Shown: in pieces, positions 1 to 41,247 of the stretch
Layout of the letters: each line of letters opens with the position of its first letter
How positions within the stretch are numbered: position 1 is the stretch's first letter
Source of the DNA: Candidatus Pacearchaeota archaeon
GTDB lineage: Archaea; Nanobdellota; Nanobdellia; Pacearchaeales; GW2011-AR1
Reading direction: 5' to 3'
Assembly (NCBI GenBank): GCA_023475035.1
Contig: JAMCXF010000033.1
Coordinates: 2,868-44,114 of the forward strand
Length of the DNA: 41,247 nucleotides
The notes under the pieces: model-generated
Databases searched by the model: none
What the model was told of the DNA's origin: nothing
Seen by the model: the letters and a program-made list of their open reading frames with translations, nothing else
Position numbers and translations under genes: made by a program

Positions 1-136
1 TCGGCAACTACTCCTCTGGCGGCACCGCAAGGAAGAGGGCGTTGCTGCTCGAAGAGAACGCGATAACGTATGGGCACCGGCGCGCAAGGCACGCCGGTGC
101 CCGACAACCCACCCGCCCACCCAAGGGAAAGGGATT
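1..136. other. GC-rich block of unknown nature (88/136 G+C by my count, against an AT-rich remainder). It has a perfect 11-bp hairpin gggcaccggcg/cgccggtgccc at 72-102 and a T7 tract at 150-156 on the + strand.
   Basis: Direct reading. Composition changes abruptly near 136/137. I recognised no rRNA, tRNA, SRP RNA or RNase P motif. Confidence 0.3.
108..136 (-). repeat. Copy A of the G-quadruplex-type motif. Minus strand reads aatccctttccct-TGGGTGGGCGGGTGGG.
   Basis: Four G3 tracts with 1-nt loops plus a conserved flank aatccctttccc. Same architecture as 1101-1129. Confidence 0.6.
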
Positions 137-191
137 TGGTATCACCTCTTTTTTTAACGTTGCCTTTTTGTTCAACTATTGGATGTGGAAT

Positions 192-569
192 CAAAATCAT
201 ATTGCTTGTTGTCAAATCTCCGTGAATTATTTCTGCATCGTGAAGTTTTGCAATTTCACTTCCGATTGTTTTGCAGATTTCTTTTTGTTTCTTCAATGGG
301 AAAGAATCAAGATGCTCGGAAAGTTTTTTTCCATCAATAAAAGGCATTTTTATTTTATTAAATTCTTCAAGAGGAAAAGGGTTTGGGGCATTAATTATTT
401 TTGAAGCTTTTTCAAGAAGTTTTTTTTCTGCTTTTGTTCTCTGCTTCCTTATTTTGTCATCAAGTTCTTTTATTCTGTAAGATTTTGAAATTCTGTCTTT
501 GGTTATTAAATTATCTTTTTGATAGATAACTGCTTCTGCGCCACGCCCAATTATTTTTTGATTTGTCAT
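192..569 (-). CDS. bud32: Bud32/PRPK (KEOPS kinase), N-terminal ~126 codons only. Homology ends at about 192.
   Basis: Minus-strand translation from ATG 569-567 gives MTNQKIIGRGAEAVIYQKDN...RKQRTKAEKKLLEKA...IAKLHDAEIIHGDLTTSNMIL, i.e. Gly-loop and HGDLTTSN catalytic loop. No IDFGL/DFG segment follows. The frame runs open into the GC-rich block to the window edge, so it is not in the ORF track. The start overlaps the upstream stop (ATGA). Confidence 0.6.
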
Positions 570-1060
570 TTTCCAAGCTCTTTTCTCATCTCTATTATAA
601 TCTCTCTTTCTTTTATATTTAATTTTTTCATATCTTCCTTTAACTGTTCAATAATATTTTCTTTATCGCTTTTCTTGTCTTTCATCTGTTCAACTTTTTG
701 GAAAATATTTCTTTCAATTCTTACAAAATGAACTATTACCTCTGAGAACCTTTGCGTGTCAAAATAAAGTGGACTTGATTTGATAAGAAGATTTTTTCTT
801 TTTTGTTTTAATTCACAGATAATCTTGTCAATTTCTTTATTGGAAGAATTCCCTAGTTTTCCTATTATCTGATGATACATCCTTTTGTTTTCTTCAATTG
901 TTTCTGTAAGCTTTTCAAAATATTCAAGTTTTTTCTTGAACAGCAAATCTTTACGATTATGTTCCATATTGATTTTTTGATTAATTTTCGGGCTTACCAA
1001 TGTTCCGATAACCATACCAATAATCGCCATAATTGCTGTCAGATAAGGTGTTATGTCCAT
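566..1060 (-). CDS. Hypothetical protein with an N-terminal TM helix and a coiled-coil region; paralog of 1131-1679.
   Basis: ORF track. Hydrophobic N-terminus ITPYLTAIMAIIGMVIGTLV. Motifs shared with the neighbour: F(F)KKKL.(Y/D)FEK, S(S/L)PLY(F/S)DT and EMR(K/Q)EL. Confidence 0.55.
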   Translation of the reverse strand: MDITPYLTAIMAIIGMVIGTLVSPKINQKINMEHNRKDLLFKKKLEYFEKLTETIEENKRMYHQIIGKLGNSSNKEIDKIICELKQKRKNLLIKSSPLYFDTQRFSEVIVHFVRIERNIFQKVEQMKDKKSDKENIIEQLKEDMKKLNIKEREIIIEMRKELGK

Positions 1061-1100
1061 GAAAAGAAAATTGGGAAAGGGATTTTTAAGGATTATTATT

Positions 1101-1129
1101 CCCGCCCACCCGCCCGAGGGAAAGGGATT
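1101..1129 (-). repeat. Copy B of the G-quadruplex-type motif. Minus strand reads aatccctttccct-CGGGCGGGTGGGCGGG. A third partial flank, gggaaagggattt, lies at 1073-1085.
   Basis: Sits in the 70-nt spacer between the two paralogous ORFs. It is a GC island in AT-rich DNA. Confidence 0.6.
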
Positions 1130-1130
1130 G

Positions 1131-1679
1131 TCAATCAGATAATAATTCTTGTCTCATTTCTGTTATTGCCTTACCCCCTGAATCCGCTATTTCGATAAAT
1201 ATTTCTTCAAGTTTGGGAATATTCTCTTTTAAAGATTTTATTTTTTTGTTTTTAGATATTATTTCGTTAAATCTAATTTGAGCTTTAAGAAATTTCATTA
1301 TTGAATCTCCTGTTTGCTCTAAAGTATCTGAATAAAGCGGAAGAGAATTTACGCTTAAAGCATCATCTTTCCCCATTTTTTCTTCTAATATTTCTATTTC
1401 TTTAACCTCGCTTTCCTTAGTCATCTTTTTTATGCCCGAGATAATTGTTATATCATAGTTTATATAACCCCATATTCTTCTTGATTTTTTTTCAAAATCT
1501 TTTAACTTTTTTTTGAAGAAAGTTTCTTTTTGCATATACCTAACTCGATAATTATGTTCTTTTTCTAATCTCTCTAAGTTTCTTTGATGATTTCTTTTAT
1601 CTGCTATATTGATTCCAATCATTTGGGTTAAAATTCCAGCTAGAAAGAATATTCCTGCTAATAAAATTTCACTTAACAT
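1131..1679 (-). CDS. Hypothetical protein with an N-terminal TM helix and a coiled-coil region; paralog of 566-1060.
   Basis: ORF track. N-terminal LSEILLAGIFFLAGILTQMIGI. Shares the motifs listed for 566-1060. Confidence 0.55.
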   Translation of the reverse strand: MLSEILLAGIFFLAGILTQMIGINIADKRNHQRNLERLEKEHNYRVRYMQKETFFKKKLKDFEKKSRRIWGYINYDITIISGIKKMTKESEVKEIEILEEKMGKDDALSVNSLPLYSDTLEQTGDSIMKFLKAQIRFNEIISKNKKIKSLKENIPKLEEIFIEIADSGGKAITEMRQELLSD

Positions 1680-1728
1680 TTCTTTTTTATCTAAATTCTC
1701 TTTAAAACAATTATTGTATTACAGAAAT

Positions 1729-3130
1729 CTAAAACCTCTTGAACTTCTTCCCGAACTTTTTAGCAAACTTCATCATCTGCTTTTGAGACATTCCCTGCGA
1801 CATATCCATATTTCCAGAACCAACTCCTGACTTAATCATATCGTTGAGGAGTCTGTATTGCTTGATTAAAGAACGAACATCACTCGTCGGAACTCCTGCA
1901 CCTTTTGCAATTCTCGCGATTCTTGAAGTTTGCTTTTCCAAAACTTCTGGATTTTCTTTTTCCTCTTGCGTCATTGACTTAACAATATGCTCCCACTTTG
2001 CAACTTTTGCTTCCTGACTTTCAAGCATTCCTTCTGGAATTTTTGCCTTCATATCTGACAATCCCGGAATCATTGATTTTATTTTTTCAAAACCTCCGAG
2101 ATTTGACATTGACTTGACTTGTTCTATAACATCATCAAGAGTTAATTTTCCTTCTTCAATATTTTTCTGAATTTTTTTCTGCTGGCTTTCTTCTGTAACT
2201 GATTTTATTTTTTCAATCAGAGTTTCCAAATCCCCCATTCCGAGAAGACGGGCGAGGAACGAGCCTGGATTAAATTCTTCAATGTCATTTATTTTTTCCC
2301 CTGTTCCGATAAAATAAACTGGTGCTTGCGTTTCTGCGCAAGCTGTCAATGCTCCCCCTGCTTTTGCAGTTGAATCCATTCTTGTAATTATAACCCCTGA
2401 AATATTCATAGCATCTTTAAACTGGCTTGCCTGCTGTTTTGCTGCCTGCCCAATATCTGCGGGAATAACAAGAATTCTCTCTGTAGGTTTTATTTCCTTG
2501 TCAAGAGACTTTATCTCGTCAATTAATTCCTTGTCTAATGTGTGTCTTCCTGCTGTATCAACAAGAATTAAATTGTAATCTTTCAACTGCAAAAGCAGGG
2601 GGAGCATTGACATTTTCATATTTTTTCCATAACTTGACAGGATTTTTTTCAGTCGCATCAATGAAATAATTCAACTTGTGTTTTTCTGCAAGCTGTTTCA
2701 GTTGCTCTGCGGCAGCAGGACGATGAACATCCAAACCTATAAGTGCAACCTTGAATCCTCGTTTTGCATAATAATTTCCTAACTTAGAAATTGTTGTTGT
2801 CTTTCCGCTTCCATAAAGTCCGAGAAGAAGAACAATATTTTGCTTCTTGTCTAATTTTAACTGCTTGTATTCTCCAAGAATAGCCAAAAGTTCATCGTGA
2901 AGGATTTTTATTATATGCTCCTTTTTTTCAATTCCTTTAACTCTCTCATCCATCGCAGCCTTTTTGATTTTGTCTGATAATTCTTTTACTAATGCTACAT
3001 TAACATCTGCTTCAATCAACGCTCTCTGCAAATCTCTTACGATAGAATCGACTAAATCTTTATCAAGAAAAATAGCATTCGCTATCTTGTCAGTTGCTTT
3101 TTTTATTACTTCTCCAAGTTTCTCTAACAT
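1729..3130 (-). CDS. srp54: Signal recognition particle protein SRP54, split into two overlapping ORFs (2558-3130 and 1729-2661) by an apparent +1 frameshift.
   Basis: The N/G domain start (GLYGSGKTTT, DVHRPAAAEQL) is in the upstream ORF. DTAGRH, ITRMDSTAKAGGAL, LLGMGD and the Met-rich M domain are in the downstream ORF. Confidence 0.85.
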
Positions 3131-3177
3131 AGAAAAATGAGGAAATATAGAGTTATTAAATTTTGGGTTTAAGTAAA

Positions 3178-4359
3178 TTACAACCCCAATCTCTCAATAA
3201 ACTTTTCCTTGTCAAACGGTTCTATCTTGTCATATTCCTGTCCTGTTCCAAGATAAAGAATTGGTTTCTTTGTAACATAACCTACGCTAAGTGCTGTTCC
3301 GCCTTTGTCGTCAATGTCTGCTTTTGTCAAAACAATTCCGTTAATTCCGATTGCCTCGTCAAAACTTCTGACTTGTTCAATCGCGTCATTTCCTGTGATG
3401 CTTTCCCCGACAAAAACTTTCTTGTCTGGCTTGCAAACTTTCACAATTTTTTCCATTTCCTTAAGAAGATTTTTTTGAGTATGCATTCTTCCTGCTGTAT
3501 CAATAAGCACGCAATTCAATAAATTCTTTTTTGCATATTTTATTGCATCAAAACCTACTGCCGCAGGGTCACTGCCATATTCGTGTGCAATTATTTTCAC
3601 TCCAATCTTTTCCCCGTGAGTCTTTAGCTGTTCAATTGACGCGGCACGGAAAGTATCTCCTGCAGCAATTACGCTGGAAATTCCTTTCTTCTTAAGATTC
3701 TCTGCAATTTTTGCAATTGTCGTTGTTTTCCCTGTTCCATTTATCCCGCAAAATAAAATAACATACGGCTCATTGGTACTCAGGAATTTATCCTTTATTT
3801 CAACAGCTAAATTCGGAGGTTCAATAAGAATCTCTCTTATTATATCCTTGAATGATTCGTTGATTTCACTTTCAATTTCTTTTTTCAGAATTTCTTTCCT
3901 GACAACCTTTTCTTTCAAGTCCTTCACAATTTTTTCGGCAACTTCAAGAGCCACATTATTCTCTAAAAGAAGCATTTCAAGCTCCTCGCCATAAACATCA
4001 AATTCTTTTTCAGTTATTTTCACTTTCGAAATTTTCTCGCCAAACTTTTCAAAAATGTTTTTCTTTTTCTCTTCCTCTGTCTCTTCTTCTTTTAGAATTA
4101 TTTTCTTTTCTTCCTTTTCCTGCTTTCTTTTTTCCTTTGCTTCCTTTTTTTCTTTTTTTCTCTCTTCCTTTTCTGTTTTTTTAGTTTCTTTTTCAAAAGA
4201 CACCTTATCGGTTTCTTTTGTAAGCTTCCCTTTATGATACTGCTCACGGCTGATTTCTTCCTGAACTTTCTCTTTTATTTCCTCTTCTGCTTTTTCTTCA
4301 GCCTTCTGGCTAAGTTTTTGCGTCCAGTTTTTCAGTTTTTCTTTTAATTTTCCAAACAT
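3178..4359 (-). CDS. ftsY: SRP receptor FtsY with a Lys/Glu-rich N-terminal domain. Start reassigned to ATG 4359.
   Basis: C-terminal NG domain motifs: GINGTGKTTT, AAGDTFRAA, DTAGRMH, LTKADIDDKGG. The 4359 start coincides with the conserved leader junction gacgcgATG that is also used by rpl44e. Confidence 0.85.
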   Translation of the reverse strand: MFGKLKEKLKNWTQKLSQKAEEKAEEEIKEKVQEEISREQYHKGKLTKETDKVSFEKETKKTEKEERKKEKKEAKEKRKQEKEEKKIILKEEETEEEKKKNIFEKFGEKISKVKITEKEFDVYGEELEMLLLENNVALEVAEKIVKDLKEKVVRKEILKKEIESEINESFKDIIREILIEPPNLAVEIKDKFLSTNEPYVILFCGINGTGKTTTIAKIAENLKKKGISSVIAAGDTFRAASIEQLKTHGEKIGVKIIAHEYGSDPAAVGFDAIKYAKKNLLNCVLIDTAGRMHTQKNLLKEMEKIVKVCKPDKKVFVGESITGNDAIEQVRSFDEAIGINGIVLTKADIDDKGGTALSVGYVTKKPILYLGTGQEYDKIEPFDKEKFIERLGL

Positions 4360-4451
4360 CGCGTCATAGTTTTCGACGAGAAAATTTTTCGCTTTGCAAA
4401 AAATTCGGCGAGAATTCACTCGCTTTGCTCGTCATTTATCTCATAGGGAAG
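4357..4451 (-). promoter_or_regulatory. Conserved leader/promoter element, copy 1, abutting the ftsY ATG.
   Basis: 25/25 nt (4357-4381) and 30/30 nt (4412-4441) are identical to 7696-7720 and 7746-7775. The centre differs between copies. The distal end contains agataaatg, which is TATA-like on the minus strand. Confidence 0.6.
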
Positions 4452-4504
4452 AGCATTCAATTAGTTATTAAGTTTTTGGATTATCTTTTGAAAATGAACA
4501 TAAA

Positions 4505-4514
4505 TTTTTATAAA
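4505..4514 (+). promoter_or_regulatory. TATA-box-like tttttataaa, about 22 nt upstream of the apgM ATG.
   Basis: Same TTTATAAA-type motif and spacing recur upstream of tfb, the Sm gene, rnz, ORF 21515 and others. Confidence 0.4.
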
Positions 4515-4535
4515 GAAAAGGGACTTTAATTCTCT

Positions 4536-5780
4536 ATGAAGGGTGTGCTGGTGATTGTTGACGGAATGGGCGATTTGCCCAACGAACATCTTGAAGGGAA
4601 AACTCCCTTGGAAGCTGCGAACATGCCAAACGCTGATTTTCTTGCTGCAAGAGGAGAACTAGGGTATATGTATTCTGTAAAGCCAGGATTTATTCCTGAA
4701 TCTGACGAGGCTATTGTTTCTATCTTCGGAAATGAGCTTATTTCTTCTACAAGAGGACAGTTGGAAGCGAGAGGGACAGACATAAAACTTGTAAGAGGGG
4801 ATTTGGCTTTCCGCGCTAACTTTGCAACTATTGACTCTTTAGAATCTGGAAACATTTTAGACAGAAGAGCAGGCAGAAATCTTTCAACACAGGAAGCCGA
4901 GATTCTTGCAAAAGCATTAAACAAAGGCATTAAATTAGAATCGCCTGTTATTTTCAGATCAACTATCGGGCACAGAGGAGTTTTAGTTTTCAAAGGAGGT
5001 TTTTCAGACAACATTTCAGGAAATGATATGGTTTATTTGCCTGGGCAGACAAAAATCTCAGACAAAATTTCCCCAATAAAAGCTCTTGACGAAGAAGAGA
5101 ACTCTCAATACACTGCAAGTATAGCGAATGCTTTTTTAGAGAAAGCTTTTGAAATTCTTAATCATCATCCTGTCAATGAAAGAAGAAGAGAAAAAGGGCT
5201 TTTGCCTGCAAATTTTCTTTTAGTAAGAGGAGCAGGAATTGAAGTTCCTAAATTAAAAAAATACAAAAGGTGGGCTTCTGCTTCTTACATGCCGTTGGAA
5301 AAAGGATTTTCCAGAGTTTGTGAGATGAAAACTTACTCTTTTGATTATCCAAAACTGAGAGGGATTGATGTTTATGAGAATTTATGGGACGGCTTAAGAA
5401 AAGCGTGCAAGTTTTCAATTGCTGTGCTGAAAAGAAACAGAAGAGCATCTGATTATGTTTACATTCACATAAAAGAAACCGATTTGCCTGGGCACGACGG
5501 AAAAGCTATTGTAAAAAAAGAAATGCTTGAATACATTGACAAAACCCTGTTTAACTTTTTAAGAAAATTTGCACCTCCAAATAATATTAATGTAGTTATT
5601 ACTGCTGACCATTGCACTCCCTGTAAAAATCGGGCGCATTCTGCAGACCCTGTTCCTGTTTTATTTTACAATCATTCAATTCCCAAAGAAAAAAAATTCG
5701 ACGAAAATGAAGCAAGAAAAGGAAAACTTGGAAGAATTAACGGGAAAGAACTTTTAGCCAAGGTCAAGTTTTTGAAATAG
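4536..5780 (+). CDS. apgM: Cofactor-independent phosphoglycerate mutase, archaeal type.
   Basis: VLVIVDGMGD, KTPLEAANMPNAD and ITADHCTPC...HSADPVP are typical of ApgM. Confidence 0.8.
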   Translation: MKGVLVIVDGMGDLPNEHLEGKTPLEAANMPNADFLAARGELGYMYSVKPGFIPESDEAIVSIFGNELISSTRGQLEARGTDIKLVRGDLAFRANFATIDSLESGNILDRRAGRNLSTQEAEILAKALNKGIKLESPVIFRSTIGHRGVLVFKGGFSDNISGNDMVYLPGQTKISDKISPIKALDEEENSQYTASIANAFLEKAFEILNHHPVNERRREKGLLPANFLLVRGAGIEVPKLKKYKRWASASYMPLEKGFSRVCEMKTYSFDYPKLRGIDVYENLWDGLRKACKFSIAVLKRNRRASDYVYIHIKETDLPGHDGKAIVKKEMLEYIDKTLFNFLRKFAPPNNINVVITADHCTPCKNRAHSADPVPVLFYNHSIPKEKKFDENEARKGKLGRINGKELLAKVKFLK

Positions 5781-5828
5781 ATTTTTCTATATAGCAATTG
5801 TTAAAAATTGATTGATACTATTTTTTTT

Positions 5829-6389
5829 ATGATAACCTACAATGACATCTATGAGGCGGAGAAGAAAGAGCGATATTCTGACCAGTTACAGCAAATTCCC
5901 AAGAATTTTGTAAAAGAAGTTTCTGATTATCTTAAAGAAAAAAAAGAGATTGCTTCAAAAGAAAATGATATATTTTCTGATGTAATTGTCAAGACGAAAA
6001 AACAGCTTGAAAATGCTGCTCTTTTATTTCGTCAGCTGATTCTCAGAAGAAAAAAGAAAATTCTTAATCTGGTTTTAATTGCGTCCGAGACAGGAATTTC
6101 AAAACAGGATTTTGACAACATGCTTCAATTTGAAAAAACTTTATTTGAGGAATTAATGAAGTCAATTGATTTGTCTGACAAGAAATTAGCTGAGATAGTC
6201 AACGGCAATGACAATGAACCTCAGCAGAAAAATGAATTGATTGTTTTTAGGGAACATGTTGAAGAATTTATGGGAATGGACGGGGAAAAAATGGGTGCTT
6301 ATGAAAAAGGTGACATTGTGAACATCCCAAAAGAAATTGCAAAAATATTAATTGATTCCGGAAAGGCTGAACTTGCCGAAGGAGACTAA
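5829..6389 (+). CDS. GINS-like DNA replication complex subunit (Gins51/Psf1-Sld5-like).
   Basis: YNDIYEAEKKERYSDQLQQIPKNFVKEVSDYLKEKKE matches the N-terminal pattern of archaeal GINS. Size ~186 aa. ATG 5829 preferred over TTG 5808. Confidence 0.45.
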   Translation: MITYNDIYEAEKKERYSDQLQQIPKNFVKEVSDYLKEKKEIASKENDIFSDVIVKTKKQLENAALLFRQLILRRKKKILNLVLIASETGISKQDFDNMLQFEKTLFEELMKSIDLSDKKLAEIVNGNDNEPQQKNELIVFREHVEEFMGMDGEKMGAYEKGDIVNIPKEIAKILIDSGKAELAEGD

Positions 6390-6637
6390 TTTTTATAAAT
6401 TATTGACTGAATAAAAAGTGTCAGCCACAGGGTTCCGCTTATGATGTTTATTATTGTTGAAAGATAAAGTCCGAGAGTGAAAAGAACAAAAGCCATTGTG
6501 TAGATAACAAGAACTGTTATCAATGATGTAGAAAAATTAATTGTCTTTTTCTTTTTTTTGAACCCTGTTATCACTTGAGGAACCAATGCAACTCCAGAAC
6601 ATATGGAGGCTATCATAATCACAATATCTTGCCACAT
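6386..6637 (-). CDS. SemiSWEET/PQ-loop family small transporter (83 aa, 3 TM).
   Basis: Three hydrophobic helices, and a PQ motif (ALVPQVITGFKKKK) after TM1. Confidence 0.55.
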   Translation of the reverse strand: MWQDIVIMIASICSGVALVPQVITGFKKKKKTINFSTSLITVLVIYTMAFVLFTLGLYLSTIINIISGTLWLTLFIQSIIYKN

Positions 6638-6638
6638 A

Positions 6639-6657
6639 AAGCCTCCAGAGAGATTTG
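6639..6657 (-). repeat. Exact 19-nt duplicate of the tRNA-Thr 3' end (aagcctccagagagatttg).
   Basis: Identical to 6733-6751. It is followed by ggagttca (6657-6664), the reverse complement of the tgaactcc that follows in the true gene. Confidence 0.8.
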
Positions 6658-6733
6658 GAGTTCACTTCGTTCCCTCTCATTCGACAAGTCAAATGAAACT
6701 CCGTTCAAATATTTTTTTTGTTTTTTTATCATA

Positions 6734-6805
6734 AGCCTCCAGAGAGATTTGAACTCCCGACCCTTTGCTTACAAGGCAAATGCTCTGCCACTGAGCTATG
6801 GAGGC
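6734..6805 (-). tRNA. tRNA-Thr (UGU), 72 nt, no intron.
   Basis: Manual cloverleaf: GCCTCCA/TGGAGGC acceptor, anticodon loop CTTGTAA, T arm GGGAG-TTCAAAT-CTCTC. Confidence 0.9.
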
Positions 6806-6851
6806 ATAATAACTTGAAAGAATAATGGTTTAAAAGATTTCTGATAGAAGA

Positions 6852-7385
6852 TTATTTCTTTTTTGCTTCAAGGACTCTTATTTCGCAGAGAGACAAAGGA
6901 TAAATTTTTTTCAACTTAAGACTTAAGTATTTCTGCAATTGGTTTCTTAGTATTTCATCAAATAATTGTTCTGCGCTTTTATCTTTTACATAACTCAGCA
7001 ATTCTTCTTTTGCCTTGTTTCTCAAATTTTTTCTGACTGCTCTTGATACTTTTCTTCTTGTTACCAAGAAAGGTTTTATTGTCAGTTTAGCATCTTTGCC
7101 GTCAGCAGAGAAAGAATCTTCGACGTAATTTGTTCCTTTTTTTACCATTCTTCTTATGAAGTAAGGCATTACAATACTCTTTACAGGAACAGCAGTTGCT
7201 TTGTCGTCTTCAACTTTAACTTTGAATGTCATCATAACGCTTTTTCCCTTGAGAATTCTTGTCAAGTCATATTTCAAAAATCTTCCGTCAAGTTCAGGCA
7301 TTTCATAAGCCTGCAACTGTGTAGTCTTGTCTATTGATGGTATCTCGACGTCAAAAAATCTTTTTTTCCTTTTTGCTTGTGCCAT
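6852..7385 (-). CDS. rps3ae: 30S ribosomal protein S3Ae (eS1).
   Basis: KKRFFDVEIPS..., PYFIRRMVKKGTNYVED and size 177 aa. Immediately downstream of rpl44e. Confidence 0.85.
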   Translation of the reverse strand: MAQAKRKKRFFDVEIPSIDKTTQLQAYEMPELDGRFLKYDLTRILKGKSVMMTFKVKVEDDKATAVPVKSIVMPYFIRRMVKKGTNYVEDSFSADGKDAKLTIKPFLVTRRKVSRAVRKNLRNKAKEELLSYVKDKSAEQLFDEILRNQLQKYLSLKLKKIYPLSLCEIRVLEAKKK

Positions 7386-7386
7386 T

Positions 7387-7698
7387 TTATTCCTGTATTA
7401 CCTTCCCTGTTCTTTGTCCTTTTTTCTGGTATTTAGATTTATTGCATGTCATGCAAGTGTACATTATATTTGTCTTTTTTGTTGTCTTTGATTTTCTCTT
7501 GAACTTTGAAACTGCGGGTTTACTTCCCCATTTTCCTTTGTTGCCGATTCCTCTTCCGAGTCCTCTTAATTTTGCACGGCTAATTGAACCTCTTGTAAGA
7601 GTTCCTCTCTTTGCTCCAGTTGACACTATCTTTATTTTTTGCTCTGTTTTTGCCTTGCAATAAGGACAAAATCTTTTTGTTGTCTTTGGAATCTTCAT
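7387..7698 (-). CDS. rpl44e: 50S ribosomal protein L44e (eL42).
   Basis: MKIPKTTKRFCPYCKAKTEQK...CMTCNK gives four Cys of a zinc ribbon. Protein is basic, 103 aa. Confidence 0.85.
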   Translation of the reverse strand: MKIPKTTKRFCPYCKAKTEQKIKIVSTGAKRGTLTRGSISRAKLRGLGRGIGNKGKWGSKPAVSKFKRKSKTTKKTNIMYTCMTCNKSKYQKKGQRTGKVIQE

Positions 7699-7785
7699 CG
7701 CGTCATAGTTTTCGACGAGATAATGAACTGGAGTTCATTAGGCGGGAATTCACTCGCTTTGCTCGTCATTTATCTTAAGGGAAGG
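7696..7785 (-). promoter_or_regulatory. Conserved leader/promoter element, copy 2, abutting the rpl44e ATG.
   Basis: Same conserved arms as 4357-4451. The central insert is a perfect 8-bp hairpin, taatgaac-tgga-gttcatta (7721-7740). An in-frame stop 13 codons upstream of the ATG shows it is non-coding. Confidence 0.6.
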
Positions 7786-7848
7786 AGAGAATTTGGGTTT
7801 TTAAAGTTTAAGTTTAATCAGAAATGGCCCTACTACTGAATAAAAATA

Positions 7849-7916
7849 TGGCCCTGCGAACTCGAGCCCCACTCGTTGCAATTAAAACTTTTCTCGCACT
7901 CGTGAAAACTCTCGGG
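7849..7916 (-). repeat. Exact 11-nt duplicate of the tRNA-Val 3' end (tggccctgcga, 7849-7859) plus the conserved ~54-nt trailer module (7861-7916).
   Basis: The duplicate lies exactly 100 nt from the true 3' end. The module ctcgagccccactcgttgcaattaaaacttttctcgcactcgtgaaaactctc is about 93% identical to 28781-28834. Confidence 0.75.
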
Positions 7917-7948
7917 AATTACACCTACGGTTCAATTCAAAATTTAAT

Positions 7949-8020
7949 TGGCCCTGCGAGGAATTGAACCTCGGTCTTGTCCACGTCAAGGACACGTCTT
8001 AGCCGTTGGACTACAAGGCC
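7949..8020 (-). tRNA. tRNA-Val (GAC), 72 nt, no intron.
   Basis: Manual cloverleaf: GGCCTTG/CAGGGCC acceptor, anticodon loop TTGACGT, T arm CGAGG-TTCAATT-CCTCG. Confidence 0.9.
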
Positions 8021-8072
8021 TTTCCCTTAAGTAGAAAGAAACGTTTAAAAAGTTTGTTTATTAATCTATTTT

Positions 8073-8276
8073 ATGGCAATTAAAATTGGTGGTTTAATAT
8101 TCGTTGCAAATCTTATAATCGGATTATATTTTATCAATGCAGGATTTAATTTTATTGTTCTTCCTGAACTTTTTCTTTCTTTAAACAAATGGATTAACAT
8201 CGTTGGTGGTATCTTATTAATCATCGGCGGATATTTTGCTATGAGGGCTATGACTCCTATTGCTCTCCGAAGATAA
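8073..8276 (+). CDS. Small membrane protein (67 aa, 2 TM) heading the giant-protein cluster.
   Basis: ORF track. Two hydrophobic helices, same strand as the following genes and 70 nt upstream of the next one. Confidence 0.5.
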   Translation: MAIKIGGLIFVANLIIGLYFINAGFNFIVLPELFLSLNKWINIVGGILLIIGGYFAMRAMTPIALRR

Positions 8277-8345
8277 ATCTTAATTTAGGACAACGTTTGA
8301 CATTTTTCTGATAAAGTTTATATACGTAAAATTCATTATTTCCTT

Positions 8346-10190
8346 ATGCTAGAAAAAGAGAGGATGAAGCGAGGACAGGTTACAATTTTTATCATTATTG
8401 CGATAATTATTGTTGCAGGAGTTGCAATTTTTTTATTTGTCTGGCAGGGAATAAGCATTGGACAAATTCCTTCAAATTTTGAACCAGTTTATAACACTTT
8501 TTTATCATGTCTGGAAGACAGAACAATGATTGGAATTGATATTCTTGAAAGTCAGGGGGGATATATTGAACTTCCTGATTTTGAACCTGGCTCTGTTCAT
8601 ATGCCTTTCTCATCGCAATTAAATTTCCTTGGAAATCCAATTCCTTACTGGTATTATGTTTCAGCAAATAATGTTCAGAAAGAACAAATTCCTTCAGAGC
8701 AGGATATGGAAAACTCTCTTGAGAATTTTATTAACGACGGAATAAGAGAGTGCAATTTTGCAAGTTATTATCAGGAAGGATTTGAAATTGTTCAGGGAGA
8801 ACCGAGTGCAAATGTCGACATAAAAGGCAGCAGCGTCGATGTCCGATTGGATATGAGCATGGAAATAACCCGCGGGGAAGATACAGCCTTGATAAGAGAA
8901 CATAATGCAGTTGTTAATTCAAGACTTGGAACTCTTTACAATTCAGCAAAAACTGTCTACCAAAAAGAACAGAGGGAATTATTCCTTGAGGATTATGGGA
9001 TAGACAATTTGAGATTATATGCTCCTGTCGACGGTGTTGAAATAAGCTGCAGCCCAAAAACGTGGAACAGTCACGAAGTATTTGGAGACTTGCAGGAGGC
9101 AATTGAAACAAACACTCTTGCACTAACTACGCAAACACCGACGACAAACGAGGGAAGATATTTTTATGTCGACGCTGGAATAAGCCAAGAGGCACGATTC
9201 ATTAATTCACGAAACTGGGCTTACAGCATTGAAATTCTGCCTTCTCAAAACGGACTGATGATTGCAGATCCTGTCGGAAATCAGCAAGGGCTTGGAATTC
9301 TCGGATTTTGTTATGTTCCTTATCACTTTGTTTATAATGTAAAATACCCTGTTTTAGTCCAGATTTATGAAGGAGATGAAACATTCCAGTTCCCTCTCGC
9401 TGTTATAATTCAGGGAAACAAACCAAGAGAAGAATTAACTTCTTCTGCAACCGACGAGGAGATAGAATTATGCAGCTACAAAAATACAGAAGCCACTGTC
9501 AGAACTTATGACAAAAATCTTAATCCTGTAAATTCAGTTATTTCCTACGAATGCTTCGGAGAAAGCTGTTTCATCGGGAATACAACTTCAGGAATTTTAA
9601 CAACTGAATTTCCGCAATGCAACAACGGATACATAATTGCAAAGGCAGAAGGTTTTGAAGAATCGCAGCAATTATTCTCGACGACAACAGAGGGAAGCGC
9701 AAGCGTGATAATGAACAGGCTTTATGATTTGGATGTGTCCTTAAAATTAAACGGAAACAACTACAACGACAAGGCATTCATTTATTTTGTTTCAGATTCA
9801 AACTCAAAGACAGTCGCTTATCCTGAACAAAAAATCGTTGAATTAAGCGAAGGAACTTATGAAGTTTCAGTTTATGCTTACAAAGATTCTTCGATCCAGT
9901 TGCAGGAAACTACTCATCAGGAATGTGTTGATGTCCCAAGTTCAGGAATTGGCGGAATATTCGGAATTACAGAAAAAAATTGCTTTGATGTAAAAATTCC
10001 TTCACAACTAGTTACAAATGCTCTTGCAGGAGGAGGAACATTAGAGTTCTATTTTACTGAAAATGAATTAAGCAGTTCAAACACTATTGAAATAAACGCA
10101 GCAGGATTTGCAACACCGACGACAATTGAACAGCTGCAGAATAATTATCTTTTATTTGAAGATGCGCAACTGGAGGTAACATTAAATTGA
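8346..10190 (+). CDS. Pilin-like protein with a class III (type IV prepilin-type) signal peptide and a large extracellular domain. The likely true start is ATG 8364 (MKRGQ...).
   Basis: The N-terminus MKRG|QVTIFIIIAIIIVAGVAIFLF fits the [KR]G-[QAS]-hydrophobic prepilin peptidase motif. The rest is hydrophilic and Cys-containing. Confidence 0.65.
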   Translation: MLEKERMKRGQVTIFIIIAIIIVAGVAIFLFVWQGISIGQIPSNFEPVYNTFLSCLEDRTMIGIDILESQGGYIELPDFEPGSVHMPFSSQLNFLGNPIPYWYYVSANNVQKEQIPSEQDMENSLENFINDGIRECNFASYYQEGFEIVQGEPSANVDIKGSSVDVRLDMSMEITRGEDTALIREHNAVVNSRLGTLYNSAKTVYQKEQRELFLEDYGIDNLRLYAPVDGVEISCSPKTWNSHEVFGDLQEAIETNTLALTTQTPTTNEGRYFYVDAGISQEARFINSRNWAYSIEILPSQNGLMIADPVGNQQGLGILGFCYVPYHFVYNVKYPVLVQIYEGDETFQFPLAVIIQGNKPREELTSSATDEEIELCSYKNTEATVRTYDKNLNPVNSVISYECFGESCFIGNTTSGILTTEFPQCNNGYIIAKAEGFEESQQLFSTTTEGSASVIMNRLYDLDVSLKLNGNNYNDKAFIYFVSDSNSKTVAYPEQKIVELSEGTYEVSVYAYKDSSIQLQETTHQECVDVPSSGIGGIFGITEKNCFDVKIPSQLVTNALAGGGTLEFYFTENELSSSNTIEINAAGFATPTTIEQLQNNYLLFEDAQLEVTLN

Positions 10191-13100
10191 ATAAAAAAAT
10201 TTTTATTCTTTTCATACTGACAATTTTATTTTTGCAGATTGTTTCTGCAGAAGTTTTTTCAAATGTTCAGAGTTCAGTGTTTACAAAAGAATCAACAAAA
10301 GCTTTTGACAATGCCTTGTGTCAGGAAGGAAAAGACTTTCTTGTGCAGATTGCTCCTTTCGGATGCGAACCTGCAGTTGTAAGAACTGACTTGCTGGAAG
10401 AGAATGATGTTCAGGTGCATTGCAAACTCGGAGCAACACAAATAAATCCTTTAATTGACGTCGAGACAATTGACAGCATTTCTTTTACAGGAAATTATCC
10501 TGAATCAGTTTCGGGAATTGGATTTCATCCTGCAAAAGCTGCATTGGGAGTAAAAGGAGATTTGAATTCTCCTGTACTGAACAATATTGGATATCTGGTT
10601 ATCAATTTGAAAAAACAGTCAAATGCATCAGCAATTCCTGATTCTGTCGAGGGAACTCTGACTGCGAGAATAAAATACAACATCAAAAATGCTCTCGGAA
10701 TCGGAAGCGCATCACTTTATCTTCAGGAATTAACTCAGGCAGACTGGGCAGACAAGAGAGCACAATACAATTTCTGGAACGGAAAAGGAACATTAAAAGC
10801 AGATGCAATAGGGAGCGACAGCGCGCAAATTTCTGTTTATTCTAATGAGCAAAAAATTTCAAGCGTCAACTTGGACAGGGGAGAGACTTCAAATATGATT
10901 TACATTCCTGGACTGCAATGCCAGGCAGGATTAAAATTAAAACTTGATAGTCTCGAAAATCCAAACACCAGAGCAGTCTTAAGAGTAAATGCAGAAGTAT
11001 TTGAAGTCGCTGCATGCGGGAGCAGTCTTTTCGGTTCTTCCTGCGAGAAATTCTTAGACAATAAATGCACAGTTGTAAGCTTGGAATCCCGAGGAATTAA
11101 TCAGAAAGCGAGAATAAAATGCATCGAAGATGAGAAGACAAGTGAGTTCAGCCTGATAATAAGCCCCAAATTAATTCTAAGCATTAACGGAGCTGAAAAC
11201 GAATACAGCGTCGGTGATTACTTATACAGCGAAGGAAGCAAAAGAGTTTATCTTGCATATATAGGAAATGAAAGAAACAAAAATGACATTAATTCCCTGT
11301 TTGCTTTTTTTGTTTCCAAACCTTCAACAGCAGACAAGCTCAGCGAAGAAGAAATTACATCTTTAGATTCTTTAATCTCCGACATAACTTACAGCGGAGT
11401 TAGTTCTTCAGGCATTATTGATTCAACAAATGATGCGCTGAAAAGTTTTGCAGGATTACTTGTTGCTTTTGGAAGATCTATTAATTCCGGAGAAGAATTG
11501 TTTACTTTGCGTTTTGCAGATGGGGAACGAACTATTTTTGGACAGAATGTTGCAATTAAAAATTTCGTCGGAGCACAGGACCTTGCACTTACAGGAACTG
11601 CAAAAGAATATTACGAAAACGCAAAAGAAGCTTACGAAACAATAAGAAACAGTTACACTTCTGAACCTTACACAAAAGATTCTACTTCAACTTTTGGCGA
11701 AGAAGCTTTTTACAATGAAATATTACTTGCGTGGAGATCCAATCAAAGAAAAACTTCTTATGACTTGTGCCAGGAATTTATGCAGGCATATCCTAACTCA
11801 AACAAGGACTTAAGTTACTGCACCGACGCTATAAAAAATGCAAATGAAGAAATACAGGAAGTTTATGTGACAGTCAATGGAGAAATTAAGACAATTTCTT
11901 TTGACGGAATTGTTGAACCTACTTTTGACGATTACGGAGTAAGAATTGTGATGAGCACCCCTGATGGAATAAATTATTTTGATTTGACAAAAGGAAAAAT
12001 TGTTTATACAAATGAAAACAATGCAGATTATCTTCAGCTTGTTTCTGCCGATGATGATTCTGCCGAGATAAGAACGAGTTTCAGCGTTGAGGGGCTGACT
12101 GAAAGCATAGCAAAAGAATTCAATACAGGGATAATCAGACTGGAGAAAGATACTCCAAAATCTTTTTTAGGAGGATATTCTTTTACCTTAACAAGAATTA
12201 ATCTTAAAAAAACTGCAAAAGTTTCTGTAATTCCGAACATAAATAATGCAGGAACAGAAGCAAACTTTAGTTTCAAAATTGGAATTGAAAAAAGAGCAAT
12301 AAGCCTTCCTCCTGAAAAAACCAGAGAGATAATTACAAATCTTAACAAGACAATAAATCAGTGGAGTGGGATTTCAAATACTCTCGGAACAACCGTTCAG
12401 GGACTTCAGGCAGGATGTCTTGCTGCGGGGACTGCCTTAGTTGCAAAGAACTTCCTTACAGGAACTGGCGGAGCAGGAATTGCAAGACAAACTGTAATGA
12501 GAGGCAGCGACGGATGGACAGAAAAATGCACTGATTTAGTTGCTCAAAAAACTTACGAGTCATTAGATAAATGCTACCTTGAAAATTCGGATAAAATTGA
12601 CAAAGATGTTGAAGAAGTTTCAAGAATTATTGAACAGCAAAACACAAGAATTAAGCAATTGGAATCTGGGATTACCAAAACAGAATTTTTAACTGACAGC
12701 ATTGTAAACACAAGCGCATTCATGCAGAGATATATTCCTGAAGTTAGTGAATGCATTGGAAATCAAGGCTATACAGACCCAAGCGGGAAAGGAGCTGAAA
12801 TAACTTCTGCAGATTTGAATTCAATTTCTTACATCAACTGGGAAGATAATAAATATTTCAGCAAAGAAGATTTGAGAGACATTGAATTATATTGCGATGT
12901 CTTGAAATCAAACACTGCAAGCAATGAGTTAAAAGCAATTGCAAGACAAAGAATTTATTCTAATTTGCTAGATGTTAAAACAAATGCAGGAAATAAAGTT
13001 GTCATTACGAATTTAGCAAATTCTTTCGGAATTGCATCTGATGACATAACTTTTGTTGAAACAGGAGAAAATGTCAGAAAATTCCGATATGAGGGATTAA

Positions 13101-16100
13101 CAAATGGAAATACTGGAAACAGAATTTCAGGGGAAGGAATTACTTCTGAAACGCCTGTTGCTGTTGTTTCAACTTCCGACGGAAAACAGTACATTGTTGC
13201 ATTAGACAATTCAGCAGGAACACAACAGCTCCCTGTAAAGAAAGTTTACACTTCTACTGGAGTTCCTGTAGATACTCCTCCAGAATTTACAAGAATTTAT
13301 TTCCAGAGATATGACGCAGGCAGTTATCAGAATCAGTACAAGAATGCACAGTTAAGATATTATGAGACTGAACCTTACAAAGGACTTCCTGCAATGGTTC
13401 CTTTTGATTTGAAAAACGGATGGTATGCAGCGACGAAACAAACTCTTCCTACTGGAGGAAATATTCAGCCATTTGACTCTTCTGCGCGTCCTAATAGTTT
13501 TTATTTATGTAACGTCGGAGAAAACGGATTGGAAGAATTTCAGACAATTGGCGATGATACCTGCGAAATGATTAATCTAGGAACAGGAATGCCTTACAGC
13601 CAATTCCCAGGACTTGACGAGAGAGAAGCAAAAACTTTGATAGACAAAGGTGTTCAGGCAATTTCTCAGGCATCAAGATTATACAGAGCAGGATTGTCGG
13701 GAAAAGTTAACATTCTTGGAGAAGTTGTTGAAGTTGGAAGTCCTGCAGCAGATATTCCTCAATTCCAATGTCAGGATTTTATGTCTCCTAAAGAATGTCT
13801 TTTATTATTCAACTTGTGTGACCCTGTAATTTGTCCTTCGAGCAGATGTGATTTGGGCGGGGCATATCCTGTCAAAGATGTTGTGCAATCAGGAGTGATA
13901 GGAAGCCTTGTTTTGTGTTTGCCTAACATGCAGGAGGGAATTATTTTCCCTGTATGCCTTACAGGAGTAAAAGCAGGCCTAGATGGATTTTTGTCAATTC
14001 TTAATTCTTACAAAGATTGTCTTCAGGAAAGCTTGGACACAGGAAAAGTTGTAGGTATCTGCGACGAGATTTACAGCATTTATGTTTGTGATTTCTTCTG
14101 GAGACAAGCACTTCCATTCGCCGACATAGTGATTCCAAAAGTTGTTGAATCTCTTCTTGGGCAAAATGTAAGAGGCGGTGGAGAATATGCAGGAGTAGAA
14201 AGTTCATGGAGCCTTGCTGAACAGTCAATAAGTTATTTCACAAATTATTACGGTGTTAATGCAAAGAATGCATTCCTGACGAGAACAACAGAGACAATAC
14301 AGAGTGAAGTGTGCAAATCATATGTTTCTGCAGTTGTTCCAACAGGCGCTGATTTTGTAAATAAAATAACTACACCAGCTTCTCCTGTTCAGTTCACAGG
14401 AAGATTTGATGAGATTCCGTTGACAACTGCAACAGTTCCTCCAACTTCGCATTATAAAGTATTTTATCATATATTTGCAGGAAAAGATTCTGGCGCTTAC
14501 TACCAAGTTTATCTGAAAGGAAGCCCTGAAACTTCATACTATCAGGATGCATCGCAGAATTTGATAATTGCTTCTGGATACGTCGCTGTCGGAGGTTATG
14601 CAACTGACACTCCTGACTTGACAGCAGTTTCAGGATATAATCAAATGTGCATAAATGTAAACGGGCAGGAAGTATGTGGGTTTAAGGAAGTTTCAACTGA
14701 CTTTGCAATTAATTACGTCAAGGATACTTATCTTGCAGAACAGGCTACTACGACAGACATAACAACAGAGTCTGAATGCATCTCAGGAAGTGCGAGCATT
14801 TACAATTTACTTACTCCCAATGCTCAGGCTGGTGTTGAAGGAGCAATTAATCCTGCGATTTATGACAGAGGAATAACGAGAATATGTGCAACAGAAAATC
14901 CTGGACTGGGAACTGACATTAATGTTTATACTACTACTCCTGTAACTGGCGGAGTAATAACAGGAAAAGTTGGATTTATCGACGAGGAAGACAAAACCCC
15001 TACGCCAACAGAAACAACAATTGAAGAAGTTCCTCCAACAACCATAGAAGAAGATAAAAAAATAATTGAAAATCTCACAAAGGATCCTGGAGTAGTTGAA
15101 GGGCCAAGATGGGTTGCTGTTGGATATTGTGATAATGAAAAAATAAAATGCTGGCTTGATACTGAGAGTGTCAAAGATGTAATAAAGGGAACAACGATTG
15201 AAGGAGATGCGTTGGATGAAGTTACACAAAATTATATGGAAGTATTGCTTAATGAGGGAAATTACTTGAGTGAAAAGGATTTCTCTTCGGCAATTCAGGA
15301 AATAGAAAAAGAAAAAGACAACTCAAAGAAACTGAATTTAATCAGCAACATCTTTGGAAATGTATTTTGGAGCACAGAAAAAGTTCAGTTGATTTTCTTG
15401 AGAGGAAATGCATATGCTGAATTGCTGGCTGTTGTTTTAAAAGAACAACCAAAACCAGATCAAACAATTACAGGTGTTAAAGAAACAGAAGGAGTAAAAG
15501 AAAAATATCTTAACCTTGACGCACGGGATAGAGTTCTTGCTGCTGCTGCAGATTTAGACGGCACAATTGTTCCCGGAAGAAACCTAAAAACAGGAACTGG
15601 ATTAGGCGCGGTTCCGATAAATAAAAATTGTCTTTCTGCTGCATATTCAGTTTATGAAACTGCAGGAGTTAGTTATTCCTGTGTTTATTCAAATCCTTAT
15701 TCAGACAAATTTGCAATTAAAACAAGCGCAGCGATGGAAAATACTCTTACAAGAAATGGTATAACAAATTTACAGGCGTATAATGCTGCCAAATCATCAG
15801 CAGAAACGCGAACAATAACTCTTGATGTTGACAAAAGACCAGACAAAACTCACGCCACCTGGATTACCAATGAAAGATGCAAGGGCGTTACTGAAGAACA
15901 AAAATTGAACTCTCTTCAGCCTGGAGATTTCATACTTTATGTATGGAGTGCAACATGGCCTTCCTACAATAATTATCAATCTCTTGCATATGACTATGAT
16001 CACGCAGCAATTTTTATTCGATGGGCTGATGAAAAAAACAGGATTGCAGTATTATTTGACTGGAATGGAGCTTCACCCGGAAATAGCTGGGGAATAAAAA

Positions 16101-17035
16101 TGGGGGAGCAGGATAAAAATGGAAAGATTTGCACAGATGAAAATAGATATTACAACAAAGATAAAAATCCAACACCTTTCTGCGCAATTTACAGATATTA
16201 CGAGGTGGATTTGAAAGATGATGCTCACCCTGTATACTTGTTCCAGGTACCATATATAGCAGGACAGTCAGTTCCAGGAGATAAAAAAGGCGTCGATACT
16301 ATTACAACTGATTCGGACTCTGCAGACGCATCCAGAATTTCTGAAATAATCAATCCAACTTATCCTATAAGCTACAAAATATTTTTAGAATCAACTAAAT
16401 TTGCAGGAACTTCAGGAACTTCTCTTTCATTTGTGACTCAGTCATTATCCAATGCGAAGGCAGTAAGCAAATCTTTCCCGACGATTAATGAATTGACTTC
16501 AATCTTAAGTGCTGACAAAAATTTTGTCGAAGTTGACATTAACAATCTCCAGAAAGGTGATGTAATTTTATTAGGAAAAGGATGCGATTTGGATTCTGTT
16601 GGAATCTTTTCTGAATACCGTTCTGATAAAAAAGAGATTACTTATTACACAAGTGTCGACGGAAAAGTCCAGGAAGTTAAAAGCAGTTTTGTCACAAAAA
16701 TAGACTTTAATTTATTCATTTACAAATATGTTTACCGAGCTTACAGATATGTTGGAGATTTAACTGACACTGAGAAGAATACGGTGGTGAAGGCAAGAAC
16801 ACGATGGACACTTTCTTCTGCTCTTGAGAGATTTATTTCTGCAGGAGCGCCAACAGGAGATTATAATAAGAATAAGATTTTCTCTGATGAAATTGTATTC
16901 GACGGAATTCTTACAAAACAGGAATGCCAGGATTTGACAGGGGGAATTTTAGGCTTTGGAAAAGATATGAACTGGCTTAAAACAAAATTATTGGAAAAAC
17001 AAAGTGCTTCAGGAGTTTCTGGTTTTGCACATTAA
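10187..17035 (+). CDS. Giant secreted protein (2,282 aa). It has a Sec signal peptide, a central Cys-rich/hydrophobic region and a C-terminal NlpC/P60-like papain-fold module.
   Basis: MNKKIFILFILTILFLQIVSA|E. The TTG start overlaps the upstream TGA (TTGA), with GGAGGT at 10172-10177. A Cys cluster lies around aa 1185-1300. KNCLSAAYSVYETAG (Cys ~1815), LQPGDFILYVWS and DHAAIFI (His ~1939) resemble the NlpC/P60 Cys/His motifs. Confidence 0.7.
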   Translation: MNKKIFILFILTILFLQIVSAEVFSNVQSSVFTKESTKAFDNALCQEGKDFLVQIAPFGCEPAVVRTDLLEENDVQVHCKLGATQINPLIDVETIDSISFTGNYPESVSGIGFHPAKAALGVKGDLNSPVLNNIGYLVINLKKQSNASAIPDSVEGTLTARIKYNIKNALGIGSASLYLQELTQADWADKRAQYNFWNGKGTLKADAIGSDSAQISVYSNEQKISSVNLDRGETSNMIYIPGLQCQAGLKLKLDSLENPNTRAVLRVNAEVFEVAACGSSLFGSSCEKFLDNKCTVVSLESRGINQKARIKCIEDEKTSEFSLIISPKLILSINGAENEYSVGDYLYSEGSKRVYLAYIGNERNKNDINSLFAFFVSKPSTADKLSEEEITSLDSLISDITYSGVSSSGIIDSTNDALKSFAGLLVAFGRSINSGEELFTLRFADGERTIFGQNVAIKNFVGAQDLALTGTAKEYYENAKEAYETIRNSYTSEPYTKDSTSTFGEEAFYNEILLAWRSNQRKTSYDLCQEFMQAYPNSNKDLSYCTDAIKNANEEIQEVYVTVNGEIKTISFDGIVEPTFDDYGVRIVMSTPDGINYFDLTKGKIVYTNENNADYLQLVSADDDSAEIRTSFSVEGLTESIAKEFNTGIIRLEKDTPKSFLGGYSFTLTRINLKKTAKVSVIPNINNAGTEANFSFKIGIEKRAISLPPEKTREIITNLNKTINQWSGISNTLGTTVQGLQAGCLAAGTALVAKNFLTGTGGAGIARQTVMRGSDGWTEKCTDLVAQKTYESLDKCYLENSDKIDKDVEEVSRIIEQQNTRIKQLESGITKTEFLTDSIVNTSAFMQRYIPEVSECIGNQGYTDPSGKGAEITSADLNSISYINWEDNKYFSKEDLRDIELYCDVLKSNTASNELKAIARQRIYSNLLDVKTNAGNKVVITNLANSFGIASDDITFVETGENVRKFRYEGLTNGNTGNRISGEGITSETPVAVVSTSDGKQYIVALDNSAGTQQLPVKKVYTSTGVPVDTPPEFTRIYFQRYDAGSYQNQYKNAQLRYYETEPYKGLPAMVPFDLKNGWYAATKQTLPTGGNIQPFDSSARPNSFYLCNVGENGLEEFQTIGDDTCEMINLGTGMPYSQFPGLDEREAKTLIDKGVQAISQASRLYRAGLSGKVNILGEVVEVGSPAADIPQFQCQDFMSPKECLLLFNLCDPVICPSSRCDLGGAYPVKDVVQSGVIGSLVLCLPNMQEGIIFPVCLTGVKAGLDGFLSILNSYKDCLQESLDTGKVVGICDEIYSIYVCDFFWRQALPFADIVIPKVVESLLGQNVRGGGEYAGVESSWSLAEQSISYFTNYYGVNAKNAFLTRTTETIQSEVCKSYVSAVVPTGADFVNKITTPASPVQFTGRFDEIPLTTATVPPTSHYKVFYHIFAGKDSGAYYQVYLKGSPETSYYQDASQNLIIASGYVAVGGYATDTPDLTAVSGYNQMCINVNGQEVCGFKEVSTDFAINYVKDTYLAEQATTTDITTESECISGSASIYNLLTPNAQAGVEGAINPAIYDRGITRICATENPGLGTDINVYTTTPVTGGVITGKVGFIDEEDKTPTPTETTIEEVPPTTIEEDKKIIENLTKDPGVVEGPRWVAVGYCDNEKIKCWLDTESVKDVIKGTTIEGDALDEVTQNYMEVLLNEGNYLSEKDFSSAIQEIEKEKDNSKKLNLISNIFGNVFWSTEKVQLIFLRGNAYAELLAVVLKEQPKPDQTITGVKETEGVKEKYLNLDARDRVLAAAADLDGTIVPGRNLKTGTGLGAVPINKNCLSAAYSVYETAGVSYSCVYSNPYSDKFAIKTSAAMENTLTRNGITNLQAYNAAKSSAETRTITLDVDKRPDKTHATWITNERCKGVTEEQKLNSLQPGDFILYVWSATWPSYNNYQSLAYDYDHAAIFIRWADEKNRIAVLFDWNGASPGNSWGIKMGEQDKNGKICTDENRYYNKDKNPTPFCAIYRYYEVDLKDDAHPVYLFQVPYIAGQSVPGDKKGVDTITTDSDSADASRISEIINPTYPISYKIFLESTKFAGTSGTSLSFVTQSLSNAKAVSKSFPTINELTSILSADKNFVEVDINNLQKGDVILLGKGCDLDSVGIFSEYRSDKKEITYYTSVDGKVQEVKSSFVTKIDFNLFIYKYVYRAYRYVGDLTDTEKNTVVKARTRWTLSSALERFISAGAPTGDYNKNKIFSDEIVFDGILTKQECQDLTGGILGFGKDMNWLKTKLLEKQSASGVSGFAH

Positions 17036-17065
17036 TTCTAAAAACTATATTCAAATCAAAAATAA

Positions 17066-17149
17066 TGCGGAGTATAGGATTTGAACCTATGTAGGCACTA
17101 AGCCGACAGCTCCTAAGGCTGCCCCGTTTGACCACTCCGGCAACTCCGC
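17066..17149 (-). tRNA. tRNA-Leu (UAG), 84 nt, with a long variable arm.
   Basis: Manual cloverleaf: GCGGAGT/ACTCCGC acceptor, anticodon loop CTTAGGA, variable arm GGC-TTAGT-GCC, T arm ATAGG-TTCAAAT-CCTAT. Confidence 0.9.
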
Positions 17150-17191
17150 ATATGTATTTATCAAAAATCATTAATATAAAAAGTTTTAGAA

Positions 17192-17710
17192 TTATTCTTC
17201 AGCCCATTTTGCAAAATCCGGATAGCCTTTTGAGAATAATACAAAATCTTCTGCTATTTTTTCTATAACTGTTCGCCCTGACAAATAAGACTCTTTTGCA
17301 TAACTGTTATCTTCAATCATTTTCATAACTTCTTCTTTTGAAGTTCTTATGATTATATCTTTTACTGCAGTTTCTCCGTCGTTGATTATAACATCTCCTT
17401 TAACGATTTCTATATTGTAAGAATTTACAAAATACACATTTTCAGCGATGTATAATTGGATTTTTGGCGTGACATCTGAAAAAGGAACTTCGTGAATGCT
17501 TTGCAGTTCCAGTCCAACCATCAATGCTCTTATTGTATCTTTCTGAACATGTTCGCTGTATATTCCGGTTTGCTTATTTCCCTGCAATGATTCGTAAACA
17601 TAAAACAGCGCTATAATCAAGACAATGCCTTCAAAAACATAGAGAAATATTTTCGGGATATCAAGCTCTTTTTTTTCCTGTCCGAAATTTTTTTTAAATA
17701 TAGGGTTCAT
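17192..17710 (-). CDS. Hypothetical membrane-anchored protein (172 aa), adjacent to the tfb stop.
   Basis: ORF track. One TM helix (IFLYVFEGIVLIIALFYVY). Abuts tfb (TGA then ATG). Confidence 0.5.
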   Translation of the reverse strand: MNPIFKKNFGQEKKELDIPKIFLYVFEGIVLIIALFYVYESLQGNKQTGIYSEHVQKDTIRALMVGLELQSIHEVPFSDVTPKIQLYIAENVYFVNSYNIEIVKGDVIINDGETAVKDIIIRTSKEEVMKMIEDNSYAKESYLSGRTVIEKIAEDFVLFSKGYPDFAKWAEE

Positions 17711-18625
17711 TCAGCTTCTTTGTTCTTTCTCTTTTATCTTATCTTCAAGTTTTAATTTTTCAATTAATTCTTTGTAACGATTTCTTATTGTAACTTCTGT
17801 TATTCCTGCAATATCTGCAACTTCTCTTTGCGTTTTTTTCTCGTCATTCATCAAAGCAGCGACGTAAAGAGCAGCAGCTGCAATTCCTGCCGGGCCTCTT
17901 CCCGAAGTCAGTTCAACTTTTTCTGCATTCTTCAAAACTGTCAAAGCATCATTCTGAGTTTTTGGAGACAATTTTAATACAGATGAAAATCTTGAAATGT
18001 AATCTTTTGGGGAACTTTGTTTTACCTTAATTCCCAACTTTCTTATAATGAATCTATAAGTTCTTCCAATCTCTTTTCTTTCGACATCAGAAGCAGTTGT
18101 CATTTCGTCAAGAGTTCTTGGGATGTTATAACTTCTGCACGCAGCATACAAACAGGCAGCAATTACTGACTCCATGCTTCTTCCTCTTACTAATCCTCGC
18201 TGCAAAACATAATTGTAAATTCTTGATGCTTCATCTCTGACGACATTTGGAAGATTCAAATAAGATGCAATAACTCTAAGTTCAGCCATTGCCAGTCTTA
18301 AATTTCTTTCAATAGATGTTGAAACTCTTTCCTGCCATTTTTTTAATCTGAGGAACTTTCTTGTCTGCCCAGGCTCTAATTTGTATATATCAGAAATCTC
18401 TCCGACATTTGTTGTCAAACCTTTGTCAAATTTTTGCATACTTATTGGAGCTCCGCCCCTTCCTTTCTTTTCGTCTTTGTCGAATTTTCCCTGCAAATCA
18501 ATTCCTGTGTCTGCCATTTTTTCCTCGACGACAAGTCCACAATCATTGCATATTATTTCACCAAGATGAGAATCATAAGTAAGGTTTATGCTTCCACATT
18601 CCGGGCATTTTTTTATAAAACTCAT
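17711..18625 (-). CDS. tfb: Transcription initiation factor IIB (TFB).
   Basis: N-terminal zinc ribbon CPECGS...CNDCGLVVEE and two cyclin-like repeats. 304 aa. Confidence 0.9.
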   Translation of the reverse strand: MSFIKKCPECGSINLTYDSHLGEIICNDCGLVVEEKMADTGIDLQGKFDKDEKKGRGGAPISMQKFDKGLTTNVGEISDIYKLEPGQTRKFLRLKKWQERVSTSIERNLRLAMAELRVIASYLNLPNVVRDEASRIYNYVLQRGLVRGRSMESVIAACLYAACRSYNIPRTLDEMTTASDVERKEIGRTYRFIIRKLGIKVKQSSPKDYISRFSSVLKLSPKTQNDALTVLKNAEKVELTSGRGPAGIAAAALYVAALMNDEKKTQREVADIAGITEVTIRNRYKELIEKLKLEDKIKEKEQRS

Positions 18626-18646
18626 TTTAACAGATTTACGGGTAAG

Positions 18647-18656
18647 ATTTATAAAG
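18647..18656 (-). promoter_or_regulatory. TATA-box-like tttataaatc (minus strand), about 22 nt upstream of the tfb ATG.
   Basis: Direct reading. Position is consistent with a leaderless or short-leader transcript. Confidence 0.4.
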
Positions 18657-18789
18657 CTTTTCCCTATTTAAACCTTTCTCGTTTGTTAGTTATTCCAAAA
18701 TGGTAAAATAAAGACAACTAATCGTTTTCTTTATCAAACTTTCCTTTAAATTTGGGTCACGCCTGAGTTTGCTGTAAAAATTTAATAAA

Positions 18790-19152
18790 CTACTTTGAAA
18801 TAAGAATTCCATTCATCACTCCTTCCTGAGAAGGCCTGTTTGTGATTCTGACCTTGCCGAGTTCTGTCTCAACAATTGTTCCTTTTGTAATAATATTTTG
18901 TCTTGCAAGGAATCTGTTTGAAGGTGTCTCTGAAACATTTTTTATCTCTAATTTTTTGCTTTTTCCTTTGTCAAAAATGTTTACGAATTTCGCTCCTAGC
19001 AAAAATATTTTCTCGTTTCCGCCTCTTATTCTTTTGCTTTTTATTTTTTCAGCTCCGAGCTTGACAGTTCTTCTTTGTCCTGCTATTTCTCTTGCCTTTT
19101 TCTTTCTTGGGCGTATGTATTTTCCGCCAGATATTTTTCTTCCAAGTTTCAT
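18790..19152 (-). CDS. rps8e: 30S ribosomal protein S8e.
   Basis: ISGGKYIRPRKKK..., RIRGGNEK and ITNRPSQEGVMNGILI are typical of S8e. Confidence 0.85.
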   Translation of the reverse strand: MKLGRKISGGKYIRPRKKKAREIAGQRRTVKLGAEKIKSKRIRGGNEKIFLLGAKFVNIFDKGKSKKLEIKNVSETPSNRFLARQNIITKGTIVETELGKVRITNRPSQEGVMNGILISK

Positions 19153-19258
19153 ATAAAAGTTTTTGATTTTTTGTTTAAATACTTTTCCTTTCTTTTGACT
19201 ATTTATCTATATACTAAATTGACGAAACTTTTATAAATGAACTTCAATGAATTATTTT

Positions 19259-19507
19259 ATGGTTAGCGGAATTGAAAGACCTTTGGATTTGCTGAATAAC
19301 GCAAAAGGAAAAGAAGTTTTGGTTTACCTGAAAGGCGATAAACAATTTGCAGGAACTCTTTTAGCTTTTGACATTCACATAAACTTAGTTTTAGACAACA
19401 TAAAGGAAATGCAAAATGGAGAAGTAAAAAGAAATCTCGGACTTACATTCTTAAGAGGAGACACAATAATCTGCATTTCTCCAGCATCAAGTGTTTCTAA
19501 AAAATAA
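19259..19507 (+). CDS. Sm-like (LSm/SmAP) protein.
   Basis: RPLDLLNNAKGKEVLVYLKGDKQFAGTLLAFDIHINLVLDN...LRGDTIICISP carries the Sm1/Sm2 motifs. ATG 19259 is preferred because the TATA (19229-19237) lies ~22 nt upstream. Confidence 0.8.
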   Translation: MVSGIERPLDLLNNAKGKEVLVYLKGDKQFAGTLLAFDIHINLVLDNIKEMQNGEVKRNLGLTFLRGDTIICISPASSVSKK

Positions 19508-19563
19508 GCATTCTAAAATATATTTTGAAAACTTATATAAACGTTTTTTGCTTAATTTAAATT

Positions 19564-20454
19564 ATGATTAAGCTAACTTTTTTAGGAACTTCAGATGCAA
19601 TTCCTACTGCAGAAAGAAATCATACTTCTATTCTGTTGAACTACAAAGAGGAAAATATACTTGTTGACTGCGGAGAAGGAACTCAGAGGCAATTCAGGAA
19701 AGCAAAATTAAATCCGAATAAAGTAACCCGAATTTTAATTACTCACTGGCACGGAGATCACGTTCTGGGAATTCCAGGAATACTTCAGACGTTGAGCTTC
19801 AGCGAATACAATAAAACTCTTTACATTTACGGGCCTCTGGGGACAAAAGAATTTATGAGAAATCTTTTCAAAACTTTTGTTTTTCATAAAAATTTCAAAA
19901 TAGAAGTTGAAGAAGTCAGCGGGAAATTTTTTGAGACAGATGATTTTTATATTGAAGCAGAAAAAATGAGGCATGGCATTCCCTGCAATGCTTACAATTT
20001 TGTAAAAAAAGGAAATTTAAGAATTGACAAAAAGAAACTTGCAAAAACAAAAATTCAGGGGCCGATTTTGAAAAAATTGAAAGATGGAAAAGATATTGTT
20101 TATCAGGGGAAAAAGTATCTTGCTAAAAATTTGACATATACAGAAGACGGAAAAAAAGTTTCGTTTGTTTTTGACACTTCTTTTAATGAAAGAATAGTTC
20201 CTTTTGTAAAAAATTCTGATTTGCTAATCTGTGAATCGACTTTTGGAACAGAGATGGAGGACAGGGCAGAAGAATACAAACATCTTACTTCAAAACAAAC
20301 TGCCGAAATAGCAAAGAAGTCAAACTCTAAAAAACTTATTCTTACGCACATAAGCCAAAGATACAGCAAAAATCCCAAGAAGATTCTTGATTCTGCTAAA
20401 AAGATATTCAAGAATTCTCACTTAGTGAAAGATTTGGATGAGATTGAAGTTTAA
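19564..20454 (+). CDS. rnz: Ribonuclease Z (tRNA 3' endonuclease).
   Basis: Metallo-beta-lactamase motif ITHWHGDHVLGIPGIL. FLGTS and NHTSILL at the N-terminus. 296 aa. Confidence 0.85.
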   Translation: MIKLTFLGTSDAIPTAERNHTSILLNYKEENILVDCGEGTQRQFRKAKLNPNKVTRILITHWHGDHVLGIPGILQTLSFSEYNKTLYIYGPLGTKEFMRNLFKTFVFHKNFKIEVEEVSGKFFETDDFYIEAEKMRHGIPCNAYNFVKKGNLRIDKKKLAKTKIQGPILKKLKDGKDIVYQGKKYLAKNLTYTEDGKKVSFVFDTSFNERIVPFVKNSDLLICESTFGTEMEDRAEEYKHLTSKQTAEIAKKSNSKKLILTHISQRYSKNPKKILDSAKKIFKNSHLVKDLDEIEV

Positions 20455-20494
20455 TAGAAAGGTTTTAAATAGAATTTTTTCTTATGTTGATTAT

Positions 20495-20615
20495 GCCCTG
20501 GTAGCTCAGCCTGGATAGAGCATTAGCCTTCTAAGTGAGATGGGAAATCTCCCATTCTTCCTTTCGAGGAAAAGAAGAAAGCTAAGGGTCGCAGGTTCAA
20601 ATCCTGTCCGGGGCG
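20495..20615 (+). tRNA. tRNA-Arg (UCU) with a ~46-nt intron at the canonical 37/38 position (about 20534-20579).
   Basis: Exons give GCCCTGG/CCGGGGC acceptor, anticodon loop CTTCTAA, T arm GCAGG-TTCAAAT-CCTGT. The intron carries two hairpins: atggga-aatc-tcccat and ttcct-ttcg-aggaa. Confidence 0.85.
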
Positions 20616-20624
20616 TTTAATAAA

Positions 20625-21464
20625 ATGAAAAAGAGTGCTGAAAATCTGACTTTTCCTTTGAAGGGGAAATATGTAGCAATGCTTGCTCCTAGTTTTGTCG
20701 TTGATTTTTCTTACCCTCAAATAATTTCGCAGCTTCACAATCTAGGATTTGACAAGGTTGTTGAACTTACTTTTGGAGCCAAACTTGTAAATCGGGAATA
20801 TCATAAAATTCTTGAAAAATCCAAAGAACTTGTTATCTCAAGCGTCTGTCCCGGAGTTGTTGAGACAATCAAATCAAAATATCCTCAATATAAAAAAAAT
20901 TTGATTCCTGTTGACAGTCCGATGATTGCAATGGCTAAAATCTGCAGAAAGATTTATCCCGAGCACAAAGTTGTTTTTATCTCTCCCTGCAATTTCAAAA
21001 AGGTAGAATCTGAAAAATCTGATTTTGTTGATTATGCTATTGATTACAAGGAACTCAAAACTCTTTTTCAAAAGCATAAATCGAAAAAAAATAATTCAGG
21101 AACTTTTGACAAATTTTACAATGACTATACAAAGATTTATCCGATTGCAGGAGGATTGTACAAAACTGCTCATTTGAAGAATATTCTCGAAGATGATGAA
21201 GCAGTCATAATTGACGGAATCGACAGAGTAACTGCTTTTCTTGACAATCCGGATCCTAAAATAAGATTTCTCGACGTGAACTTTTGCAAAGGGGGATGCA
21301 TCGGAGGGCTGTGTGTAAACTCTAAGCTTCCTTTATTATTGCGGAGAAAGAAAGTTCTTGATTATCTTAAACTTGCAGAAAAAGAAGAAATTCCTGAAGG
21401 GAGCAAAGGAATAATAAAAGAAGCAAAAGGTATTTCTTTAAATTCTTCATATCCGACTTCTTGA
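20625..21464 (+). CDS. Minimal [FeFe]-hydrogenase large-subunit-like (HydA core / Nar1-like) protein, 279 aa.
   Basis: Three H-cluster-like motifs in order: SSVCPGVV, ISPCNFKKVE (PCxxKxxE) and FCKGGCIGG (CxxGCxxGG). No ferredoxin-like N-terminal domain. Confidence 0.55.
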   Translation: MKKSAENLTFPLKGKYVAMLAPSFVVDFSYPQIISQLHNLGFDKVVELTFGAKLVNREYHKILEKSKELVISSVCPGVVETIKSKYPQYKKNLIPVDSPMIAMAKICRKIYPEHKVVFISPCNFKKVESEKSDFVDYAIDYKELKTLFQKHKSKKNNSGTFDKFYNDYTKIYPIAGGLYKTAHLKNILEDDEAVIIDGIDRVTAFLDNPDPKIRFLDVNFCKGGCIGGLCVNSKLPLLLRRKKVLDYLKLAEKEEIPEGSKGIIKEAKGISLNSSYPTS

Positions 21465-21514
21465 TTTAAAATCTAAAGAGAAAAATTTATAAACTATTTT
21501 TTAAATGAAAATTT

Positions 21515-21832
21515 ATGAACATAGAAAAAATAACACAAGAAGAATTGGACAAAAATGCAAATCAAAAAATTCTTTTTATCGAAAAGTCATATAAGAGAGA
21601 TAGTGGTTCCTGCATAAATCAGAATTTGCTAGCTGTTTTAGGAACATACAAAAGAATTGAATCAGGCTGTCTGATTTTACAAGATACCTGCATTGCCGGA
21701 CAATCGCAGATGAATTCTACTTCTCCTCAGGAAATACTTTCTTCATTAGCAAAATGCAAGGTTATAAATGGCGAATCTCTGTATACTAAATCGCTATTTC
21801 ATTCAGATATTTACAGAGTTGCTGTAGACTAA
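21515..21832 (+). CDS. Hypothetical protein (105 aa).
   Basis: ORF track. TATA-like aatttataaac lies ~21 nt upstream. No recognisable motif. Confidence 0.4.
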   Translation: MNIEKITQEELDKNANQKILFIEKSYKRDSGSCINQNLLAVLGTYKRIESGCLILQDTCIAGQSQMNSTSPQEILSSLAKCKVINGESLYTKSLFHSDIYRVAVD

Positions 21833-21930
21833 TTTTCTGTATAGTCCCGAATAAACAATTTTATATCCTCTACTACACCTGTGCCAATTATAATTAACTT
21901 TAAAAGTTTTGAATTTCTTTATTTTTATAT

Positions 21931-22044
21931 GCGCGGGTGGCACAGCGGCTACTGCGTCTCCCTGCAGGTCGGAATCATAGATTCCTCGCTCTACTCTTGC
22001 GAGCAGAGAGGAGATTTTCACGGGTTCGAGTCCCGTCCCGCGCT
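21931..22044 (+). tRNA. tRNA-Cys (GCA) with a ~41-nt intron at position 37/38 (about 21968-22008).
   Basis: GCGCGGG/CCCGCGC acceptor, anticodon stem TCTCC/GGAGA, loop CTGCAG|A, T arm ACGGG-TTCGAGT-CCCGT. Intron hairpins: ggaatc-ata-gattcc and ctcgc...gcgag. Confidence 0.85.
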
Positions 22045-22090
22045 TCCAATCATTCGCTTTTAAATCGTTTCGGCTATTTTCAGAATAATA

Positions 22091-23881
22091 CTACTTTGTG
22101 AATCTAGGTTTTGCTCCTGTTAAATCCAGGTATTTATCTTTTACCTTTTCTTGAATTTCTTTTTTCTTGGTAATCTTTGCTCTTGGAATTGTGATTCTCG
22201 CAGATATTTTCTTTTTGGGCAATTTGACTTGTTTTTTATGGGCTTTTTTTCTTTTTCTTTTTTTAGTATTTTTTTTCTGTCTTTTCCTTTGATAAATATA
22301 AATTATAACTCCTAATAACACAGCTATCCCCAGCACTACAAACATGTTGGTATTCTGTTTTATAACATTGAATGTTGCCGTTGCACTTGCAAATCTTTCA
22401 TTATATTTAACTTTGACATAAAGAATATATTTCCCGCTGTTTACATTTTCAGGAACTTTAATCCTTTTTAAAAAACCAACTTTCGTTTCCACAGCAATTG
22501 TTTCTTTTTCTGTTAATACTTTATTCCCTTCATCATCTTCTATTACATATTCTATTTCTACATCTGCTCTTTTGAGGAGTCCAAGGTTGAATAACTCTAT
22601 TTCGGCAAGAATTTCCTTTCCTGGCAAAACATTAGAATATTCTTCGGGAATATTTACTCTCAAATCAAAAAGGGCGTCTTTATATTCAACTTCTATCATT
22701 ACTAAAACTTCCTCTGTTGTCATACCATTTTTTATAATCAACTTCCCAACATATAAATCTGGAACAACTTCTTCCCTTATTATTACGTCAAAAGAAATGT
22801 CTCTTGTTTCTCCAGCCTCTAATTCAATCTGCGTTTCATCTAACAGAATAATACCGTCAAGATTTTCCTCAGTTAATGATATGCTTATTTTTTCATCTAA
22901 AATATTTGTTATTGTAATCTTTTTTGTTGTTATACTTCCGGGAGTGAGAGATATACTTATTTCACTAGAATCTAAACTAAAACTTTTAATTTTTTTTATA
23001 ACAGCACCGTCTCCTCCAGAACCGCCGCTGGAACTTCCACCTGCCGGTATTATAGGAGGGACAACAACAGGAGTTTCTTCTGCGGAATAAACTGAAAAAG
23101 ATGTAACATTAAATTTTAAGATTCCTCCTGCATAAGACTCTAATGTGCAAATTGTTGAAGGGCAAATATTCCCTTCTCGTAAAATTCTCGGATCTGAAAA
23201 AGTTAAATCATAAAGAGACAGCGTAGCTGTTTTGTTAAAATTTGGGAGAGCTGTTGAATTTATTGCGATTCTATTCGATGAGATGTTAATATAAGAATTA
23301 ATATCAATCTCACCATCAGAGAAATCTTCATCGTCTGTCAGATTTATATTTTCATTAAATTTTATTTTTCCAAAATCTGTATTCTCTAAAATTATATCAC
23401 TAAAATTTTGCAGTTCTTCATAAGAATAATTGGAAAAATTAGTTGTTTCTCCTTTTTTCTCCCCCTCATATTTATTTTTGTTTACAGAAAATTTTGAAGA
23501 ATCAACAAAAAAAGTGACATTTTTTAATATCTCTCCATTTGAATTGCTTGCATACAAAAATAAAATATGACTTCCTTGAGACGTGCTAAAAGATGTTGAA
23601 TGTGTCAATGTTATATTTTCGCCAGAATCAAGGCTATACCAAACACTTTCTTCATTGCTTGCTGTATAACTAATCGGAATTGATTGATTTCTTATATATG
23701 TTTGATTTTTTGGATTGATTAGGCTCAATACTGGAAGTTCGGCTGAAACAGAAAGGTTTTTGAAAAGATTTCCTTCAATTGCAGATGAGGGGGTTATTGA
23801 AGATGCAGGGCTGACTGAAACCCATGCATTTACATTTAATGATAAAAAAATAACCAAAACTAGAAAAAAAATTTTTTTCAT
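22091..23881 (-). CDS. Surface protein (596 aa) with a signal peptide, beta-sandwich-like repeats, a C-terminal TM anchor and a Lys/Arg-rich tail.
   Basis: MKKIFFLVLVIFLSLNVNA, a G/S linker, ...NMFVVLGIAVLLGVIIYIY-QRKRQKKNTKKRKRKK. The start overlaps the upstream stop (ATGA). Confidence 0.65.
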   Translation of the reverse strand: MKKIFFLVLVIFLSLNVNAWVSVSPASSITPSSAIEGNLFKNLSVSAELPVLSLINPKNQTYIRNQSIPISYTASNEESVWYSLDSGENITLTHSTSFSTSQGSHILFLYASNSNGEILKNVTFFVDSSKFSVNKNKYEGEKKGETTNFSNYSYEELQNFSDIILENTDFGKIKFNENINLTDDEDFSDGEIDINSYINISSNRIAINSTALPNFNKTATLSLYDLTFSDPRILREGNICPSTICTLESYAGGILKFNVTSFSVYSAEETPVVVPPIIPAGGSSSGGSGGDGAVIKKIKSFSLDSSEISISLTPGSITTKKITITNILDEKISISLTEENLDGIILLDETQIELEAGETRDISFDVIIREEVVPDLYVGKLIIKNGMTTEEVLVMIEVEYKDALFDLRVNIPEEYSNVLPGKEILAEIELFNLGLLKRADVEIEYVIEDDEGNKVLTEKETIAVETKVGFLKRIKVPENVNSGKYILYVKVKYNERFASATATFNVIKQNTNMFVVLGIAVLLGVIIYIYQRKRQKKNTKKRKRKKAHKKQVKLPKKKISARITIPRAKITKKKEIQEKVKDKYLDLTGAKPRFTK

Positions 23882-26235
23882 CTCAAATTGGTCAATTCAG
23901 TTCTGTTTATCTTTAGTTCCATGTAATCCATCTGCATAATATTCGCTGCTGCATCGGTTGTGTTCTGTGAAACTAACACACCAAAGCCGGTTTCTCTACC
24001 GCCAGCAGTAGGAATATTTGACGTTACAGAAGATGTCCAAAGCTGGGCCCCGCTAGCATAATTGTACAGTGAAAAAGCAACTGATGTTGCTTCGCTGTTC
24101 ACAACCACTTCCCCTATATACCATATATTACTCGCAATTGTGTAAGTTGAACCTGTTGATGTCGGGCCCGCATTATTTTTGCACATTCCTTTTAATGTAT
24201 TGGCTGCTGTCGTATTAACATCAATCCAACATCCATCAGTTGGTTCGGCAGCAGTAATTGAATCCATAAAACCCATTCTGTATCTAACGTTGGTTCTTGC
24301 CGTAGCATGCTGAAAAATAAACCTTGCTGATTCATTTCCAGCAATTCTAAAAGCAGCAACATCTGTCATTACTCTAAATCCTCCATTTGCTGTTGTCGAA
24401 TCTCTTAGTGCAATAATTCCAGGATGGCTTGCATTTCCTGCAATTGCTACACCTGTTCCTGACGAAATTGCAGCTCCTAAAAATGGATCGTAAGAAAGTG
24501 TCGTGCTATAAGATAAAAATTCCTGAGATATTTTCCAAGGAGGGACACTACTTGAACCGCTTCCTGTTTCATCTGCTGTACAAGTAAATATTCCTGTTGA
24601 ATTATCATAGGCTGAAATTTTATCTGTTCCTGAACAAGTTATTGTTGACGCATTTGTTTTAGAGTCGCCGCCTGCTCCTGTCGCATCTGTACAAAAATCA
24701 GCGTCTGTTCCATCATCTTGAGTAATATTTTTACAGGATATTTTAGTTCTGTTCTGTTCTCCGATATGCAATGCTGAATTATTTACCAGTGTAACATTTG
24801 TACTAATCATTGAGAAAAACCATCTATTATCCCAAGTTGTATTCCAATTTGTAAATGTTAATTGTGAATAATTAAGAGAGATGTTAGTTGCCCAAGTTGA
24901 AATGTCGATAATGCCGAGTATTAATCGCGAAAAAAAACCAGTATTCGCGGTTAAATTCTTGCTTACAGTAAGATTATTGAAGCTGACATTTGCAGTTGTA
25001 TTTAACTGCTGATCAAAATAATTTACTCCTCCGCCACTGCTTGTGATTGTGCACAAATTGCTAACTGCACCTGTAATATTAGAACAGGACAAAGTTGTCA
25101 TATTTTGTCCTCTCGTTATTGACAAGTTTGCAATCATCGACGCTGTTGCATTATACAAATTTTGGATATTTTTTGTGTTGTTTATTATTGATGAATTTAA
25201 AATAAAAGAACTGTGAAAATCAGTAAAACTAAAATCTCCTCCGCCACTGACTAATTGTGAAATTGACAAGTTTGCAATCATCGACGCTGTTGCATTATAC
25301 AAATTTCCAAGATTTGCAGTGGTGTTAATTGTCAATCCTTGCTGTGCAGTTACATTGACTGCAGTTATTCTTCCATCTGTATATGTGTTTGCAAATGCAG
25401 TCCAGTTTCTTGAAATGTTTGCAATCCAGTTTGAAATATTTATATCACCTTCAATAAATATTGAACCTGTTACATTCAGAACATTTGACAAATTCGTCCA
25501 TGTTCCTGCAAAATTATTTGACTGATTTGTAAATGCCAAATTTGCATAATTCATTCCTCCCACTCCGCTTTGGCTTATCGATAAGTTTGCAATCATCGAC
25601 GCTGTTGCATTATACAATTCCTGAATATTTTTTGTTGTATTCTTTAAAAATAACTTGCTGCTATTCCAATTTCCAAAAAAAGTATCCGCTGTTATATTAT
25701 TTGTTGTATTAATTGCTCCGCTTCCATTTATTTTCCCATTAAAATCAATATCTTGAACGAATAAAGTTGTGATTCTTGTGACTAAATCCCCCAACCAAGA
25801 AAAAAATCCTGTGCCTACTGTTGTCATATTATAATTTATTATGTTTAGATTGGAGTCTGCTTCAATTCCGCTTATCGTTATATTTCTTGCTCTGAAAGCA
25901 TAAGGGACTCTCGCAATTTTTTCATTTGATTGTAATATTCCTGTTCTATAAACACAAAGCCAATATTGTTCTGAATAATTCAGATTTGTATTTTCTAAAT
26001 AATAAGAAATTATCCCTTGCGCATCTGTTGTTTGAGTGGAATAATTTGTATATATTGGATTATTGCAATCATCAGCAATTGAAATATTAAATTCAAATTT
26101 GAAATCCCCTGTAACAATATCTCCGTTTGTATCTACTGCCTGCACATTAACATGAATTGAATCATTTACGGGGACGGCATAAATAAAATTAACAAAAAGA
26201 ATGCATATTGCAATTAAAAAGATTTTTTTCATCAT
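23878..26235 (-). CDS. Secreted sequon-rich protein (785 aa) with tail-fibre-like repeats and a probable jelly-roll (ConA/LamG-like) C-terminal domain.
   Basis: Signal peptide MMKKIFLIAICILFVNFIYA. ARVPYAFRARNI motif. The motif LYNATASMIANLSI occurs three times. More than 40 N-x-S/T sequons. Confidence 0.65.
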   Translation of the reverse strand: MMKKIFLIAICILFVNFIYAVPVNDSIHVNVQAVDTNGDIVTGDFKFEFNISIADDCNNPIYTNYSTQTTDAQGIISYYLENTNLNYSEQYWLCVYRTGILQSNEKIARVPYAFRARNITISGIEADSNLNIINYNMTTVGTGFFSWLGDLVTRITTLFVQDIDFNGKINGSGAINTTNNITADTFFGNWNSSKLFLKNTTKNIQELYNATASMIANLSISQSGVGGMNYANLAFTNQSNNFAGTWTNLSNVLNVTGSIFIEGDINISNWIANISRNWTAFANTYTDGRITAVNVTAQQGLTINTTANLGNLYNATASMIANLSISQLVSGGGDFSFTDFHSSFILNSSIINNTKNIQNLYNATASMIANLSITRGQNMTTLSCSNITGAVSNLCTITSSGGGVNYFDQQLNTTANVSFNNLTVSKNLTANTGFFSRLILGIIDISTWATNISLNYSQLTFTNWNTTWDNRWFFSMISTNVTLVNNSALHIGEQNRTKISCKNITQDDGTDADFCTDATGAGGDSKTNASTITCSGTDKISAYDNSTGIFTCTADETGSGSSSVPPWKISQEFLSYSTTLSYDPFLGAAISSGTGVAIAGNASHPGIIALRDSTTANGGFRVMTDVAAFRIAGNESARFIFQHATARTNVRYRMGFMDSITAAEPTDGCWIDVNTTAANTLKGMCKNNAGPTSTGSTYTIASNIWYIGEVVVNSEATSVAFSLYNYASGAQLWTSSVTSNIPTAGGRETGFGVLVSQNTTDAAANIMQMDYMELKINRTELTNLR

Positions 26236-26327
26236 CCCCTCTGTAAAATATATACATTTCTCTTTTAAAACTCTTTTTGTTCTCTTTATTCAAAATATTT
26301 AAAAAGTGTAGTGCCTAATAATTTTTT

Positions 26328-28046
26328 ATGGCTTTTATTGTCAAGAAAAATATAAGCGGAAAAGATTATTATTATCTTAACGAAAACAAAAGAATCGACG
26401 GGAAAGTTAAAACAAAAAGTCTTGCTTATCTTGGAAAAACTAAAAAAGAAGCCGAAAAAAAAGCAAAGGAAATCATGAGAACAATGAACAAACCATCAGA
26501 AAATGAAAACAAGAAAGAGTCAAAAACTGAAACGAAAAAAGCTATTGCGCATACGCATCGTGAAATATCCATTGATGGCAAACAAGGTTCAATTAATAAA
26601 ATAACAATTGAAGAGATAGCAAATTTCTGCAAAAGCAAGGGATTTATTTTCCGAAGCTCTGACATTTACGGCGGGTTTGCAGGATTTTGGGATTTTGGTC
26701 CTCTTGGAGTTGAGTTAGTGAATAACCTAAAAAAAGAATGGTGGAAATTTTTTGTTCACGAAAAGGAAAATGTCGTCGGGATGGAAGCAAGCGTGATAAG
26801 TCATCCGCGAGCGTGGATTGCGAGCGGGCATGTTGCAAATTTCAGCGACGTCGCTGTTTATTGCCCAAGATGCAAATTATCAACAAAAATTGACAAGAGC
26901 GAAGTTGGAAAAGTAAAGTGTGAGAAATGCGCTGGTGATTATGAAGTCAAAGGAGAATTCAATTTAATGTTCAAGACAAAAGTCGGAGCAATTGATACTG
27001 TTGATGCTTATCTTCGAGGAGAAACTGCGCAGGGAATGTTTATGGATTTCAAACTAATCCAGCAAACATCAAGAATGCAACTGCCTTTTGGAATTGCACA
27101 AATCGGAAGATGTTTCAGAAATGAAATTGCACCAAGAGATTTTTTGTTCAGAAGCAGAGAATTTCACATTGGAGAATTTGAATTTTTCATAAATCCTGAA
27201 GAGAAAAAATGTGAATTGCTTGACGATAAACATCTTAGCACAGAATTTAATTTTCTTGATGAGGAAACACAAAAATCAGGAAAAGACACACTAAAAAAAA
27301 CAGCAATAAAAGATTTACTGAAAAAAGGAAAGCTTGACGAATGGCATGCTTACTGGCTTGCAGAACAAATTATTTGGTTTAAAAAATTAGGACTTAATGA
27401 AATAAAAATAAGGGAGCATACAAAAGAAGAATTAAGCCATTACAGTTCTGCAACTTTTGACATTGATTATGAGTATCCTTTTGGTTCAAAAGAAGTTGCA
27501 GGAAACGCGAACAGAGGGCAATACGATTTGACACAGCACCAGAAAGAAAGCAAGCAAAATATGGAAATCTTCGACGAGAAATACAAGAAAAAAGTAATTC
27601 CGAGAGTTATTGAACCCACTTTTGGAATTGAAAGAATTTTTCTTGCTATACTGACAAAAGCGTACACATATGACTCTGAAAGACAAAATATTGTTTTGAA
27701 AATTCCTGCATTTTTATCTCCGATAAAAGCAGCAATTTTTCCAATTGTAAAGCGAAATGATTTTGAAAAAATTTGTCTTGATGTTTTGAATGACTTGAAA
27801 AAAAATTTTCATGTTGTTTATGATGAATCGGGGAGTATTGGGAGAAGATATGCAAGAAATGATGAAATAGGAACGCCTTACTGCATAACTGTCGACGATA
27901 AATCCCTGACAAATAAAGATGTTACAATCAGGGACAGGGACACAAAAAAACAAATCCGAGTGAAAATCTCTGAGCTAAAAAAGATTATGGATGAATTAAT
28001 CAACGGAGAAATTGAATTTGAAAGTGCTGGGAAGTCAATAAATTAA
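26328..28046 (+). CDS. glyS: Glycyl-tRNA synthetase (archaeal/eukaryal dimeric type) with a ~90-aa N-terminal extension.
   Basis: RSSDIYGGFAGFWDFGPLGVEL, GETAQGMF, FRNEIAPR and GIERIFL class II motifs, plus a C-terminal anticodon-binding domain. Confidence 0.85.
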   Translation: MAFIVKKNISGKDYYYLNENKRIDGKVKTKSLAYLGKTKKEAEKKAKEIMRTMNKPSENENKKESKTETKKAIAHTHREISIDGKQGSINKITIEEIANFCKSKGFIFRSSDIYGGFAGFWDFGPLGVELVNNLKKEWWKFFVHEKENVVGMEASVISHPRAWIASGHVANFSDVAVYCPRCKLSTKIDKSEVGKVKCEKCAGDYEVKGEFNLMFKTKVGAIDTVDAYLRGETAQGMFMDFKLIQQTSRMQLPFGIAQIGRCFRNEIAPRDFLFRSREFHIGEFEFFINPEEKKCELLDDKHLSTEFNFLDEETQKSGKDTLKKTAIKDLLKKGKLDEWHAYWLAEQIIWFKKLGLNEIKIREHTKEELSHYSSATFDIDYEYPFGSKEVAGNANRGQYDLTQHQKESKQNMEIFDEKYKKKVIPRVIEPTFGIERIFLAILTKAYTYDSERQNIVLKIPAFLSPIKAAIFPIVKRNDFEKICLDVLNDLKKNFHVVYDESGSIGRRYARNDEIGTPYCITVDDKSLTNKDVTIRDRDTKKQIRVKISELKKIMDELINGEIEFESAGKSIN

Positions 28047-28156
28047 AAATAAAAACATTTTTTCCGACGATAAATCACCAACGATTTTTTTAATTTTTAA
28101 GCAAAAATTTATAAACAAGAAAATCTTAATATGAATAATTAAAATAGAGGTGACAA

Positions 28157-28330
28157 ATGGTAACAAGAGCAAGAACAACTGCTAAGCAGAAGACTGCGGC
28201 TAGAAAAAATTTGGTGAAAGCCAGAAAAAAGTGGAAAGGAATGACCCACAAAGCTAGAAAAGCAGCTATGCCGAACAAGAAAAGAAGAACAACCAAGAAG
28301 AAGACAACAACCAAAAAAAGAAAAAGATAA
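28157..28330 (+). CDS. Small, very basic protein (57 aa). Not in the ORF track because it is under 60 aa.
   Basis: ATG 28157 is preceded by GAGGTGA (28147-28153), with TATA-like aaatttataaac at 28105-28116. Sequence: MVTRARTTAKQKTAARKNLVKARKKWKGMTHKARKAAMPNKKRRTTKKKTTTKKRKR. Confidence 0.45.
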   Translation: MVTRARTTAKQKTAARKNLVKARKKWKGMTHKARKAAMPNKKRRTTKKKTTTKKRKR

Positions 28331-28410
28331 TTTTATCTTCGGTAATGTCATCTTCTATTTACTTTTTATTTTTTAATTAATTTTTTAAACTATTTCTCAT
28401 TATTTTTATT

Positions 28411-28637
28411 ATGCCTGAAAAAGACTGTATTTTTTGCAAAATGTCCGCGGAGGAAATTCCTGTAAAAAGATTTATGAGAATGAAAATTTTTTTTCAATTC
28501 CTGACATCAATCAAGAAATAAAAGGACATGCTTTAGTTATTTCGAAAAAACATTTGGCAACTATTCTTGAATTACCGAACAGCATTGTAAAACACTTTCA
28601 TATACATATTTTACCTAGAAAAAAGATGATGAGATAA
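28411..28637 (+). pseudogene. Degraded HIT-family (histidine triad) gene, with a frameshift and an internal deletion.
   Basis: MPEKDCIFCKMSAEEIPVKR is in one frame. IYENENFFSIPDINQEIKGHALVISKKH...HFHIHILPR is in another. About 40 residues normally lying between the substrate loop and HxHxH are missing. Confidence 0.6.
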
Positions 28638-28752
28638 ATATCCTTTAATGACTCTGGGCTAAAATTTAGGAAAAATTTTGCCTGCATCGCCATACTTCGT
28701 ATGGCTCTGTGTCCTCTCTTCGTTGCGGGCGAGCATTTTCTCATTCTTCGAA

Positions 28753-28888
28753 AATGGCTCTGGAGAGTGCTGACCTCTTACTCGAGCCCCCACTCGTTGC
28801 AATTAAAATTTATCTCGCACTCGTGAAAACTCTCTACCCAACTCCCCACTCGTAGCTATAAAAATTACTGGCACTCGTGAAAACTCTC
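28753..28888 (-). repeat. Exact 25-nt duplicate of the tRNA-Met 3' end (28753-28777) plus two tandem copies of the trailer module (28781-28834 and 28842-28888).
   Basis: aatggctctggagagtgctgacctc is identical to 28918-28942. The modules share cccactcgt...gcactcgtgaaaactctc with 7861-7916. Confidence 0.75.
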
Positions 28889-28919
28889 GCGACCTCTGCC
28901 TACGGCCTCGATCGCGGAA

Positions 28920-28991
28920 TGGCTCTGGAGAGTGCTGACCTCCCGACCTCGGCCTTATGAGAGCCGCGCTCTACCGCTGAGCTACAGAGCC
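28920..28991 (-). tRNA. tRNA with CAU anticodon (elongator Met or Ile2), 72 nt, with an atypical T loop.
   Basis: GGCTCTG/CAGAGCC acceptor and anticodon loop CTCATAA. The T arm GGGAG-GTCAGCA-CTCTC has G at positions 54 and 58 instead of T54/A58. G1:C72 argues against an initiator. Confidence 0.75.
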
Positions 28992-29038
28992 TGTTTATAA
29001 TGCAAAGAAAAAGATATTTTAAAAGTCTTCTTATAGAA

Positions 29039-29218
29039 CTAAATTTTCATTTTTTCGATTCGAGTGAACAATCCTGCTGCCTGATTTCTCAGCTTCTTAC
29101 TCGGCATAATCCCCTTCAAAATTTCTTTATTTTTATTAAAATCCTTATTAAATTTGACTCCTTCTCCAGTTACTTTCTTCGTAAATCTTCTTACTAATCT
29201 TGATTTTATCTTACCCAT
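29039..29218 (-). CDS. rps17e: 30S ribosomal protein S17e (59 aa). Not in the ORF track.
   Basis: Minus-strand translation: MGKIKSRLVRRFTKKVTGEGVKFNKDFNKNKEILKGIMPSKKLRNQAAGLFTRIEKMKI. It carries the eS17 pattern MG...DF..NK....PSKKLRN.IAG. Confidence 0.8.
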   Translation of the reverse strand: MGKIKSRLVRRFTKKVTGEGVKFNKDFNKNKEILKGIMPSKKLRNQAAGLFTRIEKMKI

Positions 29219-29265
29219 ATTATTTTTCTTGTTTTTTGCTATTTAAAGGTTTCTCTGCTATTTTG

Positions 29266-30297
29266 TCACTCAATCCTGTCAATTTCAGAAAGATTTCTAA
29301 CGGCTTCAATCAAGTCACTTAATTTCTTTGGCGTCTCAGCCATAAAAAGAATGCTGTATTTCAGATTTTCTTCTAAAGCTTTTTTATGTGATTTTAAAAT
29401 TTCTTTTTCTGTAATCTTTTTTTGATTGAACACAAAAAGCAATTCTTCTTTCCTGTCTTTTTTTATTTTCAAAACTGCTTCATTGTTTCTGAAATCTTTT
29501 ATATCCAAAATTTCAATATTCTTCTTTTCCAAAAATTCTTTTATTTTATTAAAAAAGTTTTCATCTTTTTTGTTATTGTTCTGTTTTTTCTTTTTTGGTT
29601 TTGGTTTTTCTTTTTTTGAAACTTGTTCTGACTCTTCGTGAACAGAAACAGATTCATCTTGTTTTTTTGGAACATCAAAAATATTTTCTATCTTTTTTTC
29701 TTCTATGATTACAACTTCTTTTCTTTCTGAAATTTGCTCAACAGGTATTTCTGTTTCCTGTTTAATTTCAACAATCTCCATTTTTTCTTCAATCTTTGGT
29801 TTTTGTTCCTCAAAAGACACCTTATCGGTTTCTTTTGTAAGCTTCCCTTTAAAATACTGCTCACGGCTGTTCTCTTTTGGATTAAAATCTTCTTCTGGAA
29901 TGGTAAAATATCTCCAGTAAATATCTTCATCTTTTCTGAAAGGAATTGCAAAATCTTTTATTTCTCTTAGTGCAACTCTTATTGCGGGCTGAAGTTCAGA
30001 ATCTTTCAAAAATTTTTTTTCTTTCAAAAAAAGAAATGCCTCTTTCTCTTTGCTTTTGAGATACTTTGAAAAATTTTCAAGCTGGGGCTCTTGTCCTGGA
30101 ATAAAATAAAGCGGAGAACTGCCGACTTTCAGATTGCTTATGCCTATCATTTTTTCGCTATATAAATCAGATAGAAATGCCGATGCAAAAAGAATGCTCA
30201 ATCCTGTTTCTTTTGATATATGAACAGGTAAACTAGGGCCTCTTAACCTGATAAAATGCATTATCTTCTCTTTTACTTGGAGCGCGTCCTGAACCAT
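29266..30297 (-). CDS. Hypothetical protein with a winged-helix-like N-terminal domain, a Lys/Glu-rich linker and a conserved C-terminal domain.
   Basis: ORF track. ATG 30297 is preferred over TTG 30312 because of the TATA at 30320-30329. The N-terminal IRLRGPSLPVHISKETGLSILFASAFLSDL...SPLYFIPGQ looks like a wHTH. No firm family assignment. Confidence 0.5.
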   Translation of the reverse strand: MVQDALQVKEKIMHFIRLRGPSLPVHISKETGLSILFASAFLSDLYSEKMIGISNLKVGSSPLYFIPGQEPQLENFSKYLKSKEKEAFLFLKEKKFLKDSELQPAIRVALREIKDFAIPFRKDEDIYWRYFTIPEEDFNPKENSREQYFKGKLTKETDKVSFEEQKPKIEEKMEIVEIKQETEIPVEQISERKEVVIIEEKKIENIFDVPKKQDESVSVHEESEQVSKKEKPKPKKKKQNNNKKDENFFNKIKEFLEKKNIEILDIKDFRNNEAVLKIKKDRKEELLFVFNQKKITEKEILKSHKKALEENLKYSILFMAETPKKLSDLIEAVRNLSEIDRIE

Positions 30298-30345
30298 TAT
30301 TAAAGAGGACAAAAGAAAGTTATAAAGATTTTTATGCTAGAAACA

Positions 30346-30864
30346 TCAAGGTTTAATCCAGCTTACTTCGTAATAACTGATGTCTCCTTCTTCATCGGCA
30401 ATTGCAAGAAGCAAGTTCTTTTTTGTGCTGTGAGCGACACGGTTTTTGGCTGAGAATTCGTGCCAAGTAAATCTTTTTGATTCGTGTTCAGCGAAGACAA
30501 TCCATTTTGCATGAGCTACTCCTGGTCTTGCTCCTTTTGTATAAACCCTGAAATCTGCCCCGAATTTTAATGCTGTTTTAACAACATATCCTCTTTCTCT
30601 TAAATCCTTGAACACAAGATATTTTATCTGGATTTTTTTGTCAATCTTCCTGCATTTTTCCATAAATTCTCTTTTTGATATCTTTTTGTTTTTTGAGAAA
30701 ATTTCTATTTTCCCTTTTTCAAGCAGGAATAATGCTTCGACTAAGGAATATTGGATTTTGTCATCTTTCGGCTCTCCGAAATGACTTTTTTCATAAAGAG
30801 AGAATGCGTCTGAATCTGCACTTGAAATTATCTCTCCAATTACATATGCATTTATCTTTTCCAT
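30346..30864 (-). CDS. endA: tRNA-splicing endonuclease.
   Basis: YLVFKDLRERGYVVKTALKFGADFRVY...HAKWIV...RVAHSTKKNLLLAI...YYEVSWIKP carries the catalytic Y/H/K pattern. ATG 30864 preferred. Confidence 0.85.
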   Translation of the reverse strand: MEKINAYVIGEIISSADSDAFSLYEKSHFGEPKDDKIQYSLVEALFLLEKGKIEIFSKNKKISKREFMEKCRKIDKKIQIKYLVFKDLRERGYVVKTALKFGADFRVYTKGARPGVAHAKWIVFAEHESKRFTWHEFSAKNRVAHSTKKNLLLAIADEEGDISYYEVSWIKP

Positions 30865-31054
30865 TGTTGAAATACGGCAAAGCAATATTTAAAAATATGC
30901 TTTGCATAAAAATTTTATGACTGATAAACCTAGCCAGATACTGAATTTAGTTTTACCAGTTGCAGTTCTCTTAGTCTTACTATAATTCTCAAGTTTTTTA
31001 CTTGAGACAGAATTTATGATATCAGAGAACTCTCTAAATAAATGAAACAAAAAT

Positions 31055-31297
31055 ATGGAAAAACAAAGAAGAAAAATTGTTTACAACTGTGTCTTCGGAA
31101 AGTATGAAGTTCTAAAACCCAAAAATGGAAACGGGTGGTATGCTGAAGGAGAGAAAAAGACACTTCACGGACTTGATGAACTTTTGAAACAGGATGAATT
31201 CAATTTTGAAATGTCTGAAGAAATCTCCGAAACTATTGAGACATACAGAACAGAACGCGAAAGAAGAACAAAATATTTCACATCCAAAATAATTTAA
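31055..31297 (+). CDS. Hypothetical protein (80 aa).
   Basis: ORF track only. Confidence 0.35.
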   Translation: MEKQRRKIVYNCVFGKYEVLKPKNGNGWYAEGEKKTLHGLDELLKQDEFNFEMSEEISETIETYRTERERRTKYFTSKII

Positions 31298-31319
31298 ACA
31301 ATTAAAACAATCAAATACA

Positions 31320-33782
31320 ATGGAAATAGATTTTTCTAAAATAGAAAAGAAATGGCAGAAGAAATGGGAAGACGGGAAAATCTTTGAAGTTAAAGAAAAT
31401 CCAAAAAAGAAAAAGTTTTATGTTCTTGAAATGTACCCTTATCCTTCAGGAAGCGGTTTGCATATTGGACACGCCTTCAATTATACTATTGGGGACATTA
31501 TTGCCAGAATGAAAATCATGCAGGGATTTAATGTTCTTCACCCTATGGGTTTTGATTCTTTCGGGTTGCCTGCTGAAAATGCTGCAATCAAAGCAAAGTC
31601 ACATCCTAAAATTTTTACAGAAGAAGCAATTGCAAATTATATAACTCAACAAAAAGCGTTGGGAATAACTTATGACTGGAGAAGGATGGTTGAAACCCAT
31701 AAACCAGATTATTACAAATGGGACCAGTGGATTTTTTTGAAGATGTTCGAGAAAGGGCTTGCTTACAAGAAAAAGTCTTCTGTTAATTGGTGCAGAATGT
31801 GCGGAACTGTCCTTGCAAATGAACAAGTTAAAAATGGAGCCTGCTGGAGACACGAAGATATAAATGTAGAAATAAAACAATTGGAGCAATGGTTTTTTAA
31901 AATAACAGACTATGCCGATGAGCTTTATGAAAAAATTGATACTCTTGAAAACTGGCCCGACAGAATAAAAGCAATGCAAAAAAACTGGATTGGAAAATCT
32001 CACGGGACAGAAATTCAGTTTGAAATAAATGGAGAGAAATGGCCGATTTTCACGACTAGGCCGGATACTATTTTTGGAGTTACATTCATGGTAATTTCTG
32101 CACAGCATCCGAGATTGATGGAACTTGTTACAAACGAGCAAAAAAAAGAAGTTGAGAAATTTTTGAAGAAACTTAAATCAACATCTGAAAAAGAATTAGC
32201 TGATTTGGAGAAGGCAGGAGTTTTCACAGGAAGTTATGCAATCAATCCTATTACAAAAGAAAAAGTTCCTGTCTGGGCAGGCAATTTTGTCGTCGCTGAT
32301 TATGGAGCAGGAATGGTAATGGCTGTGCCTGCACATGACCAAAGAGATTTTGAGTTTGCTGAAAAATATGAAATCCCTGTGAAAATTGTCATACAGCCTG
32401 AAGAGCATTTATCTCCTGAAAGAATGACAGAGGCTTATACAGGCAGCGGAAAGTTAGTTAATTCTGAAGGATTTGACGGATTGCATAATGAAGAAGCAAA
32501 AGAACATATTGCAATTTATCTTAAAGAAAAAAAGTTAGGGAAGAAGGTTATTAATTACAAATTAAGAGACTGGCTTATTTCAAGACAGAGATTTTGGGGA
32601 ACGCCTATTCCAATAATTTATTGTGACAAGTGCGGGATTGTTCCTGTTCCTGAAAAAGATCTGCCTGTAAAACTTCCTGATAACATAAAATTCAAAAGCG
32701 AAAAAAATCCTCTTATTGACAATAAGGAATTTGTTAATGTCAAATGCCCAAAATGTAAGGGCAATGCAAAAAGAGAAACAGATACAATGGATACTTTTGT
32801 AAATTCTTCGTGGTATTTTTTTAGATATTGCGATGCTAAGAACTCAAAAGAGATATTTGAAAAGAAAAAAACAAAATACTGGATGCCTATTGATTTATAC
32901 ATTGGAGGAGCAGAACATGCCTGCATGCATCTTATCTATTTCAGATTTTACACAAAATTTTTGAGAGATTTAGGATTAACTGATTTGGATGAACCGACGC
33001 AAAATTTGTTTAATCAGGGAATGATTCACGGCGAAGACGGATTTGTGATGTCAAAATCAAGGGGAAATGTAATTGACCCTTTAGATGTTTCAAAGAAATA
33101 CAGTGCCGACACTCTAAGAATGTTTTTGGTTTCAGTCTCTTCTCCTGACAGAGATTCTTCCTGGAGCTCGACAGGAATTGAGAGCATGCATAAGTTTGTA
33201 AATAAATTTATCAATTTTGTCTTGGAGATTAAAAAAGGAAAATCTTCTGAAAAAGCTGAAAGCAAAATTAACAAGGCAATCAAAGAAATTACAAATGATA
33301 TTGAAGGAATGCAATACAATCTTGCAATAATAAAAATAAGGCAGTTGACTGATTCACTATCTGAAGAAAAAGAAATCTCAAAAAAAGATACTGAAAAAAT
33401 TATAAAAATTATTACTCCTTTTTGCCCACATATTGCTGAAGAACTTTGGGAAAAGCTCGGAAATAAATCATTTATCTCTCTTGAAAAATGGCCTGTTGCT
33501 GACGAGAAAAAAATAAATGAAAAACTTGAAGAGCAGGAAAAAGCAGTTGAAAGCCTTATTGGCGACATTAACAATGTTCTGAAAATCGTCGGTGAGAAAA
33601 ATAAGGTTTCTATCTATGTAATTCCCAAAGAAAAAGAAATTTATGAAGATGCAACAGAGACAATCAGAAAGAAAACAAATCTTGATGTCAGCATTTATTC
33701 TGTAAATGACAAGGACAAATATGATCCTGAAAATAAATCCAAAAAAGCTAAATTAGGAAAACCTGCAATTTATCTAGAATAG
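31320..33782 (+). CDS. leuS: Leucyl-tRNA synthetase, bacterial type (820 aa).
   Basis: YPSGSGLHIGH (HIGH), NVLHPMGFDSFGLPAENAAIK, VNWC..C.TVLANEQV, QWFFKITDYADEL, MQKNWIGKS and VMSKSRGN (KMSKS) align with the bacterial LeuRS pattern. Confidence 0.85.
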   Translation: MEIDFSKIEKKWQKKWEDGKIFEVKENPKKKKFYVLEMYPYPSGSGLHIGHAFNYTIGDIIARMKIMQGFNVLHPMGFDSFGLPAENAAIKAKSHPKIFTEEAIANYITQQKALGITYDWRRMVETHKPDYYKWDQWIFLKMFEKGLAYKKKSSVNWCRMCGTVLANEQVKNGACWRHEDINVEIKQLEQWFFKITDYADELYEKIDTLENWPDRIKAMQKNWIGKSHGTEIQFEINGEKWPIFTTRPDTIFGVTFMVISAQHPRLMELVTNEQKKEVEKFLKKLKSTSEKELADLEKAGVFTGSYAINPITKEKVPVWAGNFVVADYGAGMVMAVPAHDQRDFEFAEKYEIPVKIVIQPEEHLSPERMTEAYTGSGKLVNSEGFDGLHNEEAKEHIAIYLKEKKLGKKVINYKLRDWLISRQRFWGTPIPIIYCDKCGIVPVPEKDLPVKLPDNIKFKSEKNPLIDNKEFVNVKCPKCKGNAKRETDTMDTFVNSSWYFFRYCDAKNSKEIFEKKKTKYWMPIDLYIGGAEHACMHLIYFRFYTKFLRDLGLTDLDEPTQNLFNQGMIHGEDGFVMSKSRGNVIDPLDVSKKYSADTLRMFLVSVSSPDRDSSWSSTGIESMHKFVNKFINFVLEIKKGKSSEKAESKINKAIKEITNDIEGMQYNLAIIKIRQLTDSLSEEKEISKKDTEKIIKIITPFCPHIAEELWEKLGNKSFISLEKWPVADEKKINEKLEEQEKAVESLIGDINNVLKIVGEKNKVSIYVIPKEKEIYEDATETIRKKTNLDVSIYSVNDKDKYDPENKSKKAKLGKPAIYLE

Positions 33783-33783
33783 C

Positions 33784-34809
33784 ATGAAAATCAAGAGGTG
33801 GTTTTTTGTCGGAATAATTTTTCTTGTTTTAACCGTTTCAATTATTTATTTTTTATTTCTGAAAAATGAGCCTATATGCAATGACGGAACTTCTTACAAT
33901 GAATGCTCTGAGATAAAACCTTATTTTTGTTCTGCAGGAATTTTAATTGAAAATGCTTCTTTTTGCGGATGCAGTAATTTGTCAAGAATAAACAACAATA
34001 AATGCATTGCAGAATATCAGAATGAACCAAAAACAATAAAATTAAATTATGTACTGAACGGAAAAAAAGGAGAAATAAACTTTACTGTCTATAAAAATCT
34101 CAGCGATTATCTTTCTGAAATTCCGAGATACATTGAAACTGTCGACGGAAAAGAAGCAACTCTTTTTGATTTTAAACTGAAAAGTCTTGATGAAACATAT
34201 CAGAGGGAATCGCTGCTGCCTCTTGTCATTGCAATAGAAAATTCGGCAAAGACCAGGGATGACCAGGCAAGAATTGCAATAAGCATTGTCCAAAACATTC
34301 CTTTTGGGGGCACAAATAAAACATTAAGAATCGGGAGCATAGACATTGAATATTACAGATATCCGTATGAAGTTCTTTATGATTCAATGGGAGTATGCGG
34401 GGAAAAATCCGAACTGCTTTCTTTTTTGTTAAGAGAATTAGGATATGAAAATGCCTTTTTTTATTATGCTGCAGAAAATCACGAGGCAATGGGAATAAAA
34501 TGTCCTGTCGAAAAAAGTTTGGGCAGTTCGGGATATTGCTTCATAGAAACAACAGGGCCTTCAATAATCACGGATTACAAAACAGAATATGTCTCTTTCG
34601 GGCAACTTTCATCTACCCCACAAATAATTCGGATTAACGGAGATTTAACTTTTGGAGAAAATAATTTTTATGAATACAGCGATGCAAAAACTTTGAACAA
34701 AATAAGAGACAGCTCAAAAAATTACGGAACAATTAATTATATTCAGCATCTGCAATTTAATGGCTTGGTAGAGAAATACGGACTTCAAACTTTTGAAGAG
34801 AAATTTTAA
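33784..34809 (+). CDS. Membrane-anchored transglutaminase-like cysteine protease family protein.
   Basis: N-terminal TM helix WFFVGIIFLVLTVSIIYFLFL. GVCGEKSELLSFLLRELGYEN...ENHEAMGI resembles a transglutaminase core (Cys...His). Confidence 0.45.
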   Translation: MKIKRWFFVGIIFLVLTVSIIYFLFLKNEPICNDGTSYNECSEIKPYFCSAGILIENASFCGCSNLSRINNNKCIAEYQNEPKTIKLNYVLNGKKGEINFTVYKNLSDYLSEIPRYIETVDGKEATLFDFKLKSLDETYQRESLLPLVIAIENSAKTRDDQARIAISIVQNIPFGGTNKTLRIGSIDIEYYRYPYEVLYDSMGVCGEKSELLSFLLRELGYENAFFYYAAENHEAMGIKCPVEKSLGSSGYCFIETTGPSIITDYKTEYVSFGQLSSTPQIIRINGDLTFGENNFYEYSDAKTLNKIRDSSKNYGTINYIQHLQFNGLVEKYGLQTFEEKF

Positions 34810-36563
34810 TCAATAACCGCTTTAATTCTTCTCACGCCCGCACTTGAACCTTCTTCTTTTGTTATATTGAAATGTCCGATTTCGCAGGTATTTTTTACAT
34901 GCGGGCCTGCGCAAATTTCTTTTGAAAAATCCTCGACAGTATAAACAGAAACTTTTTCCCCGTATTTTTTTTCGAACACTCCGATTGCTCCTTTTTTCTT
35001 TGCTTCTGCAGGAGACATTTCTTCTCTTCTTACTTCGCAGGATTTCTGAATCTGTGCATTTACCAAATCTTCAACTTTTTTTATTTCTTCAGCAGTAAGC
35101 TTTCTTGGAAAATTAAAATCAAGTCTTAATCTTTCAGAAGTTATGTTGCTTCCTTTTTGCATTATGTTTTCGTCGTCAAGAACAATTCTCAATGCAGACA
35201 AAAGCAAATGAGTCGCGGTATGAAGTCTTGTTGTTTTTTCTGACTGGTCTGAAAGTCCTGACTTGAATTTCCCCTGTGTCGCTGTCCGGGAAAGCTCCTG
35301 ATGTTTTGTTAACTCAATTTCAAATTCTTTTTTGTCAAATTTTATCTTTGATTTTTTGCATTCTTCTTCTATTAATTCCAAGGGAAAACCAAAACTTTGG
35401 TAAAGAAGGAATGCTTCTTTGCCTGATATTTTTTTGTTGGAAGCAAATTTGTTAAACTGGGAAATTCCCTTTTCCAAAGTTATCTGAAATTTCTTTTCTT
35501 CTTTGTCCAACTCTTCAAGAATTGCTCTTTTGTTTTCTTTTAATTCTGCGTAATCATCATAAATTTCAAAAACTGCCTTTGCAACTTCTGCAACAAAATT
35601 TTTCATTCTTAATTCATTTCCGTATTTTATTGCTCTTCTTATTAGCCTTCTGACAATATATCCCTGCTCTGTATTGGAAGGAACGATGCCGTCGGCAATT
35701 ATGAAAACTGCTGCTTTAAGATGGTCTGCAATTATTCTCATTGCTTTCTTGTTTCTGTTATATTTTTTTTCAGATATCTCTTCTACACTTTCAATTATCG
35801 GAAGAAAACAGTCTGTCAAATAGTTATCATCAAGCCCGTTAAGAACGGCCAGATTTCTTTCCACCCCTCCTCCGAAATCTATATTTTTTTGAATCAACGG
35901 AACAAATTTTCCTTCTCCTGTCTTGTTAAATTCCATTAACACATCATTTCCAATTTCAACCCAATTTTTATCTTTTGAATTAAATTTTTTCGGGGCTTTT
36001 TCTTTTCCTGTCCAATAAAACATTTCTGTATCAGGACCGCAAGGGCCTGTCTTTCCTGCAGGACCCCAAAAGTTATCGTCCAGCAATGCAATTCTCTCTT
36101 TTGGAATTCCTAACTTTTCCCAGACTTTCAGTGATTCTTCATCTTTTTTTATATTTTTATTTCCTGCAAAAACAGTCACTGCATAATTTTCAATCGGGAT
36201 TTTCAAAATTTTTTTGTGAAATTCAAAAGTGTATTCAATCGCTTCTTTCTTGAAATAATCACCAAGACTCCAGTTCCCCATCATTTCAAAAAAAGTATGA
36301 TGCACTTCATCTCCGACTTCGTCGATGTCTCCTGTTCTTATGCATTTCTGGACGTTGCAGATTCTTTTTCCCAAAGGATGCTTTTGCCCGAGAAGATAAG
36401 GAACAAGGGGATGCATTCCTGCTGTCGTAAAAAGCACTGTAGGGTCATTTTCAGGAATCAAACTTGCGCTTGGAATTTCCTTGTGCCCTTTTGATTTGAA
36501 AAAATCAATATATTTACCGATTAATTCTTTTCTACTTATCATACTGGGTTTAAGAAGCAACAT
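34806..36563 (-). CDS. alaS: Alanyl-tRNA synthetase, bacterial-like and short (585 aa). It ends after the editing domain.
   Basis: DPTVLFTTAGMHPLVPYLLG, QKCIRTGDIDEVG and HHTFFEMMGNWSLGDYFK, plus the editing-domain motifs HTATHLL and CAGPHV. There is no C-Ala/DHHA1-like tail. Confidence 0.8.
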   Translation of the reverse strand: MLLLKPSMISRKELIGKYIDFFKSKGHKEIPSASLIPENDPTVLFTTAGMHPLVPYLLGQKHPLGKRICNVQKCIRTGDIDEVGDEVHHTFFEMMGNWSLGDYFKKEAIEYTFEFHKKILKIPIENYAVTVFAGNKNIKKDEESLKVWEKLGIPKERIALLDDNFWGPAGKTGPCGPDTEMFYWTGKEKAPKKFNSKDKNWVEIGNDVLMEFNKTGEGKFVPLIQKNIDFGGGVERNLAVLNGLDDNYLTDCFLPIIESVEEISEKKYNRNKKAMRIIADHLKAAVFIIADGIVPSNTEQGYIVRRLIRRAIKYGNELRMKNFVAEVAKAVFEIYDDYAELKENKRAILEELDKEEKKFQITLEKGISQFNKFASNKKISGKEAFLLYQSFGFPLELIEEECKKSKIKFDKKEFEIELTKHQELSRTATQGKFKSGLSDQSEKTTRLHTATHLLLSALRIVLDDENIMQKGSNITSERLRLDFNFPRKLTAEEIKKVEDLVNAQIQKSCEVRREEMSPAEAKKKGAIGVFEKKYGEKVSVYTVEDFSKEICAGPHVKNTCEIGHFNITKEEGSSAGVRRIKAVID

Positions 36564-36620
36564 TTTAAAAAAGTTGAGGTTAAGCGAAATTCTTATAAAG
36601 GATTTTCTTTAAGAACTTTG

Positions 36621-37058
36621 ATGGAAAAACAAAAACGAATAACAATATTTGCTCCAGAGATAAAAGACAGGGAAGAAATTGGTTTGGCTGTTGAAAGTTA
36701 TTTCAAAAAAGAATTTGGGACTTATTTCGATGACTTGCAGATACAGAAGTATGCTTATACCAACGACCCAAAAAAGGAAGATGATTATCTTGGGCATTGG
36801 AATGAAGTTCTTGCTGTATTTGATCAGAGATTTGTGCCAAAAGAAAAACGTTGTAAGGATTTCAAAAATACTATTTACTTCAAATCACTGAAAGCATCTC
36901 ATGAAATGTCAATAAATCTCTGCAAGGATAAAAATATCCCCTATGTAATTTACAGAGGAGAAATAACAAAAAAACAAGAATACTTGTTTGTTATGGAGAT
37001 AAATAATCTTAAGGGAAAAATAAAAGACAGGCTTGAAGGATTAATAACTTCCGATTGA
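36621..37058 (+). CDS. Hypothetical protein (~145 aa).
   Basis: ORF track. The ATG lies one codon after TTG 36618. Confidence 0.4.
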   Translation: MEKQKRITIFAPEIKDREEIGLAVESYFKKEFGTYFDDLQIQKYAYTNDPKKEDDYLGHWNEVLAVFDQRFVPKEKRCKDFKNTIYFKSLKASHEMSINLCKDKNIPYVIYRGEITKKQEYLFVMEINNLKGKIKDRLEGLITSD

Positions 37059-37421
37059 TTTCAGTTTTTCCTGAATTTTTCTCAATTCCATTTCCAGACT
37101 TTCATCAAAATCTTTTCTTGGTGCTGTAACTTCTCTCCTGATTTCCACTCTCTTTGGCGTCTCCGGAATTTTCAAAAAAGGAAAAGAAGCTTTTGTTTTT
37201 CTTAACGCCAAATCAAGTTCCTTTATTGCTTTGTAAATTTTACCTCTTATTTCCAGTTCTTCTTTTCTCAGAGAATTATATCTTCGTGCGATTTTTATAA
37301 TGTTGAGGAATGACATTTCAGAAGAAAGAATTTGTTTTTTTGATTCTAAAGATTCGTAATATCCGACTCTGAAATAAACCGGATTTTCTTCTTCAACAGA
37401 AGGGAGATTTTTGGCTCTCAT
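37041..37421 (-). CDS. Hypothetical coiled-coil protein (126 aa), overlapping the upstream gene by 4 nt.
   Basis: ORF track. VYFRVGYYESL followed by helical heptad-like sequence, which resembles IFIRIDKFEEG in the upstream protein. Confidence 0.5.
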   Translation of the reverse strand: MRAKNLPSVEEENPVYFRVGYYESLESKKQILSSEMSFLNIIKIARRYNSLRKEELEIRGKIYKAIKELDLALRKTKASFPFLKIPETPKRVEIRREVTAPRKDFDESLEMELRKIQEKLKSIGSY

Positions 37422-37990
37422 TCTACCTGTGAAAAAATATTGCGGTCAATCTTTTCAATTTTTTCTTTCACTTGTTTAATTTCATCTTCCCACAAGGCCA
37501 ATTCTTTTTCTTCTTTTTCCCTTACACTTTTCACGTCGTTGAACATGCTTTCTATTTCTGAAATTTTTTCTCTTACCTGCTCAAAAGTTCTTGAACCTTC
37601 TTCAAACTTGTCTATTCTTATAAAAATTGGCTCGCGACTTCGCTCTGCCTCTCTTGACCTTGGCATTGTTCTCTGCAACATAGGATAATTTCTTGTTTCT
37701 GTTTCTCTTACAAGAGGCTTCTGCATCATCGGTATTTCTTCTGTAAATTCCTCTGCTTCAACCTCTTCCTCTTTTCTCCCAGTTATTGCTTCTTTGATTG
37801 TGTCTTGTGAGAATTTATTTCCTAAATTTCCATTTGGGAAGCTTGGAAGCTGAGGTAATGGTCCTTCAGAAATTTTTGATTCACTTATTTCAGTTTCGGG
37901 AAATTCTGGCAATTCAGGAAGCTGCGGAATCTCAGGAAGTTTTGGAACTTCTGTTTCCTCTTTTTTTTCTTTTTTCTTAAACAAAGCCAT
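37418..37990 (-). CDS. Hypothetical protein (190 aa) with a Pro/Glu-rich N-terminus and a C-terminal coiled coil.
   Basis: ORF track. PKLPEIPQLPELPEFPE, then PIFIRIDKFEEGSRTFEQVREKISEIE... Confidence 0.5.
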   Translation of the reverse strand: MALFKKKEKKEETEVPKLPEIPQLPELPEFPETEISESKISEGPLPQLPSFPNGNLGNKFSQDTIKEAITGRKEEEVEAEEFTEEIPMMQKPLVRETETRNYPMLQRTMPRSREAERSREPIFIRIDKFEEGSRTFEQVREKISEIESMFNDVKSVREKEEKELALWEDEIKQVKEKIEKIDRNIFSQVE

Positions 37991-38074
37991 ATTCTCTATA
38001 ATATATTTTGATAAATATAAAATGCAGAATAAGTTTAAAAATCTTTACAACTGAAAATAAAAATTTCACAATTA

Positions 38075-38192
38075 GTTGAACCGAAAGTAAAAAATAGTAT
38101 TTTTAACAATCGTTTCAGAAGAACTGAACCGAAACTAAAAACAGGAAATTTTTGTAATCGTTTTGATTCGCAAACCGAAAGATATATATTTA
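38075..38192. repeat. About 2.5 tandem ~47-nt units (tgaaccgaaa-AT-rich-aatcgttt) ending at the tfe TATA box (atatatattta).
   Basis: Unit 1 is 38075-38120, unit 2 is 38121-38168, and the partial unit 3 (aaaccgaaag) is 38172-38181. They lie in the divergent intergenic region. Confidence 0.55.
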
Positions 38193-38211
38193 ACTTTTTT
38201 TTGATAATTCA

Positions 38212-38937
38212 ATGCTAAAAAAATTCTTAAAAGAAATCGTTGTCTCTATCGCCGGAAAACAGGCAGAAGGAATAATTGATTTATTCGACGGGAATAAATA
38301 TGTAAATGAATTCATCATCGCAAAAAAGCTAAACCTTACAATAAATCAGACGAGAAACATCTTATACAAGATATCTGATTACGGACTTGTTTCTTTTATC
38401 AGAAAAAAGGACAAGAAAAAAGGATGGTATACCTATTTTTGGAAAATAGAAATAATGAAGAGCCTTGAATTCCTGCGAGAAAATTTGCTGAAAAAGATGG
38501 AGCAAATTCAGCATCAAATTACCAGCAGAAAAACAAAAGAATTCTATGTCTGTGAAAGATGCAATATTGAATTTAACGAAGAGAACGCGCTTGTTCACAA
38601 CTTTATGTGCAATGAATGCGGGGAAATAATGCAGAGAAAAGACAATACTCCTGTAATAAAAGAATACAACAGAGACATAGACAAATTAAGAAAAGAACTT
38701 GAGCTTATTGATGATGAATTGAAAACTGAAAGGGAAAAACTTGAGAAGAGCAAAGCAAGAGAAAAGAAAAAAGAAGACAAGCTTAAGATGGAAGAAAAGG
38801 AGAAAAAAAGGAAGATTTCTGCTGCAAAGAGATTGGCTACTAAACAAACAAAAACTGCTAAAACGAAAGCAGTGCAAAAAACAAAAAAGGTTAAACTGAA
38901 ACCGTCTGTCAAAAATGCCAGACAAAAAAAGAAATAA
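38212..38937 (+). CDS. tfe: Transcription factor E alpha (TFIIE-alpha homolog) with a Lys-rich C-terminal tail.
   Basis: Winged helix (EFIIAKKLNLTINQTRNILYKISDYGLVSFIRKKDKKKGWYTYFW) and zinc ribbon (CERC...CNECG). Confidence 0.8.
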   Translation: MLKKFLKEIVVSIAGKQAEGIIDLFDGNKYVNEFIIAKKLNLTINQTRNILYKISDYGLVSFIRKKDKKKGWYTYFWKIEIMKSLEFLRENLLKKMEQIQHQITSRKTKEFYVCERCNIEFNEENALVHNFMCNECGEIMQRKDNTPVIKEYNRDIDKLRKELELIDDELKTEREKLEKSKAREKKKEDKLKMEEKEKKRKISAAKRLATKQTKTAKTKAVQKTKKVKLKPSVKNARQKKK

Positions 38938-39790
38938 AGTGGCTGATATCTACAAGATCCAAAACAGGAAAAGTAATTTATTTAATTTCAATATTGTATT
39001 TCTCTTGATCTTTCTTAATGTGATTATATTTGTTGCTGCAATAATCCTGACATTTATCTTCGGAGAATTTCAGATTTTTGATTTGCTTGCATTAAAGCCT
39101 GATTATATCAGCCAGGGGAAAAATTTATGGACTCTTTTGACGAGCATGTTCCTTCATGCGAATTTTGCGCATCTGTTCTTCAATATGATTTCTTTATTCT
39201 TTGTAGGAACTTTGCTTGAGAAAATCATCGGCAAAAAAAGATTCTTTGTTTTTTACATCCTCTCGGGGTTATTTGCAGGATTATTTTTTGCTCTCTTGTC
39301 GGGATTTTTTGGAAGCGGAATAATCGGAGAAAAAATATTCGGGAACCCAATGACTTTTGGTGTCGGGGCATCAGGGGCAATATTCGGCTTAGTAGGAATC
39401 CTTGCCGTTTTAATTCCTAAGAAAAAAATTTACTTAATCGGAGGACCTTTGATTGCAATAACAGCGCAGGCAATCTTTGAATCTATTTTTCCTGCAAATC
39501 CTTTTTCAAACATTCTTAATCTACTAATTAGCATTTACATCTTTTTCTCAATCTTTTCAATCTTTTCTTTTAATCCAAAATTCAAAAAGTTTGCAATTCC
39601 GATAGAAATGCCCTTTTGGCTAATCCCTATAATTGCTATTGTCCCTTTAATTATCATAGGGCTATTTGTTGAACTGCCTATCGGCAACATGGCACATCTT
39701 GGAGGATTAATTGCAGGACTTTCTTATGGGTTTTATCTTAAAAATAAATACAAGAGAAAAACAGAATACATACAGCAGATTTTTAGATAA
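38915..39790 (+). CDS. Rhomboid family intramembrane serine protease.
   Basis: LHANFAHLFFNM, GASGAIFGLVG (GxSG) and a late NMAHLGGLIAG (His). Multiple TM helices. Confidence 0.8.
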   Translation: MPDKKRNKVADIYKIQNRKSNLFNFNIVFLLIFLNVIIFVAAIILTFIFGEFQIFDLLALKPDYISQGKNLWTLLTSMFLHANFAHLFFNMISLFFVGTLLEKIIGKKRFFVFYILSGLFAGLFFALLSGFFGSGIIGEKIFGNPMTFGVGASGAIFGLVGILAVLIPKKKIYLIGGPLIAITAQAIFESIFPANPFSNILNLLISIYIFFSIFSIFSFNPKFKKFAIPIEMPFWLIPIIAIVPLIIIGLFVELPIGNMAHLGGLIAGLSYGFYLKNKYKRKTEYIQQIFR

Positions 39791-39791
39791 A

Positions 39792-40388
39792 ATGAAAAAA
39801 GTAAAAAAATCTTTTGACATAATTAAGGAATATAAAAAAAGCTGGGAATATCTAAAAGAATCGAAGAATTTTATTTTTATTATAATCGGAATTTTTGTCT
39901 TTTTTGTTTTGGTTGGTTTTGTTATTCCTCCGCCTGAATTTATTTATAATGAAATAATGAAATTCGTTGAAGAACTTTTTGAAACAACAAAAGACATGTC
40001 AATGTCGCAATTGATTGGTTTTATCATATCAAACAACACAAAAAGCACTTTTTTTGGAATTCTTCTCGGAATGTTCTTTGGGATTTTTCCAATAATTAGC
40101 GCTATATCTAACGGATACCTGCTTGGTTTTGTTTCGGCATTGAGCGTGCAGAATGCAGGATTTTCTGTTTTGTGGAAACTTTTACCTCACGGAATTTTTG
40201 AATTGCCTGCTGTTTTTATTTCTCTTGGGTTGGGATTAAAATTAGGCACATTTATTTTCAAAAAAGAAAAAATGAAACATCTTAAAGAATATACAATTAA
40301 TTCTTTTAAGGTGTTCTTTTTGGTTATTGTTCCTCTCCTGATTATTGCAGGAATTATTGAAGGTACTTTGATGGTGTTATCTAAATAA
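39792..40388 (+). CDS. SpoIIM/DUF95-family membrane protein.
   Basis: ISNNTKSTFFGILLGMFFGIFPIISAISNGYLLGF and LLPHGIFELPAVFISLGLG. ATG 39792 preferred over the upstream in-frame extension. Confidence 0.65.
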   Translation: MKKVKKSFDIIKEYKKSWEYLKESKNFIFIIIGIFVFFVLVGFVIPPPEFIYNEIMKFVEELFETTKDMSMSQLIGFIISNNTKSTFFGILLGMFFGIFPIISAISNGYLLGFVSALSVQNAGFSVLWKLLPHGIFELPAVFISLGLGLKLGTFIFKKEKMKHLKEYTINSFKVFFLVIVPLLIIAGIIEGTLMVLSK

Positions 40389-40409
40389 ATTAAATAATAA
40401 AATTTTTAA

Positions 40410-40616
40410 TTAATCTTTCAAATCGCTTATTCCGAGCATTATGAAAATTGCTCCGACAAGGATTACAAGCCAGACTAATCCTCCCTTGAAGAAACTTAAA
40501 GCAGCATCTCCAAAGCTCCAGAAATTCATCCACCATACAAAGATTGCTCCGTTAAGGAAAATCAATCCCAGTAATATTTCCATCCATTTATTCATTAAAA
40601 TCTTACATAAAATCAA
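40410..40616 (-). CDS. Small membrane protein (2 TM). The true start may be ATG 40595.
   Basis: ORF track. Two hydrophobic helices. Confidence 0.4.
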   Translation of the reverse strand: MILCKILMNKWMEILLGLIFLNGAIFVWWMNFWSFGDAALSFFKGGLVWLVILVGAIFIMLGISDLKD

Positions 40617-40685
40617 TTTAAAAAGATTTTTGTTTAAAATGATATATTTTTAAAATATCTATTTTATCCTACTTTATGGTAACAA

Positions 40686-41247
40686 ATACTGATAAAGAAA
40701 AAATTGCAAGAGAAAATGTACTTAGAGAATGCACATACGAACCTGAAGGGAAAACTATTCAGGGGTATGATTTTGATAATGGCGTAGATTATAAACAAAT
40801 CTTTGAAAGTTTTGAAACAACAGGATTTCAGGCAACTTCTTTTTTTAGAGCTAAAGAAATAATCCGAAAAATGATAGACAATCAAGCAACAATATTTCTG
40901 GGGTATACTTCCAGCATGGTGACTTCGGGGCTTAGAGATATTTTCAGATTTCTTGCCGAACATAAAAAAATCAACTGCATTGTAACTACTGGCGGCGGAA
41001 TTGAAGAGGACATAATGAAATGCCTCGGGACTTTTATTCTTGGAAAATTTACTGCCTCTGGAGTTGAATTGAGAAAAAAAGCAATTAACAGAACTGGAAA
41101 CATTTTTGTTCCTGATTCAAGATATTTGAAATTCGAAGAATTTGTAATGCCTGTTTTGCAGGAGCTTTATGATGAACAGAAAAAAACAGGAAAACCTCTT
41201 GTGCCTTCGCAATTAATCTGGAAATTAGGGGAATATCTAAAAGAATC
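40686..41247 (+). CDS. dys: Deoxyhypusine synthase, 3'-truncated by the window edge.
   Basis: Translation from ATG 40686: ...GYDFDNGVDYKQIFESFETTGFQATSF...IFLGYTSSMVTSGLRDIFRFL...IVTTGGGIEEDIMKCLG...INRTGNIFVPDSRYLKFEEF matches the DHS pattern. It is not in the ORF track because it has no stop within the window. Confidence 0.8.

Follow-up and report, generated by a model that had tools for sequence, protein, structure and literature searches.

A sporadically present, probably mobile, short non-coding insertion at the predicted transcription start of otherwise leaderless archaeal genes

MITEs occur in Sulfolobus and in haloarchaea. The palindrome-associated elements derived from IS200/IS605 have neither terminal inverted repeats nor a target duplication; they carry subterminal hairpins that are similar at both ends and are inserted 3' of a fixed tetra- or pentanucleotide. 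Archaeal tRNA introns and C/D box sRNA genes are short structured RNA units that can transpose or relocate to non-orthologous places, often the ends of genes, and Ty3 inserts at Pol III start sites. Prokaryotic MITEs including the archaeal ones have been reviewed (PMC10969869). The CREE of Neisseria and similar bacterial repeats (ERIC, RUP, BOX) are non-coding units of ~100 nt located beside genes, which are co-transcribed into 5' UTRs, form stem-loops, alter the expression of their neighbour and are present or absent depending on the strain (PMC2649163, PMC2229807). With respect to translation, leaderless initiation has been described for archaea (PMC7261190), as has the coupling of uORFs and overlapping genes by termination-reinitiation, which takes place only across overlaps or very short gaps and is nearly gone at ~20 nt (PMC6728339, PMC10666635).

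Here, we describe a short element from a window of 41,247 nucleotides (the whole stretch of DNA analysed) of the Candidatus Pacearchaeota contig JAMCXF010000033.1. The host is a tiny uncultured DPANN/Nanoarchaeota archaeon whose genes normally appear to be without a leader; such organisms are present at mine-tailings or mine-drainage sites. The original prediction had described a shared leader adjoining the ATGs of ftsY and rpl44e, with identical arms around an unrelated middle, and these observations hold. The 25-mer catcgcgtcatagttttcgacgaga occurs exactly twice in the window (4357-4381 and 7696-7720), as does the 30-mer gaattcactcgctttgctcgtcatttatct (4412-4441 and 7746-7775), and neither had a match in 100 shuffles with up to three mismatches allowed. 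The likeness of the arms extends inward (attcggcgag versus attaggcggg) and outward as far as agggaag, so that 4403-4453 and 7737-7787 are 86% identical. Both copies were recovered without differences in an independent Logan assembly of the source run, and the covariance model R1 scores copy A with 112.5 bits and copy B with 87.5 bits. The element is non-coding and 63-85 nt long across all copies (~80 nt for those in the window). The second host gene is a probable L44e gene (Pfam L44 at 19.9 bits, under the cut-off of 25) located upstream of S3Ae. A likeness of the element to the tRNA trailer module, pointed out earlier, is real and of borderline significance (local alignment, p ~0.002-0.03 versus shuffles). 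The features of the two sites are as follows.

4357-4359, minus strand: start codon of ftsY (ATG at 4359; Pfam SRP54, 2e-70)
4360-4441, minus strand: copy A, 82 nt, AGATAAATGACGAG...CTATGACGCG, directly 5' of the ftsY ATG
4442-4451 (copy B: 7776-7784), minus strand: extra shared flank (CTTCCCT...), 5' of the predicted start
4465-4472, minus strand: native TATA box of ftsY, CTTAATAA; adding 22 nt leads to the predicted start at 4442/4441
7696-7698, minus strand: start codon of the probable rpl44e (ATG at 7698; 103-aa product)
7699-7775, minus strand: copy B, 77 nt, directly 5' of the probable rpl44e ATG
7798-7805, minus strand: native TATA box of rpl44e, TTTAAAAA, PWM score 10.8; adding 22 nt leads to the predicted start at 7775

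Promoters were analyzed with a core-anchored PWM built from 19 promoters of the window, which replaced a first, ATG-aligned PWM that was too blurred. In the majority of these promoters, 21-23 nt separate the 3' end of the TATA box from the start. Thus, with TATA ~22 nt before the start, most genes of the window appear to be leaderless. At both copies of the element, the native TATA box plus 22 nt leads precisely to the first base of the shared sequence. The element appears to occupy the whole stretch from the predicted transcription start to the ATG in ftsY and in the probable rpl44e. No TATA-like site is present inside the element, where the PWM gives no score above 4 (real sites: 5-13; 99th percentile of the background: 3.5). 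The reading of AGATAAATG as a TATA-like sequence at the distal end consequently has to be abandoned, the PWM finding nothing in the element and the native TATA box lying 22 nt upstream of its first base. Of the proposed mobile promoter/leader cassette, the leader part is borne out by empty sites and by copies at other genes, while the promoter part is contradicted by the PWM scan. With the native TATA box 22 nt upstream and none inside, the element is a leader cassette and not a promoter cassette. It is accordingly extremely unlikely that the element brings its own BRE/TATA and that transcription starts inside or after it. Either the distal AGATAAAT or the 3' half of the variable hairpin P3, which is A/T-rich (GCGAAAAATTTT, 21-22 nt before the ATG), would be a candidate for such a promoter, and the A/T-rich run indeed ends at the right distance of 21-22 nt in copy A and in the copies of L010 and X3. 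However, copy B has GTTCATTA at this position, both copies keep the native TATA box, correctly spaced relative to the first base of the element, nothing anywhere in the element scores above 4 with the PWM from the 19 local promoters, and the covariation of P3 described below implies that P3 is part of the RNA. In X3, a TATA-like TTTATAAT is located just 2 nt before the element, at odds with the transcription-start geometry; this copy may occupy an operon-internal site.

Further copies were found in relatives and in other metagenomes, namely at spt5 (L010), in X3/X4, X10 and X11 and, in a diverged form, in L031. In L024, the FtsY of which is 82% identical and syntenic, ftsY and rpl44e both show TATA, 22 nt and the ATG with conserved flanks and no element: the empty ftsY site has the same TATA box 22 nt before the ATG, and the empty rpl44e site an identical promoter (aaactttaaaaacccaaattctc) 23 nt before the ATG. 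L027 and L029 are likewise empty at ftsY, and L029 also at rpl44e. L010 and L029 are contigs of one MAG, which carries the element at spt5-rpl11 only. An empty spt5 site is present in run X3, and the spt5 starts of X4, X7 and X13 diverge right at the ATG; spt5 is absent from the window and from the loci of the relatives. In X3/X4 and in X10 the element precedes two further genes (MADIFD... in X3, MASESTYKI... in X10), which gave no identification among the loci examined. In all, there are five gene contexts, with empty orthologous sites at ftsY, rpl44e and spt5. X11 carries an ftsY copy with arms identical to those of copy A and an unalignable upstream flank. In the more distant L031 (FtsY 64% identical), ftsY is preceded by a diverged version of 63 nt (R1 24.8 bits, E 5e-5), and L032, a near relative of L031, is empty at this gene. 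The extra flank CTTCCCT... is common to copies A and B only and is not found in X11, X3, L010 or the empty sites. As copies A and B share this flank yet have unrelated P3 sequences, one recent copying event is insufficient to explain them.

The copy number is low. The whole source run X1 contains only the two copies and X6 one, both being well-covered metagenomes, and R1 found no further copy in 125 kb of relatives. A scan of GTDB genomes with the exact arms gave one true match, L010. The match in L003 (Aenigmatarchaeota), located in coding sequence of the opposite strand, is due to chance, as are nine matches in GC-rich coding DNA of JGI metagenomes; viral contigs gave no match in the exact-arm scan. 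Of 50 matches to a degenerate arm, none passed the covariance model. A different, 85-nt ftsY leader in L025, which has only the P3-type stem in common with L010 and is not recognised by the model, was not accepted as a copy. When the in-frame translations of the element (MTSKASEF...) were used as protein queries, no candidate emerged, and thus no annotated protein carries the element as an N-terminal extension.

We conclude that the element is a sporadically present, short non-coding insertion, probably mobile, exactly at the predicted transcription start of otherwise leaderless genes. In our preferred explanation, to which we give about even chances, it is an inserted, co-transcribed and structured leader of sporadic or mobile occurrence. 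Inverted termini and a consistent target duplication were not seen, nor was a transposase in the window. The presence/absence pattern may also have arisen from repeated precise loss of an old leader.

The predicted structure of the leader consists of the following parts.

4428-4434 (copy A) and 7762-7768 (copy B), minus strand: 5' strand of P1, UGACGAG
4374-4380 (copy A) and 7713-7719 (copy B), minus strand: 3' strand of P1, CUCGUCG
4408-4423 (copy A) and 7742-7757 (copy B), minus strand: hairpin P2, GCGAG-UGAAUU-CUCGC in copy A, with one A.C mismatch in copy B
4382-4406, minus strand: variable hairpin P3 of copy A, 11 bp, loop AAA, arms 4382-4392/4396-4406
7721-7740, minus strand: variable hairpin P3 of copy B, UAAUGAAC-UCCA-GUUCAUUA, arms 7721-7728/7733-7740

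The sense strand is predicted to form a three-way junction, on which RNAalifold and three separate single-sequence folds agree. The inverted repeat GACGAG/CTCGTC, noticed earlier, is found in both copies, and the folds support the suggested minus-strand arrangement of AUGACGAG, hairpins and CUCGUCG. The middle is self-complementary in each copy, as had been stated, with taatgaac/gttcatta in copy B and the 11-bp stem in copy A. A loose resemblance to k-turn halves could not be substantiated: the GA of AUGACGAG pairs with the UC of CUCGUC in P1, so that the GA dinucleotides lie in Watson-Crick pairs and no register with tandem G.A can be drawn. In the predicted fold, P1 has 7 bp and runs into P3 across a 1-nt junction, and a 15-nt 3' tail is invariant, single-stranded and without a Shine-Dalgarno-like motif. 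The clean fold is obtained with the element alone only; folding of windows of 117-121 nt was not significant on either strand (z -0.8 to -2.0).

Comparison of the copies revealed covariation, confined to P3. Across the copies P3 has seven different stems, all of them paired; five pairs are changed on both sides and 96-97% of the cells are paired, values reached by 0 of 500 shuffles, and slid controls are 43-56% paired. Several sequences were reconstructed from recorded differences that stop 30 nt short of contig ends; this leaves the 5' arms of X10, X16 and X17 uncertain, and they were masked in the alignment. All 11 pairs of the copy A P3 stem form on the minus (sense) strand alone, one of them being G.U, and G.U intermediates occur on the sense strand only, in P3 of copy A and X11 and in P1 of X11. 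P1 and P2 are almost invariant and offer hardly any informative variation: P1 shows one change from G-C to G.U and one mismatch at the innermost pair, and P2 is invariant except for one A.C mismatch in copy B, a change that pairs only on the other strand. The diverged L031 version is without P2. Covariation thus indicates the pairing of the P3 hairpin, and the rest of the junction is predicted.

Every helix is at the same time an inverted repeat of the DNA, and P2 is a 16-bp near-palindrome. The element might hence act at the DNA level only, its arms and the P2 palindrome binding a recombinase, a transposase or a transcription factor, and the central palindrome being kept by hairpin-templated repair (quasi-palindrome correction) rather than by selection on the RNA. 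The conserved primary sequence of the arms, the P2 change of copy B that pairs only on the opposite strand, and other short copy-paste events in the window are in agreement with this. Templated correction would, however, yield perfect Watson-Crick palindromes, and the sense strand shows three instances of G.U-only states. Moreover, the element points the same way relative to the gene in each of the six contexts, and lying downstream of the predicted transcription start it would be transcribed anyway. We therefore regard a DNA-only role as very unlikely.

A host cis-regulatory leader RNA, i.e. a three-way-junction aptamer or a protein-binding site that is gained and lost without being selfishly mobile, could serve the translational co-regulation of the growth genes ftsY, rpl44e-rps3ae and spt5-rpl11. 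The identity of the X11 and copy A arms despite the unalignable flank suggests selection on the arm sequence and favours such a host function. Furthermore, the pairing of P3 is kept by compensatory changes with sense-strand G.U intermediates, the identified targets are core expression and secretion genes, and a distant relative (L031) has a diverged version at the same gene, ftsY. On the other hand, the same genes lack the element in the nearest relatives, where the promoter is an ordinary leaderless one; the one or two targets differ from genome to genome; P1 and P2 show sequence conservation instead of covariation; and P2 is dispensable in L031. No match to Rfam was obtained at gathering thresholds, and at E values up to 10 there were only matches at chance level (gltS, 22 versus 47.5 bits; 6A, 18.5 versus 41.2 bits). 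Because of the presence/absence at orthologous sites, we consider a cis-regulatory role possible but unlikely.

The edges of the element deserve separate consideration. In all six contexts it has the orientation of the gene and its right end lies 0-3 nt short of the ATG, at the point where leaderless transcripts begin; the base following the right end is always A. These positions, with the left edge at the predicted transcription start, would also fit a leader that, although still an insertion in the DNA, is removed by processing, an endonuclease cutting the RNA just 3' of the junction and thereby restoring an mRNA with a short leader or none. The stack of P1 on P3 is similar to an acceptor/T-arm minihelix, a type of substrate accepted by tRNase Z; alternatively, the cut could take place after GACGCG, in which case the boundaries of the element in the DNA would equal RNA ends. 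The continuation of the 7-bp P1 into P3 across the 1-nt junction, a tRNase Z-like gene in the window (19564-20454) and the invariant, single-stranded tail without a Shine-Dalgarno-like motif are consistent with this proposal. Against it, there is no match to a tRNA or ribozyme even at permissive thresholds, a T-loop is lacking and no bulge-helix-bulge can be drawn at the boundaries. Processing of this kind seems quite unlikely to us.

In our preferred explanation of a mobile structured leader, the unchanged native promoter would transcribe the entire element as a 5' leader, which would then fold into the three-way junction with P1 (UGACGAG/CUCGUCG), a fixed P2 and a P3 that is free in sequence with the pairing kept. 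For translation, the following features would be of importance.

4433-4435, minus strand: upstream AUG that opens the 23-codon uORF of copy A, 6-7 nt from the predicted 5' end
4364-4366, minus strand: stop codon (UGA) of the uORF in copy A, 4 nt 5' of the ftsY AUG
7767-7769, minus strand: upstream AUG of copy B; 24-codon uORF
7695-7697, minus strand: stop codon (UGA) of the uORF in copy B, which overlaps the rpl44e AUG (AUGA)

According to the TATA spacing, the predicted start lies 0-7 nt before the upstream AUG in copies A and B, X11, L010 and L031. The AUG of the element, 0-7 nt from the new 5' end of the RNA, would thus be usable like a leaderless start, and the 3' arm would hand the ribosome to the gene's own AUG, by termination-reinitiation at a UGA 4-7 nt before this AUG, by an AUGA overlap or by an in-frame run-in. 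The uORF of 19-24 codons is the sole ORF of the element, and comparison of the main type with L031 shows its peptide to be unconserved. Its stop overlaps the gene's AUG by 4 nt in copy B and is separated from it by 4 nt in copy A, X11, X16 and L031, by 6 nt in X3 and by 7 nt in X10; in L010 there is an in-frame fusion. These gaps fall within the published range of reinitiation. As all three frames of the 3' arm happen to fit the model, the layout of the uORF is a weak test. That termination-reinitiation keeps the host gene expressed is the weakest step of the model, and we put it forward tentatively, with some doubt.

A further-reaching reading, which has a rather low probability, takes the boundaries of the element in the DNA as RNA ends, the unit spreading via RNA or targeting transcription starts. 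Its first base would be a transcription start, and its last would lie just ahead of where a leaderless mRNA begins. The abundant leader RNA would have been ligated to the 5' end of another leaderless transcript, or joined to it by template switching of a reverse transcriptase, and copied back; alternatively, a DNA enzyme could aim at the open promoter complex, by analogy with Ty3. If true, this would be an archaeal mobile element that specifically targets transcription start sites and brings along an AUG, a stop codon and a fold that allow a leaderless gene to survive its arrival.

In archaea of this kind, mRNAs and tRNAs alike appear to be transcribed without leaders, in agreement with the fixed TATA spacing of ~22 nt in the window. 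The insertion of 80 nt precisely at +1 of essential genes is expected to be harmful. The persistence of such insertions suggests that the cassette either keeps translation going or provides regulation, at sites that include ftsY, a ribosomal-protein operon and spt5 and with a hairpin under compensatory evolution. The element would thereby represent a natural test of how leaderless-type ribosomes deal with a structured leader, be it by an upstream AUG and reinitiation or by processing. It is a rare, well-delimited small insertion with an apparent preference for transcription starts in reduced DPANN genomes; should it merely be a lineage-restricted MITE-like repeat, it would still be a marker of recent genome change in uncultured Nanoarchaeota.

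Compared with known systems, the element resembles MITEs in being small (63-85 nt), non-coding, non-autonomous and without a conserved ORF, in its conserved ends and variable interior, and in its insertion polymorphism among relatives at several sites. It lacks the terminal inverted repeats that, with the target-site duplication, define MITEs, the left end AGATAAATGACG mismatching the reverse complement of the right end, CGCGTCATAGTT, and the only inverted repeat is the subterminal P1 of 6-7 bp. A target-site duplication of fixed length is not seen: filled and empty sites share 3, 4, 5 or 7 nt, always part of (A)AATGA, which is explained by the element's own AUG and the A-rich start contexts. 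Unlike most MITEs, it occurs in one or two copies per genome, and neither a parent element nor a transposase was found in the window or the loci searched. P2 starts 18 nt from the left end, near the spacing of IS608, but the second hairpin varies and bears no relation to the first, and the left flanks have no common target motif, so that IS200/IS605-like ends do not fit; neither do attC ends.

With archaeal tRNA introns and C/D box sRNA genes the element has in common that it is a short structured RNA-coding unit at non-orthologous sites; it differs in having no bulge-helix-bulge and no C, D, C' or D' boxes. A bulge-helix-bulge intron would have a 5' exon of 0-7 nt and 3' exons that differ after the AUG, and there is no 4-bp central helix with 3-nt bulges around P1. 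AUGACGA is one mismatch away from a C box (RUGAUGA), with no D box at the required distance on either strand. By eye, a hammerhead core lacks G12 and C3, and an H/ACA motif was not seen.

The AUG near the predicted 5' end, the short ORF, the stop overlapping or 4-7 nt before the AUG and the absence of a Shine-Dalgarno motif are reminiscent of archaeal translational coupling, the known cases of which are native gene pairs, whereas here the predicted uORF is supplied by an inserted portable cassette with an unconserved peptide. Like CREE, the element is small, non-coding, gene-adjacent, foldable and sporadic. CREE have terminal inverted repeats of 26 nt, a TA target duplication and hundreds of copies, and they can create promoters. 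The element described here, in contrast, has no terminal inverted repeats, consistent duplication or promoter and is present in one or two copies per genome, and its position is tied to the junction between the predicted transcription start and the ATG.

In the window, the 25-nt proximal arm of the element occurs exactly twice, at 4357-4381 and 7696-7720, and the 30-nt distal arm exactly twice, at 4412-4441 and 7746-7775; none of 100 shuffles contained arm matches, even when three mismatches were tolerated. The middle segment differs between copy A (4360-4441) and copy B (7699-7775) and is self-complementary within each, confirming the original prediction of identical arms around a differing self-complementary middle. 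Likeness extends past the arms (4403-4453 versus 7737-7787, 86% identical). Each copy is on the minus strand and abuts an ATG at its end. The ATG following copy A is the start of FtsY (Pfam SRP54 2e-70; homologues carry the FtsY name). That following copy B starts a 103-aa zinc-ribbon protein ahead of S3Ae, which is referred to as probable rpl44e because the Pfam L44 match is sub-threshold. The source run comes from mine tailings, and both copies recur in its Logan assembly.

A TTTAWAWA-like box precedes 14 protein genes and all five tRNA genes in the window. In these 19 promoters, the distance from the 3' end of the box to the ATG or the first mature tRNA base is mostly 21-23 nt (range 15-28; e.g. 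8021-8060, 20455-20494), from which we infer that most mRNAs and tRNAs lack a leader and that the distance from the TATA box sets the start. The spacing includes all five tRNA genes, so that leaderless tRNAs are predicted alongside leaderless mRNAs; Nanoarchaeum equitans has leaderless tRNAs and lacks RNase P. A position weight matrix was built from the 19 sites (training sites score 5-13; background 99th percentile 3.5), and the nearest TATA sites found with it are:

4472-4465, minus strand: nearest TATA site of ftsY, CTTAATAA
7805-7798, minus strand: nearest TATA site of rpl44e, TTTAAAAA

Counting 22 nt from these boxes places the predicted starts at 4442/4441 and 7775, the first base of the shared AGATAA..., so that the element takes up the whole stretch between predicted start and ATG. 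The TATA-like AGATAAATG noted earlier at its distal end is therefore not the promoter. An internal promoter is also disfavoured, since the matrix scan gave no score above 4 inside either copy and the native TATA predicts a start at the element's first base.

The proteins nearest to those of the window come from MAGs labelled Nanoarchaeia, Nanoarchaeota or Pacearchaeota, and comparison loci were reached via FtsY homologues. In L024, a locus syntenic with the window over 21 kb (FtsY 82% identical), the promoters are the same as the window's and the element is absent: the ftsY site reads ...cttaataaccaattaaagacttctaaaaatATG and the rpl44e site ...aaactttaaaaacccaaattctcttttctttttaATG, as compared to ...aaactttaaaaacccaaattctctccttcccttaag[77 nt]ATG at rpl44e in the window. 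The ftsY site is also empty in the FtsY-homologue loci L026, L027 and L028, and the ftsY and rpl44e sites are empty in L029/L030. Further copies are present in L010 and in Logan contigs, before spt5 and other genes. L010, which together with L029 belongs to one MAG (DAHXOU01), holds the sole other exact copy found among 185,579 GTDB species genomes, preceding spt5-rpl11 (Spt5-NGN 1e-15). Among Logan contigs of metagenome runs, ftsY copies were also found in X11, X16 and X17, and copies ahead of genes beginning MASESTYKI (X10) and MADIFD (X3/X4). X3 also contains an empty spt5 site, with a joint skipping L010 1134-1213, and X4, X7 and X13 contain many spt5 starts whose divergence sets in exactly from the ATG. 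Over its whole extent, source run X1 contains only the two copies, and X6 contains one; a covariance-model scan of 125 kb of relatives returned no copies.

The start/ATG junction of ftsY and rpl44e seems to be a recurrent insertion site. At rpl44e, L029 has about 23 extra nt (6660-6706). At ftsY, L025 carries an 85-nt structured leader (5665-5746) that is unrelated to the element and not recognised by the covariance model, and its outer stem equals P3 in the L010 copy.

A diverged member, L031, was reached via an FtsY (64% identical) with an odd annotated N-terminal extension (P0098, ...LVEFNDTM). Here ATGAAACGAGACAATTATCATCTTGCAAACAGAAGTTTGCAATCTCGTCGAATTCAATGACACG stands between the point 22 nt past the TATA and the ATG; the 3' arm and P1 are kept, P3 is new and P2 is missing. 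The covariance model R1 scores it at 24.8 bits (E 5e-5). Its near relative L032 has an empty site, so the presence/absence pattern is repeated in a second clade. Exact-word searches therefore understate both the age and the variety of the element family.

Folding A, B and L010 singly by minimum free energy gave the same three-way junction as RNAalifold on eight copies: P1 (6-7 bp), P2 (5 bp, loop UGAAUU) and the variable hairpin P3 (8-11 bp). Because differences less than 30 nt from a contig end are unlisted, the 5' arms of X10, X16 and X17 are uncertain and were masked. In the masked alignment, 96.4% of cells are paired (slid controls 43-56%), none of 500 shuffles attained the observed values, and five pairs of P3 are altered on both sides. 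Seven different P3 stems are known, L031 included, and G.U-only states number three on the sense strand versus one on the antisense strand. We regard the P3 hairpin as supported on the sense strand at the RNA level. In P1, one G-C pair has become G.U (X11) and the innermost pair is mismatched in L010 and X3; P2 is invariant save for an A.C mismatch in copy B; these two helices are only predicted. The element matches no Rfam family, and the suggested resemblance to k-turns was not borne out.

Every copy contains an upstream AUG 0-7 nt from the predicted RNA 5' end. The stop of the resulting uORF is the UGA of CUAUGACGCG, 4 nt ahead of the gene AUG, in A, X11, X16 and L031; it lies 6 or 7 nt ahead in X3 and X10 and overlaps the gene AUG as AUGA in copy B, and the L010 uORF continues in frame into the gene. 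No Shine-Dalgarno-like motif was found in the 15-nt tail of the element. Archaea are known to couple translation by termination-reinitiation, which depends on overlaps or very short gaps (PMC6728339, PMC10666635). With modest confidence, we prefer this mechanism for expression of the host gene: ribosomes would start at the 5'-proximal AUG, end at the uORF stop and reinitiate at the gene AUG. The uORF peptide is not conserved, and the stop layout would result from any frame of the 3' arm. Alternatively, the leader RNA might be processed, so that the gene would still be expressed.

The distribution fits lineage-specific insertions better than many precise losses, since there are one or two copies per genome, the genes differ among genomes and the empty sites are clean. 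Of the original interpretation, the leader and the mobile cassette are supported, given the abutting ATG and the empty sites in relatives; its TATA, k-turn and promoter are not. The element has no terminal inverted repeats and no consistent target duplication, and the window contains no transposase genes. In X11 the arms are strictly conserved though the flank is unalignable, which hints at selection on the arm sequence. A and B have a further stretch of about 10 nt in common just before the predicted start, though their P3 hairpins are unrelated, a combination that a single simple copying event would fail to explain. Templated patch insertion is a possible route, as the window has other short copy-paste events.

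The acidic N-terminal part of ftsY has a 75-nt in-frame segment, encoding SREQY(H/F)KGKLTKETDKVSFE, in common with an unrelated 348-aa ORF (29266-30312) with no Pfam match (4185-4259 versus 29802-29876, 91% identical); it is a recent copy-paste into coding sequence, because the FtsY orthologue P0002 lacks it. On the minus strand, tRNA-Val and tRNA-Met are each followed by an insert of about 90-160 nt (7826-7948 and 28757-28919). The motif GAGAGTTTTCACGAGTG...ACGAGTGGGG(G)CTCGAG is present in single copy in the tRNA-Val insert and as a tandem pair in the tRNA-Met insert, and after each insert comes a duplicate of that tRNA's own 3' end (tcgcagggcca; gaggtcagcactctccagagcca). The pattern resembles a small insertion targeting tRNA 3' ends with an att-like duplication; a search of relatives' loci gave no copies. 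The likeness noted earlier between this tRNA trailer and the leader element, in reverse complement, is borderline (p 0.002-0.03). The tRNA gene at 20495-20615 (121 nt), which ARAGORN missed and the Rfam tRNA model scores at 52.9 bits, exceeds standard tRNA length by about 50 nt, as would fit an intron following the anticodon region; the extra sequence is unrelated to the leader element.

SRP54 (1729-3130) appears as two overlapping ORFs, interrupted by 31 nt that repeat a downstream segment perfectly in inverted orientation (arms 2344-2374 / 2582-2612). Because 22 nt (2591-2612) are missing from the source run's Logan contig, the split probably reflects an assembly artefact or else a minor variant of the window sequence. 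A 72-nt repeat (three copies, 83-85% identical, 25116-25646) lies within a 785-aa ORF (23878-26235) with an SO2946-like C-terminal domain. A giant ORF (10187-17035, 2282 aa, TTG start) has syntenic counterparts of 2340 aa in L024 and 2173 aa in L029; no precomputed Pfam matches are on record for its called genes in the Logan copy of the window (L001) and relatives.

Among known systems, the element most resembles in its working the small mobile repeats of bacteria that turn into structured 5' UTRs, such as Correia elements (PMC2649163, PMC2229807). The element fails the defining tests of MITEs, namely terminal inverted repeats and target-site duplication. We file it as a putative small non-autonomous insertion serving as a leader, unusual in its apparent specificity for the transcription start/ATG junction of leaderless genes and in its built-in AUG and stop.

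Follow-up and report, generated by a model that had tools for sequence, protein, structure and literature searches.

The window, by which is meant the whole stretch of 41,247 nt that was analysed, has a G+C content of 34% and carries archaeal housekeeping genes, including those for S3Ae, L44e, S17e, S8e, TFB, TFE, FtsY, SRP54, RNase Z, EndA and aminoacyl-tRNA synthetases. The proteins nearest to those of the window are encoded in metagenome-assembled genomes (MAGs) labelled Nanoarchaeota, Nanoarchaeia or Pacearchaeota, and a look-up of exact proteins for strain-level variants returned the same contig only (an identical Logan contig, run SRR10267473). In DPANN archaea the genomes are very small, tRNA genes are present as single copies, and mobile DNA is little studied. 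Each tRNA gene in the window is preceded by a TTTTAAA-type box some 23-25 nt upstream, CCA is not encoded, and one of the tRNAs contains an intron. The gene for tRNA-Val(GAC) is followed by a compact series of features, which are given here in the direction in which the tRNA is read, with loci outside the window designated by L numbers.

7949-8020, minus strand: tRNA-Val(GAC), intact and without an encoded CCA (ARAGORN; Rfam tRNA model, 59 bits)
7939-7948, minus strand: T-rich spacer ATTAAATTTT, a native trailer, homologous to the TTTTATTTT that stands directly 3' of the tRNA at the L037 empty site
7929-7938, minus strand: A', an inverted copy of the T-loop region, GAATTGAACC, complementary at 10 of 10 positions to tRNA positions 52-61
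7926-7928, minus strand: GTA loop, the centre of the palindrome
7915-7925, minus strand: A*, a damaged direct copy of tRNA positions 52-62, GGTGTAATTCC versus GGTTCAATTCC, with two changes
7860-7914, minus strand: M, a hairpin repeat of 55 nt, CGAGAG...CTCGAGT (covariance-model match of 73.8 bits, E = 1e-17)
7849-7859, minus strand: B, an exact copy of tRNA positions 63-73, TCGCAGGGCCA
7825-7831, minus strand: a short third tail copy, AGGGCCA, weak and possibly due to chance, which aligns with AGCCGT of the L037 empty site

Read from 5' to 3' the unit consists of the tRNA (A-B), spacer, A', GTA, A*, M and B, which is a direct, inverted, direct arrangement. Since 7915-7925 corresponds to positions 52-62 in damaged form, what surrounds M is a second partial tRNA copy, which M splits precisely between positions 62 and 63; M does not simply adjoin a repeat. 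The segment that bears M (positions 52-73) is a spare partial copy downstream of the intact tRNA. The original prediction, which was made from these letters alone, had pointed to the last 11 nt of tRNA-Val recurring 100 nt away, and TGGCCCTGCGA does have two exact occurrences in the window, at 7849-7859 and 7949-7959; with one mismatch allowed, 0.2 chance matches are expected and two are reached in 1 of 100 shuffles. Its statements about the sequence all hold: the reverse complement of 7961-7970 is matched exactly by GGTTCAATTC (7929-7938), and the module found after tRNA-Val recurs at tRNA-Met, where there are two in tandem (28835-28889 and 28780-28834). The shorter copy, ATGGCCCT, is likewise present at 7824-7831, although the 7 nt of 7825-7831 are too few to separate from chance. 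The module itself is real but its limits, given as 7861-7916, need correction, as the string quoted for it covers 53 nt (7861-7913) and the element extends from 7860 to 7914. The leading 17-mer of M, GAGAGTTTTCACGAGTG, is found three times in the window, once after tRNA-Val and twice in tandem after tRNA-Met, against an expectation of 0.06. To regard the element as an insert of 89 nt within an 11-nt target duplication is no longer tenable, in that the mobile core would be the 55 nt between positions 62 and 63.

The trailers of other tRNA genes in the window contain related arrangements.

28920-28991, minus strand: tRNA-Met(CAT), with the unusual T-loop GTCAGCA
28890-28915, minus strand: hairpin GCGATCGAGGCC-GTA-GGCAGAGGTCG, whose right arm is like the variable/T-stem region of tRNA-Met; near-identical in L040
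28835-28889, minus strand: M-a, the diverged upstream member of a tandem pair
28780-28834, minus strand: M-b, 96% identical to the tRNA-Val copy (repeat family D4; covariance model, 79.2 bits)
28755-28777, minus strand: exact 23-nt copy of the tRNA-Met 3' end
28649-28754, minus strand: two more short inserts, with ends CAGAGCCA or CAGAGTCA ('M2' at 28710-28754 and 'Y' at 28657-28701)
6640-6733, minus strand: tRNA-Thr trailer insert, with an inverted T-loop arm ATTTGAAC, a hairpin with a GAATGAGA motif and an 18-nt tail copy (6640-6657)
17050-17057, minus strand: tRNA-Leu trailer, with the inverted T-loop arm GATTTGAA only and no M; the orthologous L031 locus has a full unit

The tRNA-Met trailer follows the same plan as that of tRNA-Val, but with two tandem M elements and an exact tail copy of 23 nt. 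Further copies of the tRNA-Met tail, each of 8 nt, are present at 28702-28709 and, with one mismatch, at 28649-28656, so that the locus is an array of short inserts, each of which ends in a copy of the tRNA 3' end and the order of which varies among genomes. The insert that follows the tRNA-Thr gene (6734-6805) lacks M, and the corresponding site in L038 is empty. No trailer insert or arm is associated with the tRNA-Arg gene in the window.

Pattern scans together with a covariance model yield 28 copies of M in total, which are distributed over the window and low-GC Nanoarchaeota- or Pacearchaeota-like MAG and metagenome loci. A scan of species-representative genomes places M in three Nanoarchaeota MAGs and a metagenome scan adds ten more low-GC loci; the covariance model was built from 20 copies and the divergent copies were then found with it, which brings the number to 28. 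The suggested check for copies beyond the two loci in the window is thus answered by many, and the suspicion that a small gene-less element is involved is borne out, both by its occurrence at many loci and genomes and by differences in its presence among close relatives. Within one MAG two M cores are identical over 55 nt and yet have different, unrelated flanks (L003 and L007). In Rfam searches, only tRNAs reach the gathering threshold across the whole window, and neither the Val nor the Met trailer gives anything up to E = 10. Phage and plasmid collections contain no BLAST match to the Val unit and a pattern scan of viral contigs gave 0 matches. The high-GC metagenome matches L010, L011, L016-L020, L022-L028 and L034, together with L008 from Ruminococcus, lie inside unrelated sequence and are put down to chance.

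The support for a hairpin in M comes from the comparison of copies only, since the whole Val trailer when folded alone does no better than shuffles (z = -0.17). In the 28-copy alignment, which was fitted to the covariance model, compensatory changes are seen in 10 of 15 pairs and 96.5% of cells are paired, as opposed to 34-58% in slid controls; an independent MAFFT alignment, not fitted to the model, has 3 covarying pairs. The search patterns fixed part of the M stem, and invariance in those columns is therefore a matter of ascertainment. Within the stem there are two motifs in which CGAG stands opposite CGAG, ten pairs apart and likely to form tandem G.A pairs, and a run of three to four consecutive U.G pairs, on account of which the hairpin would form on one strand only, either as RNA or as single-stranded DNA. 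The CGAG motifs were also considered as parts of a K-turn, a C/D-box, an H/ACA or a bulge-helix-bulge (BHB) structure, all of which were rejected by inspection as the consensus spacings do not fit. Equally, M does not look like an archaeal BHB tRNA intron, since by inspection the end of the 5' exon (..UUCC) lacks a complement at the M 3' end. A mini-helix in which the 3' end of M pairs with the copied acceptor strand can be drawn for Val, Met and Lys but fails in Leu, and the idea was discarded.

At what kinds of site is M found? Besides tRNA-Val and tRNA-Met in the window, it follows the genes for tRNA-Lys (L001), tRNA-Met (L003, L040), tRNA-Glu (L013), tRNA-Ser (L014, L021), tRNA-Cys (L029), tRNA-Tyr (L030) and tRNA-Leu (L031), always in the sense orientation of the tRNA and always splitting a copy of its 3' region. 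The split falls precisely after ..TTCRAWTCC in four of the units (Val, Leu and both Ser) and within a few nt of the T-loop in the others. Across structured-RNA genes the position is thus on the 3' side of the T-loop, mostly at 62/63, with outliers at about 50/51 (tRNA-Met) and 58/59 (tRNA-Cys), and the target usually lies between C and T. The junctions of M are consecutive tRNA nucleotides in the Val, Leu, two Ser, Glu, Tyr, Lys and Cys units, and no target-site duplication was found around M, the flanks in the Val, Leu and two Ser units being the consecutive positions 62|63. To the left of the M-split tRNA copy stands the inverted T-loop arm, and in the Val, Met, Leu and two Ser units a loop of GTA, GTG, GTT or GT occupies the corresponding point, the centre of the palindrome. 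The apex GAACC-GTN-GGTGT is common to the Val, Leu and one of the Ser units, and a close variant, GAACC-GT-GGTTT, stands in the second Ser unit; in their outer parts the arms agree with the tRNA of the locus concerned. The GGTG signature of A* also recurs in the Leu (L031) and Ser (L014) units. The direct repeats of the tRNA end are of 8, 11, 14, 18, 22, 23-25 or 44 nt, and the duplication runs past the end of the tRNA by 33 nt in L014 and by 10 nt in L021. In L003, copies of the tRNA end are arranged in tandem and separated by spacers of 37 nt.

The element is not confined to tRNA genes, as an element specific to tRNAs would be, since M is also present by the SRP RNA gene, in G-rich intergenic hairpins and inside an ORF. 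At the SRP RNA gene (L006, L002) an intact 3' end is followed first by a spacer and an inverted arm, and then by a duplicate 3' end that a flipped M divides; as the layout is unchanged although M has the opposite orientation, the pattern of duplication follows the host gene and not the direction of M. The G-rich intergenic hairpin 'E2' (TTTCCC..GGGNGGGNGGGNGGG) contains M in L004, L007, L012, L001 and L036, and E2 in turn can occupy the loop of M. In L040 a nested M/E2 composite (4332-4388 plus nested flanks) is read through in frame within a TFE-like ORF. Most copies of M are intergenic, and L004 has two that run antisense to the genes on either side.

Fundamental to the interpretation of M is the comparison of orthologous loci. 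The tRNA-Val locus is syntenic in four genomes, and these represent four states, namely empty, with the inverted T-loop copy only, with the full unit, and with an interrupted gene. They are given here with the identity of their S3Ae to that of the window.

L038 (S3Ae 81%): tRNA-Val intact, with nothing 3' of it
L037 (S3Ae 90%): tRNA-Val identical to that of the window, then TTTTATTTT-GAATTAAAC..CCGT and the shared promoter region; no M
Window (S3Ae 100%): full tRNA-Val unit
L036 (S3Ae 95%): no intact tRNA-Val; the gene is split by M

The arm GAATTAAAC at the L037 empty site resembles A', and arms of the same type are present in the Leu and two Ser units. The L036 gene reads ...GACCGAGGTGCAATTCC[M]CAGCAGGACCA, and relative to the window it is without exactly the 45 nt between the T-loop copies. 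It is further damaged by a D-loop deletion, a T-loop substitution (T55 to G if ungapped), a broken T-stem and a C3.A70 mismatch. These extra lesions indicate that this tRNA-Val gene is decaying and that M cannot be regarded as a harmless intron when it lies in the sole copy of a gene; judged from its sequence, L036 is a case in which M in the only copy inactivates the tRNA. The tRNA-Met locus is also variable, being empty in L041 (TFE-like neighbour 71% identical to that of the window), occupied in L039 (80%) by two inserts homologous to Y and M2 in the opposite order and by no M, and furnished in L040 (69%) with the hairpin and M of the window almost base for base. The empty sites in relatives that were to be looked for have therefore been found at both the tRNA-Val and the tRNA-Met locus. 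Elsewhere, L004 is syntenic with window positions 3178-5780 and has two M elements in the spacer between apgM and the GINS gene, which in the window is 27 nt long and free of M, and a clean empty/filled pair for E2 (window 1100-1115 versus L036 18802-18859) has no clear duplication. With regard to the order of events, either duplication followed by insertion of M or insertion of M followed by rescue would fit the four states at tRNA-Val, and the sites with an inverted arm only (L037 Val and window Leu) could be either precursors or footprints.

No gene for a mobilising enzyme was seen with these copies. Pfam searches of 28 ORFs from the window and L004 detected no transposase, integrase, reverse transcriptase or Cas1, and the first three of these were not encountered anywhere in the window or next to any copy of M. 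No insertion sequence with ends matching M was seen in about 170 kb of loci, the window having no transposase domain, and no RAYT or TnpA gene was seen in the M loci examined; the ORFs of TnpB size turned out to be FtsY and phosphoglycerate mutase. With no enzyme in the window or near the copies, it is comparison only that points to the mobility of M.

M is a dispersed, structured and gene-less repeat whose presence varies among relatives, and at RNA genes it is accompanied by a partial duplication of the direct-inverted-direct type, with an intact gene remaining. From these comparisons M would appear to be selfish and mobile, and presumably mobilised in trans. The account preferred here, which is probable though well short of certain, is that M is a non-autonomous mobile hairpin, similar to the REP and Rickettsia palindromic elements (RPEs), that belongs to a Pacearchaeota-like clade of Nanoarchaeota, and that the repeats of the tRNA end are by-products of insertion or repair. 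The duplication could arise by fold-back (snap-back) or template-switch repair or replication at a hairpin-prone site, followed by a switch back, in an event that would regenerate the 3' part of the tRNA and retain the disrupted copy; alternatively, it may be the stereotyped outcome of the insertion reaction itself. The insertions that survive would be only those that were rescued or dispensable. If the layout reflects fold-back or template-switch repair, then the copies of the tRNA end are by-products and not signals that the tRNA needs. However, the apex found, with one variant, in units at four different tRNAs suggests that the inverted arm, loop, A* and M travel or arise as one stereotyped block, which a generic repair accident would not predict and which counts against the preferred account. 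Instead, DPANN archaea might possess a dedicated and undescribed mechanism of insertion, run by a putative enzyme, that gives rise to the block and in which the T-arm of stable-RNA genes is recognised and the 3' end regenerated, whether as 'safe-landing' transposition or as a tRNA-anchored array of miniature cassettes. This is put forward tentatively, as a lesser possibility, and if true a dedicated T-arm-guided insertion would represent a new type of site-selective DNA insertion.

In one alternative explanation the units are miniature integrative cassettes, circular inserts with or without M for which a copy of the tRNA 3' end serves as the attachment site, and which a site-specific recombinase of the host or a helper would assemble into integron-like arrays. 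The direct repeats do include the last bases of the tRNA, with some extending into the trailer and with a variable start, and the tRNA-Met array has three units in the window and two in L039 with the order of M2 and Y reversed, to which can be added the tandem array of L003 with its 37-nt spacers. Although the neighbouring protein is only 69% identical, the window and L040 are near-identical over the first part of the Met unit, TTCCGCGATCGAGGC.GTAGGCAGAGGTCGC and then M; L039 and L041, in which that protein is 80% and 71% identical to the one in the window, lack the unit. Such cassettes are nonetheless unlikely. The Val empty site of L037 already has the spacer and inverted arm, and so the block inserted at tRNA-Val starts about 20 nt downstream of the tRNA end; the duplications reach 33 nt (L014) and 10 nt (L021) beyond it; M also inserts without any tRNA-like repeat; and there is no integrase in the window, nor any known precedent for gene-less units of 37-170 nt as integrase substrates. 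For the same reasons (the L037 empty site, the missing integrase in the window and repeats of anything from 8 to 44 nt) the original suggestion of simple att scars is a poor fit. A further scheme is target-primed copying, of a SINE/LINE type or primed at a nick, where a nick by the T-loop would prime synthesis on an M template, a jump to the displaced strand would give A* and a snap-back A', and a second nick at a variable position would make the duplication variable. It would explain why one boundary is fixed, with the 3' end of M abutting tRNA position 63, while the other varies (11, 14, 22, 25 and 44 nt), why an inverted 10-nt arm with a 3-nt loop resembles snap-back synthesis, why the targets are tRNA and SRP RNA genes, and why all tRNA-associated M elements are in the sense orientation. 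The scheme is rendered improbable by the SRP RNA unit, where M is flipped and the duplication pattern is the same, contrary to what priming oriented by M predicts, by the insertions in E2 hairpins that have no duplication, and by the fact that neither a reverse transcriptase nor an endonuclease is seen in the window or the neighbourhoods of M.

M and its surroundings could also function as a trailer signal in RNA or DNA, for processing, termination or, as had been proposed, sequestration of the T arm, or else the A/T-rich centre of M could act as a BRE/TATA promoter. Here the hairpin is conserved with covariation and has its G.U pairs in the tRNA sense strand, the centre of many copies is like the TTTTAAA boxes upstream of the window tRNAs, and the inverted arm is exactly complementary to the T-loop. 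Yet the unit is missing from the orthologous tRNA-Val and tRNA-Met loci of relatives with flanking proteins 71-90% identical, which makes a functional trailer that sequesters the T arm unlikely; only a part of the tRNAs have it; copies of M are found antisense to adjacent genes, within an ORF and within other repeats as well; and the whole Val trailer has the unremarkable fold given above. The promoter version in particular was rejected as the A/T-rich, TATA-like centre is lost in divergent copies and the orientation is sometimes antisense, and a functional signal of any of these kinds is very improbable. Finally, M could be a passive passenger of plain local tandem duplication or slippage, in an AT-rich genome, at RNA genes that are rich in GC and prone to form hairpins, in line with the tandem identical units of L003, the flank duplication of L014 and the 'insert plus duplicated gene start' at the GINS gene of relatives. 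This has next to no likelihood and would seem to be already largely refuted by the dispersed copies, with M at unlinked loci, contigs and genomes that have unrelated flanks, and with identical M cores in different contexts.

The implications of M as a mobile hairpin concern both the biology and the annotation of these genomes. The family suggests that a selfish hairpin repeat can spread in the tiny genomes of DPANN archaea and land in tRNA genes, SRP RNA genes and ORFs, with the outcome at a tRNA being either a dead gene or a rescued one with a spare, disrupted tail. The presence of M within a copy of a tRNA tail shows that small genomes of symbiotic archaea tolerate mobile DNA in essential RNA genes. 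The empty, partial, filled and disrupted states at tRNA-Val form a rare natural series of how essential RNA genes survive insertions, and the same series bears on how split or fragmented tRNA genes might arise. In annotation, M accounts for repeats and for fragments that resemble tRNAs, both of which mislead tRNA finders and look like the scars of integration.

How does M relate to systems that have already been described? M represents a new family, found in archaea, within the known general class of selfish palindromic repeats, and it behaves unusually at RNA genes. Literature searches turned up nothing on such elements in DPANN archaea, and the coupling of a hairpin repeat to a stereotyped duplication of the 3' end of a host RNA gene is, as far as could be found, undescribed. 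Integration of elements is known to leave tRNA fragments behind (PMC9897764, PMC3293823). As at att sites, direct repeats of the tRNA 3' end come after an intact tRNA and bound the insert, and there are arrays of such fragments. Unlike att sites, the M-type inserts are gene-less and only 37-170 nt long, the insert and every window ORF tested gave no integrase gene or remnant, and the inverted T-loop arm and the tRNA copy split around M are not att features. Moreover, the Val insertion point lies downstream of the tRNA end, and the L037 empty site has no clean tRNA-end junction, as it keeps the spacer and inverted arm. When the casposon of Aciduliprofundum boonei inserts, the T-loop segment of tRNA-Pro serves as the 'leader' and it is the segment next to it that becomes duplicated (PMC5137440); the duplicated segment in M units likewise begins just 3' of the T-loop. 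Casposons, however, have a fixed target duplication of 14-15 bp (15 bp in Aciduliprofundum boonei), terminal inverted repeats and a Cas1 gene (PMC5137440), whereas the repeats of M units vary from 8 to 44 nt, such ends are lacking and the window has no Cas1. The ends of M are inverted repeats because M is wholly one hairpin, and the target-site duplication of fixed length that marks a classical MITE is not seen with M.

By analogy, M appears to work most like REP elements and RPEs. Bacterial REP/BIME sequences are mobilised by RAYTs, which are Y1 transposases of the IS200/IS605-like type, in the account outlined in PMC2817692; palindrome-associated elements derived from IS200/IS605 belong to the same comparison. 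On the features outlined there, both M and REPs are imperfect palindromes that are mostly extragenic, in some cases form tandem clusters, are asymmetric with respect to strand and lack a target-site duplication; the 28 copies of M fit the description of a short, imperfect, extragenic and multi-copy palindrome. M differs from REPs in having no conserved GTAG-type head or fixed target tetranucleotide, in the lack of any RAYT or TnpA gene among the loci examined, in a copy number that is so far modest, and in being archaeal. RPEs are reportedly short gene-less hairpin repeats that occur in intergenic DNA, in RNA-gene regions and in frame in protein genes, as described by Ogata et al. in 2000, and to our knowledge they have no known mobilising enzyme. 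M is similarly a short, gene-less hairpin in a small genome of the symbiont type. Its length of 55 nt compares with about 100-150 for RPEs, and it is archaeal and has two tandem G.A (CGAG/CGAG) motifs and a G.U run. We also know of no description in RPEs of a stereotyped direct-inverted-direct duplication of the 3' part of a host gene. Like RPEs, M occupies intergenic and RNA-gene sites as well as a protein gene in frame, the last being represented by the TFE-like ORF of L040. As a separate observation, a second repeat, of 75 nt, lies in frame in two ORFs of the window.

The combination of an insert with a variable direct duplication that leaves the gene intact is also found at a protein-coding gene, which here is the gene for GINS. 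In three relatives (the tRNA-Val locus relatives L036 and L038, and the comparison locus L004) the first 13-27 nt of this gene (ATGATAACTTATA...) are copied upstream of its real start, and the copy is separated from that start by an insert of 50-400 nt. The window (5780-5808) has the simple state.

GINS-start duplications with an insert in relatives
L036, 11800-11926
L038, 8701-8862
L004, 2244-2722

Duplicated fragments are not confined to the 3' side of tRNA genes. Some have a partial copy of their own 5' end upstream, as in the comparison loci L003 (6200-6320) and L014 (about 59 nt upstream); the L003 example, GGCTCTGTAGCTCATAGG, is found about 85 nt before tRNA-Met. Fragments therefore collect at both ends of these tRNA genes. 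The T-loop of the window's tRNA-Met (28920-28991), GTCAGCA, is unusual and has G at positions 54 and 58; it is common to the tRNA-Met locus relatives L039, L040 and L041, while that of L003 differs, reading TTAAATT. In each genome the copied tRNA-Met tail agrees with the T-loop of that same genome.

A rearrangement is also seen at tRNA-Thr, a gene that occupies the same locus in all cases, between S3Ae and the gene for a small MWQD membrane protein. In the close relatives L036 and L037 the gene and its promoter are flipped with respect to the window and L038, and the inverted T-arm pieces within the window's Thr insert may be related to this flip.

The tRNA-Thr gene
Window, 6734-6805
L036, 10579-10650
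L037, 2769-2840

The Thr insert also holds the motif GAATGAGA(R)(R)(R), which has four occurrences in 145 kb, three of them inside post-tRNA inserts that lack the 55-nt hairpin repeat M. This motif may be the mark of a second insert family, 'M2'.

Inserts with GAATGAGA(R)(R)(R)
Window, 28710-28754, after tRNA-Met
Window, 6658-6733, after tRNA-Thr
L001, about 2190-2240, after tRNA-Lys

Among the non-tRNA sites that host M in relatives, the commonest is the intergenic element E2, which is G-rich in a genome of 34% G+C and in which four G-runs come after a small hairpin, an arrangement that could form a G-quadruplex. In the E2/M composites, the right flank resembles the GGCGGGAAT that is read on the plus strand of a 51-nt repeat, within which GCGAGTGAAT is found. 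One copy of this repeat lies at the start of FtsY or immediately before it; the other precedes the start of L44e by approximately 40-90 nt.

Repeated elements in the window
1100-1115 and 108-122, minus strand, E2, ATCCCTTTCCCT-N-GGGNGGGNGGGNGGG
4403-4453 and 7737-7787, 51-nt repeat, copies 86% identical
4185-4259 and 29802-29876, minus strand, 75-nt repeat, copies 91% identical
25116-25646, 72-nt repeat, three copies 83-85% identical, inside a 785-aa ORF (23878-26235)

The 75-nt repeat is located in frame within two unrelated genes, adding the peptide SREQY(H/F)KGKLTKETDKVSFE to FtsY, in its N-terminal region, and to a TFE-like protein, in its linker; the TFE-like homologue of L040 is without this peptide. 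It looks like a second selfish repeat, placed within coding regions.

Two further gene calls can each be read in two ways. ARAGORN in intron mode gives a tRNA-Cys(GCA) whose intron is 41 nt long (21931-22044, plus strand); the Rfam tRNA model leaves it unreported at its gathering threshold. This call may be a false positive, or the tRNA may be real and contain an intron. A frameshift near 2600 breaks SRP54 (1729-3130, minus strand) into a pair of ORFs that overlap, 2558-3130 and 1729-2661, and this break is either genuine or an error of the assembly; the SRP54 homologue in L036 is a single ORF of 459 aa.

Finally, the 785-aa ORF encodes a large protein of a secreted or surface type, with an SO2946-like domain at its C-terminal end, and the 72-nt repeats are internal to this protein.

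Follow-up and report, generated by a model that had tools for sequence, protein, structure and literature searches.

The window analysed here is a stretch of 41,247 nucleotides from a Candidatus Pacearchaeota archaeon. An earlier note on this DNA described three co-directional genes, and all three open reading frames are indeed found on the forward strand, forming a cluster flanked by genes for tRNA-Val (7949-8020) and tRNA-Leu (17065-17150):

8073-8276, + strand: gene 1, a 67-aa basic protein with two hydrophobic segments (open reading frame, hydropathy)
8346-10190, + strand: gene 2, a 614-aa partner protein, directly upstream of the giant (open reading frame)
10172-10177, + strand: GGAGGT, a Shine-Dalgarno-like motif within the 3' end of the 614-aa gene
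10187-17035, + strand: gene 3, a 2,282-aa secreted giant with a TTG start (open reading frame, homologues)

The TTG of the giant (10187-10189) overlaps the TGA of the 614-aa gene (10188-10190) in the sequence TTGA, and the GGAGGT motif stands 9 nt before that TTG, in keeping with the overlap and the 8-10 nt spacing first reported. The 4-nt stop/start overlap is kept in 35 of 55 loci, GGAG-like motifs also recur at orthologous loci, and the giant's gene is translationally coupled to that of its 614-aa partner.

The earlier note had made its reading depend on the three genes being neighbours in relatives, and they are: dozens of species-level Pacearchaeota and Nanoarchaeota genomes have the trio at one and the same place on the chromosome, between S3Ae/L44e and TFB. 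The 614-aa gene is directly upstream of the giant at every locus with enough upstream DNA, while the small gene with two transmembrane segments precedes it at 42 of 52 species-level loci; homologues of the 67-aa protein (pI 10.4) are marked by the pattern GLYF-N...GGILLI-GG. Homologues of the giant number at least 232 in the protein database, and a relative is encoded at 503 species-representative genome loci. All of these homologues come from MAGs labelled Pacearchaeota, Nanoarchaeota or Woesearchaeota, save three bacterial-labelled contigs, which agrees with the original attribution of this DNA to a DPANN archaeon. Searches of Pfam, NCBIfam, PHROG and PDB sequences returned nothing significant for any of the three window proteins.

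The tRNA genes on both sides of the cluster, together with the variable C-terminus of the giant described below, might point to a mobile or virus-derived module inserted between them, that is, a polymorphic-toxin cassette or a tape-measure-like protein with a lytic domain; a lytic domain that ends a long, partly helical protein does recall phage tape-measure proteins. We consider this highly improbable, since it is contradicted by the conserved position, S3Ae/L44e and TFB being the flanking genes in nearly all of about 80 species-level loci. The G+C content and skew of the cluster are unremarkable; there was no PHROG match, no tblastn match among 50,697 phage records and no viral structural match; and the Sec and class III-like signals of the two larger proteins mark cellular export, not virion assembly. 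The immunity-like gene that a toxin cassette might carry downstream is absent too: in the window the giant is followed by tRNA-Leu and then by TFB on the other strand, with no co-directional gene, and relatives show opposite-strand genes or TFB in this place.

The giant itself (approximately 250 kDa, pI 4.8) divides into a signal peptide, a long conserved core and a tail, of which the first two comprise:

10187-10249, + strand: Sec-type signal peptide MNKKIFILFILTILFLQIVSA/E, with the putative cleavage site at the stroke (the sole strongly hydrophobic segment; orthologue N-termini are equivalent, ending ...SA)
10250-15436, + strand: conserved core, aa 22-1750 (coverage profile, conservation, AF2 models)
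13769-14089, + strand: best-conserved core stretch, aa 1195-1301, a Cys cluster and a hydrophobic hairpin-like segment, CQDFMSPKECLLLFNLCDPVICPSSRCDLGG...GVIGSLVLCLPN...PVCLTGVKAGLDG

The protein is predicted to be exported by Sec and to have no membrane anchor of its own, transmembrane-grade hydrophobicity being clear only for the signal peptide. Two glycine-rich hydrophobic segments had been picked out from the sequence; the first (aa ~739-770) falls below the transmembrane cut-off, the second (aa 1236-1272) barely exceeds it, and in the models each forms helices in a soluble domain. The core was present in 120 of 120 homologues and is 40-60% identical over its 1,750 aa across the order; homologues of the giant range in length from 1,700 to 2,940 aa. 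It consists, in turn, of an N-terminal Cys-containing domain, a long-helix domain (aa ~709-947), a beta domain (~954-1184), a Cys-rich helical region, a beta-sandwich (~1402-1500), a linker rich in Thr, Pro and Glu (~1601-1636) and an adapter domain (1640-1750). Of the giant's 41 Cys, 28 core residues are conserved in at least 97% of 120 homologues. The dense Cys cluster noticed at the outset is readily located (CQDFMSPKEC at aa 1195), and the stretch that it opens, aa 1195-1301, is modelled as helices with a pLDDT of roughly 50-75. The AF2 model of the core as a whole is of moderate to low confidence (pLDDT 64) and largely helical, with one or two beta domains only; Foldseek returned only generic Ig/Fn3-like matches for it; one Ig/Fn3-like sandwich or more is present, and no other fold could be recognised.

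A large secreted protein without an anchor and a smaller anchored protein encoded by adjacent genes are also what is found in SlaA/SlaB of the Sulfolobales, and the giant and its 614-aa partner could be read as an S-layer of this kind, the variable C-terminus being merely its exposed face. The pair is present wherever it can be checked, apparently vertical and fixed among housekeeping genes, and the Ig/Fn3-like sandwich in the core would suit such a role, but we think an S-layer improbable. Archaeal S-layer proteins are usually rich in N-glycosylation sequons, whereas both members of this pair are poor in N-X-S/T: the core has 5 against 17.2 +/- 3.9 expected, the 614-aa protein 1 against 6.5 expected, and the family median of the observed/expected ratio is 0.34, an approximately threefold depletion. 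Instead of a multi-Ig-like lattice protein with abundant sequons, we find a sequon-depleted protein with a largely helical core. From the genus level upwards, archaeal S-layer proteins generally share little sequence identity (bioRxiv 10.1101/2023.10.27.564410), unlike this core with its 40-60% identity and 28 invariant or near-invariant Cys; and SlaB-type anchoring proteins have a C-terminal transmembrane helix (same source), while the 614-aa protein is anchored at its N-terminus. The murein-specific enzymatic heads considered below have no obvious role in a lattice. The pair also departs from SlaA/SlaB in being sequon-depleted, Cys-rich, strongly conserved and equipped with enzymatic heads. 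Finally, the window holds a better candidate S-layer pair at 22091-26235 on the reverse strand. One member of this second pair is secreted, 785 aa long and has 47 sequons; the other, of 596 aa, is anchored by a C-terminal transmembrane segment, and together they look like a glycosylated S-layer.

Beyond a sharp boundary at aa ~1746-1750 the core gives way to the tail, in which three modules can be distinguished:

15518-16270, + strand: module A, aa ~1778-2028, predicted divergent NlpC/P60-type papain-like cysteine hydrolase (model, Foldseek, invariant Cys and His)
16394-16771, + strand: module B, aa ~2070-2195, beta-rich, holding GDVILLGKGC...VGIF (model)
16772-17014, + strand: module C, aa ~2196-2276, a small helical bundle (model, sharing among tails)

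The motifs on which a peptidoglycan-hydrolase-like end had been proposed lie at aa 1814-1827 (NCLSAAYSVYETAG), 1910-1921 (LQPGDFILYVWS), 1938-1944 (DHAAIFI) and 2124-2132 (GDVILLGKG). That proposal stood or fell with a papain-like fold, and such a fold, of NlpC/P60 type, is predicted at aa ~1780-2030 in the AF2 model of the tail (aa 1640-2282, pLDDT 75). A helix starts at Cys1815, and a GD-strand and then a His-strand come after it in the canonical order. Cys1815 and His1939 do not vary in alignments of 36 and of 20 sequences; the third catalytic residue may be Asp1948, conserved as Asp in 17 of 20 sequences, or the nearly invariant Asp1958. The top Foldseek matches were MepS (8xud_J), 7v6t, 9ubf, Acd33800, Tae3 (4hz9) and the CHAP lysins 5d76 and 5udm, with probabilities of 0.9-1.0, TM-scores of 0.33-0.66 relative to the target and modest E-values (2e-3 to 0.1). 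Foldseek gives no aligned query range, and these matches were assigned to module A through its topology and the sub-threshold scores of orthologous modules against Pfam NLPC_P60 (PF00877; 16.8-20.6 bits against a cut-off of 23). The window tail itself has no significant Pfam match, NLPC_P60 included, a profile of module A did not find NlpC/P60 among PDB sequences, and hhalign of module A against an approximate MepS sequence was negative. In its predicted fold, the Cys at a helix N-terminus and the GD-strand preceding the His-strand, module A matches Escherichia coli MepS, Clostridioides difficile Acd33800 and the T6SS effector Tae3. It differs from the NlpC/P60 and CHAP enzymes in a similarity below all curated thresholds, in the large insertions that separate its Cys helix from the GD strand, and in forming part of the tail of an archaeal protein of 250 kDa. 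The modelled structure supports a divergent NlpC/P60-type hydrolase with a Cys1815/His1939 dyad. Module B had been taken for a second, degenerate copy of this domain, a reading that was not confirmed: it is modelled as a confident beta-rich domain (pLDDT 85-94) that lacks the His expected of an active enzyme, is common to other tails and is duplicated in some, and KOW/SH3-like barrels are found among the weaker Foldseek matches. Module C is the most widely shared tail element.

Across the family, unrelated tails are found on cores that are 80-86% identical, and the C-terminal tail is evidently a recombining, exchangeable part. The commonest recognised tail domain is the SLT lytic transglycosylase (16 of 72 tails), while NLPC_P60, glucosaminidase, lysozyme-like, DUF2272, trypsin-like and ankyrin domains occur in one or two tails each; ankyrin/LRR domains are among the tail types of relatives, and one relative combines SLT with module A. 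The recognisable heads are mostly peptidoglycan hydrolases. Near-tailless members also exist, with only 3-25 aa of tail, so the core must have a function without any hydrolase head.

A conserved N-terminal body joined to a recombining C-terminal effector is the design of the polymorphic toxins (Rhs, CdiA, LXG), and the giant shares it. It differs from them in having no downstream immunity gene and no known trafficking or pre-toxin domains, in effectors that are wall hydrolases and binding repeats as opposed to intracellular toxins, and in the fixed chromosomal locus of its gene at the loci examined. The same design is open to another reading, in which the giant is set free by the cell as a bacteriolytic or murein-scavenging exo-enzyme whose neighbours aid only its export or folding; it would kill or damage nearby bacteria or digest wall debris, and would serve feeding, on muropeptides or released cytoplasm, or competition. 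The Sec signal without an anchor, the peptidoglycan hydrolase tails and the likeness to secreted polymorphic toxins all speak for this. Muramoyl-tetrapeptide carboxypeptidase is reported to be abundant in Pacearchaeota genomes (PMC11537232), which fits the use of wall fragments, and archaeal peptidoglycan hydrolases are reported to kill bacteria (PMC12352652). However, a lysin has no need of a core of 1,750 aa whose conservation greatly exceeds that of the catalytic end, a diffusible good of 250 kDa would be costly for a genome of 0.6-0.8 Mb, and some members have no tail. The strict, coupled pairing with a membrane-anchored partner points instead to a cell-bound complex, and we judge a released enzyme to be unlikely, if less so than an S-layer.

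The case for a cell-bound complex turns on the 614-aa protein, whose N-terminal anchor leads into an acidic extracellular portion containing 10 invariant Cys, and whose orthologues are 40-76% identical to the window protein. Its signal is placed as follows:

8364-8450, + strand: class III-like (prepilin-type) signal MKRG/QVTIFIIIAIIIVAGVAIFLFVW, the stroke marking the putative cleavage site (pattern match)

The N-terminus of the window protein reads MKRG/QVTIFIIIAIIIVAG. Orthologues begin near the K/R-G-Q motif, and the true start may therefore be Met7 (nt 8364). Within its first ~35 residues the protein has a short charged N-region, [KR][GA] at -2/-1 and a hydrophobic helix from +1, and in pattern it fits a class III (prepilin peptidase) signal. 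The motif [KR][KR][GAS]-Q-[VIL]-T-[IVL]-F-I-I-I-A is nearly invariant in ~65 orthologues (consensus approximately [KR][KR][G/A/S]-QVTIFIIIAI), with Ser at -1 in a few. This N-terminal helix is more conserved than the remainder of the protein, as the alpha-1 helix is likewise the best-conserved part of pilins. The description of the 614-aa protein as pilin-like holds as far as the [KR][GAS]-Q motif and the conserved helix are concerned; a match to a pilin HMM did not follow, either for the window protein in Pfam and NCBIfam (E <= 1) or for 56 orthologues (E <= 0.05). Models of this kind include Pilin_N of Pfam and the archaeal flagellin-N-terminal-like model of NCBIfam, and since HMMs for such short motifs are insensitive this is weak negative evidence. 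The window was searched for a prepilin peptidase (PibD/EppA type), a pilus assembly ATPase and a platform protein, as were the annotated flanks of three relatives, and none was found. No relatives of the 614-aa protein were found in Pfam or PDB, which suggests that it is an orphan family, and searches by structure or sequence gave no informative relatives for this protein or for the core of the giant.

In bacterial type IV pilus tip complexes, PilY1 with its minor pilins, a large Sec-exported non-pilin is encoded together with one or more prepilin-type proteins. The trio resembles these, and also modular pilins whose C-terminal domains are bulky, in that a pilin-like partner would display the large protein on the cell's exterior. 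Neither sequence nor fold links the trio to PilY1, however, and in place of a minor pilin set it has a single very large (614 aa) partner that is pilin-like by motif only, with no pilus genes nearby.

A closer counterpart has been reported from the same lineages. The earlier note recognised no described system with this architecture, a view that must be revised in light of the large extracellular murein lytic transglycosylase proteins, up to 3,000 aa, of Pacearchaeota and Woesearchaeota, which have been read as tools of attachment to or attack on bacteria (PMC8204110, PMC9723730). The first of these papers dates from 2021, the term 'large lytic murein transglycosylase' comes from Vigneron et al. 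2022 (PMC9723730), and both credit the earlier notice of these proteins to Rinke 2013 and Castelle 2015. Peptidoglycan hydrolase homologues are, moreover, prominent in Nanoarchaeota (PMC12352652). The giant agrees with the reported proteins in lineage, size class (1,700-2,900 aa), extracellular location and the proposed role of binding or degrading bacterial walls, being itself a very large (2,282 aa) Pacearchaeota protein with a Sec signal. We conclude that its family corresponds to them and, judged by lineage, size and location, probably to their family fam00969. Unlike them, the window protein has no SLT or GH23 domain, its head being predicted to be a divergent NlpC/P60-type hydrolase; yet its whole 1,750-aa core is common to members with Pfam SLT tails, and it is thus a core-homologous member with a different head. 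A common core with exchangeable tails, coupled partner genes, a fixed locus and sequon depletion are not described in PMC8204110 or PMC9723730. Our additions to the published picture are a core whose tail can be swapped, an NlpC/P60 variant of that tail, partner genes coupled to the giant, and a shortage of N-glycosylation sites.

In proposing a function, our essential contention is that the trio forms a complex on the cell surface, specific to the lineage of Pacearchaeota-type DPANN archaea, whose target is the bacterial cell wall, a reading to which we give an even chance of being right. Gene order alone suggests that the three proteins associate physically. The 614-aa protein would be processed like a type IV pilin, its conserved helix fixing it to the membrane or within a short stalk resembling a pilus, and it would bind the giant in fixed stoichiometry and so expose it on the outside of the cell. 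When the cell meets a bacterium, the head would cut the peptide stems of murein, or the glycan strands in SLT variants, and the opened wall would allow the core, and the archaeal cell with it, to reach the bacterial membrane for attachment, feeding or lysis. Swapping of tails may adapt the device to different host walls. The producer would need no immunity protein, because archaea have no murein. No bacterial host of Pacearchaeota is known. The predicted ability of the giant's head to cut bacterial cell walls nevertheless hints at a physical attack on bacteria by these archaea, or at attachment to them.

A bolder version of this surface complex, which we put forward as a long shot, is that the core is a new envelope-breaching machine, a pore or cytoplasmic bridge into the bacterium through which the archaea, with their minimal metabolism, feed. 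Once the wall is cut, insertion into the bacterial membrane would fall to the invariant hydrophobic hairpin of helices stapled by Cys (aa ~1195-1300) together with the long-helix domain (aa ~709-947), while the pilin-like 614-aa protein and the small protein with two transmembrane segments would form the base in the archaeal membrane. If this were true, the core would represent an archaeon-to-bacterium contact system unrelated to known secretion or injection systems.

The three genes that the earlier note had grouped as one cluster were located by ORF scan, all on the forward strand, between two tRNA genes on the reverse strand.

The three-gene cluster and its borders
7949-8020, reverse strand: tRNA-Val(GAC), one border of the cluster
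8073-8276, forward strand: ORF of the 67-aa protein with two transmembrane (TM) segments
8346-10190, forward strand: ORF of the 614-aa protein
10187-17035, forward strand: ORF of the 2,282-aa giant protein
17065-17150, reverse strand: tRNA-Leu(TAG), the other border

The translational coupling claimed for the second and third genes is borne out, in that the giant starts at a TTG (10187-10189) overlapping the TGA (10188-10190) that closes the 614-aa gene, and GGAGGT lies at 10172-10177, 9 nt 5' of the TTG; every peptide motif quoted from the giant was also found in its place. The 614-aa protein probably begins at Met7 (nt 8364) rather than at 8346. Searches of Pfam, NCBIfam, PHROGs and PDB sequences gave no significant match for any of the three. 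Counts from a promoter and terminator scan were at shuffle level, the scan being of bacterial type and uninformative for an archaeon.

The giant has more than 230 homologues in the protein database, of 1,700-2,940 aa and mostly unnamed, while a scan of one genome per species recovered 503 stretches encoding a relative. Eighty of these loci were retained, 77 from MAGs labelled Pacearchaeota, Woesearchaeota, Nanoarchaeota or archaeon and three on contigs labelled bacterial. The refuting condition of the earlier note, that the trio not be conserved as neighbours in relatives, was not borne out: wherever upstream sequence suffices, a gene whose product is 40-76% identical to the 614-aa protein directly adjoins the giant on its 5' side, and a small 2-TM homologue precedes the 614-aa gene in 42 of 52 loci. 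The 4-nt stop/start overlap (ATGA) is retained in 35 of 55 loci, the others mostly having gaps of 6 nt or less, often preceded by a GGAG-like motif.

The surroundings are archaeal housekeeping genes, their names transferred from annotated relatives: SRP54, FtsY, phosphoglycerate mutase, a GINS subunit, ribosomal proteins S3Ae and S8e, TFB, tRNase Z, several aminoacyl-tRNA synthetases, a tRNA splicing endonuclease and TFE. The arrangement with S3Ae and a small neighbour 5' of the trio and TFB 3' of it recurs in nearly all related loci, which marks the cluster as long fixed in the chromosome and not as an insertion. The same constancy of the flanking genes makes a mobile or viral origin of the trio highly improbable. 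A viral origin was rejected, no relation being found in PHROGs, by tblastn against phage genomes or by Foldseek against viral structures. The flanking tRNAs could pass for island borders, yet the locus is syntenic across the lineage, and neither G+C content nor skew along the window reveals an island. Between the end of the giant and TFB there is a 172-aa protein (17192-17710, reverse strand) that matches nothing in Pfam and has a single TM segment, at its N-terminus; since few of the related loci (L001, L012, L038, L051 and L069) yielded a homologue, it is not a conserved component of the cluster.

Elsewhere in the window, the SRP54 gene is split into overlapping reverse-strand ORFs in different frames (1729-2661 and 2558-3130), with the break near 2590-2615. 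The related locus L003 has a single 455-aa SRP54 gene whose product aligns to window frames -1 and -3; the split in this essential gene is probably a frameshift of sequencing or assembly, the alternative being a genuine disruption. The leucyl-tRNA synthetase (31320-33782, forward strand) matches Pfam tRNA-synt_1_2, the LeuRS editing domain, at E = 2e-68; this model represents bacterial-type LeuRS, so that the archaeon may possess a bacterial-like enzyme. A 279-aa protein (20625-21464, forward strand) consists of the C-terminal domain of the [FeFe]-hydrogenase large subunit alone (Pfam Fe_hyd_lg_C), and keeps its position in two related loci, L001 and L003.

The 614-aa partner begins with MKRG followed by QVTIFIIIAIIIVAG, which had been read as a class III signal. 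In the archaeal class III layout a basic residue and Gly or Ala stand immediately before the hydrophobic helix, not after it. The pattern [KR][KR][G/A/S]-Q-[V/I/L]-T-x-F-I-I-I-A is almost invariant in about 65 orthologues, and this agreement, one of pattern, supports a class III-like signal. The N-terminal helix is conserved above the whole-protein average of the family (57% column identity), and high conservation of this kind is typical of pilin alpha-1 helices. No pilin HMM matched the protein or any of 56 orthologues, and neither the window nor the annotated flanks of three relatives contained a prepilin peptidase or pilus ATPase. The extracellular part has ten invariant cysteines and is without relatives in either Pfam or the PDB; both the protein and its profile gave chance-level matches only against PDB sequences.

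The giant itself is divided in two. Residues 1 to ~1750 are covered by all of the 120 retrieved homologues and the remainder by only about a third, the break being sharp at query residues 1746-1750. The core has 28 invariant or nearly invariant cysteines, with a cysteine cluster beginning at aa 1195, and is best conserved at aa 41-160, 680-800 and 1040-1600; a Thr/Pro/Glu-rich linker (aa ~1601-1636) then leads to aa 1640-1750, a small adapter domain in which the model shows helices and a hairpin held by a Cys bridge. A model of aa 640-1650, built from 55 sequences and of moderate to low confidence (pLDDT 64), predicts the following.

Predicted domains of the core (pLDDT 64)
aa ~709-947: domain of very long helices
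aa ~954-1184: beta domain
aa ~1195-1370: Cys-rich helical region
aa ~1402-1500: beta-sandwich

Membrane-grade hydrophobicity is clear in the giant's signal peptide alone. The earlier note had pointed to two glycine-rich hydrophobic segments, of which that at aa ~739-770 falls below the cut-off and that at aa 1236-1272 barely exceeds it, both being modelled as helices inside a soluble domain. Foldseek comparison of the core model with the PDB returned generic Ig/Fn3-like sandwiches only (ApaG, the GH3 C-terminal domain, TRAP), which carry no functional information, and its comparison with viral proteins gave no credible match; the giant sequence and a core profile (aa 1040-1600) found only chance-level matches among PDB sequences. 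The core is a structural orphan. In some species the giant stops 3-25 aa past the core and bears no head (L050, L079 and L081 among the related loci), which may reflect a separately encoded head, its loss or an assembly artefact. Such almost tailless members indicate that the core has a role of its own.

Relatives bear tails of 3 to 1,195 aa beyond residue 1750. Pairs of proteins with cores 80-86% identical can bear wholly unrelated tails, from which it follows that tails are exchanged by recombination. Among 72 tails from species-representative genomes, Pfam recognised SLT lytic transglycosylase domains in 16 and weak NLPC_P60 matches in two, while Glucosaminidase, Lysozyme-like, DUF2272, Trypsin-like peptidase, CAP and ankyrin repeats each occurred in a single tail; leucine-rich repeats occur in additional homologues, and one relative combines SLT with a module A of the window's type. 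On these counts the recognisable heads are mostly peptidoglycan hydrolases. The tail of the window protein has clear relatives by BLAST and phmmer. When 1.84 billion representative proteins were searched exhaustively with phmmer, its modules were found in only 57, mostly giants or short pieces.

Modules of the window tail
aa ~1778-2028: module A
aa ~2070-2195: module B
aa ~2196-2276: module C, a small helical bundle

The C-terminal region had been read as NlpC/P60-type from three motifs: NCLSAAYSVYETAG (aa 1814-1827), LQPGDFILYVWS (aa 1910-1921) and DHAAIFI (aa 1938-1944). An AF2 model of aa 1640-2282 (36 sequences, pLDDT 75) places Cys1815 at a helix N-terminus, followed by the LQPGDFILYVW strand, the strand led by His1939 and further strands in canonical order, and both Cys1815 and His1939 are invariant in alignments. 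The top PDB match of this tail model by Foldseek was MepS (probability 1.00, the aligned part of the model not being given), with the 'bacterial peptidase' 7v6t/7v6s, the C. difficile autolysin Acd33800, the type VI effector Tae3 and the CHAP-type lysins Ly7917 and PlyPy also among the top matches. Module A lies below the curated threshold for NLPC_P60 membership: three orthologous sequences score 16.8-20.6 bits, just under the 23-bit cut-off, in matches that fall within the module and span the central region of the profile, while the window's own sequence has no NLPC_P60 match. Its profile gave only chance-level matches to PDB sequences, and hhalign produced no meaningful alignment with an unverified sequence of E. 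coli MepS. On balance we regard a divergent fold of NlpC/P60/CHAP type, its Cys-His pair intact, as well supported, and the papain-like reading of this region stands. Module B is a confidently modelled beta-rich domain (pLDDT 85-94) containing GDVILLGKG (aa 2124-2132), in which the G-D and Cys2133 are invariant and no His occupies the place that an active enzyme would need. As KOW/SH3-like barrels appear among the weaker Foldseek matches, its function may be in binding, and it need not be the remnant of a second peptidase.

A secreted protein of this size might alternatively form an S-layer. Sequons for N-glycosylation are depleted throughout the giant (10250-17032) and its partner (8364-10187): the core has 5 against 17.2 +/- 3.9 expected, a value as low as which was reached in 0 of 300 shuffles, the tail has none against 4.9, and the 614-aa protein one against 6.5. 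Across 60 homologues the median observed/expected ratio is 0.34, about a threefold depletion, and the window's cytoplasmic proteins show none. This suggests that giant and partner have been selected to stay unglycosylated. The same window encodes a pair of secreted proteins of the opposite character.

Candidate S-layer pair (ORFs overlapping by 4 nt within 22091-26235)
22091-23881, reverse strand: 596-aa secreted protein with Sec signal, C-terminal TM helix and Lys-rich tail; 13 sequons against ~7 expected
23878-26235, reverse strand: 785-aa secreted protein with Sec signal and C-terminal Pfam SO2946-like_C; 47 N-X-S/T sequons against ~20 expected

By sequence features this pair looks like a glycosylated S-layer canopy with its anchored stalk, after the manner of SlaA/SlaB. 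Given the sequon depletion and this better candidate, the giant is itself unlikely to be the S-layer.

In proposing how the trio works, we need to account for a Sec-exported giant that has no anchor, and whose gene is translationally coupled to that of an N-terminally anchored partner, usually in company with the 2-TM gene. We suggest a surface contact device acting on bacterial walls, a mechanism that, taken whole, could equally prove right or wrong. The 614-aa partner would be processed like a pilin and would present the giant at the cell surface; on contact with a bacterium the head would open the wall, the window's head acting as a peptidase on peptide stems and SLT-type heads as transglycosylases on glycan strands. 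Through the opened wall, the core and the archaeal cell would gain access to the bacterial membrane, to attach or to feed, and exchange of heads would tune the device to different walls. The main rival is that the giant is a released bacteriolytic or scavenging enzyme, which accords with its missing anchor but fits poorly with the large conserved core and the coupled, anchored partner; we consider it appreciably less probable. That the orphan core might be a membrane-breaching or bridge-forming machine in a system of archaeon-to-bacterium contact is a long shot. What probability remains falls to functions that we have not thought of.

The trio resembles pilus-tip adhesin complexes in function, but the giant has no PilY1-like domain; it likewise recalls polymorphic toxins, but there is no immunity-like gene 3' of the giant and it lacks known trafficking domains. 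While the structural guesses of the earlier note were largely right, its claim that the architecture was undescribed was not, since large murein transglycosylase proteins had already been reported. Castelle et al. (PMC8204110) proposed attachment to bacterial walls and stated that earlier work had noted it in three genomes, Vigneron et al. 2022 (PMC9723730) described 'large lytic murein transglycosylase' genes and proposed a predatory, 'vampiristic' lifestyle, and Strock et al. 2025 (PMC12352652) found that Nanoarchaeota stand out for their homologues of peptidoglycan hydrolases. The full core is common to SLT-bearing members, and the window protein thus belongs to the same family by common descent; we infer that this is fam00969, the large extracellular murein lytic transglycosylase proteins of Pace- and Woesearchaeota, a name not found in the supplementary text of PMC8204110. 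The sections of PMC8204110, PMC9723730 and PMC12352652 considered here do not describe the design of a core with swappable heads, nor a head of the NlpC/P60 type, nor that partner genes with a pilin-type N-terminus are conserved, that the locus is fixed and that sequons are depleted.

This gene set is real, strongly conserved and biologically meaningful, and the giant belongs to a kind already known but uncharacterised. The Pacearchaeota and related lineages are abundant, have not been cultivated and have no known partners. The giant gene, at 6.8 kb, takes up about 1% of a genome of 0.6-0.8 Mb, and is kept in hundreds of species, its position being constant in nearly all of the loci compared; this investment, the fixed locus and the mostly murein-specific heads are together the strongest genomic pointer to physical dealings with bacteria, and not with other archaea. 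Targets for localisation and pull-down are provided by the pair of obligatory partner genes, of which one encodes a pilin-type N-terminus, and the core is a large, cysteine-rich and structurally orphan protein. The swappable heads (peptidase, transglycosylase, glucosaminidase, protease and binding-repeat) offer a handle on host range, for head type could be correlated with co-occurring bacteria.

Follow-up and report, generated by a model that had tools for sequence, protein, structure and literature searches.

The tRNA-Met(CAU) locus of the DNA analysed here, a 41,247-nucleotide stretch from Candidatus Pacearchaeota archaeon (the window), is best explained as a tRNA gene followed by the stacked scars of lineage-specific, miniature, non-coding mobile hairpin elements, a reading to which we assign a probability of roughly 0.6. 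The element, M, is a discrete repeat of 53–57 nt with a strand-specific conserved stem-loop, and it is gained and lost between close relatives. The nested array behind the gene, at 28647–28919, was built by repeated events and by later recombination between copies of the tRNA tail; the latter comprised deletion, tandem amplification and reordering, and probably conversion as well. An earlier note on this DNA had read the array as the residue of serial integration at the tRNA. The data below uphold its view that repeated insertions behind the gene left nested tail copies, but not that these copies are the att scars of integrase-borne elements.

The tRNA-Met gene and the array behind it

The tRNA-Met(CAU) gene occupies 28920–28991 of the minus strand, on which all features of the array also lie. 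ARAGORN and Rfam both return tRNA-Met (anticodon call CAT, 56.3 bits). The T arm is gggag/ctctc and the T loop, GTCAGCA, is non-canonical, as had been remarked earlier; the four other tRNAs of the window carry TTCAAAT or TTCAATT. A close relative, L026, has the identical odd loop, with a GU to GC change in the stem. A splicing endonuclease gene is located 1.4 kb from the locus, and intron-bearing tRNAs are present.

The 25-mer GAGGTCAGCACTCTCCAGAGCCATT, at 28918–28942, consists of the final 23 nt of the tRNA (positions ∼51–73) and 2 nt of trailer, and recurs exactly 142 nt downstream, at 28753–28777, where it is joined through TAA to the adjacent M copy. By simple arithmetic, such a pair would be expected by chance in 41 kb with a frequency of ∼1e-6. 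A third tail copy, CAGAGCCATA, lies at 28700–28709, one base in from the start at 28699 given previously, and a fourth, CCAGAGTCATT, at 28647–28657, is degenerate, with one mismatch. The outer copies are thus shorter and more decayed, in agreement with the progressive decay described in the earlier note.

The copies separate units of different age. Next to the tRNA is a spacer with a hairpin, gcgatcgaggCCGTAGGcagaggtcgc, at 28889–28919, which contains the 7-mer CCGTAGG also found in the trailer of the tRNA-Val gene. By eye, the two ends of this spacer, GCGAT..GGTCGCGAG, agree with M subfamily 2, and the spacer is probably an older, internally deleted copy of M. The two tandem modules of the type seen at tRNA-Val, reported from inspection, are both detected by a covariance model of M (R1, built from 18 copies): M1, closest to the tRNA, at 28837–28888 (62.5 bits, E 3e-16), is slightly decayed at its 3' end, and M2, at 28781–28834 (80.2 bits, E 1e-21; alignment A2), is an intact consensus copy. 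Three occurrences of the 18-mer GAGAGTTTTCACGAGTGC are found in the window, where 0.01 would be expected. Beyond the exact tail copy, an older cassette, B (..GAATGAGAAAATGCTCGCCCGCAACGAAGAGAGGACA), at 28710–28752, is weakly M-like by eye and falls below detection by the model; it has homologues, again judged by eye, behind the tRNA-Met of L026, L028 and L030. The oldest cassette, U (..GCAAAATTTTTCCTAAATTTTAGC hairpin), at 28658–28699, has homologues in L026, L028 and L033, and in L003 is present as a tandem triplet. Abutting the array on the plus strand, at 28413–28640, is a HIT-family gene (partial Pfam match) that tblastn and DNA alignment show to be a pseudogene, as had been proposed: compared with the intact 116-residue orthologue of L026 it has suffered two 1-nt deletions and an internal deletion of 111 nt.

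The M repeat and its cassette

M is non-coding, with a consensus of ∼54 nt. The covariance model gives 33 matches in about 300 kb of DNA examined, a density of roughly one copy per 5–10 kb. Matches to a pattern search were confined to MAGs of Nanoarchaeota/Nanoarchaeia and to metagenome contigs, and M was found only in a Pacearchaeota-like clade of Nanoarchaeia; five metagenome matches (L011, L013, L014, L019 and L020) were set aside as chance or unrelated. The same pattern found only three chance matches in IMG/VR, in unrelated GC-richer DNA, and a viral origin of M was rejected on that basis. The 10-bp stem is 98% paired across copies, with four invariant U·G pairs and two compensatory pairs, a covariation resting on three copies that are possibly related to one another. 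Tandem GA/AG motifs flank the stem, invariant on both strands and at both stem ends; the register with a 3-nt AAC bulge, which a K-turn would need, yields a short stem that is 75% paired and in which the changes are one-sided. With RNA parameters the sense strand folds at −14.6 kcal/mol and the antisense strand at −6.1, an asymmetry seen in 18 of 18 copies. With DNA parameters it is small (−5.2 versus −4.0), and for the copy shown a fold other than the hairpin is the most favourable. The ends of M pair solely through G·U, in DNA terms T versus C. M also contains paired ACGAGTG motifs.

Rfam returned only tRNAs at gathering score over the whole window, and no match to M at E≤10 in 28600–29000. 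No C (RUGAUGA), D (CUGA) or ACA boxes and no guide regions are found in alignment A2, and identification of M as a box C/D or H/ACA sRNA was therefore rejected. A literature search yielded no specific account of an element like M. M shows the features of a MITE- or REP-like selfish repeat in being short, non-coding, multi-copy and polymorphic for presence at orthologous sites. It differs from MITEs in having neither clean terminal inverted repeats nor a target-site duplication of fixed length, the flanking repeats measuring 0–3 nt at an ORF site versus 11–42 nt at tRNAs. Miniature palindromic repeats of reduced genomes include the Rickettsia palindromic elements, REP/REPIN sequences, MITEs and the PATE derivatives of IS200/IS605. 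Like these, M is tens of bases long, hairpin-forming and lineage-specific, and nests in itself; it resembles Rickettsia palindromic elements in being tolerated in-frame within protein genes and IS200/IS605-type elements in its precise solo insertion without target duplication. M departs from such repeats in having no known transposase, in a G·U-bearing stem that works on one strand and with RNA parameters only, and in the re-copying of the gene tail at RNA genes.

Downstream of at least 13 tRNA loci M is found in the sense of the tRNA at all of them, and belongs to a stereotyped cassette. The order is tRNA, T-rich trailer of ∼10 nt, antisense copy of the T loop (8–10 nt), damaged sense copy of about positions 49–62, M, and a tail copy that begins at about position 63 and may extend into the trailer. 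This layout occurs at Val, Met, Thr, Leu, Arg, Cys, Tyr and intron-bearing tRNAs. The gap between tRNA end and M is 31–35 nt at five tRNAs, and the tail copies, 11–42 nt long, are direct repeats identical in sequence to the tRNA 3' end; none contains CCA. At Val, Leu, Arg and L010, which between them represent three T-loop variants, all 10 nt of the antisense segment are complementary to the resident T loop, and a lesion at positions 54–55 is present in every sense copy inspected. The spacer before M is thus too simply described as a decayed tRNA copy, its hairpin combining an exact antisense T loop with a sense copy bearing a stereotyped lesion. As the cassette supplies a further copy of everything from about position 63 to the gene end, together with some trailer, the gene is kept intact. 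At Val, Leu, Arg and L012 the T-run is directly followed by the cassette, and the duplication varies in length; L010 does not fit. No duplicate consisting of the inverted copy, direct copy and tail without M was seen among the loci examined.

Three further loci on the minus strand of the window illustrate the cassette. At tRNA-Val (locus 7849–8020, tRNA 7949–8020) the trailer is followed by the antisense T loop GAATTGAACC at 7929–7938, the damaged sense copy, M at 7861–7913 (73.9 bits in the covariance model) and an 11-nt tail copy at 7849–7859; GGGCCATT at 7823–7830 lies outside the locus. At tRNA-Thr (locus 6639–6805, tRNA 6734–6805) the antisense T loop ATTTGAAC, at 6703–6710, precedes a decayed M-like insert and a 19-nt tail copy at 6639–6657. 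The tRNA-Leu(TAG) locus, 17050–17150, retains a remnant only, GATTTGAA at 17050–17057. Cassettes are also associated with the SRP RNA gene, in L002 and L006, where the adjoining M is antisense to the gene while the inverted and direct copies follow the polarity of the gene.

Gain, loss and reordering among relatives

Clean empty and filled sites in relatives, at tRNA-Met, at tRNA-Arg and in an ORF, demonstrate that M is mobile. Behind tRNA-Met the window carries M, while L026/L027, whose endonuclease is 98% identical, are empty. Cassette content therefore differs even from a relative this close, in which the HIT gene is intact, in keeping with the insertion hotspot suggested earlier. At tRNA-Arg, L028 is filled and L026, L015 and the window are empty; a single indel comprises the whole unit and a repeat of 21–22 nt that includes 11 nt of native trailer. 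This pair provides cleaner evidence for duplication of the flank than the 42-nt repeat of L010, which may be partly cassette-borne since L012 shares part of the sequence, and whose value as proof is thereby weakened. Of the tRNA-Leu cassette, L017 has a complete version behind an identical tRNA, the window a remnant and L015 nothing. Comparison with L026 shows that in an ORF of L028 M alone has been inserted precisely into an older M, without a long repeat. In L003 M is in-frame within a 360-residue ORF, and in L034 it interrupts a decayed but full-length tRNA-Val between positions 62 and 63. At the 'empty' tRNA-Val site of L036 the trailer still has GAATTAAAC..CCGT, which is either a deletion remnant or a sign that the inverted segment is partly native.

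The arrays are also reordered. In the window the order behind tRNA-Met is M, B, U; it is M, U, B in L028, and L026 has U followed by B. The tail copies of tRNA-Cys follow the acceptor stem of each genome. In L028 the tail copy of tRNA-Met has the T arm GTCAGCA while that of the resident gene is TTAAATT, and the two share only CAGAGCCA(T), as would be expected of att-type exchange or of allele replacement.

Origin of the cassettes

The stereotyped junction is hard to derive from any known recombinase pathway and points instead to a template-switching route, which is possibly RNA-templated. We infer that such a copying process produced the cassette, with any one version of it tentative and, taken singly, rather doubtful. 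The template-switching copying would be either replication or repair synthesis, or reverse transcription of a tRNA precursor that terminates at its T-run. In both cases the tRNA's 3' portion would be copied anew and a short inverted segment, produced by snap-back, would remain at the junction, with M either brought in or inserted at the base of the hairpin; no exchange of att sites by an integrase would be involved. The resulting cassettes look like junk in the tRNA trailer that is trimmed off by normal 3' processing. The orientation at the SRP RNA gene, with M antisense and the copies in gene polarity, is a misfit with a route that operates purely at the RNA level. Precedents for tRNA-linked retro-copies are the tRNA-derived SINEs, which use target-primed reverse transcription, and the hybrid cDNA of the Neurospora mitochondrial retroplasmid, which integrates at a tRNA gene by homology. 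The M cassettes resemble them in the variable length of the duplication, in a copy that stops at a T/U run and is truncated on its 5' side at a constant point of the structure, in sense orientation and in the possible snap-back. They differ in that none of the loci examined showed a reverse transcriptase, in having neither poly-A nor CCA, and in the one antisense case.

A more far-reaching, and speculative, proposal is that the cassettes are a new kind of mobile element that is protein-less, self-targeting and armed with a guide. The arm before M would pair with the T loop of the tRNA precursor, or of the gene; a polymerase starting from the 3' end of the precursor would stall at the duplex (∼62/63) and jump onto M; and the chimeric copy (arm, M, tRNA tail, trailer) would be installed directly behind the gene. 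If true, this would represent an archaeal analogue of SINE retroposition in which the essential target is intact by construction.

It is possible, if unlikely, that the units behave as integron-like mini-cassettes, in which an insert and its tail copy are excised as a circle through the tail copies and re-enter the tRNA tail by Campbell-type recombination, homologous or site-specific, so that arrays are shuffled and tail copies homogenised. The permuted order between relatives, the tandem U units of L003 and the tail copies that track their own tRNA at Cys and Met are in accord with such a cycle. The L034 fusion resembles recombination between a tRNA and a sense copy, and a circle of tail, trailer, hairpin and M that integrates in the tail would, by reasoning, give the exact layout observed. 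The array is also like those of integrons in that short hairpin units are ordered beside one fixed site, in an order that varies between relatives, but it differs in its gene-less cassettes and in having no IntI and no attC consensus; no IntI-like enzyme was found in the loci examined. The homology segments are just 10–25 nt, M inserts alone elsewhere, and the first acquisition of the arms and tail of a new tRNA is left unexplained. Excision and re-entry may well operate secondarily, in addition to the primary mechanism of insertion and not in its place.

The classical explanation, to which the earlier note inclined, is improbable: viruses or plasmids encoding integrases would have integrated serially in the 3' end of the tRNA and then been deleted almost wholly, leaving attR tail copies and element ends, with M as the arm-type binding region of the integrase. 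Serial integration is classically recognised by nested direct repeats of a tRNA 3' end, and the known crossover sublocations in tRNA genes agree with repeats that start in or near the T arm, as these do. The displaced copy in L028, with its foreign T arm, fits too, and the paired ACGAGTG motifs could be protein-binding sites. The likeness to the serial scars of tyrosine integrases (archaeal SSV/pNOB8-type elements, Prochlorococcus tycheposon islands) thus extends to the stacking of repeats downstream of an intact tRNA, the decay of the outer copies and the hotspot. Against it, no integrase, transposase or reverse transcriptase domain was found by Pfam in the window ORFs scanned, or in precomputed Pfam lists for ∼4–20 kb of syntenic DNA from ten relatives (loci among L024–L036), a search that covered only a few percent of any one genome. 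Within that scope, no tyrosine or serine recombinase lies in or beside the element, and no HUH (Y1) transposase was seen. The inserts are only ∼40–170 nt, non-coding, and of a compact anatomy that is constant at more than 10 different tRNAs, which random deletion of large elements would not yield. The repeats contain native, non-tRNA trailer (11 nt in the filled/empty tRNA-Arg pair), and the junction holds an inverted T-loop copy. M inserts in ORFs, within another M and beside the SRP RNA gene, without a long repeat in the ORF, and is not found on IMG/VR contigs. Finally, the repeat sequences are wholly different between tRNAs, which excludes a single integrase core site.

Equally improbable is that M is retained as a functional trailer, a small, structured, K-turn-like RNA that shares a transcript with the tRNA and is freed by RNase Z, with the tail copies and antisense T loop serving processing or regulation. 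In Nanoarchaeum equitans C/D box sRNAs flank split genes and form dicistronic tRNA–sRNA genes (PMC3491384), and a MITE-like sRNA element is known from Pyrobaculum calidifontis (PMC6009581). M resembles these archaeal K-turn sRNAs of suspected mobility in being a small structured RNA with GA·AG motifs located immediately downstream of tRNA genes in Nanoarchaeota; the RNA-specific covarying hairpin, the constant sense orientation at tRNAs and the constant 31–35 nt spacing are all as expected of such a transcript. M differs from the known sRNAs in the lack of C, D, C' and D' boxes, guide regions and H/ACA features, as well as of any Rfam match. Copies decay (M1, B and the Thr insert), and others lie within ORFs or antisense to the SRP RNA gene. 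The cassettes, far from being strictly conserved, are polymorphic at orthologous tRNAs of close relatives, which argues against a functional trailer. An outward promoter is conceivable from the A-run/TTTAAT loop of M, whose likeness to local tRNA promoters is real, but the downstream genes are inconsistently placed or convergent; promoter activity is at most an unlikely side function. It should be noted that a transcribed, structured RNA is compatible with a selfish element, so that the functional-trailer explanation overlaps with the preferred one.

It is very improbable that the segment between tail copies is a bulge-helix-bulge (BHB) intron at a non-canonical position, or that the module serves as promoter or leader of a separately encoded 3' tRNA fragment, of the kind known from the split tRNAs of N. 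equitans. This is a nanoarchaeon with a splicing endonuclease nearby and intron-bearing tRNAs, removal of the segment between repeats would yield the same mature tRNA, and pairing of the exon with the antisense T-loop segment is conceivable. The upstream tRNAs, though, are complete with normal scores, and the copied piece is 10–25 nt and not a tRNA half. In a BHB the 4 nt after both splice sites must pair and here are identical by construction, so the 4-mer must be palindromic; by inspection, such a 4-mer is present in the Val, Arg and Leu tails and absent in Met, Cys and L010. With M translated in ORFs and reversed at the SRP RNA gene, this proposal was rejected.

An assembly or amplification artefact is effectively refuted: chimeric reads can create short exact repeats and inverted segments, and the SRP54 gene in the window is disrupted by a perfect 31-nt inverted repeat, but over the Met and Val loci the sequence agrees 100% with an independent Logan assembly of run SRR10267473, and the same architecture recurs in many MAGs and metagenomes from other samples.

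The genomes of DPANN archaea, Nanoarchaeota among them, are tiny and thought to be poor in mobile DNA. The miniature mobile hairpin described here is a 54-nt repeat, frequent in the DNA examined, that is active on the timescale separating close relatives. It remodels the DNA next to tRNA and SRP RNA genes, lies in-frame in proteins, and in one relative lies inside a decayed tRNA-Val copy. The partial tRNA copies that accompany it can mislead the annotation of tRNAs and of 'integration sites' in MAGs. If confirmed, the template-switching route would explain in concrete terms how small structured RNAs of archaea, whose mobility has long been suspected, can move, and would point to where the fragmented tRNA genes, inversions and unusual tRNA features typical of this group may come from.

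The tRNA-Met locus

The tRNA-Met(CAT) gene occupies 28920-28991 on the minus strand (found by ARAGORN; 56.3 bits in Rfam). An exact second copy of its last 23 nt and the next 2 nt of trailer, GAGGTCAGCACTCTCCAGAGCCATT, lies at 28753-28777, and shorter copies of the tail are found on the same strand at 28700-28709 (CAGAGCCATA) and 28647-28657 (CCAGAGTCATT). Between the gene and the exact copy are two tandem copies of M, a non-coding hairpin module of 53-57 nt also present behind tRNA-Val. The earlier note had described these nested tail copies, the tandem modules and an unusual T loop in this tRNA; all of its observations hold, with one coordinate wrong by a single base. The Met and Val loci are 100% identical in an independent Logan assembly of SRR10267473.

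The T loop of the tRNA is GTCAGCA, compared with TTCAAAT or TTCAATT in the other tRNAs of the window. The loop is conserved in L026 (L026 and the other L-numbered loci come from MAGs and metagenome contigs of relatives), where the stem changes from GU to GC, and this suggests that this tRNA-Met is probably functional. TTAAATT-like T loops occur in the other relatives with an intact copy of the gene (L003, L028, L029, L030 and L033), and the D loops lack GG in L003, L028, L030 and L033; an atypical elbow is thus found throughout this CAU tRNA lineage. The GGTCGGGAG stretch of the odd tRNA-Met is identical to a variant of the M 3' end, and this identity may lie behind the joining of M at about position 50 in tRNA-Met. 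The HIT gene beside the array is a fresh pseudogene; its decay adjoins the array, which need not be the cause.

Structure of the module and its cassette

The window is AT-rich (~34% GC); its genes include those for ribosomal proteins S17e, L44e and S3Ae, for a tRNA-splicing endonuclease and for a tRNA with an intron. The related sequences retrieved are all from Nanoarchaeota/Nanoarchaeia or 'Pacearchaeota' MAGs, and the source organism is assigned to the DPANN archaea. In ~300 kb of examined DNA a covariance model detected 33 copies of M, which fall by eye into three subfamilies. An alignment of 18 copies (53-55 columns, mean column identity 88%) displays a 10-bp stem, GAGUUUUCAC / GUGGGGGCUC, that is 98% paired, with compensatory double changes at two positions (A-U to C-G; U·G to A-U), four invariant U·G pairs and GA and AG dinucleotides flanking both ends. 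Under RNA parameters the sense strand is the more stably folded one in all 18 copies (mean -14.6 kcal/mol, against -6.1 for the antisense). Under DNA parameters the two strands differ little (-5.2 versus -4.0 kcal/mol) and, in the single copy whose structure was drawn, the best fold is not the hairpin. No Rfam family matched M, at gathering score in the window or at E<=10 over 28600-29000, and M has no C/D or H/ACA boxes.

Solo copies of M with the flanks TTCCC..GGGTGGGCGA and TTGGGCGGGAAT occur at L004 2336-2405 and 5950-6045, L007 3418-3544, L008 2280-2370 and L001 3454-3502. In variant copies the loop is filled by a G-rich hairpin sequence similar to these flanks, which suggests a second mini-element nesting with M. 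In the window the FtsY and L44e genes are each preceded, at a distance of 60-100 nt, by a copy of a 51-nt repeat (4403-4453 and 7737-7787, 86% identical). It contains ACGAGCAAAGCGAGTGAATTCCCGCC, a sequence that recalls M and, in reverse, the GGGCGGGAAT flank.

Three of the five tRNAs in the window (Val, Met and Thr) carry a cassette containing M and a fourth (Leu) a remnant; in relatives and metagenomes cassettes lie behind tRNA-Leu, Arg, Cys, Tyr, Met and several intron-bearing tRNAs. The layout does not vary: the tRNA is followed by a T-rich trailer (~10 nt), an antisense copy of the T loop (8-10 nt), a turn (2-3 nt), a sense copy of approximately positions 49-62, M, 1-4 nt, and a direct copy of the tRNA that starts at about position 63 (near position 51 behind tRNA-Met genes). 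At Val, Leu, Arg and L010, which between them have three T-loop variants, the antisense segment is an exact 10/10 complement of the T loop, and all sense copies inspected have a lesion, typically GGTG, at positions 54-55. The direct repeat is 11-42 nt long and extends 0-33 nt beyond the tRNA. At five tRNAs the gene's end and M are separated by 31-35 nt, and at all tRNA loci M has the orientation of the tRNA. At an SRP RNA gene (Rfam Archaea_SRP, E 6e-18) the inverted-copy/direct-copy layout is retained relative to the gene, with M reversed. Behind RNA genes M is embedded in a partial re-copy of the 3' part of the gene, and the junction carries a short inverted segment.

A perfect 31-nt inverted repeat (2344-2374 and 2582-2612) occurs in the minus-strand SRP54 gene (ORFs 1729-2661 and 2558-3130), where an inverted copy of a downstream G domain segment lies ~207 nt upstream, at the point at which the reading frame splits into two ORFs. 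It looks either like a templated insertion of the short, inverted kind found in the tRNA cassettes or like a chimeric-read artefact.

Mobility and remodelling

M is a mobile mini-repeat with strand-specific structure. The orthologous flanks of tRNA-Arg(TCT) are filled in L028 and empty in L026, L015 and the window, the indel comprising the whole unit and a 21-22 nt repeat, 11 nt of which is native trailer. The window gene, which has an intron of ~45 nt (20495-20615, plus strand), was recognized by Rfam and missed by ARAGORN; its 3' flank is the empty site for the L028 cassette. L026 and L027, whose endonuclease is 98% identical, have the same odd tRNA-Met as the window, lack M behind it and retain an intact HIT gene. 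At tRNA-Leu, L017 is filled, the window has a remnant and L015 is empty. L034 carries M at position 62|63 of a full-length decayed tRNA-Val with no intact copy adjoining; L036 has an intact tRNA-Val without M, and its trailer holds a GAATTAAAC..CCGT remnant.

In an L028 ORF a canonical M sits precisely within an older M, with a duplication of at most the 3-nt GAG; L026 has the older M without interruption. M is read through in frame within protein-coding ORFs at L003 5423-5469, L026 3191-3245 and L028 3221-3305, for example as ESLHEHQFQNASVGSS in L003, where the ORF is orthologous to that of a 348-aa protein in the window. Two of the three frames of M are open, as they are in Rickettsia palindromic elements. 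The 348-aa gene, which adjoins S17e, and the 5' part of the FtsY gene share a 75-nt repeat (29802-29876 and 4185-4259, 91% identical) that may be a common in-frame segment, and a 785-aa ORF with an SO2946-like C-terminal domain contains three 72-nt repeats (25116-25646, 83-85% identical).

Arrays were afterwards reshaped via repeats. Two older cassettes behind tRNA-Met, B (28710-28752) and U (28658-28699, both minus strand), are common to the window, L026 and L028 in differing order, and L003 has three U units in tandem. The repeat of a B-like insert in L030 matches that locus's own, different acceptor stem; the Cys cassettes of L026 and L028 are orthologous, yet each tail copy matches its own tRNA, the acceptor stems differing at two pairs. 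In L028 the resident tRNA-Met has a TTAAATT T arm, and the copy behind it carries the GTCAGCA type. The array is recombinationally active. At L026 11990-12050 cassette B encloses a small palindrome (ctggttctctgagg...cagaaccag) that is absent from B of the window.

In some relatives tRNA-Met (L029 11732-11804) and tRNA-Thr (L034 6579-6650; L036 2769-2840) keep their place between syntenic flanking genes but have the orientation opposite to that in the window. Some relatives have 5'-end duplicates upstream of tRNA-Met and tRNA-Leu; those of the odd tRNA-Met (L031 12110-12900, L003 6224-6310, L028 12026-12110, L033 12175-12272 and L032 12403-12450) consist of ggctctgtagctca and a 60-90 nt insert with antisense cgctacagag. 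In L031 the odd tRNA-Met is split by ~770 nt that start with a canonical tRNA-Met gene.

Origin of the cassette

The landmarks of the cassette are measured on the tRNA (sense copy from ~49-52, M at 62|63, cassette just past the T-run), and an exact antisense segment stands beside a stereotypically damaged sense segment, from which we infer that the cassette is made by copying that switches templates, and not by cut-and-exchange. Replication or repair synthesis might stall at the tRNA terminator, snap back on the T loop and re-copy the 3' part; alternatively, a precursor terminated by the T-run could be reverse transcribed, or the antisense arm could act in a guide-like manner. Any single one of these enzymologies is a tentative proposal at best. 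Three observations favour an RNA stage: the bias of M to the sense orientation, its RNA-only fold, and insertion into ORFs that is precise and leaves no repeat. The reversal of M beside the SRP RNA gene and the failure to find a reverse transcriptase argue against it. It is unlikely that the cassette represents a genuinely new guide-armed copying element.

The usual integrase scar, as the earlier note had proposed, shares features with these arrays, but is opposed by the tiny uniform inserts, by tail repeats unrelated between tRNAs and by the lack of a recombinase: no recombinase, transposase or reverse transcriptase domains were found in the scanned window ORFs or in syntenic stretches of ~4-20 kb from ten relatives, and M is absent from IMG/VR. 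A BHB intron or split tRNA is inconsistent with the complete tRNAs, the lack of a consistent BHB core and the reversal of M at the SRP RNA gene. Polymorphic, decaying cassettes dismiss a conserved functional trailer.

Literature searches returned no description of the M cassette. It has features in common with each of the nearest known systems: tRNA att-site scar arrays, the palindromic mini-repeats of reduced genomes (RPE, REP, MITE), the tRNA-sRNA dicistrons and mobile K-turn sRNAs known from Nanoarchaeum equitans (PMC3491384), a MITE-like sRNA element in Pyrobaculum (PMC6009581) and retro-copies at tRNA genes. The only class into which the cassette clearly fits is that of the 'selfish mini-repeat', and we give a probability of roughly 60% to the view that a mobile mini-hairpin inserted repeatedly, with the tails duplicated by copying and no integrase involved.
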